Below are positions 1 through 64,000 of a stretch of DNA of 64,000 nt, one piece after another. Each line of letters opens with the position of its first letter. The stretch's first letter is position 1. The DNA is taken from NCBI GenBank assembly GCA_041739975.1, contig JBGSMY010000155.1:533-64532 (forward strand), read 5' to 3'. The notes beneath the pieces were generated by a model. It was given only the letters and a program-made list of their open reading frames with translations, did no database searches and had not been told where the DNA came from. Source of the DNA: Pirellulaceae bacterium (lineage in GTDB: Bacteria; Planctomycetota; Planctomycetia; Pirellulales; Pirellulaceae). Position numbers and translations under genes: made by a program.

Positions 1-86
1 TCAAAACCAATTATTCCACTGCGGAAAAACAGAATGTCATCAGGTTGAATTTCAACTTGGCCAAACCGAGAAGTTTGAATTTTCAT
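1..86 (-). CDS. fliW: Flagellar assembly factor FliW, N-terminal 28 codons only (the gene continues past the left edge)
   Basis: A reverse-strand ATG at 86..84 is preceded by AGGA. The translation MKIQTSRFGQVEIQPDDILFFRSGIIGF fits the FliW N-terminal pattern (RFGxhEh..DDIIxFxxGhxGF). It is absent from the ORF track because it has no stop inside the window. Confidence 0.4.
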   Translation of the reverse strand, partial: MKIQTSRFGQVEIQPDDILFFRSGIIGF

Positions 87-442
87 GGCATTCCTGCGAA
101 CTTGACGTTTTCTGCGAATCGATGTCTTCCGGAATCCGGCTTGAGCAACGCAATAGTGTCATCGGCATCGCTTGCAGGAACATTTACTAAAATTTTCCAA
201 TTATTCGTATTGGGCAAGATGCGTTGAATTTGCGTATTTGGAAAGTTTTTCGGCTCGACACGATTTGGCCGAATGCGGTAGGATGGGTAAAACCTGCAGC
301 TGGAGTTCTCTCGCTACTGGTGCTAGCACGGTATAATCAGGATGTTAGGCGAGTGGGGTGGGAAAGATCTAGGTTTCCATTAAATGCAACGCGAAATAAA
401 TCCGCAGGAAACAACACGACGGGCACAGTTCGGCGGCGTACG

Positions 443-471
443 AATATCGGGTGCGCAAATATCCGGTGCGC
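443..471. repeat. 14-nt direct repeat x2 (AATATCGGGTGCGC / AATATCCGGTGCGC) with a 15-nt period, ending 18 nt upstream of the ATG at 489
   Basis: Read directly from the sequence; 13 of 14 positions are identical. Confidence 0.6.
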
Positions 472-488
472 GAACTTGGGGTTCACGA

Positions 489-2213
489 ATGTCATTATTC
501 TGCCGGCGCGGAGGCGGCGTCGGCGTTCGGCTGGGTCGTCTTTGGACTCAAGTCACTTATCTTACGACGGCAATTCTGGTCGTCACTTTCAATGCCGCGA
601 GCGTGACGACCGGGTGTCAAACAAATCTCGATGAGCCATCGTCTACCGTACCCGCCGCGGCGATGGATCAGCAGTCGCGATCAGCTTCCCCGGCTGACAT
701 CCCGCGCATTCTCAAACAACTCGACAGTGTTCAGTTCGATGAACGGCAATTAGCGACGGATAGTTTGGTTTCGTTGGGGTCGGTTTCTTTGCGGCCGTTG
801 GCTAAAAGTTATCTGGACAGTAGCCCGGAGAAGCGTTGGCGGATTAAACGCGTTTTAGAACAGTTGTGTATCGAAGGCGACGAAGCAACATTTTTCAAAT
901 CGGCCGCGATTTTACGAACGCTATTTGGTGGCGAACTGACGAACGAACGCATCGTGGAGTTACAACTCGATTGGAAACGTAAACGGACGCAAGTTGCGGC
1001 CGAGAATTTAAGGTCATTGGGAGCGGATGTTGAATTGTATTTGCCCACGGAGACCGCAAATGAGCAGATTTTCTTTAATCTGGGCGGCTCACCAGAACCC
1101 CAAGCCGCCACGACTCAACCCAAACCTGTATCCACCGCACCGCCTCGAATAGATCCCGAGGAATTGATTGGTGAAATTGATCGTATTATCGTGGGTTCGA
1201 TTGAACAAAACCGCCGAATTGCGTTGGCCGATCAAATCGAACCGGCGGTTTTAACGGCTGAGCAACAAATGGCCCGCGAGTTTGCAGTTCCCGAACTGAT
1301 GTTCCGCAACGGGATTGTCTTTCAAGACCCGTTGCAGGGTCGCGTGTTTGTCAATGGTCAAATGGCATTTCCGGACATGACTTTTTTTGGCAGTAATGTA
1401 CGTTTGGGCAAACAATGGCGAGGTACAAATGCAGATGTCCAGCTCGTCGCGGCAATTCAAAACATGACCAATATTGTCTTTGAAGATTTCAAGATCGATG
1501 TAGATGTGTTGGAGACACTCCAGCGGATTGCTGAGTTACGGACTATTACCATCGGCAATTGTGAACTGACTGCTGCGGCAGTTGAAAAACTATCCGAACT
1601 GAAACAGCTTGCACAAGTCACCATCAAACAACAAACGTTGACCGAAGAACTTGCCTCGTCGATTGCGGCGATCAGTGAACTTAGAATGCTTAGTCTCAAT
1701 CAAGTCGCCTGGGGCGCAGGTGCTGCGGAGAAATTGACCGAACACAAATTGCTCCAAGCGGTATCGTTATCGGGAATGAACATCGAGCCGGAGTTTTTTG
1801 ATCTGGCTAATCGTTTGGTTAATCTGCGACAAGTTCAGATGCAGGGTTGTAAGTTCAATCTCGATCACTATCGCGAATTTGCCCGCCGCAACCCGCAGCT
1901 CGACATCAACGTTACCGGCCGTTCTTTTATGGGCGTGCGCGCTCCGCTGAACAATATCCCGGTTCAGTTCGAAACCCCCAGTTGTGCGATTTCTGAAGTA
2001 GTTCCGGGAAGTGGTGCCGAGGCGGCGGGATTACAAGCGGGGGACGAAATTGTGTCGATCAACAATGAGCCCATCAAAGCATTTCAGGAACTTGTGCTGT
2101 TGGTCAGCCAACATGATCCAGGCAAGGTTATCCAGGTCGAATATCGCCGCAATCAAAAGCTATTCAAGGCAAATGTTAAATTGGGCGATCGGGCAGAAGC
2201 CCCACAAGAGTAA
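489..2213 (+). CDS. Secreted or lipoprotein-like leucine-rich-repeat protein with a C-terminal PDZ domain
   Basis: This lies in ORF 384..2213. The internal ATG at 489 gives MSLFCRRGGG...LVVTFNAASVTTGC, a signal/lipobox-like N-terminus. LRR-like periodicity is visible (LRTITIGNCELT, LRMLSLNQV, LQAVSLSGMNI, LRQVQMQGC). The C-terminus has a PDZ signature, GSGAEAAGLQAGDEIVSINNEPI. The start codon is uncertain (384 or 489). Confidence 0.7.
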   Translation: MSLFCRRGGGVGVRLGRLWTQVTYLTTAILVVTFNAASVTTGCQTNLDEPSSTVPAAAMDQQSRSASPADIPRILKQLDSVQFDERQLATDSLVSLGSVSLRPLAKSYLDSSPEKRWRIKRVLEQLCIEGDEATFFKSAAILRTLFGGELTNERIVELQLDWKRKRTQVAAENLRSLGADVELYLPTETANEQIFFNLGGSPEPQAATTQPKPVSTAPPRIDPEELIGEIDRIIVGSIEQNRRIALADQIEPAVLTAEQQMAREFAVPELMFRNGIVFQDPLQGRVFVNGQMAFPDMTFFGSNVRLGKQWRGTNADVQLVAAIQNMTNIVFEDFKIDVDVLETLQRIAELRTITIGNCELTAAAVEKLSELKQLAQVTIKQQTLTEELASSIAAISELRMLSLNQVAWGAGAAEKLTEHKLLQAVSLSGMNIEPEFFDLANRLVNLRQVQMQGCKFNLDHYREFARRNPQLDINVTGRSFMGVRAPLNNIPVQFETPSCAISEVVPGSGAEAAGLQAGDEIVSINNEPIKAFQELVLLVSQHDPGKVIQVEYRRNQKLFKANVKLGDRAEAPQE

Positions 2214-2261
2214 AACGACTTGCCGTTGGCTGGAAATAAACCGTCGATTTACGCGAATGAT

Positions 2262-2714
2262 TTAACATCGCTCTAAATCGAGTGCTGTGATTTTTTCGAT
2301 CCGACGCTGGTGACGTCCCCCTTCAAAAGCCGTGGTCATCCATACTTGAACTAGTTCCTCAATGGCCGAGCCATCGAGAGAATCGCCGGGCAAACATAGA
2401 ATATTTGCATCATTGTGTTGGCGGCTAAGTCGGGCGGTTCGCGAATCATGGCAAACCGCGGCGCGAATACCATTGATTTTATTAGCTGCAATCGAGACAC
2501 CGATTCCGGTACCACAGATTAACACGCCCCGGTCGGCTTGTCCTTCGGAAACTTGGCGAGCAACGGCAGCGGCGATGTCCGGATAGTCACAGCTTTCGGT
2601 TGTATGGGTACCCAAATCGAGCACTTCAATTCCGCTGCTGCGTAACGTCTCGGCGACGACTTGGCGTTGAGCGATTCCACGGTGATCGCTGCCGATTGAA
2701 ACACGTAGAGACAT
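2262..2714 (-). CDS. rpiB: Ribose-5-phosphate isomerase B
   Basis: A 150-aa protein with the RpiB/LacAB motifs IGSDHRG, CGTGIGVSIAANK and FEGGRHQRRIEKI. Confidence 0.9.
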   Translation of the reverse strand: MSLRVSIGSDHRGIAQRQVVAETLRSSGIEVLDLGTHTTESCDYPDIAAAVARQVSEGQADRGVLICGTGIGVSIAANKINGIRAAVCHDSRTARLSRQHNDANILCLPGDSLDGSAIEELVQVWMTTAFEGGRHQRRIEKITALDLERC

Positions 2715-2739
2715 AAATCGAAACCTCGCAACTTAAGAA

Positions 2740-3885
2740 CTAACTAGTACGTTGAGATCGCTGGAAAATGGGATGATTAGCGATCCACCAAGCAATGTGT
2801 TGGTCAATCTGCGTTGCACATCGTTGATAGAACTCGACGGGCAGTCCAATCGGATCCGAGATTTCGCCTTGGTCGCGAGCCAACGCAAATGTGCGACTGG
2901 TGGCGGCTGGCCAATGGGAAATAATCGCATTGCGGTGATTGCCAGTCATGGTCAGGATCAAGTCTGCTTGTTGAACCAAGGATTCGGTAATGGGTTGGCT
3001 GGAATGTTGTGATAGATCGATCTTATGTTGCAACATGACCTCATACGATTGATCGCTGGCTGGGCCGCCGGCCATCGCCGCAACGCCAGCCGAAGCGACC
3101 CGAAATCCTCGCGACTGCAGTTCATCGACTTGACAACCGAGATGTTCCGCCAGGCGAAGTTTAAAAAGTCCTTCCGCCATTGGGCTGCGACATGTATTGC
3201 CGGTACAAACCAATAAAATTGCCACTTCGCTCATCAGCTCTAACGTCTTTCTATCGAGTACTCCGGGACGAATTATGGACCATTGGTCGTGGTGAACTTC
3301 GGCGATCGTCGACGGTTGTGAAAAACGACAGGGTCCCGCATCAAACAAAAAGTCGATATCTTGGTTGAAATTTTGGAATACTTGTTCACCTGTGGCGGAA
3401 TTCAAATTGCCCTGGCGGCTGGCACTGGTCAAGATCACCGGGCCAGCGTTGAGCCGAAACACTTGCATTGTGAAATCGTGTGCGGGCACTCGCAATGCGA
3501 TCTGACCGCGACCCAATGTCGCTTGGCGAACTTCGTTGGGCAATCGTTGGGCGACACTATCGGCGTGTGGACCGGGAAACACCAGAGTCAACGGTCCGGG
3601 CCACACCCGTCGGGCCAGCCGACGTCCTAGCAATGACATATTGGGGACATAATCCAAAGCGTCATCGGCGCTTTTGACTCCAAAAGCCAACGGCAATTGA
3701 TCGTCATGTTGCTTTAGTGCAAACAACCTCTGAACGGCCTGGGGCCGCAGGGCACTCGCCGCAAGGCCATAAATTGTTTCGGTCGGCAACGCGATGACTT
3801 GGCCATTGGCTAATGCTTCGACGGCATGGTGTACCGCATCCCGAGAGTCCTCGGCCCGCTTGAGATTGTAAACAACGCATGCCAT
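2740..3885 (-). CDS. tsaC: Fusion protein: L-threonylcarbamoyladenylate synthase (TsaC/Sua5 YrdC domain) plus low-molecular-weight protein phosphatase
   Basis: The N-terminal half carries the YrdC-type motif VIALPTETIYGLAASA. The C-terminal ~150 aa carry the LMW-PTP P-loop LLVCTGNTCRSPMAE (CX5R-S) and the Asp loop ISDPIG. Confidence 0.85.
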   Translation of the reverse strand: MACVVYNLKRAEDSRDAVHHAVEALANGQVIALPTETIYGLAASALRPQAVQRLFALKQHDDQLPLAFGVKSADDALDYVPNMSLLGRRLARRVWPGPLTLVFPGPHADSVAQRLPNEVRQATLGRGQIALRVPAHDFTMQVFRLNAGPVILTSASRQGNLNSATGEQVFQNFNQDIDFLFDAGPCRFSQPSTIAEVHHDQWSIIRPGVLDRKTLELMSEVAILLVCTGNTCRSPMAEGLFKLRLAEHLGCQVDELQSRGFRVASAGVAAMAGGPASDQSYEVMLQHKIDLSQHSSQPITESLVQQADLILTMTGNHRNAIISHWPAATSRTFALARDQGEISDPIGLPVEFYQRCATQIDQHIAWWIANHPIFQRSQRTS

Positions 3886-4035
3886 GCTAATAAGACGTTT
3901 CTGCCGATTGCCGGTATTTCATCGGTCGAAACATCCGAATCGACCTTGTCGGCACTATATCGATTAATCGTTTCCAGGGTCAAGTAGCAGGTGGAGACCG
4001 ATTGCTTGTTTTCCACAAATTCCAGGCATTATTAG

Positions 4036-5034
4036 ATGAATCCGCAACCTTTCGCAAATATTACGATTGCCGCGACACCTCGGCGGGTTGCGCCAGTATG
4101 GGGCTTGACCATTTCAATGTTAAGCATTTGCATGGGGAGTTTGTTAATCGCCGGTTGTGACCCGCCGGTCGGCCAATCGAGCGAGTTATTCCATGTTTGG
4201 GGGCGACGGGGAATCGATCCCGGTCGATTTATTAAACCACGTGCCATCACACATGATGCAGACGACAATTTGTACATCGTTGATATGACGGCTCGCATTC
4301 AGGTGCTGGATTCCAAAGGAAATTACCTGCGGCATTGGCAAACCCCCGAATTTGCTCAAGGTAAACCGTGTGGACTAAGTGTTTCCCAGGACGGCCTAAT
4401 CATGGTCGCCGACACTCATTATTTTCGTATTCTGTTCTATACTCCCACGGGCGAACTGGTACCAGAGCGCACGATCGGCGGCGAAAACGGACGTGGCCCG
4501 GGGCAATTTGGATTTGTCACCGATGTCGTCCAAGACTCACTAGGCAATTACTTTGTTTCCGAATACGGCGATTACGATCGCATCCAAAAATTCGATCCCC
4601 ATGGCAACTACGTTTTAGAGTGGGGCGGTCATGGATCGGTGCCCGGCGAGTTTTTACGTCCCCAAGGACTGGCGATCGATGAAAATGACCAATTATGGGT
4701 CGCCGACGCCAGCAATCATCGCATCCAAATTTTTGACGTTCGCCAGTCGCCGCCAAAATTCGTGCGACAATTTGGCGAATTTGGCGATACACCTGGCCAG
4801 TTTCGGTATCCCTATTCTATTGTGCTCGAACCGAATGGACATGTTGTTATCTGTGAGTTCGGCAATCACCGACTTCAGCGCTTTACACGCGAAGGGCTAT
4901 TTATAGAGGCGGTTGGCCAAGCGGGCCGGGAACCAGGATGTTTTCATCAACCTTGGGGCCTAACGCAAACTAGCGACGGAACGTTTCATATCTTGGACTC
5001 TTATAACCACCGTTTACAGTCCGCGCGTTGGTAA
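4036..5034 (+). CDS. NHL-repeat (six-bladed beta-propeller) lipoprotein
   Basis: The N-terminus has a signal peptide with the lipobox LIAGC. NHL-type repeats recur (LYIVDMTARIQVLD, IMVADTHYFRILFY, LWVADASNHRIQIFD, VVICEFGNHRLQRF, FHILDSYNHRLQ). Confidence 0.8.
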   Translation: MNPQPFANITIAATPRRVAPVWGLTISMLSICMGSLLIAGCDPPVGQSSELFHVWGRRGIDPGRFIKPRAITHDADDNLYIVDMTARIQVLDSKGNYLRHWQTPEFAQGKPCGLSVSQDGLIMVADTHYFRILFYTPTGELVPERTIGGENGRGPGQFGFVTDVVQDSLGNYFVSEYGDYDRIQKFDPHGNYVLEWGGHGSVPGEFLRPQGLAIDENDQLWVADASNHRIQIFDVRQSPPKFVRQFGEFGDTPGQFRYPYSIVLEPNGHVVICEFGNHRLQRFTREGLFIEAVGQAGREPGCFHQPWGLTQTSDGTFHILDSYNHRLQSARW

Positions 5035-5223
5035 ATTTTCCAACTCTCACGACCCAATTTATCCGCATCTTTTACCTAAACCGCAGCCGCTCACCAATTA
5101 GAGCGACTGGTTTAACCCACACCACAATCGCTTCGGTTGACATTGGTTACCGATGTTTTCCCAATGGACCGCTTTTAAAAATTGTCCGAGTGTAATCGAC
5201 CCACTGACGGAGAATTGTCTACC

Positions 5224-5580
5224 ATGGTATTCAGCAATTTGGACGAACAACTATCGGTTGAGCACACGTCAATCGATCCGGCCAATGAGCTGATCGATCG
5301 CTTGTCTCGCGAACAAGACGAGGTAATCGAACAGCTTGATGAGCTGTTGGCTAGAATCGACCATGTTTTGAACGCTACCATGGCCGAAATTAAATCAGAG
5401 GCGGCTGGGTGCTTTGGCTACGGCGCGGCAGCATCCTTGGAATCACAGGACTTGGCACCGGTACAATTTACCCCAGCAATGCCAATCGAGATGCCGATAC
5501 CGGCAACAATTAACTCAGCAATCTCTGGTCGGGATTCATCGGTATCGGATGTTGTGCCATGGGTCAACAAAGCGGCCTAA
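5224..5580 (+). CDS. Hypothetical protein (acidic, coiled-coil-like N-terminus)
   Basis: This lies in ORF 5182..5580. The internal ATG at 5224 is preceded by GGAGA. I recognised no domain. Confidence 0.4.
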   Translation: MVFSNLDEQLSVEHTSIDPANELIDRLSREQDEVIEQLDELLARIDHVLNATMAEIKSEAAGCFGYGAAASLESQDLAPVQFTPAMPIEMPIPATINSAISGRDSSVSDVVPWVNKAA

Positions 5581-5681
5581 CGGCTTAAACGTTCACTCGC
5601 TGATTGACCTGGGGCCTTAGAAACGCAAACGCTGCAATCGAGCGCGCAATAAAATTGTGTCGACGTTTAACGGTTCAAACG

Positions 5682-7322
<1,641 letters not shown>

Positions 7323-7499
7323 TCAATCCTTTCCAATCAAATCGCTATTCAAATCGATTTGGGCTATGCGAACGTTTCACGACGAAACTTGGAATAGCTC
7401 GCGAAAAACACGAGAAGAAAAAGGCGGTGTGTTTCCTTGGCGAAAATGGTTAAGCCAATCTTCGTGGGTTGAACGCAGCGCCATGACAAGGCCCCAAGT

Positions 7500-8249
7500 T
7501 TAACACATCTGAATTCGCTTGACAAAGGCCTGGTAATCTTCGGGCGTATCAATCCCTTTGGACGAATGGGCGGAAATTGCTACTTGAATAGCATGGCCAG
7601 CCTGCAGGACCCGCAATTGCTCTAGAGATTCGGTTTTTTCGGCAGGTGATTCGGGAAGTTGGGAAAACGCCAATAAAAAATCTCGCCGATAGACATAAAT
7701 TCCCAAATGCTGCAAAAATCGAGGCGGTTCACCAACGGCCAGCCAGCGGTCATCCCAATTTCGCGGGTGCGGAATGGCACTGCGGCTAAAATACAAGGCT
7801 CGACCCGAATGGCTCAACACGACCTTGACGCACGAAGCATCGTCTAACAAACTTCGATCGTGAATCGGGCAGGCCACCGTTGATACCGGGACATCATGAT
7901 GTTGCATTTGCTCAATAGCCAAATCAACGGCACTGCTGGCCATTTCCGGCTCATCACCTTGCAGGTTCACGATCAACTCCATATCGTGGTGCCGCGAGGC
8001 CACTTCCGCCACGCGGTCCGTGCCACTGAGATGATCTGCCGAGGTCATTTCAACCTCCGCATTGAATCCGCGAGCCGCTTGATATATCTCCTGGTCGTCG
8101 GTGGCAATTATCACTCGATCGGCTAATCGACAGTTCTTCGCCGCCAAATAAGTATGTTCGATTAATGTCTTGCCCGTTTCTCGCAATAACATTTTGCGAG
8201 CCAATCGCGTCGAGCCAAGTCGCGCTGGAATTACGATCAACGTTTTCAA
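7500..8249 (-). CDS. kdsB: 3-deoxy-manno-octulosonate cytidylyltransferase (CMP-KDO synthetase)
   Basis: IVIPARLGSTRLARKML at the N-terminus and NLQGDEP. The length is 249 aa and the gene lies immediately upstream of pyrG on the same strand. Confidence 0.9.
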   Translation of the reverse strand: MKTLIVIPARLGSTRLARKMLLRETGKTLIEHTYLAAKNCRLADRVIIATDDQEIYQAARGFNAEVEMTSADHLSGTDRVAEVASRHHDMELIVNLQGDEPEMASSAVDLAIEQMQHHDVPVSTVACPIHDRSLLDDASCVKVVLSHSGRALYFSRSAIPHPRNWDDRWLAVGEPPRFLQHLGIYVYRRDFLLAFSQLPESPAEKTESLEQLRVLQAGHAIQVAISAHSSKGIDTPEDYQAFVKRIQMC

Positions 8250-8465
8250 AATGATTCCTTTTCAATGGGTTGTGACGTGACTGTCGAGCGTCGCCCGATT
8301 GTCGAGTTTCACACGATTGTCATCAATCGCGCCGCTCAACAACATTAACCGAGCCCTTGCCAAAAAAATTGTCAATTGCAGAAACGTTAAGAGACAATCG
8401 CCCTACTCTACTCTGCCCGAACCACCAAAGAAAGATTCTAATACTGAGGCAGTGAGGGCGAACAG

Positions 8466-10274
8466 GTGGCCAATGACAAAAAGAAATTGTCGAATGATTC
8501 GGTAATGGCAATGAAAGCTAACAATGTGGAATCTGCCAGTACGGCTTCAGCAAGCAAGGGATCAGTAAACACCGATTCCGTAAACAAAGAGGTTTCTGGT
8601 CGGATGATCTGGCCAGCAGCATTGTGGTTGGCCATCATTGCCCAAGTCATTACGATCTGGATCACGTGGCCGCTCTGGCAATCGCGAGAAATCCCGCCTC
8701 ATTTGCCCCGCTGGGAATGGTTGGATTGGCCGATTGACTTTGGATGGCTTATGATTGGATCAGCCCTGTTAGTAGGTGCCTGGCCTCGTGGCAGAGACGG
8801 ATCTCACAATCTGGTTGAGCCCACGGTTGATACCAAGTCCTTTGCTAATGCCAAGTCCTTTGCTAATGCCAAGTCCTTAGCTAAAACCAAGCCCACGGTT
8901 AACACCCCGCCGTCCGGGAGTACCCTAACTGCAGTCAATCATAGTTCCGTCGATCGTCGTGGTCCACGCGGAAGATTTATACTGGGCTCTTTGATTGGTT
9001 ACAACGGTGGCGTTTGGATTCATCTAGCGATATTTCTGATTGCTTGCGGTTGCGACCAAATGCGGACTCAGCCGCAAATTGCTGCCCTGTGGGTCATGAT
9101 GTTAGCGGCGTCGTCGCACCGCTATCGATATGTTGGTCGGTGGTTTTTAATTTCTATGTGGCTGTGGGCCGGAATCCACAAACTTGGATCAACCGATTGG
9201 CTAGGACCAACATCTTATCAATTGCTCGAACGATCTCCGCTTGATCCCGATCGATGGCATTTGTGGTTTGCTTATGGTGCTGCTTGGGGAGAGATTGCCC
9301 TGGCACTCATTGCTTTGATCCGTCCGCGCTGGGCAGCTATCGGATGTGTCTTGATGCATGGTGGAATTATCTTGTTTCTGTCTCCGCTGGGAATCAATTG
9401 GAATTTTAGTGTCATTCCCTGGAATGTGACCACAGCAATTGCAGGCGCCTGGCTGTTACTTGCGCCTCACGACAGGTCGCCGCGCTTTTGGCTGGAGAGA
9501 ATAGTGACGATCGCCTTGCTGGTGTATCCGTTGGGTTTTTATATCGGCTGGATCGATCATGGAATTGGGTTCGTTTTATATTCGGAAAACATCCCCAAGG
9601 GACTCGTGACCTCACAGTCCGGCGTGCGGGAGATTATAGGTTGGGGCTCGCTAAACGTTCCGTTTCCAAATGAACGTCGACTGTTACGGCAACATTTCGA
9701 GCTCACGGCCAAAGCGGGTGATAAACTGCATCTGTTCGACCCGCGCTGGGCGCTGGACGATCAGTATTTTCGACTGGACCATGACGGATGTGCTCGTGAA
9801 CTTTCTAGAGAGCAGTTTCTTCAGGGACATCGATCCGCCGATCCGATGAGAGAGCAAATAACCACCGACATGCAGTACCGCGGTCAGTTTTTCGATGACC
9901 CAAACATGGTTTGGGAATTGCGACGCGCCAAAATTCGAATGCTAAAACGTTCCCCAGATGCAATGATTTACGCGGTTGCATTTACTGCGGAAAACTATCG
10001 ATCGGAGTTGTTACGCGTGGTGGCTAAATTGCAAAATCTGGAACAACTTCAATTGGCTGGAACTGCGGTAACCGATACCGATTTAACCGCACTACGCAAC
10101 CACGTGAACTTGCGAGGAATCGGGCTTTCAGCCACCTCCGTGACGGACGCTTGTTTAGAATCGTTGGCAACCATTTCTGAGCTGGAAGATATTGAATTTG
10201 AGGAAACGCGATTGACGAAAGAACGCGTGTGGGAATTGCTCGATCAAAATATGAATGAGCCGCGCCGGCAATAG
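8466..10274 (+). CDS. Polytopic membrane protein with a C-terminal leucine-rich-repeat module
   Basis: Several hydrophobic helices (WPAALWLAIIAQVITIWITW, WIHLAIFLIACG, IALALIALI, GGIILFLSPLG and others). C-terminal LRRs (LQNLEQLQLAGTAVTDTDL, LRGIGLSATSVTDACL, LEDIEFEETRLT). The start is uncertain: GTG at 8466 or ATG at 8505. Confidence 0.7.
   Translation: MANDKKKLSNDSVMAMKANNVESASTASASKGSVNTDSVNKEVSGRMIWPAALWLAIIAQVITIWITWPLWQSREIPPHLPRWEWLDWPIDFGWLMIGSALLVGAWPRGRDGSHNLVEPTVDTKSFANAKSFANAKSLAKTKPTVNTPPSGSTLTAVNHSSVDRRGPRGRFILGSLIGYNGGVWIHLAIFLIACGCDQMRTQPQIAALWVMMLAASSHRYRYVGRWFLISMWLWAGIHKLGSTDWLGPTSYQLLERSPLDPDRWHLWFAYGAAWGEIALALIALIRPRWAAIGCVLMHGGIILFLSPLGINWNFSVIPWNVTTAIAGAWLLLAPHDRSPRFWLERIVTIALLVYPLGFYIGWIDHGIGFVLYSENIPKGLVTSQSGVREIIGWGSLNVPFPNERRLLRQHFELTAKAGDKLHLFDPRWALDDQYFRLDHDGCARELSREQFLQGHRSADPMREQITTDMQYRGQFFDDPNMVWELRRAKIRMLKRSPDAMIYAVAFTAENYRSELLRVVAKLQNLEQLQLAGTAVTDTDLTALRNHVNLRGIGLSATSVTDACLESLATISELEDIEFEETRLTKERVWELLDQNMNEPRRQ
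8835..8888 (+). repeat. In-frame 18-nt tandem repeat x3 (KSFANA-KSFANA-KSLAKT), flanked by a PTV(D/N)T direct repeat
   Basis: AAGTCCTTTGCTAATGCC occurs twice exactly, followed by AAGTCCTTAGCTAAAACC. CCCACGGTT flanks the array on both sides. Confidence 0.85.
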
Positions 10275-10411
10275 TCGCCCAGGTGGTTGCTAGCCGACCT
10301 ACGGTTGCCCGAGGTTTTCTGGTAGGATAACAGCGGAAAGTGGTAGTCGAAACATCTCGAAATATTAGCTTTCTTATACTGTTCCAAGCTGTTTATCGTG
10401 AAGGGAAATTG

Positions 10412-11506
10412 GTGTCAGACCACGCCGCGCCGCCGAAACCTACGGATCAAACCAATGCCGTCAACCGATTGTCGCATTACGATTTCGAATTGCCTAAAGA
10501 TTTGATCGCACAAGTGCCTTTGCCTCACCGCGACGATTCGCGGTTGATGGTGGTCCAGCGTACAACAGAAACGATTGAACATTGCCACGTTCGAGACCTG
10601 CCACAAATTTTGCGAGCGGGCGATTTATTAGTCCTGAATGACACGCGAGTGATTCCAGCAAAATTAGTGGGATTTCGCACCGCAACGGGTGGGCGATGGC
10701 ACGGGCTGTTTGTTACCACTGACGATAGCGGCATTGCCCGTGTACTTGGCAAGACCCGCGGGAAAATGGCGCCGGGTGATGCGGTAACACTGCAAGATCG
10801 GGAAGGAGCAGATACTTGTACGTTGCGAATGATCAACCAACTCGACGATGGTTCGTGGCTAGTATTGCCGGAGTCAGAGTTGTCATGGCCGCAATTGTTG
10901 GACAAGTTCGGCCGCATCCCTTTGCCCCACTACATTCGCGATGGCAATATGACCGATGCGGATCGCAAAGACTATCAGACGGTGTTCGCTTCGAAACCGG
11001 GTTCCGTGGCGGCGCCAACGGCCGGCCTGCACTTCACTAAAGAGTTAATCAGTCGTCTCGTTGATGCGGGGGTTGCCATTACCCGAGTCACGCTCCATGT
11101 TGGACTGGGCACATTTAAGCCGATTACGGTTGAAGAGATTTCGAGCCACTGCATGCACGGTGAATGGGGCAGTGTCGATGAAAAAGCGGTGGCGGAAATG
11201 CAGCGTTGTCGCGAACGAGGGGGGCGATTGATTGCCGTCGGTACCACTGCCACTCGTTTACTAGAGACACAGGCTCAACGGGCGCCCCATTTACCTTGGC
11301 AAGGTTCGACCGATCTATTTATCAAACCGGGACACCAGTTTCAAGCATTGCAAGGGTTGATGACGAATTTTCATTTGCCCCGCAGCACGTTGCTAGTTTT
11401 GGTCCGTACGTTTGGTGGCGACGAATTAATTCGGCGTGCTTACGAGATGGCCGTAAATGAGCGGTACCGCTTCTTCAGTTATGGCGATGCCATGTTGATT
11501 ATTTAA
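10412..11506 (+). CDS. queA: S-adenosylmethionine:tRNA ribosyltransferase-isomerase
   Basis: LSHYDFELPKDLIAQ near the N-terminus, AAPTAGLHFT, GTTATR and RFFSYGDAMLI at the C-terminus. The ORF opens at 10340. The GTG at 10412 preceded by AAGGGA is the more likely start. Confidence 0.9.
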   Translation: MSDHAAPPKPTDQTNAVNRLSHYDFELPKDLIAQVPLPHRDDSRLMVVQRTTETIEHCHVRDLPQILRAGDLLVLNDTRVIPAKLVGFRTATGGRWHGLFVTTDDSGIARVLGKTRGKMAPGDAVTLQDREGADTCTLRMINQLDDGSWLVLPESELSWPQLLDKFGRIPLPHYIRDGNMTDADRKDYQTVFASKPGSVAAPTAGLHFTKELISRLVDAGVAITRVTLHVGLGTFKPITVEEISSHCMHGEWGSVDEKAVAEMQRCRERGGRLIAVGTTATRLLETQAQRAPHLPWQGSTDLFIKPGHQFQALQGLMTNFHLPRSTLLVLVRTFGGDELIRRAYEMAVNERYRFFSYGDAMLII

Positions 11507-11903
11507 CCACAGCGTGATGGCGTTAGTTTTGGTCCGCCTTAAATTGATTTGCAATTCTCCGGCCAATACCGCTTGGCGAAAAATTGACCAAAGCGCTCTT
11601 TTCGGATCGGCAAATCGCCTGAACATTTGCGAGTAGTCTTGGCCAGCCAATTGGAGGGCACCACGACGAACTGCAGCAATGATCAATGCGCTCAGACGGC
11701 CACAGAGAGCACCGATTTTTCCCCTCGCTTTAGGTAAAATTTAGCAGCAATTGAAAATTAATGCTGACGCCAAATTTTCTAAAAAAGTAAGCAACAATGA
11801 CATCCAGCTCACGTAAAGCTATAGCATCAGGTTGAAATCAGCCAACAACACAAAAAATCACAAGTTTTTCAGTTTTAACAATCATTTTTGGGAGGTACGG
11901 ATC

Positions 11904-12410
11904 ATGGGTTTAGGATATATGAAAATCCCGGGCATCGAAGGTATGGCAACTCAACAAGGTCATGAGAAATGGATTCCAATCGAATCTTGCTCCATGGGAG
12001 CGCATCGCAATATGGCCGAAGGCAGCAACGATCCCGTAGCGGACCTGCGAAACAGCCGCGTTCAAGTCGGTGGTGTCGTCATCTCGAAAAACGCTGATTC
12101 ATCGACCCCGTTGTTGGCACAAGCCGTTTGCAACGGTACCGTATGGCAAGAGCCAGTACTCATCGATTTTATCCGCAATTCCGAAGGTAGTGGCGAGCAG
12201 ACTTATTACACGATCACGTTGACCAATGCATTTGTGAAATCACACGACCAAAGTGGTCACGCTTCGTCGGGCGGCATGTCGTCGACCATGGAGTCGCTGG
12301 TGCTCGGTTTCTCAAAAATTAAATGGGAATACAAAGTAATTGATGAGAAGGGCAAGGTTCAAGGTAGCAAAGACGCTACTTGGGATCTGACCAAGTCCCG
12401 GGCATCATAA
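11904..12410 (+). CDS. hcp: Hcp-family protein (type VI secretion tube protein-like)
   Basis: The ATG at 11904 lies 8 nt after GGGAGG. The sequence follows the Hcp family pattern: MKIPGIEG..GHEKWIPIESCSMG, ISKNADSSTPLLAQAVCNG, YYTITLTNAFVKS, ESLVLGFSKIKWEY, TWDL. Length is about 168 aa. Confidence 0.75.
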   Translation: MGLGYMKIPGIEGMATQQGHEKWIPIESCSMGAHRNMAEGSNDPVADLRNSRVQVGGVVISKNADSSTPLLAQAVCNGTVWQEPVLIDFIRNSEGSGEQTYYTITLTNAFVKSHDQSGHASSGGMSSTMESLVLGFSKIKWEYKVIDEKGKVQGSKDATWDLTKSRAS

Positions 12411-12444
12411 GGTTGGGTTTCGTAAGTTCTTGACTTACAATCGA

Positions 12445-12474
12445 CCAAAATATTTAACACCAAAATATTTAACA
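12445..12474. repeat. 15-nt exact tandem duplication (CCAAAATATTTAACA x2) in the hcp 3' region
   Basis: Read directly from the sequence. Confidence 0.8.
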
Positions 12475-12479
12475 CCAAA

Positions 12480-12508
12480 GGCATCTCGGATATCCGCGAT
12501 GCCTTTTT
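12480..12508 (+). terminator. Rho-independent terminator downstream of hcp
   Basis: GGCATC-TCGGATATCCGC-GATGCC is followed by TTTTT. The loop can extend the stem (CGGA/TCCG). Confidence 0.7.
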
Positions 12509-12670
12509 CTACGTCCGCTTGTAATGGTAGTACCGATTGGAACGAGTTCGCGCGTTGATCACAACGACAATCCTCGCACTATCGTGGGTTAATGGCAATT
12601 TCTCAACCTAACGTTTTCCAAATACCGTTTAACCAAGATCTCCTAGTGAACCGATGGGAAACCTGAAATC

Positions 12671-13108
12671 ATGAATGCCAGCCCCGGCGTTTGCCGAATC
12701 ATGAACGATCAACTTCACTTGGGAACGGCCGATTGGACAGTGGGTCATACCATTGAACATATGCTGCACCGCAATTTGTCTTGTCTAATGATTGTCGATT
12801 CGCGCCAACGATTGATTGGATTGGTAACCGAATCTTCCTTATTGGCCGCTGCGTTGGATCCGATGCAGCGAGGTGAATCCGTAAGTTTATTTATGCAACG
12901 CAAAATGGTGACAATTCCTGATACCGCCAGTTGGGACGATGCTATTGAAATGTTTCTATTGCATCGGGTGCGACAGATTCCGGTTCTGCGAAATGGGGTC
13001 CCAGTCGGTATGCTTTGCCGCCGGCAATTATTACAACAACTGGCTAATCCTCATTCGCCGATGGCGAACGTAGCGGCTCAACCGCAGTCATCGGTTGTGG
13101 ACGATTAA
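12671..13108 (+). CDS. CBS-domain pair protein
   Basis: Two CBS-like units (LSCLMIVDSRQRLIGLVTESSLL and VRQIPVLRNGVPVGMLCRRQLL) in a 145-aa protein. Confidence 0.75.
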   Translation: MNASPGVCRIMNDQLHLGTADWTVGHTIEHMLHRNLSCLMIVDSRQRLIGLVTESSLLAAALDPMQRGESVSLFMQRKMVTIPDTASWDDAIEMFLLHRVRQIPVLRNGVPVGMLCRRQLLQQLANPHSPMANVAAQPQSSVVDD

Positions 13109-14099
13109 ATAGACGCGTCGTTCCCAGGCCCAGTACGGCGAATCCGATCGACATCAGCACAAGCCCACTCCACAGCCAGGGCGTCGCAAACTCGCCGAAG
13201 AACCATACACCCGCCAATGCCGCAAAAGCCGCTTGAGAAACATTGATGGCATTGACATAGAGCACGGGCAATCGCTTGAGGGCGACAATTAGACTCCAAA
13301 AGCCTACTGCATTGCAGATGGCTGCAAGCCACATCACCGTCCATTGCGACGAAGGGGTTTGCCACATCGATTCCCAGCCCATTCGATAGACGGCCAACGG
13401 TGTCAATAAGATTGATCCAGAAATGCTAACCAACATTACTGGGGTCAACGGATGAATTGAGTGCCGCACAGCTCGGCGGATTACAATTCCCAAAATAGCG
13501 TAGGATACGCCTGTCACCGATCCTGCGAATACGCCCCACCAAGTGGAAACCCCCAATACTTTTGCTTGCGGGCTGCTCTGCCCGACGCTCATGAAAGCCT
13601 GTTCGGCACCGCCACATAATAACAGCGCGCTTAACATTAACAACAATAATGCCACCAGCGAAATAGGTCTCAGCGGCTCATTCAAAAAAAAACGGCCCAT
13701 CAATGCGCTCGAAGCCACCATCGTTCCCAAATAAAGTGGAACCACCAATGCAACTCCCAGTGCCGCGAACGCGACTTGCAGACCGATGCTACCAATGACT
13801 TGGACTTGAACAGCACCCACGATCAACCAAATGAGATCCTTGCCGGGTGGCAATAACGGTTGGCGTCTCCAGATTGCAAGCAAGTAGATCGGCAAAAAAA
13901 TCAGGCAGGTACCGACAGCTTTCACAGCGCTGACCAGACTGGGCTCGATTGTTTCAGCGCTATGTCGCAGCAAGCCATTGGCTACAGAATAAAAAAGTGC
14001 TGCGGCAACTCCTCCGCTAACGCCCCAGCCGAGCGTAATGGGAATCAGTTCCGATGACGAAGTCATCTCACCGCTTTTTTGCGAAGGCAATTTACTCAC
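13044..14099 (-). CDS. EamA/DMT-superfamily transporter
   Basis: About 10 hydrophobic helices in two similar halves over 351 aa, typical of the drug/metabolite transporter family. Confidence 0.75.
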   Translation of the reverse strand: MSKLPSQKSGEMTSSSELIPITLGWGVSGGVAAALFYSVANGLLRHSAETIEPSLVSAVKAVGTCLIFLPIYLLAIWRRQPLLPPGKDLIWLIVGAVQVQVIGSIGLQVAFAALGVALVVPLYLGTMVASSALMGRFFLNEPLRPISLVALLLLMLSALLLCGGAEQAFMSVGQSSPQAKVLGVSTWWGVFAGSVTGVSYAILGIVIRRAVRHSIHPLTPVMLVSISGSILLTPLAVYRMGWESMWQTPSSQWTVMWLAAICNAVGFWSLIVALKRLPVLYVNAINVSQAAFAALAGVWFFGEFATPWLWSGLVLMSIGFAVLGLGTTRLFNRPQPMTAVEPLRSPSANED

Positions 14100-15052
14100 A
14101 GGTGGGCTCGCGTTTGCAGGAATTTTCGATGGAGGTCATATGCTGCGGATTCGCCTAAGACCCGCCGTAAATCAATATATGGCCGTAGTCCCAAGACTTT
14201 TCGAATTCGCGATGGTTCACTGACTTGTGCATTTCCGCAAACGACGCAGACACGATTATTTTCTTCTCGCGGAGCTCGGCAATTTGGACAAAACCCCGGT
14301 AACCGCCAGTGGACGCCATCCGAATGGCCCGCATTGACCCATTCCACATGCAATGGCAACGATTCACGACTCGCTGCACCAATGGCCTGAAACAATTCCT
14401 GCCAATCGCTCGTGTGCTGGCCTGGAACATTTTCGGTCGGCCATTGGCTACCAATTTCGCAAAGCAAATCGAGTTGACTTGAATTCAACGGTGACCGGCA
14501 CCAGATCCCGAACCACAATGGCGCGGTTGCAATAAAGGCCTCAGACCATTCGCCAGTTTTGCCGATCCGATCAATGCTCATCTCAAATTGTCGACTCCAA
14601 TGGTCGACACAATGGTTCGCCGAGTTAGGCATTGATCCCAAATCGTCTGTATCGCGCACCCAGCCAAAACAACCTGCTAGAGCGGATGGAAAAAATTCCG
14701 ATTCGGTGTTCGGTTGGTTCGATACAAGTGGTTTGCAACAACCTGCGTTTGCGGGGCAATGGTGGCAGGTCGACGCAAGGTGGTCCAGTCCGCCAAAAGG
14801 TCGCAAAGTTTCGCTGACGTTGAATCCCCACACCTCCTGTTTAGCGGTTAACGGTATCGTGTCGCGAAAACACCATCCGTCGAAGATCCTGTTTTGCCGT
14901 CGTGCAATGGCGAACTCCTGTGGAATCCTCAGTTGCCGTGCAGTCGATTCGGCCACGCTGCGATGGTCGGCACGGCGCCAGGGGCAATTGATTCCCAACG
15001 CCCATCGCAGATGAGCAGGCGTCGAGCCAATAATTGCCGCAGCCCGTTTCAT
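14096..15052 (-). CDS. Cys-rich hypothetical protein (putative zinc-ribbon-containing)
   Basis: A 318-aa ORF with the clusters CHHCPANAGCC and CPNCRAPREENNRVCVVCG. Its stop overlaps the downstream DMT transporter start by 4 nt. Confidence 0.6.
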   Translation of the reverse strand: MKRAAAIIGSTPAHLRWALGINCPWRRADHRSVAESTARQLRIPQEFAIARRQNRIFDGWCFRDTIPLTAKQEVWGFNVSETLRPFGGLDHLASTCHHCPANAGCCKPLVSNQPNTESEFFPSALAGCFGWVRDTDDLGSMPNSANHCVDHWSRQFEMSIDRIGKTGEWSEAFIATAPLWFGIWCRSPLNSSQLDLLCEIGSQWPTENVPGQHTSDWQELFQAIGAASRESLPLHVEWVNAGHSDGVHWRLPGFCPNCRAPREENNRVCVVCGNAQVSEPSRIRKVLGLRPYIDLRRVLGESAAYDLHRKFLQTRAHL

Positions 15053-15070
15053 ACGATACCCGCTGCCATA

Positions 15071-16690
15071 CTAATGTTTGAAATGACGTTTACCGGTAAA
15101 GACCATCGGGATTCCCAGTCGATTGGCAGCCTCAATGACTTCGCCATCGCGAGTTGATCCTCCGGGTTGAATTACTGCGGCAATTCCCGCGGCCGCTAAT
15201 AGTTCTATCGAATCAGGAAAAGGGAAAAAAGCATCGGAGGCGGCAACGGCACCGCCAACCCGCTCACCCGCTTTTTCGATTGCAATTCGAACTGAGTCGA
15301 CACGACTCATTTGACCTGCGCCGACGCCAATCAAGCTCTGTTGGCGGGCAATGGTGATCGCGTTGGATTTGACCGACCGCACCAATTGCCAGGCGAATTG
15401 TAAATCGGCTAACAATCGTTCGTCGATGGGCGAGTTGGTAACCGTTTTCCAGGTATCACGATTATCGGCCAAACAATCGCTGGATTGAACCAAAGCGCCT
15501 CCGGCAATGCTGCGTAGTTCCCAATTCGTCCGATTTGGCTCAAAGGCACCGGTTGCCAATAGCCGCACGTTCGTTTTCCATTTGGCTTTTGTCTTTAGCA
15601 GTTCCAACGCATCTACCATAAACCCAGGAGCAATAATTGCTTCCACAAACAAGTTCCGGTCTTGAACCAAATACTCAGCCGTCGCCATGTCGACCTCGCG
15701 GTTCATGCCGATAACCGAACCAAAGGCACTGACGGGGTCGCCGGCAAATGCGGCCCGAACTGCCTCGACAAGGCTGGACTGCATTGCCGCGCCACAAGGA
15801 TTATTGTGTTTGATCACACAGCACGCTGGTTCAGTCAAGCCACCGACAATGGCTAACGCGGCATCTAGATCCAACAGATTGTTATAAGACAGTTCTTTGC
15901 CATTAAGTTGTTGACTTTTTGCAACACTGGGTGCGTGTATTTGGGGTGCCGCATACAACGCCGCCTGTTGGTGTGGATTTTCGCCATGCCTTAACGACTG
16001 CAGTCGGCGATAGTTCACGGTCAGATTTTCCGGGAACTCAAACAGCGATTCCGCGTTGACCGCGGCGTTGTTGAGCGCGGAGCTCGCAGCGAAATAATTG
16101 GCGATTGCGCGATCGTAACAGGCCGTATGCTCAAAGGCATCGGTCATCCAATGTTCGCGCTGCGCCAAGGTGAATCCACCGAATTGATTCAATGCCGCAA
16201 TTGCGTTTGCATATTGTTGCGGATCGGTGAGCACGGCAACGGTAGCGTGATTCTTGGCGGCGGCTCGAATTAAACTTGGTCCACCGATGTCGATATTCTC
16301 AATTGCTTCATGGCGCGACACATTGGGTTTGGCAATGGTCTGTTGAAACGGGTATAAATTAACGACAACCAGTTGAAAACCCACCATGCCACTGGATTGC
16401 ATGGCGGATTGATCCGATTCAAGTTGCGGTCGACCTAAGATACCTCCAAAAATTTTTGGGTGAAGCGTTTTGACTCGCCCGTCCATCATCTCTGGAAATT
16501 GTGTGTACTGAGAAATTTCGACTACGGAATATCCATGGCTTTCCAAGAACTTGGCTGTTCCGCCAGTACTGTAGATTTCTACTTGGCGACTGCGAAGAGC
16601 TTGAGCAAGTTCCAACAAACCGGACTTGTCGCTGACACTAATGATCGCGCGTTGGACCGTTAAATGCGGTCCCTCAGCTGTTAACCCCAT
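15071..16690 (-). CDS. purH: Bifunctional AICAR transformylase / IMP cyclohydrolase
   Basis: RAIISVSDKSGLLELA (MGS-like domain), a long AICARFT domain and the C-terminal end VFTGKRHFKH. Length is 539 aa. Confidence 0.95.
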   Translation of the reverse strand: MGLTAEGPHLTVQRAIISVSDKSGLLELAQALRSRQVEIYSTGGTAKFLESHGYSVVEISQYTQFPEMMDGRVKTLHPKIFGGILGRPQLESDQSAMQSSGMVGFQLVVVNLYPFQQTIAKPNVSRHEAIENIDIGGPSLIRAAAKNHATVAVLTDPQQYANAIAALNQFGGFTLAQREHWMTDAFEHTACYDRAIANYFAASSALNNAAVNAESLFEFPENLTVNYRRLQSLRHGENPHQQAALYAAPQIHAPSVAKSQQLNGKELSYNNLLDLDAALAIVGGLTEPACCVIKHNNPCGAAMQSSLVEAVRAAFAGDPVSAFGSVIGMNREVDMATAEYLVQDRNLFVEAIIAPGFMVDALELLKTKAKWKTNVRLLATGAFEPNRTNWELRSIAGGALVQSSDCLADNRDTWKTVTNSPIDERLLADLQFAWQLVRSVKSNAITIARQQSLIGVGAGQMSRVDSVRIAIEKAGERVGGAVAASDAFFPFPDSIELLAAAGIAAVIQPGGSTRDGEVIEAANRLGIPMVFTGKRHFKH

Positions 16691-17081
16691 GGTTTCCTCG
16701 TTCGCCTTTTGATGGATGAGATCGATTGTTTGTCAAAATTCGTTTTTAGGCGAGGTCGTTTCAATCGTCAATTGCCCCTTGACAATGGCGGGACTGGTCT
16801 GGGGGTTAGAGATTTCAGCATGAAATTGGACTTTGTGTGGGGAACGAGGGTTTTTGAACCCGCAATCAACCGGCAGGTTCAAATTTGCCAACTTCTGTGG
16901 GTGTGGATGTAACGACCAAAACGACTGGGTTGAGGAGGCGGGTGAGGGCTATCTCTGTTGATTTTTGTCAACCAAAAATGTCGTAATTTTTTACCCAAAC
17001 ACGAAAGTCGAGCTATCTTTCCAATAGACCGGCACCACGGACTGGCAGCACACATTAGGAATCTGATTGCGGGATACGCTC

Positions 17082-17708
17082 ATGGGACAGCTTAAAACGA
17101 CGGGCAAAGCAAAACGCAAAAAACAGGAAGAAAAGCGGGGTGCATCCGCACTCCTGATTGTTGCTGCTCTGGTTTTACTACTCAGCATTGCGGGCTTAGG
17201 TTGGTGGTTCTCCGGCTCTGCGAGTGCAGTGGTCCAAGAAAACTCACCTTCGGGTCAATGGCCCGATGGCACACAATTAGATCATTTTGCCGATCGCCAT
17301 TCGATTGTTGTATTTGTACAACCGAACGACCCCAAATCAATTGAAAATCTTGAGAAGTTGGAACAAGTTGCTCGGCAACGTCGAGTATTTTCAACGGTGG
17401 TGTTTAGCAAAACAGGCGAACGCGAGCTCGATGAACAATCGCGACAAGCTGTCCAGCGCGCCCAGCAGATTCCTAACTCAAACGTCGTGTTTGACGATCG
17501 CGGTCGTGAATCCGAACGATTCGGTCTGTTTAATACTCCGAGTTTCTCGGTCTATAATCCGGGCGGAGAATTGGTTACTTCTGGCGACGACCTGCCTAGC
17601 CAATCGGCCTCGGTCATGAACATATTGCCCGGCAACCCGAACAGTCCAACCTATGCCGGTGTGTCACATCCCAACAGTTGGTCATCCAGCAATCATGCTC
17701 TCGATTAA
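17082..17708 (+). CDS. Membrane-anchored thioredoxin-fold-like protein lacking the CxxC motif
   Basis: A basic N-terminus followed by a TM helix (ALLIVAALVLLLSIAGLGWW). The TlpA/ResA-like layout has NDPKS where WCxxC would sit (SIVVFVQPNDPKSIENLEKLEQ). The ORF opens at TTG 17067, with an ATG at 17082. Confidence 0.5.
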   Translation: MGQLKTTGKAKRKKQEEKRGASALLIVAALVLLLSIAGLGWWFSGSASAVVQENSPSGQWPDGTQLDHFADRHSIVVFVQPNDPKSIENLEKLEQVARQRRVFSTVVFSKTGERELDEQSRQAVQRAQQIPNSNVVFDDRGRESERFGLFNTPSFSVYNPGGELVTSGDDLPSQSASVMNILPGNPNSPTYAGVSHPNSWSSSNHALD

Positions 17709-17840
17709 TTCGGGAGGATGTCGTGGGGCGGCAACAATTGGCACAGTCCCGCTCGATTCGATCTGAACTAAAATCAAAGCACTGCGGACGGTTGAAAGTA
17801 CCGTCCGTTTTGCGTTGCTCATGGAGTTTCATGCGAGCCA

Positions 17841-18584
17841 CTACAAACGTTCGCCCGCATAACGTGTGATGGCCGCGCGAATTTCCGGCGATTGCCAGAT
17901 GTCCAAATACTCGCTATAGAATCGTTCGCGATTGGCGGCGATCGCTGCCAACACAGGCGCGCGGGTTTGTTGTTTTGAGAACTTAAAAGTAGCGGTTGGA
18001 ACCACACAAAACTCATCGACGATTCTTGCCGCCGCCAATGCCATTTGATCGACCGGCACAATTTCATCGGCCAGTCCCACGGCGATTGCGTCCGTATCTG
18101 AAAAGGTTGCCCCCACATTGACCAATCGCTGAAACGCTTGATTGGCAGCAACGAACCGAACCATTTCGACGGCTGTAATTGGCAACGGCACGCCCACTCG
18201 CAGTTCGGGGATGCCGATTTTAGCTCCGGGAGCCAATAGTCGATAATCAGCCGCAATCGCCAACATGCACCCCCCCGCAATCGCATGACCATTGATCAAC
18301 GAGATCAAAGGCTTTGGAAAGGTAAAACAAGTACGAAACAAACTTTCGATCACTTCCAAGAAAGGTACGACGTAATCTTGGGGTTCCGCCAACCAACGCT
18401 TTAGGTCAATGCCCGCAGAAAATACATGCCCATGCCCGGTAATCGTAACGGCGCGCAAACTGGAAGTACTGAGGACTTGCAATCGGTGCTCAAGAGCTCG
18501 GCAAAACTCAATATCCATCGCATTTACTCGGCCGTAACGAAGGGTGATATGAGCCACTTGGTCTCTTTCCAGAACATCGAACAT
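17841..18584 (-). CDS. Enoyl-CoA hydratase/isomerase (crotonase) family protein
   Basis: Crotonase-fold motifs: ITLRYGRVNAMD, VFSAGIDLK and INGHAIAGGCMLA. Confidence 0.85.
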   Translation of the reverse strand: MFDVLERDQVAHITLRYGRVNAMDIEFCRALEHRLQVLSTSSLRAVTITGHGHVFSAGIDLKRWLAEPQDYVVPFLEVIESLFRTCFTFPKPLISLINGHAIAGGCMLAIAADYRLLAPGAKIGIPELRVGVPLPITAVEMVRFVAANQAFQRLVNVGATFSDTDAIAVGLADEIVPVDQMALAAARIVDEFCVVPTATFKFSKQQTRAPVLAAIAANRERFYSEYLDIWQSPEIRAAITRYAGERL

Positions 18585-18630
18585 TGCAGAGTTTTCCTAA
18601 ATGATTGCTGTCGTACGTCGATTCGAGTGG

Positions 18631-20124
18631 TTAACGCCAGATGGTTGGTTCGCGGTGATTTATTTGAATAGCCCTCAATAAACCTTGCGCCTTGGTCCAA
18701 GTTTCGCTCCATTCGTCGGCCGGATCGCTGTGATACACAATCGCGCCACCCACAGGAAATTGCCACCAACCGCGATGGGCCGTAATAGTGCGAATCAACA
18801 AATTAAAATCAGCTTGGCCAGTAATACTGAGAAAACCCAACGAGCCACAATAGGCGCCCCGTGCCGATTGTTCAATCTCGGTGATGATTTCCATACTGCG
18901 AATTTTTGGCGCCCCGGTGACACTGCCTCCGGGGAATACAGCCGCCAACCATTCGTGGGGTGCGACCTCGGGGCGCAATCGGCCTGTTACCGCAGACACA
19001 AGATGAATTACGGTCTCATAATTTTCTGGTTGGCACAATTGCGTGACCTGGACCGAATCATCCAGACACACGCGAGACAGGTCATTACGCATCAAGTCAA
19101 CGATCATAATATTTTCAGCCAGATCTTTGCGGTTTGCCATTAACTCCGCAGTCCGCTCATCGTCTAACAATGGAACGCCAGTTCGCGCTCGAGTTCCTTT
19201 AATAGGGCGAGTTTCCAAAATACCGTTTTGGCTGCGCAGTAATCGCTCGGGCGATGCGCTAATGATTTGAGTTTCGCCAAGGTCAAAATAACCAGCAAAC
19301 GTTGCCGGGTTGGAATGCGCTAAACGCCGATATAGCTGCCAACTTGAGCAAGTCTGCGGCGTTACCAATTGATGCGAAAGATTTACTTGAAAAATATCGC
19401 CAGCGGCAATGTACTCACGCGCTCGCTCTACGGCATCCAGGTAACCCGCACGAGAAAAATTACTAGTGACCAGCGGCAATTGCGGAATTTCAAATTGTGG
19501 CGGAAAATCCAAGGCCGCGGATTCCAGCACTTCAACAATGTCCCCTTGGGGCGCCGGGGAATTGAGCAAATTGCTTTCTAACAATTCCCAAATTAATTGC
19601 GCTCGATCTTGAGCGCGTCGGAGTCGGCGTTGAAAATCAATTTCGGGAAGACCTTGAGAAATCAACCAACCGTGCTCGCGAGTATGATCCCAAGCCAAAA
19701 CGACGTCATAAAGTCCCCAGGCTTGCAACGGCAGGTCAAATGGTCGATAGCGAGGAATCGGCAACGTTTCAAAGCGGCGACCCAGTTCATAACTCATCCA
19801 ACCGGCCAAGCCTCCCTGAAATGGCGGTAGATCGGGGTGGGCCGTTGCCTGCCACTGTGACCAATCTTGAGGCAACGGCAACCAGCCGGCCGCATGGGTT
19901 GGCAACGTCTCGCCATAATCAACATGCCATTCCACGGGATCAACGGCCAGAAAAGAATAACGCCCCAGTTCAGAACGTTTCAGAGTGCTTTCCAGCAACA
20001 GTGGGTGCGGTAATTGTCGCAACCGATCGAAACAACTCTGGGGTGTCCAGTTGCTTGGCAATTCTCGAACGATCGGCAATAACAAATCCCAACGCTTGTT
20101 CATTCCCAATTTCACGGTTTCCAA
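18631..20124 (-). CDS. pabB: Aminodeoxychorismate synthase component I (chorismate-binding enzyme)
   Basis: RPIKGT (Lys as in PabB, rather than PIAGT as in TrpE), GGSVTGAPK and RGAYCGSLGF. Confidence 0.8.
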   Translation of the reverse strand: METVKLGMNKRWDLLLPIVRELPSNWTPQSCFDRLRQLPHPLLLESTLKRSELGRYSFLAVDPVEWHVDYGETLPTHAAGWLPLPQDWSQWQATAHPDLPPFQGGLAGWMSYELGRRFETLPIPRYRPFDLPLQAWGLYDVVLAWDHTREHGWLISQGLPEIDFQRRLRRAQDRAQLIWELLESNLLNSPAPQGDIVEVLESAALDFPPQFEIPQLPLVTSNFSRAGYLDAVERAREYIAAGDIFQVNLSHQLVTPQTCSSWQLYRRLAHSNPATFAGYFDLGETQIISASPERLLRSQNGILETRPIKGTRARTGVPLLDDERTAELMANRKDLAENIMIVDLMRNDLSRVCLDDSVQVTQLCQPENYETVIHLVSAVTGRLRPEVAPHEWLAAVFPGGSVTGAPKIRSMEIITEIEQSARGAYCGSLGFLSITGQADFNLLIRTITAHRGWWQFPVGGAIVYHSDPADEWSETWTKAQGLLRAIQINHREPTIWR

Positions 20125-20399
20125 AAATGGATTCGAACTGCCATTTGCCGCAATTTCCTGACATCTATTTTGCTTTACCCGGCGAAATCAGCTTAGTCAA
20201 TTTACCATTTGCGTCGATAGGTGGTGGGAATTCCTGACTCACCGTTGCCAAAACGCATTTGCCCAGAGAAAATGGATCGGCAGCGTCGTAGCCTATCGTC
20301 AATTGGTTTTCGGAGAATCACCGAGAACCTTTTTGAACTCAACGAGTCTATGAACGGCTGGACCAAGTTAATTTCACTGTCGCAGGAAACCAATCTCAG

Positions 20400-21710
20400 G
20401 TGTACGAAAAAAAACGCGGAGAAGCCGTCAATCAAGAAATCGCCTTGCTCGTCCGAGTGATCTTGCCTGGTGAGCCGATTGAAGATAACCCATTTCAAGA
20501 GCTGGAAGGCCTAGCTGAAACCGCAGGTGCGATTGTAATGGGCACATTATCGCAGCGCCGCGAACAACCGGACATCGCCTTTTACTTAGGGCGAGGTAAA
20601 GTCGACGAATTGACAAATCTGGTCGAATTTCACGCTGCCGATGTGGTTATTTTTGACAATGACTTAACTCCGGCTCAAACCAGAAACCTAGAACAATCAC
20701 TCAAGGTCAAAGTGCTTGACCGCACAGAGTTGATCCTCGATATTTTTGCCACCCATGCGCAAACGGCTGAATCGCGATTGGCCGTTGAGTTGGCTCAACT
20801 AGAATATTCCCTGCCACGACTGAAACGCATGTGGACCCACTTGTCGCGGATCAAAATGGGCGTGGGTATGCGTGGCCCCGGTGAGAAACAATTGGAAGTT
20901 GACCGCCGCTTGGTCGAAAAACGAATACACGATTTAAAACAAGACTTACGTCAGATCGAACATCGCAAAGAACGTTTAGTGCGTTCGCGCGACGGCATGA
21001 TGACCGCGTCTCTAGTCGGGTATACGAATGCCGGCAAGAGCACGCTCATGAATGCCTTGACCAACGCAAATGTTTTAGCGGAGGACAAACTTTTCGCCAC
21101 GCTCGATACCCGGACGCGACGTTGGACTTTGCCCAATTGGGGACCGATATTGCTCAGCGATACGGTTGGTTTCATTCGCAATCTGCCTCACCATTTGATT
21201 GCAAGTTTTAAAGCCACTCTGGAAGAAGCCAATCAAGCGGATCTGTTAATCCATGTGGCCGATGCCAGTAGCCCGGCAGTATACCAACAGATCACAGCCG
21301 TTTACGACGTATTGCAAGAACTGGGGATTGAAGAAAAGGACACGTTACTGGTCCTTAACAAGATCGACGCGATTGCAAATCCCACCGATCTCGATACGAT
21401 TCAACGACGCTATCCACACGCCGTCGCCGTCAGCGCTAAGACCCGACTTGGTTTTGAACAATTGCGGGCCGTTGTCAGCGACGCACTTAGTCGTACCTTT
21501 CGAAATGTGGTCATCGAAACCGACGTCAGTAATGGTAAACTATTGGCGTATTTAAAAGCACACGGCGAAGTAATATCCACTCAGTTTGGCGAATCCAAAG
21601 TGACCGTTCATTGCCGATTGCCACAAAAATACGTGGGGCGGATCGACCCCAACCAAGCCACGATCGTGGACTACCAAATAACGGCGAACGAATCGCCAAC
21701 CATCAATTAG
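20400..21710 (+). CDS. hflX: GTPase HflX
   Basis: An HflX N-terminal domain followed by G motifs GYTNAGKSTLMNAL, DTVGF and NKID. The start is provisional (GTG at 20400). Confidence 0.9.
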   Translation: MYEKKRGEAVNQEIALLVRVILPGEPIEDNPFQELEGLAETAGAIVMGTLSQRREQPDIAFYLGRGKVDELTNLVEFHAADVVIFDNDLTPAQTRNLEQSLKVKVLDRTELILDIFATHAQTAESRLAVELAQLEYSLPRLKRMWTHLSRIKMGVGMRGPGEKQLEVDRRLVEKRIHDLKQDLRQIEHRKERLVRSRDGMMTASLVGYTNAGKSTLMNALTNANVLAEDKLFATLDTRTRRWTLPNWGPILLSDTVGFIRNLPHHLIASFKATLEEANQADLLIHVADASSPAVYQQITAVYDVLQELGIEEKDTLLVLNKIDAIANPTDLDTIQRRYPHAVAVSAKTRLGFEQLRAVVSDALSRTFRNVVIETDVSNGKLLAYLKAHGEVISTQFGESKVTVHCRLPQKYVGRIDPNQATIVDYQITANESPTIN

Positions 21711-21785
21711 TTCATCGATGACTTAATTTAACGATGTCACTGATCGTGAGACAATTTTTGATAGCCACGAGGTAGCGAAACCAAG

Positions 21786-22328
21786 ATGTCAGCCATCCCC
21801 AGTCCTGAACGGTTGTATCAGGTCTTCAATCAAATCGAAAATTACATTGAAAAACATTATGGGATTCCCGTAATCATTACCGATGTACCCCACCCGTTCA
21901 CAGGTGATCTCGACGGCGCAAATATTCATGTGGATTTCGACGAAGACGTCGAAAGTGCTGTGTTCATCGTCGCACATTTATTTGGCCATACCGTCCAGTG
22001 GTGTTTGAGCGACGAAGCCAGACGGATTGGTCAGCATGCCATTTCCAACCCGACCGATGAAGTTTTGCGACAGCTGCGGGAATATGAAATTGAAGCCTGT
22101 CGGTACAGTATTCAGTTATTCCACGACGCAGGCATTTACGATCTCGACCAGTGGTTGTCAGACTTTGCGGCCTGTGACTTTGCCTATCTCGATCATTTTT
22201 ATCGCACGGGTGAAAAGCGAGAATTTCGTGCGTTTTGGAACGACAACCAGCCACTGCTGGAACCCTTGACGATCCCCGCGTTCCAACCGCAACTCTGGAA
22301 ATCCAGGTGGTCGGGCGTGGTGGTTTAA
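21786..22328 (+). CDS. Hypothetical protein
   Basis: A clean 180-aa ORF in an intergenic-sized slot. I recognised no domain (HLFGH noted, not HExxH). Confidence 0.55.
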   Translation: MSAIPSPERLYQVFNQIENYIEKHYGIPVIITDVPHPFTGDLDGANIHVDFDEDVESAVFIVAHLFGHTVQWCLSDEARRIGQHAISNPTDEVLRQLREYEIEACRYSIQLFHDAGIYDLDQWLSDFAACDFAYLDHFYRTGEKREFRAFWNDNQPLLEPLTIPAFQPQLWKSRWSGVVV

Positions 22329-22381
22329 TCGTTCAATAGGTCTGATATGCCTGATAAGTGTTATTGGACTTATTATTGGTC

Positions 22382-23818
22382 CTATTCTTTATTTTTAGAT
22401 TTCGGTTTGTAGATTTCGGTCGCGGTTCCAAAAAACACTTCACCGGCATTCATAATCGTTTCGCTTAGCGTCGGATGTGGATGGATGCTTTCCGTAACAT
22501 CGCGAATAACACAGCCCATTTCAATTGCCAGAACCGCTTCGGCGATCAGTTCGCCAGCGCCGGAACCAACGATCCCGCAACCTAACACGCGTTCAGATTC
22601 TGGATCGATTAACCATTTGGTTAGGCCCTCGGTATGCCCCACTGCTTGAGCGCGGCCACTGGCTGCCCATGGATAAACGCACACTTCGTGTGGGATACCG
22701 TCGCGCTTTGCTTCGTCCTCCGTGAGTCCAGCCCAAGCGATTTCGGGGGAAGTAAAGACAACGGCAGGAATTGCTCGTTTGTCGAAACGAGCGGCATGCC
22801 CCAGGATCACTTCGACCGCAATACGGCCTTCGTGATTTGCTTTGTGCGCTAACATCGGTTCACCCGCTGCGTCGCCAATAACGTAGATATTCGGTTCTGC
22901 GGTTTTCAGGGTTTGCCGATCGCATTCGATAAAGCCCCGTTTATCGGTTTTGATTTGCGTATTTTCCAAACCCAAATTTTTGGTATTGGGCCAACGTCCC
23001 ACGCTGACTAATACTCGGTCATATTGTTCGGTGCCAAACTTGTTGGGACCTTCATAGGCAACTTGTATTTTATCGCCCACCTTGCCGACGGAACCGACTT
23101 TGGTGTTGAGATAGATTCGGTCTTCAAACAATCCGGTCAACTTTTTTTGCAGCGGTTTGACCAAGTCTCGATCGGCGCCCATTAGCAGTCCGTCTTGCAG
23201 TTCAACCACGCTGACCTTCGAACCGAGTTTGGCATAGACCGTTCCCAACTCCAAACCGATGTAGCCGCCGCCGATAACCAGCAAAGTGGGAGGGATTTCG
23301 GTCAGTTGCAATGCGCTCGTTGAGTCCATCACGCGGTCGCTGCCGATTTGGAAAGCGGATGGTACTGCCGGAACGCTGCCCGTCGCAATAATGCAATGAT
23401 CAAAGGTGATCTGTTTGCCCTCAGGCACGGAGCTGTGATCGCCCTCAAGCGTCAACGTTTTGGCATCAGCGAATGTGGCTCGCGCTGTAATTAAATTGAC
23501 TTTGCGGCGTTTCGCAAGTTGTGCCAAACCACCCGAGAGAGTCGTAATGATTTTTTCTTTTCGCGCCCGCAGCGTGTCGATGGCAATTTGAGGTTGTTGG
23601 AATTGCACGCCCCAGTCTTTGCCCATCGCTTCGGCTTCGCTAATGATTTTGGCCACATGCAACAAGGCTTTCGAAGGAATGCAACCGCGCAATAAGCAGG
23701 TACCGCCCAAGCGATCTTCGGCCTCGATCAGCGTGACTTGCATCCCCTCATCAGCGGCCAAAAAAGCTGCTGCGTAGCCGCCTGGACCACCGCCAATAAC
23801 CACAAGTTGGGAATGCAT
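22382..23818 (-). CDS. lpdA: Dihydrolipoyl dehydrogenase
   Basis: GGGPGGYAAAF (FAD binding), the redox disulfide GTCLLRGCIPSK, and the C-terminal HPHPTLSE. Confidence 0.95.
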   Translation of the reverse strand: MHSQLVVIGGGPGGYAAAFLAADEGMQVTLIEAEDRLGGTCLLRGCIPSKALLHVAKIISEAEAMGKDWGVQFQQPQIAIDTLRARKEKIITTLSGGLAQLAKRRKVNLITARATFADAKTLTLEGDHSSVPEGKQITFDHCIIATGSVPAVPSAFQIGSDRVMDSTSALQLTEIPPTLLVIGGGYIGLELGTVYAKLGSKVSVVELQDGLLMGADRDLVKPLQKKLTGLFEDRIYLNTKVGSVGKVGDKIQVAYEGPNKFGTEQYDRVLVSVGRWPNTKNLGLENTQIKTDKRGFIECDRQTLKTAEPNIYVIGDAAGEPMLAHKANHEGRIAVEVILGHAARFDKRAIPAVVFTSPEIAWAGLTEDEAKRDGIPHEVCVYPWAASGRAQAVGHTEGLTKWLIDPESERVLGCGIVGSGAGELIAEAVLAIEMGCVIRDVTESIHPHPTLSETIMNAGEVFFGTATEIYKPKSKNKE

Positions 23819-23937
23819 GAGTTAAGTTCCTATGGCAAAGTTCAACGAATTCAAATTACTGAGGCTTATCAGGTCGACATGTTGCGGCGAAATACGCTGC
23901 GGGTGTACAGTGCGTCGCCATCTTATATCGCCAGACT

Positions 23938-23972
23938 AAAAAAAACGGCAAGTCACCCAAAGGAGCTTGCCG
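23938..23972 (-). terminator. Rho-independent terminator downstream of rpsD (minus strand)
   Basis: The plus strand shows A8-CGGCAAG-(13 nt)-CTTGCCG. On the minus strand this is a 7-bp stem followed by T8. Confidence 0.7.
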
Positions 23973-24058
23973 TGTTCAATGATCAATTGGAAACTACTTT
24001 TTTGGGTATGATATCGATTTAAAGATCCCAAGAAAGCGTTTCGATAATCCCGTATTGC

Positions 24059-24673
24059 TTATCGAGACAAGAATTCAACCACGACGTTTCCGTCGACCGG
24101 CAAACTGATGTCACTGGCACCCGGTGCACCAACGACATTGATCGTCAAGTTGTCGGTGTCCATTTTTGCCCATTCAATGCCTTGACCTTCGACGCCTCGG
24201 CCCAGCACGCTGCGGTACAGCGCTAGAATGTTTTCGCGAGCACGGATGGTAATCACATCGCCCGGCCGCAATTGATATGACGGACGATCGACTTTTACGC
24301 CGTTAACGCGGAAGTGTCCATGAGCAATACCTTGTCGAGCCTGAGGACGTGTTTGGGTTAATCCGACCCGACGGATCACATTGTCCAAACGATTTTCGCA
24401 CAGGATCAACAAGTTCTCACCCGTGTTGCCCTTCATTTTTGATGCGCGATCAAAATAACGGCGCAGTTGACGGTCACCCATTCCGTAATAGTGCTTAATT
24501 TTTTGCTTTTCCAGCAAAGCGCGACCATAGTTCGAGGGGCGACGCGGACGGGTATGCATTCCCGGTGGTTGGCTGCCACGTTTTTCGACGGCGCGGCTGG
24601 CACCACCATTTTCATAGATCAACATACCCAGCCGACGATTTACTCGGCCTTTTGGTCCGGTGTATCGGGACAT
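24059..24673 (-). CDS. rpsD: 30S ribosomal protein S4
   Basis: MSRYTGPKGRVNRRLG at the N-terminus, an S4 RNA-binding domain, 204 aa. Confidence 0.95.
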   Translation of the reverse strand: MSRYTGPKGRVNRRLGMLIYENGGASRAVEKRGSQPPGMHTRPRRPSNYGRALLEKQKIKHYYGMGDRQLRRYFDRASKMKGNTGENLLILCENRLDNVIRRVGLTQTRPQARQGIAHGHFRVNGVKVDRPSYQLRPGDVITIRARENILALYRSVLGRGVEGQGIEWAKMDTDNLTINVVGAPGASDISLPVDGNVVVEFLSR

Positions 24674-24949
24674 TCCAACGTTTCTCCTGGCGCACCCGGG
24701 CGCCCCAAATGGTCAACTGTTTTTACTAATGAATTACTTGAATCGATCAAATTTCGTCGAATTACCCGCTGGGCACGACGTAATCGCCGTGATTGGAGGT
24801 CAATTTTGAACTCACCAATATGTCGAAAAACGCTGTTTTGAGCAAGGGGCTAATTGGCCAAAGGCCAAAAAAGGTGGGAATACAGTAGTTTTTGGCCTAC
24901 TTGCCCGAACCTGGCCAGTTAGATTCCGCCAACTTACTGCATTTTCGGG

Positions 24950-26788
24950 CTAGAGCGCAAAAGCTGCACCGACGGTAAAGAGCGATTGGAAAGACAACCC
25001 GCGCGGATTCAAGGTCGGTCGATAGCCATAAGGCGTCGTGCAATTTCCAGGTCGATCCATTCCCATCGGATAAACTGGATCACAGGGGTGGTTTACTCCC
25101 ATTTGATAAGGCAACATTACGGCTGAGGTAAAGAAATGCACTCCGGAATGAGCCACGGGGAACCTTGTTTCGACGCCGTAACGCTCTAAGTTTGCTTGCT
25201 CAAAATACAACGGCTGATATCGAATGTTCGGCGATTGCCAATTCGACAACTTTCCATCCCATAGCTGGCCAAAATTATTGCTGCGGACTCCATAACCGTG
25301 AACCGGCAATACGGCAAACCCATCGAAGTGCAATATGTAGTTGAAACTGTGGTCCGGCGCAACCGTGGTGACGTTGTAATCCATCGCCGCCCGCAATGGC
25401 ACGGGGCTCATCCCGCGTTTCAATTCGTTGATATAAGTATCGCGTCGTTGCTGAAAATCGTCAGATTGATCTTGGGTTCGCAGAACTGGTCTCGGTCGCG
25501 ATTCGCGGCGAACGGTTACTGGAACCGGAACGGTAGATTTAGGGACTGCTAACGTACGTGGTGCCTCGCGTTGAGGCAACGCTGAGACCGCCGCTGCCGC
25601 GGGTTCTGCCAAGAACTGATTCAAGTCCACCAGCGGACGCGGATCCAATTCAGGTTTGGGCAAATCAGCCAATACCAACGATTCACCTTCATTGGTAATC
25701 GGTGCGACTAAGAAATCATGGAGGTCAATTAACTTTCGTCGTCTCGAGGTATTTGCTGGGGAAACGAGTATGGTCGGCATTGGCGACAAAGCACGAAACG
25801 TCACTTCGCTGTCCGGAGATTCATCGACGGTCGAGGTGTTAGGCTCAACCACCGAAACTGGCTCACGCATCGTTTCAATTGAGTTGCCTGCAGGGCTTTC
25901 ACTGGAATTCTTGCCGGCAACAATCGGCGCAATTGGAGTCAAAGCAGTTGAAACAGGACGACCACTAACAATCGGTGCGATTGGCAGTAGAGAATTATTG
26001 TTCAAACCGTCAACTCCCGTTTGGTTATCGGAGTTCTCGGCCATTAACCGATTGCTCGGCGATACAATCGGAGGCAGTGACTGGGTGATTACGGGTTCAC
26101 CTAATGCTGGCAATGGCGGCTCAACGACCGTAGTGCTTCTTTGGGCCACCTCAGTTTCGCTTGGCGGAAGTGGCACTAGGTTTAAGGTCGCGTTCGGTAC
26201 TAATTGGCTAGCGGACGGCGTCACGCCAATCGCCGGTCCTGAATTTTCCAGGTTTAATGGCATTGTCGTTGCGGGTAATTGCTCAACAAATGGGTTGGGC
26301 CGGAAAGGCAAACGAACGCGCCGCGACGAAGTGGCCATGTCACTGGCGGGGCGTTGAGCCGGAACTTCCGTCGAAATAGGCGTTTGCACCACTTTGTTCG
26401 AACCGTCGGAGGTCGTGTCCAAAGTACTTTGAGGGGCACTGGCAATTGACCCGGTCACTCGGGATGTCGGCAGCGTTGGTTGCGCTGTCGTCTGTGGAGC
26501 CGCAGGTGGATCGTTCGAATCCGTTTTTGCGGGTTGCGTAACAAATGAATTGATGACGACCGTTCGACGACTCGAGGTCGCGGTCGGCGGTGTATCGACC
26601 GCTGGCGTGGTCGGCGTCTGCACGGTGCTAATTCCGGTGTTAGATCCAGAATTGCTGGATCCAGAATTCGATTGAGCTAATAAAGAATTGGTTGCGCCAG
26701 CTAGGGGAGTTCCCACTAGCGCGCTACCCAACTCCAGCACCAATGTACTGACCAAGCAGAATGCGGTTAAGCGTGTAAAATATCTCAT
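24950..26788 (-). CDS. Secreted protein: signal peptide, a roughly 400-aa Pro/Thr/Ser-rich low-complexity region, and a conserved-looking aromatic-rich C-terminal domain
   Basis: An N-terminal signal-like segment (FCLVSTLVLELGSALVG) and a long P/T/S/V-rich tract. The last ~170 aa are globular (YILHFDGFAVLPVHGYG...YQPLYFEQANLERYG...). Confidence 0.7.
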   Translation of the reverse strand: MRYFTRLTAFCLVSTLVLELGSALVGTPLAGATNSLLAQSNSGSSNSGSNTGISTVQTPTTPAVDTPPTATSSRRTVVINSFVTQPAKTDSNDPPAAPQTTAQPTLPTSRVTGSIASAPQSTLDTTSDGSNKVVQTPISTEVPAQRPASDMATSSRRVRLPFRPNPFVEQLPATTMPLNLENSGPAIGVTPSASQLVPNATLNLVPLPPSETEVAQRSTTVVEPPLPALGEPVITQSLPPIVSPSNRLMAENSDNQTGVDGLNNNSLLPIAPIVSGRPVSTALTPIAPIVAGKNSSESPAGNSIETMREPVSVVEPNTSTVDESPDSEVTFRALSPMPTILVSPANTSRRRKLIDLHDFLVAPITNEGESLVLADLPKPELDPRPLVDLNQFLAEPAAAAVSALPQREAPRTLAVPKSTVPVPVTVRRESRPRPVLRTQDQSDDFQQRRDTYINELKRGMSPVPLRAAMDYNVTTVAPDHSFNYILHFDGFAVLPVHGYGVRSNNFGQLWDGKLSNWQSPNIRYQPLYFEQANLERYGVETRFPVAHSGVHFFTSAVMLPYQMGVNHPCDPVYPMGMDRPGNCTTPYGYRPTLNPRGLSFQSLFTVGAAFAL

Positions 26789-27163
26789 AGTTTTCTGCCC
26801 TGGGTCGAAACGGGGATCGATCGAGCGGTAGTCCTCCTTGTCTTTTTCGGCATACGTTTAACGTAAATTCCTAAAATTCCGGTGGTTCCGATGAATTCTT
26901 TGGATTTATCGTCAAAATAGCTGCTTTTGCTAACATAGGGGCAATCGGATTTTCGAATCTTGATGACGTAGTGCTGTGTCATCAGGACGCGCTGATTGTT
27001 TGACCCTGACGATTCGCGGACTTAGAATGTTCCGAATGATCCGGTCGTAGCGATCATTTTAACGTTGCGGGCAAGTTTCGAATTTGCTTGAACGCATCGC
27101 AGCTCGTCTCCCAGTCTGGCACCGCATAGCCCTTGGCTTTCAAATTCGTGAGGATCCGTTACC

Positions 27164-30100
27164 GTGATCAAGAAACTATGGAATCGACTGGTACGTCCGA
27201 CAACTGCCCAAGCGGCAGCGCTGGGGACAGATGTAATTGTTACGTCAAAGCTAGCGACGTCCCAATCGTTGCCGGCACCCCTACTTAAATACTTAAAGCT
27301 CGAACAACGTCGGGTATTAAATGCGGATTTTACGCTTACCGGAACCAATCTCGACCTCTTTAATTTCTCGGAAGCGATTGCTGGCAATCAGGCTCTGGCG
27401 ATTAGTGACGCGGGTTTAACCATTGATTTCACGCTCAATGATGGCACTTGGAATGGTGTGGATGCGGATGGTCTGAATATTATTCTATCTGCTGGCGACA
27501 CGGTATTGTCGGTAACCAAAGATTTTTTAACATCGTTGGGCGTTGTTAACATCAGTATTGATGGGTTTGACCTTGCCGCCATGAATGTCAGTGTGACAAA
27601 CAACACTGATCTGACGGCGCTTACGGGTTTATTAGATATAGAATCCGGCGGCAACATTACTCAAACTGGCTCGCTAGCGGTTGGTCAATCGGAGTTGACC
27701 GGGGCTTCCATTCAGCTCGACAATGCCGCGAACGACTTTGATAACGTAGCGATTGTTACCACGGGAGCTTTGACGCCAACCGACGCGCACTTGGTCGACG
27801 TTGACGATTTAACGGTCGATAGTGCCGAAGCGGTGACCAAACTCCGTTTCGAAGCTGACGGTATTGCGCTAAATGGACCGATCAGCGCGACAACGGTGTT
27901 TTTGGGCAGTACCAACGGTGTTACCCAGGCTCTTGCCGGGACGATCACAGCCGATGAGTTGATCTTACAAGGTTCCGGTGCGTTTAACCTCAATAATTCG
28001 GGCAACGATGTCAACCTCTTGGCGGCAGATGTCGCCAATAATCTGACGTACGTCGATCAAGACGATGTTACCATCGCGAGACTTACCTGCGATTTGGATA
28101 CGATAGTCGGCGTGGATGTCGGTGGGAATTTTGTTCTAAACACCTCGGCAGGCAACGGTAATATACTTCAAAACAATGACGCTGCAATTATAGTCGCCGG
28201 GACAACCGACTTAGTGGCTGGAAATGGTCAAGTCTGTTTGTTGGGCGCTGACAATGACGGCGATACCATCAACGACAATGATTTTGTGGGCAGTGTGGAT
28301 GCCAGCGGCAGCGTGGTGGAATTAGTCGACCGCAATGATTTAACGACTGGCATCATCACAGCCGTCGACGACATCTATTTACGAGCGGGTGATGGAGCGA
28401 CGGGCGCGTTGATTATCAATGACGACCTAACCACCACGGCCCTCGGTGGTCAAATCTTATTGCAAGCCGATTCTGGCGCGACACAAAGTGCGGCCAGCAT
28501 TATTACCACCAATCAATTGTTGCTCGGCAGCGCCACACTGGCTGACGCGCGGCAAGGCGATTTCATCCTCAATCGCAATAACCTTGTGGCCCAAGTGGCG
28601 GCTCAACTCGACAACAACTTTAGATTGCACAGTGTTCAGTCGCTCGATATCGCTGATTTATCCTACAACAGCGCTTGCGGAACCACGGCTGACATTTGCG
28701 GAATCGATATTGGCGAAACGGCGATTTTGCAAGTAACCGGCGATCTTACGCAAACCGCAGCGGCAATTGTAAACGGCGCGACAACACTGACGGTCACTGG
28801 CTTAGTTTGTTTAACGGGTGGTGACTGCACTGGTGACGGACTGAACGACAACGATTTTGTCGGTGCCGTTTCTGCCTCGGGTACGACGATTGAAATCGTT
28901 GATTCTAATGCGTTGACAATCGCGTCGGCGGTGGCGACTGATGATGTCTTTTTGCGTTCCGGCGACAATGGAGTTGGCGCGCTTTTGTTGACGGGTGCTG
29001 TCAACACCTCATCGCCGACAGGGCAAGTCTTGTTGCAGTCGGACAGCGGTGTGACTCAAGGAGTGGCCAGCGTTATTTCGACCAATCAGTTGATATTGGG
29101 TAGCGAAACGGTGGCCGATGCACGCCAAGGCAATTTCATACTGAACCGTGCCAATCAAATCGATCAGGTGGCGGCCCAATTAGATAATAATCTTACGTTG
29201 GTTAACGCCCGCAGTATCGAGATTGCGGACTTAGATTACAGTTCCGCTTGTGGCACAAACGCAAGTGTTACCGGAGTTGATGTGGACGGCAATTTGGCGT
29301 CTAACATTACCGGCGATATTACCCAATCGGCTTCGATACAAATAGCTGGAACGGCCGGGTTAACGGCCTCTGGTTTGGTCTGTTTGACGGGTGCTGATGA
29401 CAATGGAGATACGCTCAACGACAATGATTTCGTCGGTGCGGTGAACTCATCTGGCACGACCATTGAAATCGTCGATCGCAATGCATTGACAGTTACCACC
29501 ATATCTGCGACTGACGATATCTTTTTGCGATCTGGCGATGGCGCGGCCGGGGCGTTGACGCTCAACGGTAATTTGACGACGACCGCTCTGACCGGCCAAA
29601 TATTGTTGCAATCCGACACTGGAGTACTTCAAAATGCCGGCAGTGTAATAACGACTAATCAATTGCTACTTGGTAGCGCTACGGTAGCCGACGCTCGAGG
29701 TGGTAACTTTGTACTCAACCAAGCCAATCAAGTCGATCAATTGGCGGCACGGCTCAACAATGATTTAACGTTCACCAATGGCCGCGATTTAGAGATTGCC
29801 AGCCTCAATTATACGTCAGCTTGTGGAACCACGGCTGCCATTGCGGGAGTCAATATTGGCGGTAATCTCGCGACCAATATTACCGGCAATCTCACACAAT
29901 CGGCGGCGGTCACCGTTACTGGCACTTCCAATCTCGTGGCCAGCGGATTTGTTTGCCTGGTCGGCCCAGGTAATGACTTTACCGGTGCCGTGAGTGCCAA
30001 TGCGACAACGGTCGAAATTGTCGATATCAATGCATTGACGGTAGCGACCATCACTGCGGTCGACGACATCTTTCTCCGCAGTGGTGCGGGTGCGGCCGGA

Positions 30101-33100
30101 GCGATGACACTGACTGGAAACCTGACAACGACAGACCTCGCAGGTCAAATTCTGCTGCAATCTGACAGCGGTGTTTCTCAAAATGCCGGCAGTGTAATCA
30201 CCACGAATCAATTAGTGTTGGGTAGCGCGACCGAGGCCGATGCACGCGGCGGCAATTTTGTTCTAAATCAAACCAACCAAGTCGATAGAATCGCCGCACA
30301 ATTGAATGCGGCGCTGACATTCGTCAATGGGCGGTCGTTGCTGGTTGATTCATTGACCTACTCTTCGATTTGCGGCACGAGCGCAGCGGTTGCCGGCGTC
30401 GATATCGGTACGAATTTGATTTTAAATGTTACCGGAAATATCACACAGGTTGCAGCTGTGGTTGTTGACGGCACCAGCAACTTGACCGCAACAGGATTTA
30501 TCTGTTTGTTAGGTCCTAACAACGATTTTGTCGGCGCAGTGACGGCCTCGGGTACAACGGTTGAAATTGTTGATCTCAATGCGTTGATAATCGCCACGAT
30601 TACCGCCACGGATGACGTCTTTTTACGATCGGGAGACGGCGGCACAGGCGGATTGAGTATCAATGGAAATATCACGACCACTGCAATTGCCGGCCAAGTA
30701 CTGTTGCAATCGGATAGCGGAGTGACCCAGGCCGGTGGCAGCGTGATTACAACGAATCAGTTAATCCTGGGTAGTGCAACCGATGCCGACGCCCGTGGTG
30801 GCAATTTTATACTTACCGCAGCCAATCAGGTCGATCAAATCGCCGCTCGAATTGATGGCAATTTATCGTTTACAAATGGTCGTTCACTTGATGTGGCTGA
30901 CTTGGCTTACTCGTCCATTTGCGGAACGACAGCCGATGTTTGCGGTCTTGAAATCACGGGCAATTTAACCCTCAACATAACCGGCGATGTTACGCAATCG
31001 GCGGCTGTTATTGTGGGCGGTACATCGTCGTTAACCGCAACAGGTTTTATCTGTTTCACAGGTGGCGATTGTTCTGGAGATGGACTCAATGACAACGACT
31101 TCACAGGTGCCGTATCTGCCTCCGGAACGACCGTGGAAATAGTCGACCGCAACGCACTGGTCGTTGCGACCATAACTGCCACCAACAATATCTTCTTGCG
31201 GTCGGGTGATAATGGCAGTGGAACGCTCACACTCAACGGTAATCTGACGACCACTGCAGCGGCAGGACGGATCTTACTGCAATCCGACAGCGGCGTGACG
31301 CAAGCTGGAGTTAGTGTGATTACCACCAATGGCTTGTTACTTGGCAGCAGTTCTACCAGCGACGCCCGCACGGGTGACTTCACTTTGAACGGGGCCAACG
31401 TCGTCAATCAACTGGCCGCCCAATTAGATGATGCTCTTTCTTTCCGCAATACGTTGGCGTTAACGGTCGACAATGTTGCCCTGCTATACGCGTCGGTTTG
31501 TGGCACAAATGAATCGTTGACTGGAATCACAGCTCCCGACAAGATTCGGCTCCAAGCCAACGGTATTACGATCAACTCGCCTTTGGTGTCGCAAACGGTG
31601 TACTTGATTAGTACCAACGGTGTAACTCAGGCGGCTGGTGGTACAATCACTACGACCAATTTGATGCTAGAAGGATCGGGACTATTCAATCTCGATAATC
31701 CGCTCAACGACACCGATTTCTTGGCCGCGGATGTTATCAATGGACTGCGATATTTTGATCGCGACGATGTGACCATTGCCGTTTTGACTTGTGATGCGGA
31801 CACAATTCAGGGTGTAACCGTCGGTGGAAACTTCGTATTGGACACCTCGGCCGGCGGCGGCAATGTCACACAATTGGCCGATGCACCGATTGTGGTCACT
31901 CTGCAATCGACGATAAACGCCGGCACCGGGGTAATCTGCTTGTTGGGTGGCGATGCCGACGGCGATACGCTCAATGACAATGATTTTGTGCAACAGGTCA
32001 GTGCTTTTGGTCAAACCGTTGAACTGGTTGACCGCAATGATTTGATTGTGGGTGTAGTGACTGCAACGGATGACATACTATTGCGGGCCGGCAGTAGCGT
32101 CGCCGGACAATTGACGCTTAATGGTGCAATCACAACGACCGCCCCGGCAGGGCAAGTTTTATTGCAAGCCCGCAATGGAGTTGTTCAAAACGCAGCAGGC
32201 ATCATTACAACCAACGACTTAATTTTGGGAAGTGATAGCGATGCCACGGCTCGAGGTGGAAACTTTTCCTTGGACCAAGCCAATGTGGTAAATCGAATTG
32301 CCGGCCACGTCGACGGCACCCTTACGTTCACCAACACTCAGAATCTGCAAATTTCCTCGCTTCAGTATCAATCCATTTGCGGGACTACCGAGCTTTTGGC
32401 GGGAATCGATGTAATTAATTTGGACTTGGTAGTCCAAGGCAACATTACCGACGCGGCCGTCGCTTTGGCAACCGTAACGACGCGAGTTCAATCGATTGCT
32501 CAACTCACCGCCGAAACGGCCGCTGGACTGCGGGATCGAGATATCATTTTAGGTGAATCGGCCAATGAAGCCTTGTTTTTCACGGATCACAGCCACGCGA
32601 CGTTGGTCGCGAATGTTGCCAGCCCAGAGTTTTTAGAAGTTCAGGCTCGGAACGCCACTCTGTTTGTTGACTCGACGGTTATCCTATCCGATTCGACTCT
32701 GAACGGTACATTGTTTGTAAATGCGACTGGACATATTTTACAAACACCTTCTTTGATCTCGGCGCCCAATGCAGCGTTTGTCGCTGGGCAGTCGATACAA
32801 TTTTCGAATACCGAGTTTACCAACGTCGCGGCAGAGTCTGGAGCTAGTGCCGCCCTGATTCGATCGATCCGCGACGCGGTGACAACAATAATTATTGCGG
32901 GTAACGTTGTCGCATTAAACCCCAATATTGGTAATACGTTCACTGGGCATTTAGATAATTATTTCGATCCAAATGATTTTTCCCCAGATAACCATGACTT
33001 TGTCAATGAGAACGCGGTTGGTGTGCTGCTGTTCGATCAAACGGCGATCACGGTAACCAATGTATTTGACCCGGCCACCTTTGCGTCGGTTAATGGGATC

Positions 33101-34702
33101 ACTGCGGTCGGCGACGTCCATGTGGAAACCGACATTGGCAATATTGATATTCGCGAGGACATTATCGTATTGGATACGAACAGCAATATTACAATTGCTG
33201 CTGCGGCCAATGTCAATTTGCTCAATGGTGCTAGTCTGCGACGTTTTGATGGCGCTTTATTACAAGCGGTCGTTAACACCACAGCACCATTTTTGCAACT
33301 GACCAATCCTCGTTCATTCTTAGACGTTGCCTTTGCCGCATTTGGTGACAGCAAAGCCCAAGTTAATCCATTTATTGGCATCCAGGACTTCCAATTTGAT
33401 TTTGGCTCATTGGGCGAACAGTCATTCAATGTAATCGTGGGGTGGTTTGTCGATGTTGTTGTATTTGACGGTGTTAACGCCGCCGAACTGGCACAATTGA
33501 CTGACATCTTTCAATTATTAAATGCTAATAATTTCTTACATATTAATAATGGGCGAGATGCTGACGGGTTCGCCTTGGGAGTTGCTGGAACCGCCTCGCT
33601 CGAGAATCTAGAGCCGTTTGAATTTAGTGTCTTGGTCGATAACTCACGACTATTAAGCCAGTTTTTCTTGACGAACGATTCGCAGATCAATCTGTTCGCC
33701 AACGCGCAAAATGCGGCGACCATTCAAGATCTCAACTTCACGTTGGAATTATTGCCGACACAAGCGGGTGAGCCGTTTGCACCCGAGCCCAATGTGGAGC
33801 GACCGCAATTTTCGATTCCAGATGTCCCGGTTTCCGTTCCCACGCCGTTGTCGCCATTTACTTCGCCTTTGTTAACACCGGAAGAAGCCCCCATTGCGCT
33901 GGGCCGACAGCCCGAATCATACTATTTGATTCGTTACAGCGAAGATGACGACGGAGTTTACGAACATGAGTTCCGGTGGACTGGTGAGGAGAATCCCGAG
34001 TCCATACGGTCATTGTTGGAAGGTGCGGCACTGAGTGACGACCAACAAGACTGGGATGAAAACTCAAAGGATACGACAAACAAGATTAAGTTGGGACGAT
34101 TGCGACCCGGTATTTATTACATTTTTGAAGTGCTTGAAGGTCAAGAACTTCAACAAGCGGTCGATGAACCTATCAACCGTACTGATATCGAGAACGCCCG
34201 GCCAGCGCGTGATGCCAACAATACGGATGGCAGCAATCCTGCGAACGATAAACAAAACGTACCACCGCCATCAAACGACGGCAAATCGGGCGGCCAACCA
34301 GAATCATCCGTGACACCTCCGGTAAAAGATGGAGCCGTCGAGCCCGATAAATCCTCGGATTCACAACAAACGGCTCCAGTCGTCCTTCGATTTTCTGACC
34401 GTCAGTCAGTAACAATCGGAACGATCGATCCGTCGACGGCCATGCCATTAGTGTTGGAGCAAACGACTGTTGGCGAGACCGCCTCGCCAAGTCAATTGGA
34501 ACCAGCAGCGCGTGGTCGTTGGCTGCAAACCGCAGCCGGATCGGCCTTGGTTAGCGGACTGATGGCCGTTCAACTGGCACAACGGAACGTAGCACAAAAC
34601 TCAGAGGCCAGTGGTGCCAAATTGGCGAGTTCTGAAACCGAAAACAAAACAAATTTATTTTCTCGCGCCAGTCGCTGGTGGCGAAGAAACAAATCGGCCT
34701 AA
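27164..34702 (+). CDS. Giant (2512 aa) extracellular repeat protein, adhesin or beta-helix-like
   Basis: The GTG start lies 9 nt after GAGGA, followed by an uninterrupted 7.5-kb ORF. Internal tandem modules of 183-191 aa each carry conserved Cys (SxCGT, VCLxG), NDNDFVGAV, DD(I/V)FLRSGD, QxLLQSDSGVTQ and TNQLxLGS. Near the C-terminus there is a hydrophobic segment and a basic tail (RWWRRNK). Confidence 0.85.
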   Translation: MIKKLWNRLVRPTTAQAAALGTDVIVTSKLATSQSLPAPLLKYLKLEQRRVLNADFTLTGTNLDLFNFSEAIAGNQALAISDAGLTIDFTLNDGTWNGVDADGLNIILSAGDTVLSVTKDFLTSLGVVNISIDGFDLAAMNVSVTNNTDLTALTGLLDIESGGNITQTGSLAVGQSELTGASIQLDNAANDFDNVAIVTTGALTPTDAHLVDVDDLTVDSAEAVTKLRFEADGIALNGPISATTVFLGSTNGVTQALAGTITADELILQGSGAFNLNNSGNDVNLLAADVANNLTYVDQDDVTIARLTCDLDTIVGVDVGGNFVLNTSAGNGNILQNNDAAIIVAGTTDLVAGNGQVCLLGADNDGDTINDNDFVGSVDASGSVVELVDRNDLTTGIITAVDDIYLRAGDGATGALIINDDLTTTALGGQILLQADSGATQSAASIITTNQLLLGSATLADARQGDFILNRNNLVAQVAAQLDNNFRLHSVQSLDIADLSYNSACGTTADICGIDIGETAILQVTGDLTQTAAAIVNGATTLTVTGLVCLTGGDCTGDGLNDNDFVGAVSASGTTIEIVDSNALTIASAVATDDVFLRSGDNGVGALLLTGAVNTSSPTGQVLLQSDSGVTQGVASVISTNQLILGSETVADARQGNFILNRANQIDQVAAQLDNNLTLVNARSIEIADLDYSSACGTNASVTGVDVDGNLASNITGDITQSASIQIAGTAGLTASGLVCLTGADDNGDTLNDNDFVGAVNSSGTTIEIVDRNALTVTTISATDDIFLRSGDGAAGALTLNGNLTTTALTGQILLQSDTGVLQNAGSVITTNQLLLGSATVADARGGNFVLNQANQVDQLAARLNNDLTFTNGRDLEIASLNYTSACGTTAAIAGVNIGGNLATNITGNLTQSAAVTVTGTSNLVASGFVCLVGPGNDFTGAVSANATTVEIVDINALTVATITAVDDIFLRSGAGAAGAMTLTGNLTTTDLAGQILLQSDSGVSQNAGSVITTNQLVLGSATEADARGGNFVLNQTNQVDRIAAQLNAALTFVNGRSLLVDSLTYSSICGTSAAVAGVDIGTNLILNVTGNITQVAAVVVDGTSNLTATGFICLLGPNNDFVGAVTASGTTVEIVDLNALIIATITATDDVFLRSGDGGTGGLSINGNITTTAIAGQVLLQSDSGVTQAGGSVITTNQLILGSATDADARGGNFILTAANQVDQIAARIDGNLSFTNGRSLDVADLAYSSICGTTADVCGLEITGNLTLNITGDVTQSAAVIVGGTSSLTATGFICFTGGDCSGDGLNDNDFTGAVSASGTTVEIVDRNALVVATITATNNIFLRSGDNGSGTLTLNGNLTTTAAAGRILLQSDSGVTQAGVSVITTNGLLLGSSSTSDARTGDFTLNGANVVNQLAAQLDDALSFRNTLALTVDNVALLYASVCGTNESLTGITAPDKIRLQANGITINSPLVSQTVYLISTNGVTQAAGGTITTTNLMLEGSGLFNLDNPLNDTDFLAADVINGLRYFDRDDVTIAVLTCDADTIQGVTVGGNFVLDTSAGGGNVTQLADAPIVVTLQSTINAGTGVICLLGGDADGDTLNDNDFVQQVSAFGQTVELVDRNDLIVGVVTATDDILLRAGSSVAGQLTLNGAITTTAPAGQVLLQARNGVVQNAAGIITTNDLILGSDSDATARGGNFSLDQANVVNRIAGHVDGTLTFTNTQNLQISSLQYQSICGTTELLAGIDVINLDLVVQGNITDAAVALATVTTRVQSIAQLTAETAAGLRDRDIILGESANEALFFTDHSHATLVANVASPEFLEVQARNATLFVDSTVILSDSTLNGTLFVNATGHILQTPSLISAPNAAFVAGQSIQFSNTEFTNVAAESGASAALIRSIRDAVTTIIIAGNVVALNPNIGNTFTGHLDNYFDPNDFSPDNHDFVNENAVGVLLFDQTAITVTNVFDPATFASVNGITAVGDVHVETDIGNIDIREDIIVLDTNSNITIAAAANVNLLNGASLRRFDGALLQAVVNTTAPFLQLTNPRSFLDVAFAAFGDSKAQVNPFIGIQDFQFDFGSLGEQSFNVIVGWFVDVVVFDGVNAAELAQLTDIFQLLNANNFLHINNGRDADGFALGVAGTASLENLEPFEFSVLVDNSRLLSQFFLTNDSQINLFANAQNAATIQDLNFTLELLPTQAGEPFAPEPNVERPQFSIPDVPVSVPTPLSPFTSPLLTPEEAPIALGRQPESYYLIRYSEDDDGVYEHEFRWTGEENPESIRSLLEGAALSDDQQDWDENSKDTTNKIKLGRLRPGIYYIFEVLEGQELQQAVDEPINRTDIENARPARDANNTDGSNPANDKQNVPPPSNDGKSGGQPESSVTPPVKDGAVEPDKSSDSQQTAPVVLRFSDRQSVTIGTIDPSTAMPLVLEQTTVGETASPSQLEPAARGRWLQTAAGSALVSGLMAVQLAQRNVAQNSEASGAKLASSETENKTNLFSRASRWWRRNKSA
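28508..31324 (+). repeat. Five in-frame tandem repeat units (573, 573, 549, 549 and 573 nt) inside the giant ORF, bracketed by two 615-nt homologous modules (27893-28507 and 31595-32209)
   Basis: Unit boundaries are set by the recurring TNQLxLGS codons at 28508, 29081, 29654, 30203, 30752 and 31325, with another at 32210. By eye the units are conserved at protein level and clearly diverged at DNA level. Confidence 0.85.
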
Positions 34703-34823
34703 CGATTTTTCGATATTGCTGGGGTGGCCTTTCAGGGCGCTCGCAGCTCGTCGGAAAGCGGCCAAAAAACGAATACGATAAACACCAGAAATTAATCCGG
34801 TGGATTCCACAAGGAGTTGGACA

Positions 34824-37800
34824 GTGAATAAGTGCCCAAAATGCGGATTCAAGCTGAACGGCAAACACCGAGGCGTTAGCCAATGCCCTAAATGTCACGC
34901 CTCTCTGGCGGAAACGGAAGGAACGTTGGAAATTGGCCGAGAGCCGTTAATGTCCAGCGAAATCGAAGCGCGGGCGCTACAAGCCAGTGGCGCGGGCGCA
35001 GCAAAAGGAGAGTTTGCCGGAGGTGCTCAAAACGAACCGACCATTTTACCGGACTCCCTGTTGATTGAGGGTGGTGAATCGACCAAATCGGTGGTTGCAT
35101 TCGATCCCTCGCAAATGAAGCCGTTTGATATCGGTACGCCGGAGCTTAACGACGAGCCAACGCAGCTTCTAGAACTCGACGAACGCTCGGACGATTTTAA
35201 TCCGACCCTCGTATCATTCGAGCAAGGAGGCCAAGGACTCGTTGGTCTTGACATTCCTAACCGCGAAATCGGCGGTTTGGTGGCCAATGGCCAAGGCGTG
35301 GAGGAGTTTGACTACGAACTCGTCCGCGAGGTCGGGCGAGGAGCGACAGGTGTTGTTTATCGCGCTCGTCAAGCGTCGCTCAACCGCGACGTGGCTTTGA
35401 AAATGCTGGCCAAACAAAAAGAGGTCAAGAAGGAACAGCGAAAGACGGCGCTCAAAGAGGATGACGTCAAAAAGTTTTTGTATGAATCGCAAATTACTGC
35501 TCGCCTCGATCACCCGAATATTATCATCGTTCACGATCTGGGAAAAACCAGCAGTGACACTATTTTTTACTCGATGAAATTGCTGGAGGGGCAAGCCTGG
35601 AATCACACACTAGCCAAAAATAGCTTGCGAGAAAATCTGGAAATTTTTGATCGTGTTTGCGATGCCATGCGGTTCGCTCACCGCGAGCAAATCATCCATC
35701 GCGACTTGAAACCTGAGAATGTGCTCGTCGGTCAATTCGGCGAGGTGCAAGTTACCGACTGGGGTTTGGCGCTCGATCTTAAGAAACTAGATGGCACACT
35801 TTTTAACGCCGGCGGTACGCCATGTTACATGGCGCCGGAAATGGCGCAGCATTATCTATTGCAGACAAAACGTCGATGGCTGGCACACAAACAAGGATTG
35901 TTGGCGGAACAAGGTGTCAAACAATCCGTCGCCGAACGCCGCGCCGCGGAAGAAGAAATCAACCGCTTGGAAGCGCAAGAACGCGATTGGCAAGATGAAA
36001 TTGGGACAGCGAGTGACGTCTATGTCCTGGGAACGATTTTGTTCCACGTCGCTCAAGGCTATCCGCCTCATTTATGCTATTTATCGGAACCCATGAAATC
36101 GCGGCTGGGACCGCAGGCCAGCGAGTTCAAGAAGCAAAAAGAACTCGAAATGTCTGCTGCCCGCGAAATTGCCAATTATAAGATGCCACCGAAGGATGAC
36201 CAAATTGCCCGCGATGCGTTGCGAGAAATCGCACTCAAAGCCATGGAGCTCAAGGTCGAAGACCGTTACTCCGGCGTAGCGGCATTCCAAAAAGCAGTTC
36301 AGAATTTCCGCAACTTGATGCAGAGTATCGACTTGACCGAGCGTGGTCAAAACGAATTACGCAACGCTGCGGCCGAACCGGACTCTTACCAAAATTTTGC
36401 CAATGCCCGTTATGCTTTTGATGAAGCGATTCAATTGTGGGATGCCAATGAAAATGCCAAACTTGGTTCCGCACAAGCAACGATCGAATATGCACGGCGT
36501 GCCCGCGACAAAAGTGACTATGAACTGGGCCTTTCGTTACTAACGGAACAAGCGATAACGGCACAACCCAATCCGCAGGCCGCAGTGCAATTGCGCGACG
36601 AGATCAAATCGCTCAAACGTCGACGCGATACTCGGCAGCGAGTGTTTTGGATTGGTACATTGATGGCAGCCACGGTGATCATTGCCGCTATCCCGATTCT
36701 GGCCTGGACGACTCGATCGGTTGCTGTTGCGCAAACCGCTAAAGAAGCCGCCGAAACTGCAAAGGAAGAAGCTGAAACTAACATGGTGGCGGCCCAAAGC
36801 GCTGCAGCAAACGCGACTCAGCAGTTAAAGGATGTCGAGCCAAAATTGCAAGCTGCGGCGAAAGAACTTGATGATGCATTGGCAGCCAAGTCAGAAGCCG
36901 AAACGTTGAAGGTAAATGCCGAATTGGCCAAACAAGAAGCAGATCTGGAAGCACAGAACGCCAAGCGTGAAGCTTTGGAAGCGACACAGGCCGCGACATT
37001 GGCCCAATCCGAAGCTCAACAAGCATCGAAGAATGCCGAAGTCGCAATCGACTTGGCCAAAGACGCTGAAAAGCGCAAAGTGGAACTTGAACTGGAAAAT
37101 CGCTTGGCAGCTTGGCGCATTCAACAACAAAGTGAGGCGGCCCAATTGGGTACTTATTTGGCCAATGCTACTGGTATTGCCGGAGCATTGGAAAATCTCG
37201 ACGTCCGCGTCGCCAATCGAAATATCGAACAAGTTTTCAGCTCTGAAAACATCGCAAACACGCTGAAAAATTCCTGGGAAATGCACCGCTATTATCAGCG
37301 CAGCAATCCGGCTGGCCGCGCCGTGGCCATTCCCGACGCTTCTTTCGTGATGCTGCAGACCTCACGCGATGGTGGCACCACGGTGGGGGTGACGACCGAT
37401 GGCCGGATTGGAAAATTGATCTGGGACGGGGCTGATGCAAATCTATTTCAAGAAATCCCTGACTTGCAACTGCCCTCCATTCGCGGTGTCGATTTGTCTG
37501 CTGACGGACGGTACCTCGCGATCATTCAAGATGTGGCCGAGCAAGCTAACTTGGCAGAGTCAGATCGATTGCCAATCGTCGTTGATTTAACTAACAATCA
37601 AACCTTCCGAGCCAGTCCAGAGCTGTACCAAGAGTTTCAGTTTACCTCGAAATCGATCGGCCCCAACGGAAAAGAAGTCGTTGAACGGGAACGATTTTAT
37701 TTTGGTGGTCAGTACGTGCAGATTCTCAATGCCGTTGATGGCAAGATGGAACTACTGACGGTTGATCGCCGCGTTGAAAATGGGTTGAACCTGTTCCGCT

Positions 37801-40800
37801 GTAGCATTGTACCGCTGCAGTTGTCGGATAATCGATTGATTAAAGACGAATCAAAAAATACGCGAATTGCCAAAGTACCGGGTCGCAGTTTGTCCAATCC
37901 GGCAATTCTGTCCGGGGCCGAATGTTTGGTTAGCGCCTATCAATCAATCAGCGGCAATGATTCAGAAGTCACGGTAGCGATTGCCGTTGGATACCCAACG
38001 GTGGGAGTCGAGTATGGCGTTTGTGTATTTGACGTCGGCGCCGACAATCCCGCCGATGATGAGACATTTGCCCTGCAATTGAGGAATCGTATCGCCCGCT
38101 TGGAATTGCCTCCGACACGATTGTTGCTGACAAGTGCCAAAACGAATCGAACCAATGTGAATGACGATACGTTGGCTCTGTATGTTGGTACAAGCTTGGG
38201 CAAGATCGCGCGATTTGATTGCCAACAGACGGATGGTCAACCCGGGCGAAATCTATTGATCAGCTATTATTTGCTGGGGCACCGTGATGCCGTGCGAAAC
38301 ATCTTGGTCGATGAACAAAACGAGCGATTGTACACAGCAAGCCCGCGCGAAATTGTTGTCTGGAATGCACAGTCCGGTAATAGTCTGAAACAACTCTACG
38401 GGCACGCTGATGGAATTGTCGATTTGGCACTTGCCCGACAAGGCAAATCGGTATCGCTGGTTACGGTCGCCAATGATACCGCCGACGCAGCAACCAATAG
38501 TGAAATGCGAGTCTGGGAACCGGCCGGCGCCGTTCACGATGCCGAACTCAAGATTGCTCGACCGACATTTGCGTCCAGTACTGAGCCAGATGACTTGATG
38601 ATTGCCAATGCGATGGATTTGCAACCTGGTTCCAAAGCTGTCATTGCCGCTTTGAAAAATGGCGATTGGGCCTATACGTCAGACCCCGCTAGTCAGCCAC
38701 TAAACGTCATTCCCAATCCGGCGGCCGGATTGGATATGCAAAGCAACGACTTGCGGCAAGCCCGCATGGGGTTATACGACGAGCGTTATCTTGTTCTGAT
38801 GCATGACTATAAACTTCAAGTTTGGGACTTACTCAATCGTCAACAAACCCGGGCTGAAGAATTTGAATTTACGTCCGATATCAGTGTCGAAAACACTGAT
38901 ATTGTTTACAGCGATGACCGTCAGGGAAACTTAATCGTTTCGAGTCACCCAACCAAGAAAAACTATTTATTGCAATGGCGTCGCGAGGCCGGTTCCGGTG
39001 GATACATTGCGACCGAAGTCGGACCATTTTCAAATACGAGTATCGTCGGTTTACGTCCGATCGTTTCTCCGGATGGCCAGTTTGTGGCTGTCGTCTCCAA
39101 TCGACGGATTACGTATTCGATTGATATTTTTACGAGTGAAAACTTAGCGAAGGGCGAAATTTCACAGCCGATGGCTAGTTTGTCAGGTGATAATTACTCG
39201 CAATTGCGATTTGCCAAATTTTCAAATGGCAGTAACCGGTTTGTTTTGGGCCAAGAACGGGCCATTCGCAATTTGACGCGACAAGTTTCTGCCGGATCAG
39301 AGGACGAAGTCAATCTGGCTGAGCGCACGTTGGACTTGTCCGAATTGCGATTGCAAAGCAATCAATGGGAGCAAAGATCGATTCCAGTTCCCGCCGGTTT
39401 GTTGACCAATGCTCAGGTATTGATCACCGACTGGATGGAACGAGACGGCCAGGATTGGTTTTTAGGTTTGTCGCGTTCCGCCGTCGAAAGCAACAACGAA
39501 ACGGGTACGAGCCAACTCGTAATTTGGAACGATTTGACAACAGCGGCTTCGTTGCCGGTTCCTTTTAGTCGACGACTTAATCCTCAATTCTCTTCCGACG
39601 GTACGTTGGTTCAATTCTTGAGCCAAGGACTTTTCAATCGATGGACTTGGCAATCTGATCGGGAGGGGGATGTCGAATCCATTGCCTTGACCTCTTCGAC
39701 AGTCGCCGCGACGGCACAGTTTTGGCAAGTTCTGGCAAGCGACCACATCGCCTATTTTGGTCGTGACTGGCTGGCCTGCGCGTTGCCAGTGGCTGATGGC
39801 AATATTCTCGAGAACGTTTTGGAAGTTTCACGACCCAATGACACGCGAAAGATTTGGCTATATGGTCGCCACATTGCGGCATTGCACTTAGATGGCTCGG
39901 TGACATTGGCTCAATTGGACGAACAAGGTCAATTGGCAAAACATCGACAATTGAATGGCCGTCAAAGTCAAGTTGTGGTTTCACCCGATGGGCAACAAGT
40001 GGCGGTCGTTTCAGCAGACAAACAACGAGTTTCCACGTATCGTTGGGATGATGTCTTGGCGGATCGGTTAGAACCGGTTCACAGTTGGGATCAACCGGCC
40101 GATTTGGTGACTTGGGTTCCCCAGAGCTGGACCGCTGGTGGCGCAGACGTCGCGGGACATACCCTGGCGACTATCGTTCGCAAGGATCAAACTGTGGAAC
40201 TCGCCGTCCTCGATGGGAATTTAAACCAGTGGAGTCAACCATCGACGTTAACGCTACCGCAACGTAACGACTGGAGTACTCTGCGTGATGTGATCTGTGC
40301 CGCTCAAACCGGTCAATATTTTGCTGTGATTGACGATCGCAACCACCTTAGTTTGTGGCGCCGATTTGTGACCCCGCAACAAGCGGTTACTTGGGTTCCA
40401 ATCGACACCACGGCGGCGATTGGCGAAAACGGCGAAGTAGTGGGGCTGGCCATTAGCGAAGTCTTGGATGATGCGGCTGCAAAGCCAACAGAAGTAGCAA
40501 CACGATTTGCCATCGCAACGCGCAACGGCAACGAAATTCGCACCGATTTGTACCTGTTTCAATACAGCAATCAAGAATTGATTGCCAACGATTCACAACG
40601 GCAATTCGAGTTGACTCGCGTCTTGACTCTGGATGCTTATCAACAAAAGGATCGCGATATCGCAATGCCACCGCAGTTTTCTGGCGATGGAAAGACTTTG
40701 CAAACGGCGAATCAAGATGAGTTAACGCAATGGCTGACCAAAGGTTGGGAAATTGAAAAACGGCAAGTTGGTGAAGCCGACCGAGTATTTTTCTCAGCCG

Positions 40801-40868
40801 AAGAATTGCAAGAAATGCTCAATCGAAAATTGCTAAATAGTTCCGAAGTTGAGCAATTGCAAAAATAA
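34824..40868 (+). CDS. Giant Ser/Thr protein kinase: N-terminal zinc ribbon, Hanks-type kinase, TM helix, coiled coil, WD40/beta-propeller region
   Basis: The GTG at 34824 lies 7 nt after AAGGAG (the ORF opens at 34800). Recognised elements in order: CPKCG...CPKCH; kinase motifs GRGATGVVY, VALKML, HRDLKPENVLV, DWGLA and GTPCYMAPE; TM helix VFWIGTLMAATVIIAAIPILAW; Ala/Glu/Lys/Gln-rich coiled coil; WD40-like GHRDAV...VWNA and GHADGI...VWEP. Confidence 0.9.
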   Translation: MNKCPKCGFKLNGKHRGVSQCPKCHASLAETEGTLEIGREPLMSSEIEARALQASGAGAAKGEFAGGAQNEPTILPDSLLIEGGESTKSVVAFDPSQMKPFDIGTPELNDEPTQLLELDERSDDFNPTLVSFEQGGQGLVGLDIPNREIGGLVANGQGVEEFDYELVREVGRGATGVVYRARQASLNRDVALKMLAKQKEVKKEQRKTALKEDDVKKFLYESQITARLDHPNIIIVHDLGKTSSDTIFYSMKLLEGQAWNHTLAKNSLRENLEIFDRVCDAMRFAHREQIIHRDLKPENVLVGQFGEVQVTDWGLALDLKKLDGTLFNAGGTPCYMAPEMAQHYLLQTKRRWLAHKQGLLAEQGVKQSVAERRAAEEEINRLEAQERDWQDEIGTASDVYVLGTILFHVAQGYPPHLCYLSEPMKSRLGPQASEFKKQKELEMSAAREIANYKMPPKDDQIARDALREIALKAMELKVEDRYSGVAAFQKAVQNFRNLMQSIDLTERGQNELRNAAAEPDSYQNFANARYAFDEAIQLWDANENAKLGSAQATIEYARRARDKSDYELGLSLLTEQAITAQPNPQAAVQLRDEIKSLKRRRDTRQRVFWIGTLMAATVIIAAIPILAWTTRSVAVAQTAKEAAETAKEEAETNMVAAQSAAANATQQLKDVEPKLQAAAKELDDALAAKSEAETLKVNAELAKQEADLEAQNAKREALEATQAATLAQSEAQQASKNAEVAIDLAKDAEKRKVELELENRLAAWRIQQQSEAAQLGTYLANATGIAGALENLDVRVANRNIEQVFSSENIANTLKNSWEMHRYYQRSNPAGRAVAIPDASFVMLQTSRDGGTTVGVTTDGRIGKLIWDGADANLFQEIPDLQLPSIRGVDLSADGRYLAIIQDVAEQANLAESDRLPIVVDLTNNQTFRASPELYQEFQFTSKSIGPNGKEVVERERFYFGGQYVQILNAVDGKMELLTVDRRVENGLNLFRCSIVPLQLSDNRLIKDESKNTRIAKVPGRSLSNPAILSGAECLVSAYQSISGNDSEVTVAIAVGYPTVGVEYGVCVFDVGADNPADDETFALQLRNRIARLELPPTRLLLTSAKTNRTNVNDDTLALYVGTSLGKIARFDCQQTDGQPGRNLLISYYLLGHRDAVRNILVDEQNERLYTASPREIVVWNAQSGNSLKQLYGHADGIVDLALARQGKSVSLVTVANDTADAATNSEMRVWEPAGAVHDAELKIARPTFASSTEPDDLMIANAMDLQPGSKAVIAALKNGDWAYTSDPASQPLNVIPNPAAGLDMQSNDLRQARMGLYDERYLVLMHDYKLQVWDLLNRQQTRAEEFEFTSDISVENTDIVYSDDRQGNLIVSSHPTKKNYLLQWRREAGSGGYIATEVGPFSNTSIVGLRPIVSPDGQFVAVVSNRRITYSIDIFTSENLAKGEISQPMASLSGDNYSQLRFAKFSNGSNRFVLGQERAIRNLTRQVSAGSEDEVNLAERTLDLSELRLQSNQWEQRSIPVPAGLLTNAQVLITDWMERDGQDWFLGLSRSAVESNNETGTSQLVIWNDLTTAASLPVPFSRRLNPQFSSDGTLVQFLSQGLFNRWTWQSDREGDVESIALTSSTVAATAQFWQVLASDHIAYFGRDWLACALPVADGNILENVLEVSRPNDTRKIWLYGRHIAALHLDGSVTLAQLDEQGQLAKHRQLNGRQSQVVVSPDGQQVAVVSADKQRVSTYRWDDVLADRLEPVHSWDQPADLVTWVPQSWTAGGADVAGHTLATIVRKDQTVELAVLDGNLNQWSQPSTLTLPQRNDWSTLRDVICAAQTGQYFAVIDDRNHLSLWRRFVTPQQAVTWVPIDTTAAIGENGEVVGLAISEVLDDAAAKPTEVATRFAIATRNGNEIRTDLYLFQYSNQELIANDSQRQFELTRVLTLDAYQQKDRDIAMPPQFSGDGKTLQTANQDELTQWLTKGWEIEKRQVGEADRVFFSAEELQEMLNRKLLNSSEVEQLQK

Positions 40869-40878
40869 CTTGTGACCC

Positions 40879-40906
40879 ACGGATTCATGGCAACGGATTC
40901 AGGGCA
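40879..40906. repeat. 14-nt tandem repeat x2 (ACGGATTCATGGCA / ACGGATTCAGGGCA) in the kinase-vWA intergenic region
   Basis: Read directly from the sequence; 13 of 14 positions are identical. Confidence 0.7.
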
Positions 40907-40922
40907 ACACACTGCAGGATCG

Positions 40923-40975
40923 TGTCTGGCATTGTCTGACATGTCTGGCATTGCCTGAGAGGGCTTGGCATTGCC
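40923..40975. repeat. Three spaced copies of a TGGCATTG(C/T)C core (TGTCTGGCATTG x2, CTTGGCATTGCC) at a period of about 19-20 nt
   Basis: Read directly from the sequence. The copies lie 130-180 nt upstream of the vWA gene start. Confidence 0.65.
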
Positions 40976-41105
40976 AATGTGTCCTAGGTCGGTCGCTGAC
41001 TAAATTACAAACGCGAAATATTTGCGGCATTTGGTTTTGAATCAAACTGCACCGCCGACCGGCGCAGACCTAACCTTTGATGGCGTTTGAACTTATAATA
41101 ATGCC

Positions 41106-42263
41106 ATGAACTTAATCTGCATCAAATGTGGACAGGCTTTTACGGTTGAGCTCGACCAGCTTGGCACGCGGGGCAAGTGTCCTCATTGTCGCGCAACGGT
41201 AATGATCCCGAAGTTGCGCGAGTCTGGCGTCATTGGAGAAGTCACATTGGTTTCGCCGTGGCGATGGCTGGATCGGACCTTTGCCGCTACCTTTGCCGTC
41301 TTTTTGCATCTGGCCGTTTTGGGGCTGATAGCCATTTGGCCCGGCGTGTTTCGCGACGAAGGAATGTTGGGTGCTGGCCAAGACATTCAAATCGGCGTCC
41401 TCACCGAACAGCCGCTCGATTTGCAGCCCGCTGAAACTGCTATGGACAATCGATTGGAAGTTGAGGTACAGCCTCAGTGGCAATCACTGACCCCCGATCT
41501 GATGGAGCAGATCTCCCCAGACTATGCGTTGAGTGCCGTCGATGGCAATCGTTGGTCGCCTGGGGGAAGTTCGGGGCAACCGTTTACTGACCAGCCCCAG
41601 CAGGCGGCGCAGTTGATGGCCGGAGGAGAGGACGATTTTGGCCTGTTGATTAACCGACTCCGCGCTGATGGTCTCGATTTAGTTATTACCTTCGATAGCA
41701 CGGGCAGTATGGGCGGGGAAATTGCTCAGGTCAAACGGCAAATTGAACGAATTGGCTCGGCTCTCATTCAATTGATCCCCAAGACCCGAATCAGTATTTG
41801 TACCTATCGCGATGAAGGTGACGAATTCGTGGTTCGTGGTCTACCGCTTACCAATGAGCTAGACGCCGTAATTCGATTTCTCGATACGGTGGCGGCTGAT
41901 GGAGGTGGCGATGAGCCGGAGGCTGTTCATGCGGGATTGCAATGGTCGATTGCGGAAAATGAATTCCGCCGACAAGCGAGGAAGATCATATTATTGTTTG
42001 GAGACGCACCGCCGCATCAAGAACACCGCACGCGCTGCCTGCAATTGGCCAGCGACTTTCGCCGCACTGGTGGTGTCATGAGCTCGGTGACCTGTCGCAA
42101 TCAATTGCCGCTGGAAGCATTCGCGGAGTTGGCGCAATTGGGAGGCGGTGAAGCGTTCTTGACTCGCGATGAGCGGCAAATTGTAACACAATTGGTGGTG
42201 TTGGTGTTCGGTAGCCAACATCGAGACAAAGTGGTGGAAATGTTTAAACTGATGTCGCAATAA
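41106..42263 (+). CDS. Zinc-ribbon / TM / von Willebrand factor A (vWA) domain protein
   Basis: CIKCG...CPHCR at the N-terminus, then the TM helix FAATFAVFLHLAVLGLIAIW. The vWA domain has the MIDAS-type motif VITFDSTGSMGG and later DGGGDEPE and ILLFGDAPPH. Confidence 0.85.
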   Translation: MNLICIKCGQAFTVELDQLGTRGKCPHCRATVMIPKLRESGVIGEVTLVSPWRWLDRTFAATFAVFLHLAVLGLIAIWPGVFRDEGMLGAGQDIQIGVLTEQPLDLQPAETAMDNRLEVEVQPQWQSLTPDLMEQISPDYALSAVDGNRWSPGGSSGQPFTDQPQQAAQLMAGGEDDFGLLINRLRADGLDLVITFDSTGSMGGEIAQVKRQIERIGSALIQLIPKTRISICTYRDEGDEFVVRGLPLTNELDAVIRFLDTVAADGGGDEPEAVHAGLQWSIAENEFRRQARKIILLFGDAPPHQEHRTRCLQLASDFRRTGGVMSSVTCRNQLPLEAFAELAQLGGGEAFLTRDERQIVTQLVVLVFGSQHRDKVVEMFKLMSQ

Positions 42264-42667
42264 ACATTGGACTGACTCGCACGGGACATCGATTGTTGAC
42301 ATTCTTTCCACACTCATCATTCGAATTGTTCGTCGAAAGTGAATTGCTTTTGCAGTTGTGACTGGTTGGCCAAAAGCGATGGTTTAACATGGTCGTCGAT
42401 GCCTGGGATGTCTTTTTCGCCCTGTGGAATCGGGCAAAAACTGCCAAATTGCCCTATCTACCCCTCTTGGCAGCGATCCGCAGCGAGCTCCATAGCCGCA
42501 TGATAAATACTGCGCAACCCCATCGCTGAGCTTAATCGACTACGAATTGGGGCCGGTGTGGCCTGAGTTAAAACCAATAGGGTTTGCCAACGTGTCTAAG
42601 TAGAGATTCTAATATTGCAGCGATCGAGGTGAAAAATTTGCATAGGCCCCAAAACAATAATTTTAAT

Positions 42668-43960
42668 ATGAGTACTGAACTGCCCATCGAGGAAGCCACG
42701 GAAATCGAACGTGGGCGCTGGGATTGGGTCCGGGGTCGATCTATCGCAATTATTGGACGAATGGGCGCGATTGATCGACGCACTTTAAAACGCCTGCTGC
42801 GCAACCACGACGGCATGTTTGTTGACAATGTTAACGCTGAGGTCGACATTATTGTGTTGGGTGCTGCCGCAGGCGGGCAGGCTGACGAAGACATTTTGCT
42901 GTCCGACCCAGTCCTACAGGCGGCTGGGGATGGTCGTTTGGAAATATTGACCGAATACGAATTTTGGAATCGAGCCGAGGTCGTACCTCAGGATCTGCCC
43001 CACCGAAGTCTCTATACACCGGCCATGTTAGCCGAATTGGCAGATGTCCCAATTGCGACGGTTCGGCGATGGCAGCGTCGAGGTTTGATAACGCCCGTGT
43101 GTCAAGTAAATACGCTTCCATACTATGACTTCGAGCAAGTGACCTCGGCACGTCGATTGGCGCGATGGATGGCATCTGGACAATCGCCACATGCCATTGA
43201 GTCCAAGTTGTCGCGATTGGCCGAATTGTTTCCCAACTTGCGAACCCCGTTGTCGCAACTTTCGGTGATTGTTGACGGTCGCGATATTTTGCTTCGTCAT
43301 GGAGCGGGTTTGGTCGATCCGCGAGGGCAAATGCGGATCGATTTTGATGCATTGGAAACCGCACCGGATGACGTGAGCCCTGCCTCGAAATTGACCAACG
43401 AGACGATCCTCAAGTTTCCCGGGGTGGAGTTGGACGCTCATACATCGCCACTGCGTTTAGATAACCTTGACCTATTAACGACGCCTGGTGATTTTATTCG
43501 GCTGGCGGTTGATTTGGAGGATTCCGGAAACATCAATGGGGCGGTTGAGGTTTATCGCGCCATGAGTTTGGCCTTGGGGCCATCGGCCGATATCTGTTTT
43601 CGTTTGGGCGAATTGTTATATCAACAGGGCGACTTGGCAGGTGCTCGAGAGCGATATTCAATTGCGGTCGAAATGGATGAAGGTTATATCGAAGCGCGCG
43701 CAAGTTTGGGGTGCGTATTGTTGGAGCTGGATCAAACACGATTGGCGATTGCCGCTTTCCAAGGAGCGTTGCATTGTCATCCCGAGTATCCCGACGTGCA
43801 TTTTTATCTAGCACGTGCCTTGGACCAAATCGGACGGGAAGCGGAGGCGGAAAAACATTGGTCCAAGTTCCTCAGTTTAGCACCGCACAGTCCCTGGTCG
43901 GACGAGGCGCGGCGTCGACTCGATCTGTTGATTGATCAGGAAGTTGCCGACGATAATTAA
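42668..43960 (+). CDS. BRCT-like / MerR-type HTH / TPR-repeat protein
   Basis: The ATG is at 42668 (the ORF opens at TTG 42584). BRCT-like segment: RSIAIIGRMGAIDRRTLKRLLRNHDGMFVDNVNAEVDIIVLG. MerR-type HTH: YTPAMLAELADVPIATVRRWQRRGLI. C-terminal TPRs: AVEVYRAMSLALGP, LAGARERYSIAVEMDEGY, AIAAFQGALHCHPEY. Confidence 0.7.
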   Translation: MSTELPIEEATEIERGRWDWVRGRSIAIIGRMGAIDRRTLKRLLRNHDGMFVDNVNAEVDIIVLGAAAGGQADEDILLSDPVLQAAGDGRLEILTEYEFWNRAEVVPQDLPHRSLYTPAMLAELADVPIATVRRWQRRGLITPVCQVNTLPYYDFEQVTSARRLARWMASGQSPHAIESKLSRLAELFPNLRTPLSQLSVIVDGRDILLRHGAGLVDPRGQMRIDFDALETAPDDVSPASKLTNETILKFPGVELDAHTSPLRLDNLDLLTTPGDFIRLAVDLEDSGNINGAVEVYRAMSLALGPSADICFRLGELLYQQGDLAGARERYSIAVEMDEGYIEARASLGCVLLELDQTRLAIAAFQGALHCHPEYPDVHFYLARALDQIGREAEAEKHWSKFLSLAPHSPWSDEARRRLDLLIDQEVADDN

Positions 43961-44002
43961 ATTGCTTGTCGCCATGTTTTGACTAAAGAGGATGCCATCT
44001 CG

Positions 44003-44704
44003 ATGAACCCCAAGTCCGCGATTGAACAAGCTCAGCAGGGGGATCGGCTTTTTCGCTGGCGCGGTGGGAATGTCTCGCGTCTCGAAGCGCTATTCGATGT
44101 TGTCTTGGCGTTGGCGTTAACACTCACCATGGTATCGACGGAAGTTCCTCGCTCTTATGCAGATCTAGTAGGAACGTTGCGGCAGTGGCCGGCTTTTGCG
44201 ATTTGTTTTGCGATTCTCCTATTGTGTTGGTATTACCACTATCGGTTTCACCGTCGTTACGGACTCGAAGACTTGCCGGTGATAATGTTAAGCGGGCTCT
44301 TGATGTTTGTGGTGATTAGTTACGTTTATCCATTAAAATTCCTGTATTCGTTTTTACTCGGACCTTTCGCTGGAGGAATCCAGGTGAACGAAATACGATG
44401 GTTAATGATATTTTATAGCAGCGGTTTTGCCGCAATTTTTTTAGTATTTGCCGGAATGTATGCTTATGCTTGGTACCGACGTCGTGAATTGGATTTGACG
44501 GATAACGAGCGAGTTTTGACCCAATTGGCAATTGCCGAACAGTTGTGGTATGTGGCAGTGGCCTTGGTTTCAATCGGTTTGGCCTGTATTTTCACCGCGC
44601 CTGCGTGGTCAGGTTTAGTGTACGCAGCAATTGGTCCACTGCAATTTGGCAATGGCCTATTTTGGAGTCGGTATCTGCAGGAAGATTCAAAGTCGGCGGC
44701 TTGA
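44003..44704 (+). CDS. DUF1211 / TMEM175-like membrane protein (putative K+ channel family)
   Basis: RLEALFDVVLALALTL matches the family's first-helix RxEAFSDGVxAI signature. About 6 TM helices. The ATG is at 44003 (the ORF opens at TTG 43979). Confidence 0.7.
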   Translation: MNPKSAIEQAQQGDRLFRWRGGNVSRLEALFDVVLALALTLTMVSTEVPRSYADLVGTLRQWPAFAICFAILLLCWYYHYRFHRRYGLEDLPVIMLSGLLMFVVISYVYPLKFLYSFLLGPFAGGIQVNEIRWLMIFYSSGFAAIFLVFAGMYAYAWYRRRELDLTDNERVLTQLAIAEQLWYVAVALVSIGLACIFTAPAWSGLVYAAIGPLQFGNGLFWSRYLQEDSKSAA

Positions 44705-44759
44705 ATTTGAGTCAAAGGACGACCATTGCCAGTCCGGATATGATACAATTTTCCGATCT

Positions 44760-47582
44760 ATGGATCAAAACATTACTCGCTTAACATTTCAAGTTTTGGC
44801 TGAACGGCCGTTGCGCTGGCTGTGCTTGCTGTTGTTAGTATTTAATGCTGGATGTTCGGGTTGTTTGTCGAATCGCCAACAGTCTGCCCCAAAACCATCG
44901 GACAGGCCGGCAAAGCCTGATTTCGAATCAAAACCACTTGTTTTATTGCCGGGCCATTTTGAGAGAGAATCCGTACTTAATTACACCAAGCCCGGGCACT
45001 GGGTCACGGCCAACATGCGGGCTGTGGCAAATAATTTTGACGCCAATGGCAATTACCAAGCGTCAGCGGTTACCTCCGGTGGTTTGCCGATTTCGCTGGC
45101 CGGCGAGAGTTCACTGTTACAAGTTTCTCGACCGTTTGGATTGGCGAAAGAACAACCTAAAATTCTCGAGTCGTTACTTTTTATCCCTTACCGCGATGTG
45201 CCGTCGGCAGCAGCAAATATCCGAACCGACTTGGTGAGTCTTTCAGGATTGCCACAATATTCATTGATTGAGCCGGTCAAATTGATGGCACCATTTCAAA
45301 GTCATTTTGTAATGTTGACCAAGTCACCAGAGCGGTTGGCGTTTCTCACAATGCTGGATGCAATTAACTTGCCACCATCACCTGGTGGCGCACCGCCATC
45401 GTTTTATGTTCCCGTGTTTCCCACGGCCGAACATCCGGTGCCAGTGTCACGTACTGCCTTGGGATGGACCACTACTTCGTACTTGCTCTGGGACGATTGG
45501 TTGGCCGAAGAGCTTGACGCCAACCAGCAACAGGCTTTACTCGATTGGCTTCATTTTGGCGGGCAAATTATTGTGAACGGTCCGACCGCCGCCTCGAATT
45601 TACAAAAGGGTTTCCTGGCGGACTATTTGCCAATCCAGTCGGCCACCGCGCAAAACATGACATCCACTGATTTTGAGCTGCTAAATCAAGGCTGGTCACT
45701 TGTTGAACAGGCCAAAACAAAACGTTTGCGTGAACTGGTTATTCCTCAATCGGCTCCGTTAGTGGGATTGAAAATGGAATTAGCGCCACAAGGCCGCTGG
45801 ATTTCAGGAACCGGCGAACTGGTGGCCGAGCGTTTAGTTGGTCGTGGTCGCATAGTGGTCTGTGGTTTTGACTTAGCCGATCAACGGGTTAAAGATTGGA
45901 AAAGCCTGGGCAGTTTTGTAAATGGCGCTCTCATGCGGTTGCCGCCGAGGCGTTTTGGCGATAACTCATTTGGCAACATTGCCTTCCGTTGGCATAACGA
46001 CAATATATTCGTGTTTGACCCCTTGATTCTTTCAAAATTGCGATTTCTTAGTCGCGATCTTTCGAGCCGTGGGACGCAGGTACGATTTGATTCGGAATCG
46101 ATGGCCCTAGAGGCAGACGGAACCGATTTCACTCGATTCGATCGGCCCGAATATAGTCCACTCAATCAGTTCATAATCAGTACAGGGCTCGAGGACAGTG
46201 TCGCAACGAACCGCAACCTGAGCGGCAATTCGTGGTCCTATGGTGGATATGAATCAACACCACAATCGGGTGTAGCAGGTTGGAATGACTATCAGGGAAT
46301 TTCCAGAGCCGCCAAGCAGTCGTTGTTGCGATCGGCCGCGATTCGACCGCCGGCACGTGGGTTTGTAGGTCGCATTTTACTGGGTTATTTATTGGTTCTA
46401 ATTCCCATAAACTGGGGGATATTCTGGTTAATCGGCAAAATTGAATGGGCCTGGCTGGCAGCCCCGCTGATTACTGTCGTGGGTGCAATTGTTATCATCA
46501 AAGTTGCTTCATTGGATATCGGATTTGGCAATGCACAATCGGAATTGGCAGTCCTCGAAGTTCATGGTGATTATCCGCGTGGTCACTTAACCCAATATAC
46601 GGCTTTGTATTCTTCACTGTCTACTCGCTATGACATCGAGTTTGGCGATGATCAAGGAGTTGCACTTCCGCTTGCTGCCCGTGACCAAAAACGAGCTGAC
46701 CAAGCCGCGTTGATCCGTTTAGACTTCAACCAAACCCAGCAGAATAAATTAAAGGGATTTTTAGTTCAATCCAATTCGACAAACATGTTTCATGCTGAGC
46801 AAGTGACTTCGATTGGTGGACCGCTGCGACTTGAGAAATCGGAATCGGGTTGGGTGTTCCGCAATGAATCGAAGTTAGAGCTTCAACATTGTGGAATCTT
46901 GTTTGGATCGGATCGCGATGGCGTGGAGCACATTTGTTGGTTGGGTGAGGTTGCTCCAGCAGCGGAGTTGAATCTGCAACTTCTGCCAATTGCGGCCAAC
47001 GAACGTTACAAACAGTGGCTGCAGCAAGTTGAATTCGTGAGCGTCGAGGCTAGGATCCAATTATTATGGGATCAAGTTGCTGAATCCCAGGATGTAGCTT
47101 TACTCGACGCATTATTGGAATTGCCTGAGTTGGTCGATAGCCGTCAGGCAATTACTGACCAAATCATTAAGGCGCGAGAAATCCCAAGGGAAATGTGGAG
47201 CCAAGGAATTCAAGTTACTTTCAGTGAATTTAGCCAGGCGTATCAACTGTCAAGGGCTGACTCAAATTCGGGACCTCCGTCGCTCGGAGAAATGCTTGAT
47301 GTCGTGATCAATTCGTTACGATTAAATCCCGGCGAAATTAGATTGTTGGCAACAGTTAAAAATGAGATCCCCAGTTTTCAATTGAGGCCGCGGCCGCAAG
47401 TCGTACGTCGTTCGACGTTGTTGATCGCGCATCTACAAGCTGCTGAGTTGCCTTTGGCAGCTCCAGACTTCAATTCGTTTCTGGACTATTCCAAGGGCAT
47501 GGGTGATGAGTTAGATGATCCTCCCGATCAAGACGGTCCTCCCGAACAAGATGGTCAAATTCCGCTCGCCGAAAACAACTAG
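44760..47582 (+). CDS. Large (about 940 aa) lipobox-bearing membrane protein of unknown function
   Basis: The ATG at 44760 gives MDQNITRLTFQVLAERPLRWLCLLLLVFNAGCSGC (signal/lipobox-like). There is an internal pair of TM helices (ILLGYLLVLIPINWGIFWLIG, WAWLAAPLITVVGAIVIIKVA) and an acidic Pro/Asp tail. The ORF opens at 44631. Confidence 0.7.
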   Translation: MDQNITRLTFQVLAERPLRWLCLLLLVFNAGCSGCLSNRQQSAPKPSDRPAKPDFESKPLVLLPGHFERESVLNYTKPGHWVTANMRAVANNFDANGNYQASAVTSGGLPISLAGESSLLQVSRPFGLAKEQPKILESLLFIPYRDVPSAAANIRTDLVSLSGLPQYSLIEPVKLMAPFQSHFVMLTKSPERLAFLTMLDAINLPPSPGGAPPSFYVPVFPTAEHPVPVSRTALGWTTTSYLLWDDWLAEELDANQQQALLDWLHFGGQIIVNGPTAASNLQKGFLADYLPIQSATAQNMTSTDFELLNQGWSLVEQAKTKRLRELVIPQSAPLVGLKMELAPQGRWISGTGELVAERLVGRGRIVVCGFDLADQRVKDWKSLGSFVNGALMRLPPRRFGDNSFGNIAFRWHNDNIFVFDPLILSKLRFLSRDLSSRGTQVRFDSESMALEADGTDFTRFDRPEYSPLNQFIISTGLEDSVATNRNLSGNSWSYGGYESTPQSGVAGWNDYQGISRAAKQSLLRSAAIRPPARGFVGRILLGYLLVLIPINWGIFWLIGKIEWAWLAAPLITVVGAIVIIKVASLDIGFGNAQSELAVLEVHGDYPRGHLTQYTALYSSLSTRYDIEFGDDQGVALPLAARDQKRADQAALIRLDFNQTQQNKLKGFLVQSNSTNMFHAEQVTSIGGPLRLEKSESGWVFRNESKLELQHCGILFGSDRDGVEHICWLGEVAPAAELNLQLLPIAANERYKQWLQQVEFVSVEARIQLLWDQVAESQDVALLDALLELPELVDSRQAITDQIIKAREIPREMWSQGIQVTFSEFSQAYQLSRADSNSGPPSLGEMLDVVINSLRLNPGEIRLLATVKNEIPSFQLRPRPQVVRRSTLLIAHLQAAELPLAAPDFNSFLDYSKGMGDELDDPPDQDGPPEQDGQIPLAENN

Positions 47583-47648
47583 TCGTTTAATGTACAGCAC
47601 CCCCAGGTCAGGCAAAACCAGCACCCGATTTTAGGCAAAAGCAACCCT

Positions 47649-48575
47649 ATGATTGAGATTACCGCCTTTGGCAAAGATTACGGCGACTTCACAGCTGTCG
47701 GTGAGATTAACCTCAATATTGCTGCCGGTGAAATGTTCGGGTTTATCGGGCCCAACGGTGCCGGTAAAAGTACGACGATTCGTTTTTTAGCAACATTGTT
47801 ACGGCCAACACGAGGTGACGCCACGGTCAACGGATTTAGCGTCCTGCGTTCGCCGATGGATGTTCGGCGAAGTATTGGATATATGCCAGACGACTTTGGT
47901 GTCTATGACGGGATGAAAGTTTGGGAGTTTCTCGATTTTTTTGCGGTGGCGTACAAAATGACGGCGACGCAACGGCGGCAAATTATTCCTGATGTCTTGG
48001 AACTGCTCGACCTTACCCACAAACGCAACGACTATGTCAATGGACTTTCGCGGGGCATGAAGCAACGATTGTGTTTGGCCAAGACACTAGTACATGATCC
48101 TCCGGTGTTAATCCTCGATGAACCAACCAGCGGACTTGATCCCCGGGCGCGGATTGAAGTTAAGGCCTTGTTGAAGGAACTGCGTCGGATGGGAAAGACA
48201 ATTTTGATATCAAGTCATATTCTGACGGAATTGGCCGATTGTTGTACCTCGATTGGCATTATCGAACGAGGCACATTGTTGATGGCTGGCCCGATGAAAG
48301 AGGTGTATCAGAAAATTCAAGGCAGCCAAGTTGTGGTGGCTCGTTTTGGCGATGGGCTCGACCTGGCTCTGACCATCATTCGCAGTCGTCCTGAAGTCCG
48401 CGATGTGCAAGTCGACGGTAATCAAGTGTTGATCGAATTTCAGACCCCCGATCACGACTCGTCCAGTCTGCTCAAAGAACTGGTGACCAAAGATGTACGG
48501 GTTTTGAGTTTTGCCGAAAAAGAGCCGACGTTGGAGGATGTATTTATGTTGGTCACCAAAGGTTTGGTCGCATAG
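47649..48575 (+). CDS. ABC transporter ATP-binding protein (ABC-2/NatA-like)
   Basis: Walker A GPNGAGKST, signature LSRGMKQR and Walker B LILDEPTSGLD. Length is 308 aa. Confidence 0.9.
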   Translation: MIEITAFGKDYGDFTAVGEINLNIAAGEMFGFIGPNGAGKSTTIRFLATLLRPTRGDATVNGFSVLRSPMDVRRSIGYMPDDFGVYDGMKVWEFLDFFAVAYKMTATQRRQIIPDVLELLDLTHKRNDYVNGLSRGMKQRLCLAKTLVHDPPVLILDEPTSGLDPRARIEVKALLKELRRMGKTILISSHILTELADCCTSIGIIERGTLLMAGPMKEVYQKIQGSQVVVARFGDGLDLALTIIRSRPEVRDVQVDGNQVLIEFQTPDHDSSSLLKELVTKDVRVLSFAEKEPTLEDVFMLVTKGLVA

Positions 48576-48655
48576 ATGATCCAAAATCCGGTTGGTTTTC
48601 GACCATTGTTGGTGCCTGCGCGTTCACAGTTCGGAAATAATTTGCGTTTCAGCAG

Positions 48656-51600
48656 GTGAACGTCGTGACCCAATCTGAACTACCGAACGATCAGATCGCA
48701 CAAGCGATGCGTCGCGACCAATATCATTTGCGACAGCGGTGGCAACGTTTGCCACGAAACCAACAAACGAGCGACTGGGAACGTTGGCGTCACGATCTAA
48801 AACAATCTGTTCAATTGCGCACGGAACGACAACGTCGCTGGCGAGCACCCACCCTCGATTTGACCTTGCCGATTGCCGAACAGGCTGCTGCGATTCAACA
48901 AGCGATTGCGGAACATCAAGTAATCATTGTTTGTGGTGAAACCGGTTCGGGCAAATCGACCCAATTGCCATTAATTGTTATGCAAATGGGCTATGGGGTC
49001 GCGGGAATGATTGGACATACCCAACCCCGACGCATCGCGGCCCGAAGTGTCGCCGCTCGGTTGGCCGAACAATTGCAATCGCCATTGGGCCAGCAAGTCG
49101 GCTTTAAGATTCGCTTTACCGAACAGACAAACCCACATACTTTTGTCAAAGTAATGACCGACGGAATCTTATTGGCGGAAACGCAGTCGGATCGCTCTCT
49201 AGAGCAGTATGAAATTTTGATCATCGACGAAGCTCACGAACGTTCGCTGAATATCGATTTCATTTTAGGGCTGCTCAAACAGTTATTGCCAAAGCGGCCT
49301 GAATTAAAGGTAATCATAACGTCCGCCACGATGGACACGGAACGGTTTTCGGCACATTTTGCGGCGAGCACTGGGGAGTTTGCGCCATTGATTCATGTCG
49401 CCGGACGGACTTTTCCAGTCGACATTGTCTATTCCGCTGCTCAGCAAAATGCGGATCGCGATTCGGCATTTCTGGACCACGAAGAGGATGTCCACGAACA
49501 GGTCATTGACGCCTGTCGGCAATTGATGCTGCGAGGCCCCGGTGACATCTTGGTTTTCTTGCCCACTGAAAATGAAATTCGCTTGATCGCTAAGAAGTTG
49601 CGAGGTGCTTTATTGGCCGCAGTTTCAACGGGACTAGAGATATTGCCACTTTATGCGCGATTGAGTCTCGAGCAACAAAACCAAGTATTTCGACCTCACC
49701 AACACCGTCGCATTGTCTTGGCCACCAATGTAGCCGAGTCATCGTTGACCGTTCCGGGAATTCACTATGTCGTGGATTCCGGAACGGCGCGGATCAGTCG
49801 TTACGCGCCGCGAAGCAAAGTTCAACGATTGCCGATTGAGCCGATTTCCCAGGCCTCGGCCAATCAGAGAGCCGGACGTTGTGGTCGAATCGCGCCGGGA
49901 GTTTGCATTCGATTGTATACCCGAGAAGATTACGACTCTCGGCCGGCATTTACCACACCCGAGATTCGCCGAACCAACTTGGCGGGGACAATTCTGCAGT
50001 TGTTAACCTTGGGATTGGGCGATATTGAATCATTCCCGTTGATCGATCCACCGTCACCAGATTTGATTCGTGACGGTTACAAGACGCTGATCGAACTACA
50101 AGCGCTGACAGCAGATCGCAAGCTTACGGACTTGGGACGACGTCTCAGTCGTTTGCCAGTTGATCCGCGAATTGCACGGATGATCTATGCCGCAGTGGAC
50201 CAGCACTGTTTAGCGGATATTTTGGTAATCGTCGCCGGCCTGGAATCGCAAGACGCGCGCGTTCGCCCCACGGAACAGGCGGCTCAGGCCGATCAAGCAC
50301 ATTCCCAGTGGGATCATGCCGATAGCGATTTCATGGCAATGGTCCAGTTGTGGGATTGGATCAATGCGCGTCGAGAGTCACTATCGAAAAGCCAGTTTCG
50401 CAAAGCGTTAGAGCAGAATTTTCTGTCGTATACATTGGTCAATCAGTGGCATGAGGTCTATCGTCAACTGTTGTCGATGATTGGCGATCAATCGATTCGA
50501 ATTGGGAGTCGCACAAATGATTACGATGCGATTCATAAATCATTATTGACCGGATTATTGTCATCGATTGCAAATCGTGGAGAACGATTGGAGTACCAAG
50601 GTGCTGGCGGCATAAGTTTTGTGATCTGGCCCGGATCGGGGATCATACGCAGTCAAAAGTCCCAGGTACCTGGGCAATCCGGGTCGTCGCGAGCTCCTCA
50701 CAAACGAGAAAAAGCGCCCAATCTAACGGCCCCTGATTGGATCGTCGCTGGTGAAGTGTTGGAAACTACGCGCCGCTATGGACGTACGATTGCTGCGATC
50801 GATCCCGACTGGCTGGAACAACTGGCCGGGCATCTCGTGAAACGCCATCACGTTGATCCTCATTGGAGCAGCAAGCAGCAGGCGGCCATGGTTTACGAGA
50901 ACGTAACATTGTTTGGGTTAAACATCGTTGCACGACTGCGGATTGGTTATTCGGCTATCGACGCGGTGGCCAGCCGCCGATTGTTAATTGAACACGGGCT
51001 GTTGCAGTACGATTTGCAACCATTGCCGCAGTTTTTGACTCACAACCGCGGACTGATTGGCAGTGTTGTGCAGTTGGCACAGAAGACGCGGATGCGGCAA
51101 TTGATCGTGGACGATTACCAATTGCTGCAATTCTACGAACGGCATTTACCGGCGGCGGTAGTGGACGCCCGAAGTTTACGGCAGATGATCAAGGCCACGC
51201 CGGAGTTGGAAAAACAACTTGAATTTCGATGGGACGATTTAGGGTTGGCAGACGATGTGCTGGAGGCTGCTGAGCAATTGCCCGATCAAGTTCCAATCGG
51301 CAATACGACAGCCCAGGTCACCTACCGGTTTACCCCTGGGACGGAGGACGACGGCCCAAATTTGTTAATTCCGGCAGAAACGGTGCGGCAGTTGGACGAT
51401 TCCCAATTGGGATGGCTCATTCCAGGACTGCACCTTGAGCGGATTGTGTCATTGATCCGCAGCCTGCCAAAGTCGATTCGTCGCAATCTGGTTCCTGCAC
51501 CGGATGTGGCTCGTCGCGTACAGCAACAATGGCAATTTGGTCAGGGGAATTTCTTGCAAGAAGTTGCTCGCCAATTGGGAAAGATCGCCGGGGAACCGAT

Positions 51601-52630
51601 TACGGTGGACCAGTTTGATCTAGCCAAGATTGAGCCGCATTTATTGGTCAACATTCAAGTGGTGGATGAGACGGGGAAATTGGTTGCACAGTCGAGGAAA
51701 CTGCAAGAGCTTGCGCCGCAATTTGCACTGACGGGCGGCGAAGTGGTTGTCGAAGTCTCGCCTTGGCATCGCGATGGGTTGCAGCAATGGAGTTGGGGCG
51801 ATTTGCCCGAACGCGTGACCGTAAAACGTGGAATGGCACAAGTGGAATTGTTTCCGACAGTTGTTGACCGGGGCACCAGTGTCGATTTGCGTTTGGTTGC
51901 AACTAAGGAGTTGGCGGAACAGAATTTAATGCATGGCGTTACGCGTTTGTTGCGTCTGGCACACCGAAAATTGATCAAATCACAAGTGTCGTGGTTGCCA
52001 GACTGGACGATGTGTCAATTGCGAATGGCCAGTTGGGTCAAAGCGGATGAATTGTCGGAGCAGATGGGCGATTTGATGGTCCGCGCGAGTTTGGTCGAGG
52101 ACTTGCCAGCAGTGCGTTCGGAAAGCGAATTTCAGCGGCGAAGTCAGATGGCGAGCAGTGCGATTTCAGGGCTTGTGGTTGACATTGCTAAGTGGTTTCC
52201 ACAGCTTGCCAATGGGGCTCATCAAGTACAACTGCAAACTTCGGACCTCAAACGCTGGCCGGAGATTCATGAGGATGTTAAGCAGCAGTTAGCGAATTTG
52301 TTTCCCGATAATTTCTTGCGGGATACTCCTTGGCAGTGGCTGCAGCAGTTGCCGAGATATTTGAAAGCGATTAGTTATCGTATTGAGAAGCTCAAAAGTG
52401 GGGGGGCGGTTGTCGACAGTGCTTCTCGTTCGATTATTGCGAAGCATTGGCAAAACTATACCGAGCGATTGGCCATGCACCAGCAGCAAGGTTGGCTGGA
52501 TGGCGAATTATTGACTTATCGTTGGCTCATTGAAGAGCTACGCGTTTCGTTATTTGCCCAACCGCTGGGAACTCGTCAAGCGGTGAGTGATAAGCGATTG
52601 GAAAAACAATTTGAAAAAATTCGGCGATAA
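48656..52630 (+). CDS. hrpA: ATP-dependent RNA helicase HrpA (DEAH-box)
   Basis: GETGSGKSTQLP, DEAHERS, SAT and QRAGRCGR, plus the long HrpA-type C-terminal extension. Length is 1324 aa. Confidence 0.95.
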   Translation: MNVVTQSELPNDQIAQAMRRDQYHLRQRWQRLPRNQQTSDWERWRHDLKQSVQLRTERQRRWRAPTLDLTLPIAEQAAAIQQAIAEHQVIIVCGETGSGKSTQLPLIVMQMGYGVAGMIGHTQPRRIAARSVAARLAEQLQSPLGQQVGFKIRFTEQTNPHTFVKVMTDGILLAETQSDRSLEQYEILIIDEAHERSLNIDFILGLLKQLLPKRPELKVIITSATMDTERFSAHFAASTGEFAPLIHVAGRTFPVDIVYSAAQQNADRDSAFLDHEEDVHEQVIDACRQLMLRGPGDILVFLPTENEIRLIAKKLRGALLAAVSTGLEILPLYARLSLEQQNQVFRPHQHRRIVLATNVAESSLTVPGIHYVVDSGTARISRYAPRSKVQRLPIEPISQASANQRAGRCGRIAPGVCIRLYTREDYDSRPAFTTPEIRRTNLAGTILQLLTLGLGDIESFPLIDPPSPDLIRDGYKTLIELQALTADRKLTDLGRRLSRLPVDPRIARMIYAAVDQHCLADILVIVAGLESQDARVRPTEQAAQADQAHSQWDHADSDFMAMVQLWDWINARRESLSKSQFRKALEQNFLSYTLVNQWHEVYRQLLSMIGDQSIRIGSRTNDYDAIHKSLLTGLLSSIANRGERLEYQGAGGISFVIWPGSGIIRSQKSQVPGQSGSSRAPHKREKAPNLTAPDWIVAGEVLETTRRYGRTIAAIDPDWLEQLAGHLVKRHHVDPHWSSKQQAAMVYENVTLFGLNIVARLRIGYSAIDAVASRRLLIEHGLLQYDLQPLPQFLTHNRGLIGSVVQLAQKTRMRQLIVDDYQLLQFYERHLPAAVVDARSLRQMIKATPELEKQLEFRWDDLGLADDVLEAAEQLPDQVPIGNTTAQVTYRFTPGTEDDGPNLLIPAETVRQLDDSQLGWLIPGLHLERIVSLIRSLPKSIRRNLVPAPDVARRVQQQWQFGQGNFLQEVARQLGKIAGEPITVDQFDLAKIEPHLLVNIQVVDETGKLVAQSRKLQELAPQFALTGGEVVVEVSPWHRDGLQQWSWGDLPERVTVKRGMAQVELFPTVVDRGTSVDLRLVATKELAEQNLMHGVTRLLRLAHRKLIKSQVSWLPDWTMCQLRMASWVKADELSEQMGDLMVRASLVEDLPAVRSESEFQRRSQMASSAISGLVVDIAKWFPQLANGAHQVQLQTSDLKRWPEIHEDVKQQLANLFPDNFLRDTPWQWLQQLPRYLKAISYRIEKLKSGGAVVDSASRSIIAKHWQNYTERLAMHQQQGWLDGELLTYRWLIEELRVSLFAQPLGTRQAVSDKRLEKQFEKIRR

Positions 52631-52660
52631 GTTGAAAGGAAACTTTAGATCGATTTGAGC

Positions 52661-52803
52661 CGAAACTACCAGCGACAACCGGTTGTGAGTATAGAACTCG
52701 AAACTACCGGCGACAGCCGGTAGTGAGTTACAATCAGCTAATACCGCGGCAACGCGCCACCGAAACTACCGGCGACAGCCGGTAGTGAGTTACTTTCAGC
52801 TAA
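52661..52803. repeat. Three copies of a hairpin-bearing intergenic repeat (CGAAACTACCGGCGACAGCCGGTAGTGAGTTA...)
   Basis: Copies start at 52661 (degenerate), 52699 and 52761. Copies 2 and 3 match over about 43 nt with 3 differences. Each folds as a 9-bp stem ACTACCGGC/GCCGGTAGT with a GACA loop (52703-52724 and 52765-52786). Confidence 0.85.
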
Positions 52804-52856
52804 CAGGCGTAAACAATTTGAGTATTGGGTGCCTCGCGTAATATATAACTGGCTAG

Positions 52857-53759
52857 TTGCAGGCCAACTTTTCCTCAACGACTTGGGAGGTGAACTTGAC
52901 GACCGAAATAACAGTCCCTGAATCAGCAGAATTCGTCCCTAATCGATTTTGTCGGCTGAGTCTGGTGATCTCCATGGTCCTATTTGCGTTACTGCTTTTA
53001 GCCTGTTGTGGCTGGGCAAAAAGCTTATTTTTGGAAGTCTTTATTTCTGGAGCCGTAAATCCAACAAGTCGTGCAAATTCTTTACCTGGACTGATTTGCG
53101 GTGGATTTGCGTATTCGGCTCCAATGCAAGCAGCATTTTTATTCGTATTTCTCCCATTCCGATTTTTCGTCAGGATGGTAATTGCCGCAGGTTGGGTGGC
53201 GATAGTATTGTCGGTATTTGATTGGGGGAATCGGGTTCACCCTTACATGGACAGGCCGTTGATTTTTAGCGACCAAGCGATATTTAGCTTACCATTATTT
53301 TCTTTGGGGGTATTTTTTTCATTGAGTATTATCAAACAATATCAAGGCTGGGAGCTTGGTTTTTCTAGATCGCCTGGGCGAACCGTGGAACGACGATTTA
53401 CGTTTGCGTCAATGATAATGCTAACATCGTTGGTCGCCGCGGCACTTTGTCCACTGCAAATGATACCGGGTGGAATTGGAATTCCCGGATTGTTGATTCT
53501 ACCGTTGGGGATGGTATGCGGGTTAATTGCCGCGTCAAACATACGGCTGTTAATGAGTGTTCATTCATTAGCGACGGGATTGTTGTTTTTGTTAATGGCA
53601 TTTTTAAGTTTTCTCACGCTTCAACAAATAATGTACGCTGGCGGCGCCGGCGGACTTGCCCTCGGCAATGGAATTTTATTTAGTTCGGATTTATTATCCA
53701 GTTTTTCCGGATTTGTCATTTTGCGAATTCATGGAGTTTGTCTTCGTAAGAAAATTTGA
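52857..53759 (+). CDS. Polytopic membrane protein, hypothetical
   Basis: A 300-aa ORF with about 7-8 hydrophobic helices and visibly lower GC than its neighbours. The start is uncertain: TTG at 52857, or TTG at 52896 after GGGAGG. Confidence 0.6.
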   Translation: MQANFSSTTWEVNLTTEITVPESAEFVPNRFCRLSLVISMVLFALLLLACCGWAKSLFLEVFISGAVNPTSRANSLPGLICGGFAYSAPMQAAFLFVFLPFRFFVRMVIAAGWVAIVLSVFDWGNRVHPYMDRPLIFSDQAIFSLPLFSLGVFFSLSIIKQYQGWELGFSRSPGRTVERRFTFASMIMLTSLVAAALCPLQMIPGGIGIPGLLILPLGMVCGLIAASNIRLLMSVHSLATGLLFLLMAFLSFLTLQQIMYAGGAGGLALGNGILFSSDLLSSFSGFVILRIHGVCLRKKI

Positions 53760-53931
53760 AATGGTAATACGATTGTGGTGGAATGCTTGGCCTTGGCGAT
53801 ATGGTATCGAGGTGGGAACATGCTTTAACTGTACCCCAGCCACCTGACCGGGAACATGCGGTTGTGATCAACGAAATGAATATCCGAATCACCATGGACA
53901 CTTACGAACGAAAGTATGAGGGGAGCATTGA

Positions 53932-54651
53932 ATGTCAAGACATTATTCTGAATTTGGATTTGCTGACATAAATAATGCGCGCCGATATGCTTCGGGGAGT
54001 CCGCGTGCTTTTTTTCCGGGCATGTCTGTTATGCATACGCTTACGGCACAATTGATCGGTGAATCCACTCCAACAGACGGGAGTGTTTTAGTGGTTGGCG
54101 CGGGTGGCGGTTTGGAAATAGCCGCTTGGTCCGAGCTTGAACCCGCTTGGCGATTTATTGCTGTAGAGCCTTCACCGGAAATGATTCAAGCAGGTCGAGA
54201 GAACTTAATAGCGCGATCTAACCAGGTCGAATGGGTTGAGGCGTATATTCAGGACGCCCCTGAAGGGCCATTTGACGCGGCCACCTGTTTGCTGACACTG
54301 CATTTGATTCCTGATGATGGCAGTAAGCTGGAATCACTTCGGGAAATTCGGAAACGGCTCAAACCGGGTGGCATGTTTGCAGTTGTCGACAACTGTTTTG
54401 AACGAAATGATCCAGCGGTTGAGCGGGTCCTCGACCGTTTTATTGAACATGCGCGGCGCAGTGGAATTGTTGATCAAGAGCTTTTGGAGATGGTGCGGCA
54501 GAATAATAAAGAAAAAGGAGAGTCAGTCTGTGCAGTGCGCGAGCTCGAATTGTTGGAACAAGCCGGTTTTGAAAGCATTGAACTCTACTTTGCCGCTTTG
54601 TCCTGGAGAGGTTGGATTCGCAAAAATCCCAACACCCGTGAACCTGATTAA
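53932..54651 (+). CDS. Class I SAM-dependent methyltransferase
   Basis: Motif I VLVVGAGGGLE, an acidic loop, and LKPGGMFAV. Confidence 0.8.
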   Translation: MSRHYSEFGFADINNARRYASGSPRAFFPGMSVMHTLTAQLIGESTPTDGSVLVVGAGGGLEIAAWSELEPAWRFIAVEPSPEMIQAGRENLIARSNQVEWVEAYIQDAPEGPFDAATCLLTLHLIPDDGSKLESLREIRKRLKPGGMFAVVDNCFERNDPAVERVLDRFIEHARRSGIVDQELLEMVRQNNKEKGESVCAVRELELLEQAGFESIELYFAALSWRGWIRKNPNTREPD

Positions 54652-54723
54652 CCGATTGGAAGCCTTTGATGATTTAGAGTACGAGCTCTCAGGCGAACAT
54701 TGCAACGATTTAGCCCATTAAAA

Positions 54724-55848
54724 TCACTCGTTTGACAATCTGGCCTTAAGCCATTCGACCATACTTGGAGTTACTGGGATTGGCAATTCTGGCGGCGGCT
54801 CAACAGGGACAAGTTGTTTGCCAATAGCCGACAATAGGTCCGGTATTCCTTGTCCGGTTCGGGTTGAGGTCAAGATTGCGTCGCCAGAGATTTCTTTAGT
54901 TGGGACTAGATCCGATTTGTTGTGGACGCACAAGTCAACCGTGAGTTCGTCAAACGATGATGGCAGTCCATCCAATTGTGACTGAGTTGCATCGACCACG
55001 GAAACCAAACAATCTGCGTTAACCATTTGTTGTTGCGCGTAAGCGATCCCGGTGGCTTCGATGGTATCGCTGGCGTCGCGGATGCCCGCCGTATCACTTA
55101 GATTTACCAGCCAACCGTCGATGGCAGTCGTTTGTGTGACGACATCTCGAGTCGTTCCGGGTTGTTCGTGGACAATGGAACGGTTGAACCCCAGGCAGGC
55201 GTTGATGAGACTACTTTTGCCAACGTTTGGTTGGCCAAAAAACACGACCTCAAACGGTTGCGTCAAATGTCTGCCAAACCGAGACCAGGCAAGGGACGAT
55301 TGGATGGTGGCGATAACCAAGGGGTTGACCGGCAATCGGTCGACTTGAGGACCCCAGGTTTGCCATAACCACCATTGATGCAACAGAATCAGGCTTCCGC
55401 GCTGCGTGGTTGCCAGCGCCAGCGCCGATTCAATTTCTGCAACCCAACGATTAGATTGTTGTCGTGCGAATTCTCTTGGTGGAGCTTCGATTGCTCCCGC
55501 CCATCGCAAACTGGACTGAATAACGGCAACGGCGAATCCAGCATGCGACTGAATTTCAAAATAGTCGTCGGCAATACGACTAACGACCAGATCTTCGCCT
55601 GGCAGACTTTCTCCTGAGACATTATTAATTGGCGGAATGGCGTCGATGATTGGTTCACGATCAAAACGCCATTTTCCATATCGAATGGAGTTTAATGGCC
55701 AAGATTCCGGCGCTGACTTTGTTTGGGGAAGGAAAACCTGTGCGATCACATCAGCCGCGTTGACTCCCCAAACGGCGGTTGTCGCAATCGCACCCGGCAA
55801 TTTGCCGGTTAGCGTAGAAAACTGAACAGAACGGGAGTGTTCGTTCAT
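54724..55848 (-). CDS. MnmE(TrmE)-like GTPase, short and divergent form
   Basis: N-domain GAIATTAVWG and EIQSHAG...GAIEAPPREFARQ (compare GAIAIxRxSG and EIHCHGG...A.PGEFTxRAF). G motifs GQPNVGKSSLINA, DTAGIR and NKSDL. Only about 35 aa follow the G domain. Confidence 0.7.
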   Translation of the reverse strand: MNEHSRSVQFSTLTGKLPGAIATTAVWGVNAADVIAQVFLPQTKSAPESWPLNSIRYGKWRFDREPIIDAIPPINNVSGESLPGEDLVVSRIADDYFEIQSHAGFAVAVIQSSLRWAGAIEAPPREFARQQSNRWVAEIESALALATTQRGSLILLHQWWLWQTWGPQVDRLPVNPLVIATIQSSLAWSRFGRHLTQPFEVVFFGQPNVGKSSLINACLGFNRSIVHEQPGTTRDVVTQTTAIDGWLVNLSDTAGIRDASDTIEATGIAYAQQQMVNADCLVSVVDATQSQLDGLPSSFDELTVDLCVHNKSDLVPTKEISGDAILTSTRTGQGIPDLLSAIGKQLVPVEPPPELPIPVTPSMVEWLKARLSNE

Positions 55849-56675
55849 AAGGTTTCGACTGCCGATTCTTGTGACTCAACATCAGCGATTTGAGTCATCG
55901 CGTCTAAGATCAAATGAGGTTCATATCGCCAAGCGTCGGGCAATTGCTGATGGATCGGCATCAAGCCGCCGCCAGTCATGACGACAGATGCCTGACCACC
56001 CACCCTTTGTTGCATTTCGTCGACAATATGTCGCAGCGCACCCAATTGCATACGCAGAACGCCGCTGGCAATCGCCTGTTCAGTATTTCGACCACAGGGA
56101 TCCCTGGGCCATTCCGGTTGGGTTAATTGCGGCAATTGGGCAGTCCCACGTTGCAGGCTTTCAAAACAAAGCTTGATCCCTGGAAAAATCGTGCCGCCTA
56201 AAAATACGCGATCGTTGGAAACGAGATCGACGGTGACTGCCGTTCCGGAATCAACCGCGATCGTCGGTTTGTGTTTGGCGGTCAAGGAACTGGCTTGCCA
56301 AGCCGCTAAGAGTCGATCGATCCCGACACGATTCGGATAATCGACGTCAATTGCAATCGGCACATCACGATAAGTTAGCGTCTGCAACGTGTCGTGAGAT
56401 CGCGATGATTTGACGGCGTGGATAAGTTCGTCGGCACGGCGAGAATTGACGCTGGCGATGTGCCATCGGGCGTTGGGCCATTCGTTGAACTGCGTCAATT
56501 CAGAAATATGTTGACAAGTGAAATATTGGGGCTCGCGTTGGCTCCAAAATGTCGCCGGCCAAGCGAGAATTGTAGGGGCGAAACGGCGGTCGTCAAACGT
56601 AGTATCGCGATAGGGGCGAATTGCAATCTTAGTTGAGTGGTTGCCGACATCCGCGACAATTTGAAGAATTGGCAT
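55845..56675 (-). CDS. coaX: Type III pantothenate kinase
   Basis: ASKHA-fold motifs VADVGNHSTKIA, DSGTAVTVD and GGTIFPG. Its stop overlaps the downstream mnmE-like start by 4 nt. Confidence 0.85.
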   Translation of the reverse strand: MPILQIVADVGNHSTKIAIRPYRDTTFDDRRFAPTILAWPATFWSQREPQYFTCQHISELTQFNEWPNARWHIASVNSRRADELIHAVKSSRSHDTLQTLTYRDVPIAIDVDYPNRVGIDRLLAAWQASSLTAKHKPTIAVDSGTAVTVDLVSNDRVFLGGTIFPGIKLCFESLQRGTAQLPQLTQPEWPRDPCGRNTEQAIASGVLRMQLGALRHIVDEMQQRVGGQASVVMTGGGLMPIHQQLPDAWRYEPHLILDAMTQIADVESQESAVETL

Positions 56676-56682
56676 ATTTCAC

Positions 56683-57690
56683 CTATGCGGAGATTGGCGC
56701 TACCGGCTGATCCAAGGCTTGAACGATCAAACGACTTAATTCTACCAAGCCGACACCCGTTTGCGCCGAGATCGCTAATACGGGCTTGCCAATTTCTTGT
56801 GCTAATTGTTGGCGGACTTCTTCAGAGCCTGGAAGCTCCGACTTGGAAATTACCACAATTTCTTTGCGACTAGCCAGCGCTGGGTTATATTCGACGAGTT
56901 CGTGCCGAATGGCTTGGTAGTTGGCGATTGGATCACTGCCATCGACCGGCGAAGGTTCGATTAAATGGACCAATACGCCCGAACGTTCGATATGTTTTAG
57001 AAAATCGTGACCCAAACCAACACCTTGGGCTGCACCTTCGATTAGCCCTGGAATATCCGCCATCACAATAGAGCGATCATAGTTGACCACGACCATTCCC
57101 AAGTTGGGGTACTTTGTCGTAAACGGATAATCGGCGATTTCGGGTTTCGCCTTGGTCATTCGACTCAATAGAGTGCTTTTCCCGGCGTTCGGTTTGCCGA
57201 TTAAACCCACGTCAGCGATTACTTTAAGTTCCAAAACAATGCGACGTTGTTCGCCCGGATCGCCTTGCGTAAAGTGCCGCGGGGCTTGGTTGGTTGAGGT
57301 TTTGAACCAAGCATTTCCTTTACCACCATGTCCACCACGGGCGGCGACGATTTGTTCGCCAGCTTGTTTCATATCTTTGATTACGATGTCATTTTCCTCG
57401 TCGATAATCAGCGTGCCTGGAGGGACCAAAATAACGATATCTTCGGCCGACTTGCCATGACAATTAGAACCTTCGCCGTTGGAGCCATGGGGTGCTGCCC
57501 AACGTTTTTTGTGAGACAGCGCGACTAAGCTGTTAACACCAGATTCCGCGCGAATATGGACACTGCCTCCATCGCCTCCATTGCCGCCGTCCGGACCGCC
57601 AAATGGGATATACTTTTCACGTCGGAAACTCATACAGCCATTGCCACCTCGGCCACCAACAACATCAATCCGGACTCGGTCCACAAACAT
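56683..57690 (-). CDS. obg: GTPase Obg/CgtA
   Basis: MFVDRVRIDVVGGRGGNGCMSFRREKYIPFGGPDGGNGGDGGSV (Gly-rich Obg fold), GKPNAGKSTLL and DIPGLIEGA. Confidence 0.95.
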   Translation of the reverse strand: MFVDRVRIDVVGGRGGNGCMSFRREKYIPFGGPDGGNGGDGGSVHIRAESGVNSLVALSHKKRWAAPHGSNGEGSNCHGKSAEDIVILVPPGTLIIDEENDIVIKDMKQAGEQIVAARGGHGGKGNAWFKTSTNQAPRHFTQGDPGEQRRIVLELKVIADVGLIGKPNAGKSTLLSRMTKAKPEIADYPFTTKYPNLGMVVVNYDRSIVMADIPGLIEGAAQGVGLGHDFLKHIERSGVLVHLIEPSPVDGSDPIANYQAIRHELVEYNPALASRKEIVVISKSELPGSEEVRQQLAQEIGKPVLAISAQTGVGLVELSRLIVQALDQPVAPISA

Positions 57691-57740
57691 TCGATCAATT
57701 TCCTTGGGGAAAAAACCAAGCCTGCTTGAGGCTCAGTAAC

Positions 57741-57769
57741 AAAAAAAGGATGCTGATGAAAAGCATCCT
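57741..57769 (-). terminator. Rho-independent terminator (minus strand), proximal to the obg start
   Basis: The plus strand shows A7 then AGGATGCT-GATGAAA-AGCATCCT. On the minus strand this is an 8-bp stem followed by T7. Confidence 0.7.
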
Positions 57770-57782
57770 TGCTGTTTCAAAT

Positions 57783-57820
57783 AAAAAAACCCGCTGAACA
57801 AGTAATGACTGTCCAGCGGG
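57783..57820 (-). terminator. Rho-independent terminator (minus strand) in the rpmA 3' region
   Basis: The plus strand shows A7 then CCCGCTGAACA-(9 nt)-TGTCCAGCGGG. On the minus strand this is an 11-bp stem with one mismatch, followed by T7. Confidence 0.7.
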
Positions 57821-57928
57821 TCAGATTGCTTTGTGAGCGGCGAAATAAAAATACTCGCAACTGCGCGTTGGCTTGGACGTTTATTTTCGCTAAGACGGTT
57901 GTTTTTGCCGTTCAGGGTTTATTGTTCA

Positions 57929-57966
57929 GAGCTTATTTTTACCGAGCTTATTTTTATAGAGCTAAT
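57929..57966. repeat. 15-nt period tandem repeat (GAGCTTATTTTTA x2, plus a partial third) downstream of rpmA
   Basis: Read directly from the sequence. It is AT-rich and non-coding. Confidence 0.7.
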
Positions 57967-58036
57967 TGTCAAGGACGTTATTCAGACCCCTGATGTGTCA
58001 AACGATTGAGTACAATCGTTTTACTTTATTCTGAAA

Positions 58037-58303
58037 TTAGTTGGCTTCGGCGACGACATTTTCGGCGACGATATTAATACGTCGGCCTTCTTGGTCGAAT
58101 TGGACTTTGCCGTCAACTAATGCGAACAAGGTGTAATCTTTACCTTGGCCGACATTTTTGCCAGGGTGAAATCGATTGCCAACTTGGCGAATCAAAATGT
58201 TACCCGCAATTACTTGTTCGCCGCCAAAGCGTTTGACGCCGCGTCGTTGACCGTTGGAATCCCGGCCGTTGCGACTCGAGCCTTGACCTTTTTTATGTGC
58301 CAT
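58037..58303 (-). CDS. rpmA: 50S ribosomal protein L27
   Basis: [29 protein letters not shown]..., 88 aa. Confidence 0.95.
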
Positions 58304-58586
58304 TAAATTGACCCTATCTCTACTGACGTTTGTTTAACCGATTTGTGTATTCGTTACCAATTTATTGACCGTCGGATTCCTGCATGATCAAATGACTGAT
58401 CGTCAAGTTCAAATGTCGCCAAACGCAACAGCTTAACCGCAAAGGTAAATCCGAGTCCGTGAGTTTCGGACCAATCAATTAAGATTGTCAATTTCGCCAA
58501 CACTTGGCGGCGAAACTCAGAGGCTAATTACCGCTTAACGACATCAAAACCACCAAGAGTCGTTAAGTAAATTGGAACCGCAGATT

Positions 58587-59885
58587 TTAACGGTAAATCC
58601 ACAAGTAATCAAGGCTTTTAATAAACCGAATCCCTTCGTCCTTTTTTTCCCAGAATTGGGGCTCAAATCGCAAGACAAAACGGCGTGTCTCGCCATTTAG
58701 GGGGGCCTCGAATTCCCATTGGAGTCCGGCGACCAACGGCTTAACGGATACCGATTCGCCAACATCGTAGCCACTTTGGGAGATCGCGGCACCTAAAGCT
58801 TCCGGTAAGGTGCCATTGTCTAGTTCTGCGGTAATCGGTGATGAAAAATCTTTCAGGTCGACTTCTGCGTCATGTTCAGCGATTAAGGCCTCGCGATTAC
58901 CAACGGGGTAATACAAATAAGCGCGAATTTGTGGGCCTGGAAGTTGGTAATGTTTGCAAATTTGCGTTTGTTCGACTGGGTTATCGACGAGTGGAATTCC
59001 ATAGCGGACTTTGTCGAGAATCTGTCGACTGCGGTCGCCCGGGCGCCAAAAGTTAATTTGTAGAGTCTTTGGTTTTAATGTTAGATCACCATTGCCAGCC
59101 TGTTGAACGCGGTAAGCGTTGGTCAACCCTCGAACGTAAACCGAAACAAAATCCAGATCTGGGTTGACATCTTCCCACACTGCAACGCCCCAAACACCAC
59201 CATTGGAATCCGCTTCAACTCGGGGGATGTCGATGTCGCGAATTTCAAACTTGTTGAATAAACGTTGATTGGGGTCCTCTAATTTTTGAATTTCTTTGGC
59301 AACCAACGGTAAATATTGGTCAGCATGGGCAACCCGTTCGTAGTTGCCATCGGATTGCAGTACCCATCCTTCTAGCGAAAATTGGGGGGCAATTCGCGTG
59401 CCATTGGATTCGCTGCTTTCCAACGAGTCGCGGCGGATTTCAGTTTTTGTCGCGTCAATTCCGGTTTCTTCAACTACTTCCTCATACGATAAGCTTTTGC
59501 CCATATCGCGAACGCGATATACCAAATACCAAAAATGCTTAACGACGACTTGGCCATCTGGATTGCGGAACCCAAGTTGGATTTGCCGCAGTCCCAGCGT
59601 CGCAAAATCATGGTGATAAATATTGCGGAACAAAAATACGTTATTAGACTGACCCTCTAACGTGGCAGCGTTGGGCGTGAAGTTTCCCTCAAACTTGGTG
59701 GCCGATAATCCAGGCAGCATCAGAGCCGGCGTGAAACTATCGCGCGCATCGAGCTTGGGAGGCATCGTTTTCAAAACGCCTGGGGCTAATGGACGGGGCT
59801 CGGTTGCCGGTTGCGCCCAAAGCAATTGATTGGAAGCGATGAAAACGAAAGCGATCAGAGCCGCAGTAAACTTCGTAATATTCAT
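58587..59885 (-). CDS. Secreted hypothetical protein
   Basis: Signal peptide MNITKFTAALIAFVFIASNQLLWAQ. A 432-aa globular protein with no domain I recognised. Confidence 0.7.
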   Translation of the reverse strand: MNITKFTAALIAFVFIASNQLLWAQPATEPRPLAPGVLKTMPPKLDARDSFTPALMLPGLSATKFEGNFTPNAATLEGQSNNVFLFRNIYHHDFATLGLRQIQLGFRNPDGQVVVKHFWYLVYRVRDMGKSLSYEEVVEETGIDATKTEIRRDSLESSESNGTRIAPQFSLEGWVLQSDGNYERVAHADQYLPLVAKEIQKLEDPNQRLFNKFEIRDIDIPRVEADSNGGVWGVAVWEDVNPDLDFVSVYVRGLTNAYRVQQAGNGDLTLKPKTLQINFWRPGDRSRQILDKVRYGIPLVDNPVEQTQICKHYQLPGPQIRAYLYYPVGNREALIAEHDAEVDLKDFSSPITAELDNGTLPEALGAAISQSGYDVGESVSVKPLVAGLQWEFEAPLNGETRRFVLRFEPQFWEKKDEGIRFIKSLDYLWIYR

Positions 59886-60308
59886 TTAGGTTTGCCCACT
59901 CAGATTATTTTATCTGGTTACCAAATTTCTTATTTGCCCGACCACACTGCGAAGCTTCGCCAGCCGTTCATTCCCCGTCTTCCTTTTTCGGACGACCTAG
60001 AAATGGACATCTACGAATTGAACGCAAAATCACCAACTTACCGCCGATGGGGGCGCTGCATTCGAAACAAAACCGCCAAGTTCAACGATTTGATCGCTGA
60101 AAATAGTATAGTTGCCCAAGTCCAAAACCGTCAAATTTCTCCTTTAGAATCACCCGAAACCACTCGCTTTTGGCGCAAAACAGCCGCCTTTCGAACTTTT
60201 CGTCAGGATTTTCGTTCGGAATCATTAAAAATGTTTACTCGACCGAGTATAAACGGTACTGAGACAACTGTCGGAAGGTTAGTTTCAATTTTTACACGGA
60301 GAATTTTT

Positions 60309-60749
60309 ATGAAAAGTCCAATTTCAAGGCTGCTTATCGGCAGCGTTATGGCGGCTGCCATCGGAGGAATTGTCCTCACCGGTTGCCAGCAAAGCCCGAC
60401 GGGTGCAGGCCCGGTGGCCGGCAATAATTCCAAGACGAACACATCATCCGGGACCAGTGACCCCGCCAATCAGGCAAACGCTGCGACAACTCCGACCTCA
60501 GAAACCGATTCAGTGGGGGCCAATTTGGTTCTCGTTTCACTCGATGTCCCCAACATGACGTGAGGGGGCTGTGCCGCTTCGGTCCGAAGCGATTTGCAAA
60601 AAATTGAAACTGCCACTGAAATCAATACCGATATCGGCAAGAGACAATGCAGCTTTAAAGTTGCACCAGGTGTCGATTGGGAATCAAAGTTAGTCGAATT
60701 TGCGAAAACAAATACGCATATTGCAGAGTATACGATTCGAAAAAATTGA
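60309..60749 (+). CDS. Candidate selenoprotein: lipoprotein with an HMA/MerP-type heavy-metal-binding domain, in-frame TGA (codon 85, 60561-60563) at the first Cys of the MTCxxC motif
   Basis: The ATG at 60309 lies 6 nt after GGAGA. Lipoprotein signal MKSPISRLLIGSVMAAAIGGIVLTGC, then a low-complexity linker. The sequence then reads LVLVSLDVPNMT-[TGA]-GGCAASVRSDLQKIETATEINTDIGKRQCSFKVAPGVDWESKLVEFAKTNTHIAEYTIRKN-stop, which aligns along its length with MerP/CopZ (VPGMTCxxCxxxV...). No in-frame start exists after the TGA. A terminator follows the second stop. The conventional reading would be a 84-aa ORF ending at 60563. Confidence 0.6.
60575..60591 (+). promoter_or_regulatory. SECIS-like hairpin (CGCUUC-GGUCC-GAAGCG) starting 11 nt 3' of the in-frame UGA
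   Basis: A 17-nt perfect hairpin with a 6-7 bp stem and a loop containing GGUC. TGC at 60572-74 and GCA at 60596-98 could extend a lower stem. Spacing and size match the minimal E. coli fdhF-type bacterial SECIS as I recall it. Confidence 0.5.
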
Positions 60750-60782
60750 ATCGAATAATCTGAATTTAACGTGTTGTATACG

Positions 60783-60819
60783 AAACCCCACGATGTCTCC
60801 GACAGGTCGTGGGGTTTTT
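60783..60819 (+). terminator. Rho-independent terminator after the extended (read-through) ORF
   Basis: AAACCCCACGA-(13 nt)-TCGTGGGGTTT is followed by TT, giving a T5 run at 60815-60819. It lies 34 nt after the stop at 60749. Confidence 0.75.
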
Positions 60820-60910
60820 CTTGGTCGAACGATAATCTGCAAGTGCTGCCCCACACATTCTATTCCCGGATAGTTTTCGAGGAACGAATAAAGACAATCG
60901 TCCCACTTTT

Positions 60911-61630
60911 TTAATTCTCGATGCGTTCGAGGCGATTGAGGATGTCTGCGATTTGTTGTTCTAAGGCTTCGACTCGCCGAGCCAAATCGCCCTGACTCAA
61001 GCTGCCCTGACTCAAGCTGCCTTTGAGCGGATGTGTCGCCGCTGCTGATTCGGAGTCGAATCCGTTGCCTCTGTCGACCTCTTGATAGTCAATCTGTGAC
61101 TTGACCTTGTCCAATTCTTCTGGTTGATACAGGTTGTGCGAAACGACTTGGCCGCGGCCGGCAGGGGTCAACTCGAGAATCAAATTCTTTTTGATGAGGG
61201 AATCGACCAAAGGCCGAAGTTCATTGAGATCGGCGATATCGTCCATTCGCGCGGCACGGGCGCGAAGCTCACCGAGTGTTTGATGACCCCGCAGCATAAG
61301 TTCGGCCATGATCGCCAACTCGCCTTTTTCCGCGCCAAACCAGTCGTATAACAAATGTTTGTATTTCGGTACCCGGCCGTCACCATGGACCTCGATAACG
61401 GCGCCGAGCAGACGCAGTTGGTCGAGCGCAATTTGAACCTCGTCTGATTCTAAGGTCATCAGCGGGCTGCGGTTGCTTTTTTGGTTAGCAGCCGTCGTGA
61501 TACCATTGAGTGTCATCGGATAGACATCGGGTGTTGTTTTTGATTTTTCGACCAGTACTCCCAATACGCGGCGCTGAATGCGATTGATCGCGCGCCACTT
61601 TCGCGGCGGTTGCGTTTCCGATGTCTCCAT
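60911..61630 (-). CDS. DUF480 (YceH-like) family protein
   Basis: RRVLGVLVEKSKTTPDVYPMTLNGITTAANQKSNRSPLM closely follows the YceH N-terminal signature (EARVLGxLxEKxxTTPxxYPLSLNxLxxACNQKSNRxPVM). Confidence 0.8.
   Translation of the reverse strand: METSETQPPRKWRAINRIQRRVLGVLVEKSKTTPDVYPMTLNGITTAANQKSNRSPLMTLESDEVQIALDQLRLLGAVIEVHGDGRVPKYKHLLYDWFGAEKGELAIMAELMLRGHQTLGELRARAARMDDIADLNELRPLVDSLIKKNLILELTPAGRGQVVSHNLYQPEELDKVKSQIDYQEVDRGNGFDSESAAATHPLKGSLSQGSLSQGDLARRVEALEQQIADILNRLERIEN
60991..61020. repeat. Exact 15-nt tandem duplication (CCTGACTCAAGCTGC x2) inside the DUF480 gene, in frame
   Basis: Read directly from the sequence. It encodes SLSQG twice in succession (SLSQGSLSQG) on the minus strand. 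Confidence 0.85.
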
Positions 61631-61870
61631 TGCTAATTCCTCCGGTACCTACATGCCTGTTTCATGGGTGCGTTTCAACCCTATTCTCAACTCATTTCTC
61701 AACCCATTTAATGGTACTGCAAGAAATCGACTTGATTGCGGTACCGAAAATACGAGTTTCCCACTACATTAATTCGAACGTTATCCGCCCAATTCTAACC
61801 GATTGCGGACCGTTCGAGTACTCCAAAATGAATGAGTACGATGACCGCGAGATAAGGCGATGGACGAACT

Positions 61871-62935
61871 GTGATGCAGTGGTATGCAACCTATATGAAT
61901 TTGATTTCTGGTCGCCAACGAGGCTGGTGGCCGACGGTTGCACGTAGCGGGTTATGGTTGCTGTCCGGCGTTTACTGCTTGGGGGCGGCAGTCAAGAACT
62001 TTCTGTACGATCGCGGTTGGCTCCGCTCGCATCGTGTTTCAGTGCCCGTGATTTCCATTGGAAATTTGACGACTGGAGGAACCGGAAAGTCACCTTTGGT
62101 TCACTGGTTTGTGAATGAATTTCAGCGCCGCGAAGTGCGCGTGGGAGTCGTCAGCCGAGGCTATGGCGATCATACAAACGCCGGGAACGACGAAGCGGCC
62201 GAATTGCATCAAAGATTTCCTTCAGTCACGCATATTCAGAACCGCGATCGTGTTGCTGCTTGTCGACAAGCCGTCGAGCGAGGCGCGGTGCAAATCATTG
62301 TGGCCGACGACGGGTTTCAACATCGTCGGCTTTATCGCAATCTGGACCTCGTCGTGATCGACGCCACGCAGCCGTGGGGCTATGGCGCCTGTTTGCCGCG
62401 AGGTCTCATGCGAGAGTCAATCCGTGGATTACGCCGCGCGGATTTAGCCTTGATCTCTCGTGCGGAATTAGTAAGCCCCGATCAATTACAGCAAACCAGG
62501 GCAAGCATTCGTCGCATTGCGCCACAATTAGCCATTGTGACGGCGACTACGGAACCCCAAGGTTGGATCAACGGCGACGGCCACCGACTTGCGATTGAGG
62601 GATTGAGCGGACGGCGCGTTTTGGCATTTGCCGGAATTGGCAACCCCCAAGCGTTTTGCAAATTACTTCAAAATTTAGGAATCGACACATCGGAATTTTG
62701 TGCGTTCCCCGATCACCATGCATACAGCCAATCGGACTGGGAAAAATTACAGAAAATGGCGATTGCAAATCAAGCCAACGCATTGGTTTGTACCCGCAAA
62801 GACTTAGTCAAACTTACTGAGTTTAACTCAGGCGACCTACCGATATGGGCGCTGGACATCGGCGTAAAAATTGTCAATGGTCTTGAGGAAATTCATCAAG
62901 CAATGGACCGCGTATTGGAAAAGCTAAGGGCATAG
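61871..62935 (+). CDS. lpxK: Tetraacyldisaccharide 4'-kinase
   Basis: An N-terminal membrane helix and the P-loop ISIGNLTTGGTGKSP. Length is 354 aa. The start is GTG at 61871 or ATG at 61874. Confidence 0.9.
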   Translation: MMQWYATYMNLISGRQRGWWPTVARSGLWLLSGVYCLGAAVKNFLYDRGWLRSHRVSVPVISIGNLTTGGTGKSPLVHWFVNEFQRREVRVGVVSRGYGDHTNAGNDEAAELHQRFPSVTHIQNRDRVAACRQAVERGAVQIIVADDGFQHRRLYRNLDLVVIDATQPWGYGACLPRGLMRESIRGLRRADLALISRAELVSPDQLQQTRASIRRIAPQLAIVTATTEPQGWINGDGHRLAIEGLSGRRVLAFAGIGNPQAFCKLLQNLGIDTSEFCAFPDHHAYSQSDWEKLQKMAIANQANALVCTRKDLVKLTEFNSGDLPIWALDIGVKIVNGLEEIHQAMDRVLEKLRA

Positions 62936-63060
62936 TTCTGCTGCAGGCGACTGCTTTCTGAATTGGTTGTATAAATTAGTGCTCGTCAATATTATCCCCC
63001 CAAATCGAAACGTTTTCGCTTTCAGTACCCAGCATAGCATGTTCACGGCAATGGGTTGAA

Positions 63061-63849
63061 TCAGGATCGCGAACCGCACCAGCGAATCAACTGATTGGTA
63101 ACACGCTCGATATTTGTTTTCAGGAGATTGGTATAGATATCTCGTTCAATATCTGCTCGGTGGCCGCTAAATCCTCGGTTGGCAATTTCCCGTAAAGCCA
63201 AAGACCGGAAACAACTGATCGAATGTCGGGGCTCGTTGCGCGGTTTGTCTGTGTCAATTCGGCGAATCACTCGCGAGACGAGGTGGTAACCCGACCCAAT
63301 CCATTCGTGGCGACGGTTGTTGTACAGACCGCGCGTTCCTCGCGGCACTCGCGGTTGCGGTAAGCTTGCGCAGAGTTCCGTCGTAGTTAGAGATTCCACC
63401 GCAACTCTCGCCAAAGTCGTCACGTAACCTTGCATGGTGCAGAGATATTCTTCCATCTCGCTCGCACGGGTCAACGAGTTGTAGGTATTTACGGCGATAT
63501 CAATGGCATTGGAGACAATAGCCGCGCCGGTCGCTCCCAAGGCCCGTCCCATTGCCCAACCTGAAGCGGTATCCACGCCGTAATGCAGCCCTTGCGTTTG
63601 CCTCTGCTGTGGGGAAGAGGGTTGCAAGATTTCGCCGCCGGGTAATGGCAATGGCAATTGGGGCAATCCGGCATCGACCGCATCGGCAAACGCATTATAA
63701 AAGTCTACCAATTGCGTCAGATCATTGTATGCCTGCACTCCCGATGGTGTTTGCACCTGGACGGGAATTGGGCAGCGGGGCGCTTGGTCTTGAATGAACT
63801 GTTTGAATTCGTTCCATTTGGCTGCTGGAGTCCAATTGGGCGCTACCAT
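63061..63849 (-). CDS. Hypothetical protein
   Basis: A 262-aa ORF convergent with lpxK. I recognised no domain. Confidence 0.55.
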   Translation of the reverse strand: MVAPNWTPAAKWNEFKQFIQDQAPRCPIPVQVQTPSGVQAYNDLTQLVDFYNAFADAVDAGLPQLPLPLPGGEILQPSSPQQRQTQGLHYGVDTASGWAMGRALGATGAAIVSNAIDIAVNTYNSLTRASEMEEYLCTMQGYVTTLARVAVESLTTTELCASLPQPRVPRGTRGLYNNRRHEWIGSGYHLVSRVIRRIDTDKPRNEPRHSISCFRSLALREIANRGFSGHRADIERDIYTNLLKTNIERVTNQLIRWCGSRS

Positions 63850-64000
63850 GGCTAGATCCTGTGATTCAAAGTGTCATGAGACAAAAAGATAATACTTATG
63901 TACGTGCGCAAAGGAATTCATGGGCGGGCAATTTATTTTGAAATAAACAATCAGACAAACTACAGTTACTGGTCAACTGCCTGACTTTATGGATGCCGCA

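What the first reader, a model, noticed from the sequence alone, without database searches (positions are those of the whole stretch)
60309..60819. In-frame TGA at the first Cys of an HMA/MerP MTCxxC motif, with a SECIS-like hairpin 11 nt downstream: candidate selenocysteine metal-binding lipoprotein
Seen in the sequence:
- A well-formed lipoprotein gene (GGAGA RBS, ATG at 60309, signal peptide ending LTGC) runs into TGA at 60561-60563 directly after ...LVSLDVPNMT.
- The same frame continues without a stop for 61 more codons: GGCAASVRSDLQKIETATEINTDIGKRQCSFKVAPGVDWESKLVEFAKTNTHIAEYTIRKN.
- Joined across the TGA, the sequence reads VPNMT-X-GGC-AASV..., which is the canonical beta-alpha-beta-beta-alpha-beta HMA domain (compare MerP VPGMTCAACPITV). 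X falls exactly on the first metal-ligand Cys.
- The downstream part has no start codon of its own.
- The only good intrinsic terminator (60783-60819) follows the second stop, not the TGA.
- A perfect 17-nt hairpin, CGCUUC-GGUCC-GAAGCG, occupies 60575-60591, so it starts 11 nt after the UGA.
From established knowledge: bacterial Sec insertion needs a SelB-binding hairpin just 3' of the UGA. As I recall, the minimal E. coli fdhF element is a ~17-nt stem-loop placed 11 nt from the UGA with a GGUC-type apical loop. Sec commonly replaces the first Cys of CxxC redox or metal motifs.
Inference: this gene encodes a UxxC HMA lipoprotein that ordinary gene callers would truncate to 84 aa. I cannot tell from here whether Sec-containing MerP/CopZ-like lipoproteins are already catalogued.
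Basis: partly seen in the sequence, partly recalled or inferred. Interest (0 to 1): 0.85.

Follow-up and report, generated by a model that had tools for sequence, protein, structure and literature searches.

The report
Selenocysteine metal-binding lipoprotein gene, planctomycete
The apparent premature stop codon is almost certainly a selenocysteine codon in a small exported metal-binding (HMA) lipoprotein; the family is widespread in planctomycete bacteria, and I found it neither in the current selenoprotein catalogue nor among NCBI's family models.

Summary
Window 60309-60749 encodes a 146-residue lipoprotein precursor. Its HMA domain carries an in-frame TGA (60561-60563) at the first ligand Cys of the M-x-C-x-x-C motif.

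- I recovered 55 further copies of this domain from planctomycete genomes and metagenomes. All 55 have TGA at that codon.
- The reading frame downstream is under purifying selection (pN 0.22-0.45, pS 0.58-0.87).
- Homologues with Cys at this position exist, with the same lipoprotein architecture.
- The hairpin at 60575-60591 starts exactly 11 nt after the TGA in every copy.
- RNAalifold predicts this hairpin as the only consensus structure. It is 99.6% paired across 46 distinct sequences, and three of its six pairs show compensatory double changes that alter the encoded peptide (AASVRSD, AASVRGD, ADSVRVD, ATSVRGD).
- It meets all four criteria of the published bacterial SECIS model.
- Four of five non-Sec homologues lack it.

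TGA also ends other genes in the window and this gene itself, so the recoding is local.

Not shown: selA/B/C/D in this genome (none lie in the window), selenium incorporation, and which metal is bound.

Sec at the first Cys of an HMA motif is already known from P-type ATPases and the UxxU metal-binding proteins. This family matches no NCBIfam model and is absent from the 2026 catalogue. It is a new member of a known kind.

The parts
60298..60302 (+). Shine-Dalgarno-like GGAGA, 6 nt before the ATG
   Evidence: Read directly from the sequence.
60309..60386 (+). Start codon, lipoprotein signal peptide (residues 1-25) and the lipobox Cys26 (L-T-G-C)
   Evidence: Translation. The orthologues with a complete N-terminus in the fetched loci have an equivalent n-region, h-region and lipobox (AIGC, IAGC, FMGC, SVGC, LAGC, LLGC).
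60387..60521 (+). Low-complexity Ser/Thr/Ala/Pro/Asn linker (residues 27-71)
   Evidence: Translation. Its length and sequence are not conserved among orthologues.
60522..60746 (+). HMA domain (residues 72-146), beta-alpha-beta-beta-alpha-beta
   Evidence: Pfam PF00403 at 33 bits against a gathering score of 24.8. An AlphaFold2 model of the Cys homologue P0012 has domain pLDDT of about 90. Its best PDB match is MerP 1osd, TM 0.75, followed by other HMA domains.
60561..60563 (+). In-frame TGA, proposed Sec85, at the first ligand position of M-T-U-G-G-C
   Evidence: TGA at the homologous codon in all 55 other copies. Cys at this position in homologues P0003, P0004, P0007, P0012, P0022 and P0023.
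60564..60574 (+). 11-nt spacer between the TGA and the hairpin; it contains the second ligand Cys88 (TGT, 60570-60572)
   Evidence: The spacer is 11 nt with no indels in all 46 distinct sequences.
60575..60591 (+). SECIS hairpin: 6-bp stem CGCUUC/GAAGCG with loop GGUCC. It encodes the peptide A-A-S-V-R-S-D at the start of helix alpha-1
   Evidence: RNAalifold predicts exactly this helix. It is 99.6% paired, three of six pairs have double changes, and no shuffle of 500 reaches the covariation score. Energy is -9.7 kcal/mol. It meets the bSECIS criteria quoted.
60648..60650 (+). Third Cys of the family (Cys114, motif C-[STKR]-F), at the N-terminal end of strand beta-3
   Evidence: Invariant in alignments A1 and A4. 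In the model of P0012 it is C123, at the start of beta-3 (residues 122-128). Not universal: the second domain of L018 and the fragments P0009, P0021, P0025 and P0030 have Ser or Ala here.
60747..60749 (+). True stop codon of the gene, also TGA
60783..60819 (+). Intrinsic-terminator-like hairpin (CCCCACGA / TCGTGGGG) followed by a T run
   Evidence: Read from the sequence. Part of it is found by the consensus scan.

Best explanation
Window 60309-60749 is one gene for a 146-residue selenoprotein precursor.

Proposed mechanism:
1. When the ribosome reaches UGA 60561-60563, the hairpin 11 nt downstream (60575-60591) acts as a bacterial SECIS. Its conserved G-U in the apical loop is the expected contact for SelB.
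2. The hairpin recruits SelB-GTP carrying Sec-tRNA(Sec). Selenocysteine is inserted and translation continues to the real stop at 60747.
3. The product has a lipoprotein signal peptide. It is therefore exported, lipidated at Cys26 and tethered by a flexible linker on the periplasmic side of the envelope.
4. There its HMA domain presents a selenolate-thiolate pair (U85-G-G-C88), probably together with the nearly invariant Cys114, to bind a soft metal ion such as Cu(I) or Hg(II).

Shown here:
- Conservation of the UGA.
- Cys-containing homologues.
- Purifying selection across and beyond the UGA.
- A conserved, covarying hairpin.
- The HMA fold.
- The lipoprotein signal.

Inferred:
- That SelB and the Sec machinery exist in this genome.
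- Lipidation and localisation.
- That the site binds metal rather than acting in redox chemistry. I put metal binding at about 0.6.
- Which metal is bound.
For: UGA conservation:
- TGA sits at the homologous codon in all 17 genome loci.
- It occurs twice in the tandem protein of L018.
- It is present in all 36 metagenome loci. Those were retrieved with a peptide pattern from the C-terminus, [EK][YFL]A[KET]TN[TVS]H[LI][AK], which does not overlap the TGA or the hairpin.

Sec/Cys pairing:
- Six full-length homologues with the same signal peptide, linker and HMA layout have Cys at this position.

Translation continues past the TGA:
- pN 0.22-0.45 against pS 0.58-0.87 downstream of the TGA.
- The frame stays open in all copies.

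The hairpin:
- RNAalifold finds only this helix in the 81-nt region.
- 99.6% of cells are paired. With the 3' partner columns slid by 1 to 3 positions as a control, only 31-50% are paired.
- Compensatory changes occur at three pairs: GC to AU, CG to AU, and UA 24 versus CG 22. A fourth pair shows a UA to UG wobble.
- The peptide after the CxxC changes to follow the RNA, while Cys forms vary freely there.
- The hairpin is lost in L021, L024, L061 and L063, which have 2-3 of 6 pairs.

Fit to the published bSECIS model (PMC13188914):
- Loop of 5 nt with G-U at positions 2-3.
- Stem of 6 bp.
- 17 nt from the UGA to the loop.
- Energy of -9.7 or -8.1 kcal/mol, depending on the loop variant.

No global reassignment of UGA:
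- Three of 28 Pfam-supported genes in the window end in TGA, as does this gene itself.

Protein features:
- HMA identity and fold.
- Lipobox in orthologues.

Lineage:
- The window is Pirellulaceae-like.
- Complete selA/B/C/D sets are reported in some Planctomycetes (PMC4807772).
Against: - No selA, selB, selD or tRNA-Sec lies in the 64-kb window or in the fetched loci that were scanned for tRNA genes. The rest of the genome could not be reached.
- The single-sequence MFE fold does not choose the hairpin.
- No Rfam family matches. This is weak evidence, since bacterial SECIS elements are poorly covered there.
- No conserved neighbouring gene and no mer or cop operon supports a metal role.
- One Cys form (L019) retains a perfect hairpin, so the hairpin is not strictly exclusive to TGA forms.
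- There is no experimental evidence of any kind.
Confidence: 0.9

Rival explanations
1. It is a selenoprotein, but the U-x-x-C site is redox-active rather than metal-binding. It would cycle between a selenylsulfide and a selenol/thiol, and the protein would act in the envelope as an oxidoreductase or a sulfur/selenium relay. Cys114 would be the resolving residue.
For: - Most bacterial UxxC selenoproteins are thiol oxidoreductases (PMC13188914).
- No metal operon is nearby.
- There is a nearly invariant third Cys.
- One homologue sits next to an Aminotran_5 (cysteine-desulfurase-type) gene (L063).
Against: - The fold and motif are those of HMA metal-binding domains. The best structural match is MerP, followed by copper-ATPase and chaperone domains.
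- No thioredoxin-like fold is present.
Confidence: 0.2
2. The UGA is read through or recoded as something other than Sec, for example Trp, Cys or Gly from a near-cognate tRNA or an altered genetic code.
For: - One metagenome pipeline called the L018 gene with TGA as Trp.
- Sec machinery was not seen.
Against: - TGA ends other genes in the window and this gene itself.
- The recoded codon is exactly the ligand Cys, and Cys homologues exist.
- A covarying hairpin that fits the SelB-type SECIS model lies at a fixed 11-nt distance.
Confidence: 0.04
3. It is a pseudogene: a TGC or TGT Cys codon mutated to TGA, leaving a truncated 84-residue product.
For: Automatic gene calling truncates it at the TGA (P0001).
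Against: - All 56 copies, from diverged lineages, have the TGA.
- There are no frameshifts or further stops downstream.
- The downstream part is under purifying selection.
Confidence: 0.01
4. Two separate products are made: an 84-residue lipopeptide, and a 51-residue protein started at the in-frame TTG at 60594.
For: An in-frame TTG exists. Many database entries are such fragments.
Against: - The fragment would lack strand beta-1 and the whole metal motif of a domain that is continuous across the TGA.
- The start codons used by gene callers differ from copy to copy.
- The stretch between the TGA and the TTG is the most conserved part of the gene.
Confidence: 0.01

Closest known systems
[quoted passage not shown] ABB15669.1)
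   Same: As I recall, the UxxC lies in the N-terminal HMA domain, at the first Cys of its metal motif; the catalogue gives only the motif 'UxxC' (PMC13188914 Table 1; PMC2398784). As a bacterial selenoprotein it is expected to have a SECIS just downstream of the UGA (general statement).
   Different: There the HMA domain is a cytoplasmic N-terminal module of a large membrane pump. Here it is a stand-alone, exported, lipid-anchored domain of about 75 residues with an extra conserved Cys.
UxxU metal-binding (seleno)protein, NF041115 ('putative mercuric reductase' of the Olavius symbiont study)
   Same: A small protein (profile length 74) that NCBIfam names a metal-binding (seleno)protein, with Sec in a UxxU motif. 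The window protein's HMA region aligns weakly to positions 6-35 of its profile.
   Different: The window protein scores 17.4 bits against a cut-off of 95. The motif is UxxC, not UxxU. It also has a lipoprotein signal and a linker.
MerT/CopZ fusion-like heavy metal transport selenoprotein, NF045683
   Same: Named by NCBIfam as a heavy-metal transport selenoprotein with a CopZ-like part.
   Different: 16.3 bits against a cut-off of 375. There is no MerT membrane part.
MerP (TIGR02052), periplasmic Hg(II)-binding protein of mer operons
   Same: Exported HMA domain. MerP is the best structural match (1osd, TM 0.75) and the best NCBIfam hit.
   Different: 24.1 bits against a cut-off of 92.55. No merT, merA or merR is nearby. 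It is a lipoprotein rather than a soluble periplasmic protein. It has Sec in place of the first Cys and a third Cys. The 'MerP selenoprotein' of the GOS study is an unrelated short peptide.
E. coli fdhF-type bacterial SECIS
   Same: A stem-loop inside the coding region with G-U in a small apical loop. The hairpin is 17 nt and starts 11 nt after the UGA. As I recall, this matches the minimal fdhF element of Liu et al. 1998 (NAR); I did not check that paper here. It meets the consensus bSECIS model.
   Different: No bulged U and no extended lower stem were detected. The stem sequence is specific to this family.

Membership tests
Bacterial selenoprotein gene (Sec-UGA plus SECIS) | In-frame UGA at a position where homologues have Cys | tested here: met
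   TGA in all 56 copies. Cys in P0003, P0004, P0007, P0012, P0022 and P0023.
Bacterial selenoprotein gene (Sec-UGA plus SECIS) | Protein-level conservation on both sides of the UGA, in one frame | tested here: met
   The HMA profile spans the UGA. pN is well below pS downstream. The conserved xPNMx motif lies upstream.
Bacterial selenoprotein gene (Sec-UGA plus SECIS) | Stem-loop meeting the bSECIS model: loop 3-9 nt, stem 4-16 bp, G in the first two loop positions, 16-37 nt from the UGA to the loop, MFE of -7.5 kcal/mol or lower | tested here: met
   Loop NGUNC, 6-bp stem, 17 nt from the UGA, -9.7 or -8.1 kcal/mol.
Bacterial selenoprotein gene (Sec-UGA plus SECIS) | The structure is supported by covariation and tied to the UGA forms | tested here: met
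   Three of six pairs have double changes and 99.6% of cells are paired. The hairpin is absent in four of five non-Sec homologues; one Cys form keeps it.
Bacterial selenoprotein gene (Sec-UGA plus SECIS) | selA, selB, selC (tRNA-Sec) and selD in the same genome | not testable with these tools
   None lies in the 64-kb window. Lineage-level support comes only from PMC4807772.
Bacterial selenoprotein gene (Sec-UGA plus SECIS) | Selenium is actually incorporated | not testable with these tools
   Needs 75Se labelling or mass spectrometry.
HMA domain (Pfam PF00403) | Profile score above the gathering threshold | tested here: met
   33 bits against 24.8. The YceI fusions score 35.4 and 26.2 bits, and the tandem protein 78 bits.
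HMA domain (Pfam PF00403) | Beta-alpha-beta-beta-alpha-beta fold with M-x-C-x-x-C in the beta-1/alpha-1 loop | tested here: met
   The model of the Cys homologue P0012 has these six elements, with domain pLDDT of about 90. The top PDB matches are HMA domains. In the window the motif reads M-T-U-G-G-C. The window protein itself could not be modelled, because the tool refuses sequences containing a stop.
MerP (TIGR02052) | Equivalog score and mer operon context | tested here: not met
   24.1 bits against 92.55. There are no mer genes among the neighbours.
CopZ (NF033795) | Score above the cut-off; a cytoplasmic chaperone | tested here: not met
   19.6 bits against 91. The window protein has an export signal and a lipobox.
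UxxU metal-binding selenoprotein (NF041115) | Score above the cut-off; UxxU motif | tested here: not met
   17.4 bits against 95. The motif is UxxC.
Bacterial lipoprotein | Signal peptide with a lipobox [LVI][ASTVI][GAS]C | tested here: met
   L-T-G-C at residues 23-26. Equivalent lipoboxes occur in the orthologues with a complete N-terminus and in the Cys forms. Cleavage and lipidation are not testable here.

The most novel reading that the evidence does not exclude
This is the founding example of an uncatalogued family of envelope-anchored selenoproteins spread across the Planctomycetota, in which the Sec form is the dominant state. In this reading, Sec together with two Cys forms a three-coordinate Se/S/S site for capturing soft metals (Hg(II), Cu(I), Ag(I)) outside the cytoplasm. 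That would make it, as far as I know, the first secreted bacterial metallochaperone-type domain that uses selenium as the metal ligand. It could also bear on how abundant aquatic planctomycetes handle mercury or copper.
Probability: 0.3. Interest if true: 0.65.

Novelty: new member of a known kind. Interest (0 to 1): 0.5.

Why it matters
- **Annotation.** This family is systematically mis-annotated. Twenty of 28 family representatives in a 1.84-billion-protein library are 48-69 aa fragments that start just after the TGA. One was called with TGA as Trp. The window's own gene call stops at the TGA.
- **Catalogue.** It adds a well-supported family, with 56 UGA copies and a covarying SECIS, to the bacterial selenoproteome. 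The phylum is one where selenoproteins are little studied, and the protein class (HMA) is one where Sec serves as a metal ligand rather than a redox centre.
- **RNA versus protein constraint.** The element is a very compact 17-nt SECIS lying inside the first helix of the domain. The peptide there changes (S to G, A to D with S to V, A to T) to preserve RNA pairing. This gives a clean natural case of an RNA constraint overriding a protein constraint, and a small portable element to test in reporters.
- **Limits.** It is not a new mechanism, and Sec in HMA motifs is already known. It is a solid addition rather than a surprise.

Tried and rejected
- **Single-sequence folding of 60555-60620.** It prefers another structure and is no better than shuffles. 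The support for the hairpin comes from the comparisons, not from energy.
- **Rfam.** No hit at gathering score over the whole window, and only noise at E up to 10 around the site.
- **tRNA-Sec.** None in the window or in L001-L017.
- **Sec machinery in the window.** Pfam scans of 34 window ORFs found only housekeeping genes.
- **Reaching the rest of the genome.**
  - An exact 49-nt search of genome contigs found nothing.
  - Exact-protein look-ups of window proteins found no contig.
  - The matching protein clusters carry no names.
- **Handing in the read-through protein.** The word-indexed search with the full protein found only the truncated self-hit.
- **Alignment A1.** It was too diverse for the metagenome scan, so I used A2.
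- **Conserved gene neighbourhood.** Only synteny within sublineages was found: a DUF1501 protein, a protein with a concanavalin-like lectin domain and a weak ceramidase-N match, a HAD hydrolase, and a roughly 600-aa protein that looks like a sulfatase by eye but was not scanned. There is no shared partner and no metal operon.
- **Other selenoprotein genes.** Scans for TGA-bridged ORFs in the window and loci were too noisy to use.
- **The GOS 'MerP' selenoprotein.** It is an unrelated 33-residue read peptide.
- **Literature.** No paper in the library holds both 'selenoprotein' and 'HMA domain'. Supplementary Table S9 of PMC4807772 lists no HMA selenoprotein.
Full report
**1. What is in the window**

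- A GGAGA lies at 60298-60302, 6 nt before the ATG at 60309.
- The N-terminus MKSPISRLLIGSVMAAAIGGIVLTGC has the n-region, h-region and lipobox of a bacterial lipoprotein.
- A Ser/Thr/Ala/Pro/Asn-rich linker follows.
- The sequence then reads NLVLVSLDVPNMT, then TGA at 60561-60563.
- The frame continues as GGCAASVRSDLQKIETATEINTDIGKRQCSFKVAPGVDWESKLVEFAKTNTHIAEYTIRKN, 61 codons, up to a second TGA at 60747-60749.
- A GC-rich hairpin with a T run follows at 60783-60819.
- CGCTTC-GGTCC-GAAGCG occupies 60575-60591, starting 11 nt after the TGA.

With Cys in place of the stop, the protein hits Pfam HMA (PF00403) at 33 bits, above the gathering score of 24.8. The match runs straight across the TGA.

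Two small corrections apply. An in-frame TTG at 60594 could in principle start a 51-aa ORF. And on this one sequence the hairpin is not special by energy: the MFE fold of 60555-60620 is a different structure, with z = -0.46.

**2. Relatives: the TGA is conserved**

The word-indexed protein search found only the truncated call of this same gene (P0001). The tools refuse a protein with an internal stop, so I searched with the 61 residues after the TGA.

- In one genome per species, 17 loci encode a relative. They are Rubripirellula, Mariniblastus, Pirellulaceae, Pirellulales and other Planctomycetota MAGs.
- In all 17 the codon in front of [GSNT]-G-C-A-A-S-V-R-S-D-L is TGA, preceded by a conserved x-P-[NG]-M-x.
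- A metagenome scan used an alignment of the C-terminal part only. The search pattern, [EK][YFL]A[KET]TN[TVS]H[LI][AK], lies about 45 codons from the TGA and is blind to it. It gave 36 more loci, and all 36 have TGA at that codon.
- One further gene (L018) has two tandem domains, each with its own in-frame TGA. JGI had called it with TGA as Trp.

That makes 56 copies, and TGA in every one.

**3. Cys homologues exist**

An exhaustive HMMER search of 1.84 billion representatives gave 29 hits.
- Six are full-length lipoproteins of the same layout with Cys at the position. Examples are NMTCGVCATAVRNSL, NMLCDGCASAIREDL, NMHCGSCAASVRGAL, NMTCGGCAAVVRGDL, NMVCGGCAAAVEGDL and GMSCPACAASIRGEL.
- One has Glu there.
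- Twenty are 48-69 aa fragments that begin at a GTG, TTG or ATG just after where the TGA would be. These are the second halves of split gene calls.

This is the classical Sec/Cys pair. Among the representatives the Sec form is the commoner one.

**4. The part after the TGA is translated**

Against 17 diverged relatives, nonsynonymous differences (pN 0.22-0.45) are far below synonymous ones (pS 0.58-0.87, often saturated). No copy has a frameshift or an extra stop. This excludes a pseudogene.

TGA is not reassigned in this organism. Of 28 Pfam-supported genes in the window, 15 end in TAA, 10 in TAG and 3 in TGA. The gene's own terminator is also TGA.

**5. The hairpin is a conserved, covarying RNA structure**

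In 46 distinct 81-nt sequences there is no indel between the TGA and the hairpin.
- RNAalifold, given no hint, predicts exactly one helix: columns 36-41 paired with 47-52.
- 99.6% of the 276 cells are standard pairs. With the 3' partner columns slid by 1 to 3 positions as a control, only 31-50% are.
- Three of six pairs show changes on both sides that keep the pair: G-C to A-U twice, C-G to A-U once, and U-A in 24 sequences against C-G in 22.
- A fourth pair shows U-A to U-G in five sequences.
- No shuffle of 500 reaches the observed covariation score.

These changes are paid for at the protein level. The peptide reads AASVRSD, AASVRGD, ADSVRVD, ATSVRGD or ETSVRGA according to the stem. Third-codon positions in the loop and flanks vary freely, and the loop keeps an invariant G-U (N-G-U-N-C).

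In the non-Sec homologues this stretch of helix alpha-1 is variable. The hairpin is gone in four of five, with 2-3 of 6 positions pairable. One TGT form (L019) keeps a perfect stem, possibly a fossil of a recent Sec-to-Cys change.

**6. Fit to the SECIS definition**

The consensus bacterial model quoted in the 2026 review (PMC13188914) asks for four things:
- an apical loop of 3-9 nt on a 4-16 bp stem;
- a G in the first two loop positions, usually followed by G or U;
- 16-37 nt between the UGA and the loop;
- an MFE of -7.5 kcal/mol or lower.

Here the loop is 5 nt with G-U at positions 2-3, the stem is 6 bp, the distance is 17 nt, and the energy is -9.7 or -8.1 kcal/mol. All four are met.

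As I recall, the minimal E. coli fdhF element (Liu et al. 1998) is also a 17-nt stem-loop placed 11 nt from the UGA. I did not check that paper here.

The pattern TGA-N11-hairpin occurs once in the window, against 0.01 expected.

**7. The protein**

AlphaFold2 on the Cys homologue P0012, with six relatives as its alignment, gives a confident domain (pLDDT about 90) with the order beta-alpha-beta-beta-alpha-beta.
- Its best PDB match is MerP of Ralstonia metallidurans (1osd, TM 0.75). Copper-ATPase and chaperone HMA domains follow.
- Sequence search of the PDB agrees: CopA domains first, then MerP.
- A third Cys (C114 in the window, motif C-[STKR]-F) is invariant in both alignments. It sits at the N-terminal end of beta-3.
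- In the known ferredoxin-like topology, that end of beta-3 lies next to the end of beta-1 and the metal loop. This is my inference; no distances were measured.
- The third Cys is not universal. The second domain of L018 and four C-terminal fragments have Ser or Ala there.
- The orthologues with a complete N-terminus have a lipobox.
- In four loci the Sec-HMA domain is instead fused behind a signal peptide and a YceI domain (PF04264).

So the domain always appears to be extracytoplasmic.

**8. Context and organism**

The window carries housekeeping genes: CTP synthase, PurH, QueA, Obg, L27, LpxK, HrpA and others. Its CTP synthase is 83-88% identical to named Planctomycetota, Pirellulaceae and Mariniblastus MAG proteins.

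The neighbours of the gene are an unknown 432-aa protein, a DUF480 protein and LpxK. Across lineages no neighbour is shared, and no mer or cop genes are present. The gene looks monocistronic, with its own ribosome-binding site and terminator.

**9. What is missing**

No tRNA-Sec, selA, selB or selD lies in the window, and no tRNA-Sec in loci L001-L017. I could not reach the rest of the genome. Complete Sec machinery has been reported for some Planctomycetes, including a Rhodopirellula (PMC4807772). That is lineage-level support only. Function rests on homology alone.

**10. Comparison with what is known**

Sec in HMA-type metal motifs is catalogued in three places:
- the UxxC heavy-metal P-type ATPase;
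- the UxxU metal-binding protein NF041115 (PMC13188914 Table 1; PMC2398784);
- the NCBIfam model for a MerT/CopZ fusion selenoprotein, NF045683.

The window protein is far below the cut-off of all of these and of MerP and CopZ: 16-24 bits against cut-offs of 91-375.
- PF00403 lipoproteins are not among the 119 families of the 2026 catalogue.
- The GOS 'MerP selenoprotein' is an unrelated peptide.
- No paper in the library pairs 'selenoprotein' with 'HMA domain'.

It works like a standard bacterial selenoprotein gene and like an HMA metal-binding domain. It is not a member of any named selenoprotein family. I file it as a new member of a known kind.

**11. Verdict**

- A genuine selenocysteine codon with its SECIS: about 0.9.
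- Soft-metal binding as the function: about 0.6, with a redox or relay role as the main rival.
- Interest: 0.5. It is a well-supported, apparently uncatalogued and systematically mis-annotated selenoprotein family with an unusually clean minimal SECIS, but it is not a new principle.

Noticed in passing
L018:454-1047: A 197-residue protein with two tandem Sec-HMA domains. Each has its own in-frame TGA and its own hairpin; the second hairpin has a U-G wobble. JGI had called the gene with TGA read as Trp.
   Followed up: partly
L011:9293-10195, L012:9131-10180, L016:9161-10180, L017:2875-3861: Here the same Sec-HMA domain is fused behind a signal peptide and a YceI-like domain (PF04264), rather than behind a lipoprotein linker. 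Pfam confirmed this for L011 and L017.
   Followed up: partly
L019:951-1295: A Cys (TGT) homologue that still has a perfectly paired hairpin, CGCCUC-UGUUC-GGGGCG, at the homologous place. It may be a fossil SECIS left by a recent Sec-to-Cys change.
   Followed up: partly
L063:1883-3423: A homologue with Glu at the Sec/Cys position. Its start overlaps the end of an Aminotran_5 (cysteine-desulfurase-type) gene. This is the only hint of a sulfur/selenium-trafficking neighbour.
   Followed up: no
window 60470-60856 (- strand): A 128-aa antisense ORF over the gene groups by BLAST with antisense ORFs in 22 other loci; those of 10 more loci form a second group. This is a by-product of conservation on the sense strand, not a gene.
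   Followed up: yes
L003-L009 (record titles): Contigs labelled 'Candidatus Kuenenia' and 'uncultured Chitinophaga' carry nearly identical copies of this gene. Several share a DUF1501-type neighbour, which I take to be typical of planctomycetes. The bin labels look doubtful.
   Followed up: no
window 60747-60749: The gene ends in TGA as well, so within one mRNA UGA would be read as Sec at codon 85 and as stop at codon 147.
   Followed up: yes
window 11832-12410; 27164-34702; 34800-40868: An Hcp-like (type VI secretion, PF05638) ORF, and two giant ORFs of 2512 and 2022 residues. None was analysed further.
   Followed up: no
proteins P0005-P0030: Twenty of the 28 family representatives in the 1.84-billion-protein library are 48-69 aa C-terminal fragments that start just after the TGA. 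The family is systematically split by gene callers.
   Followed up: partly
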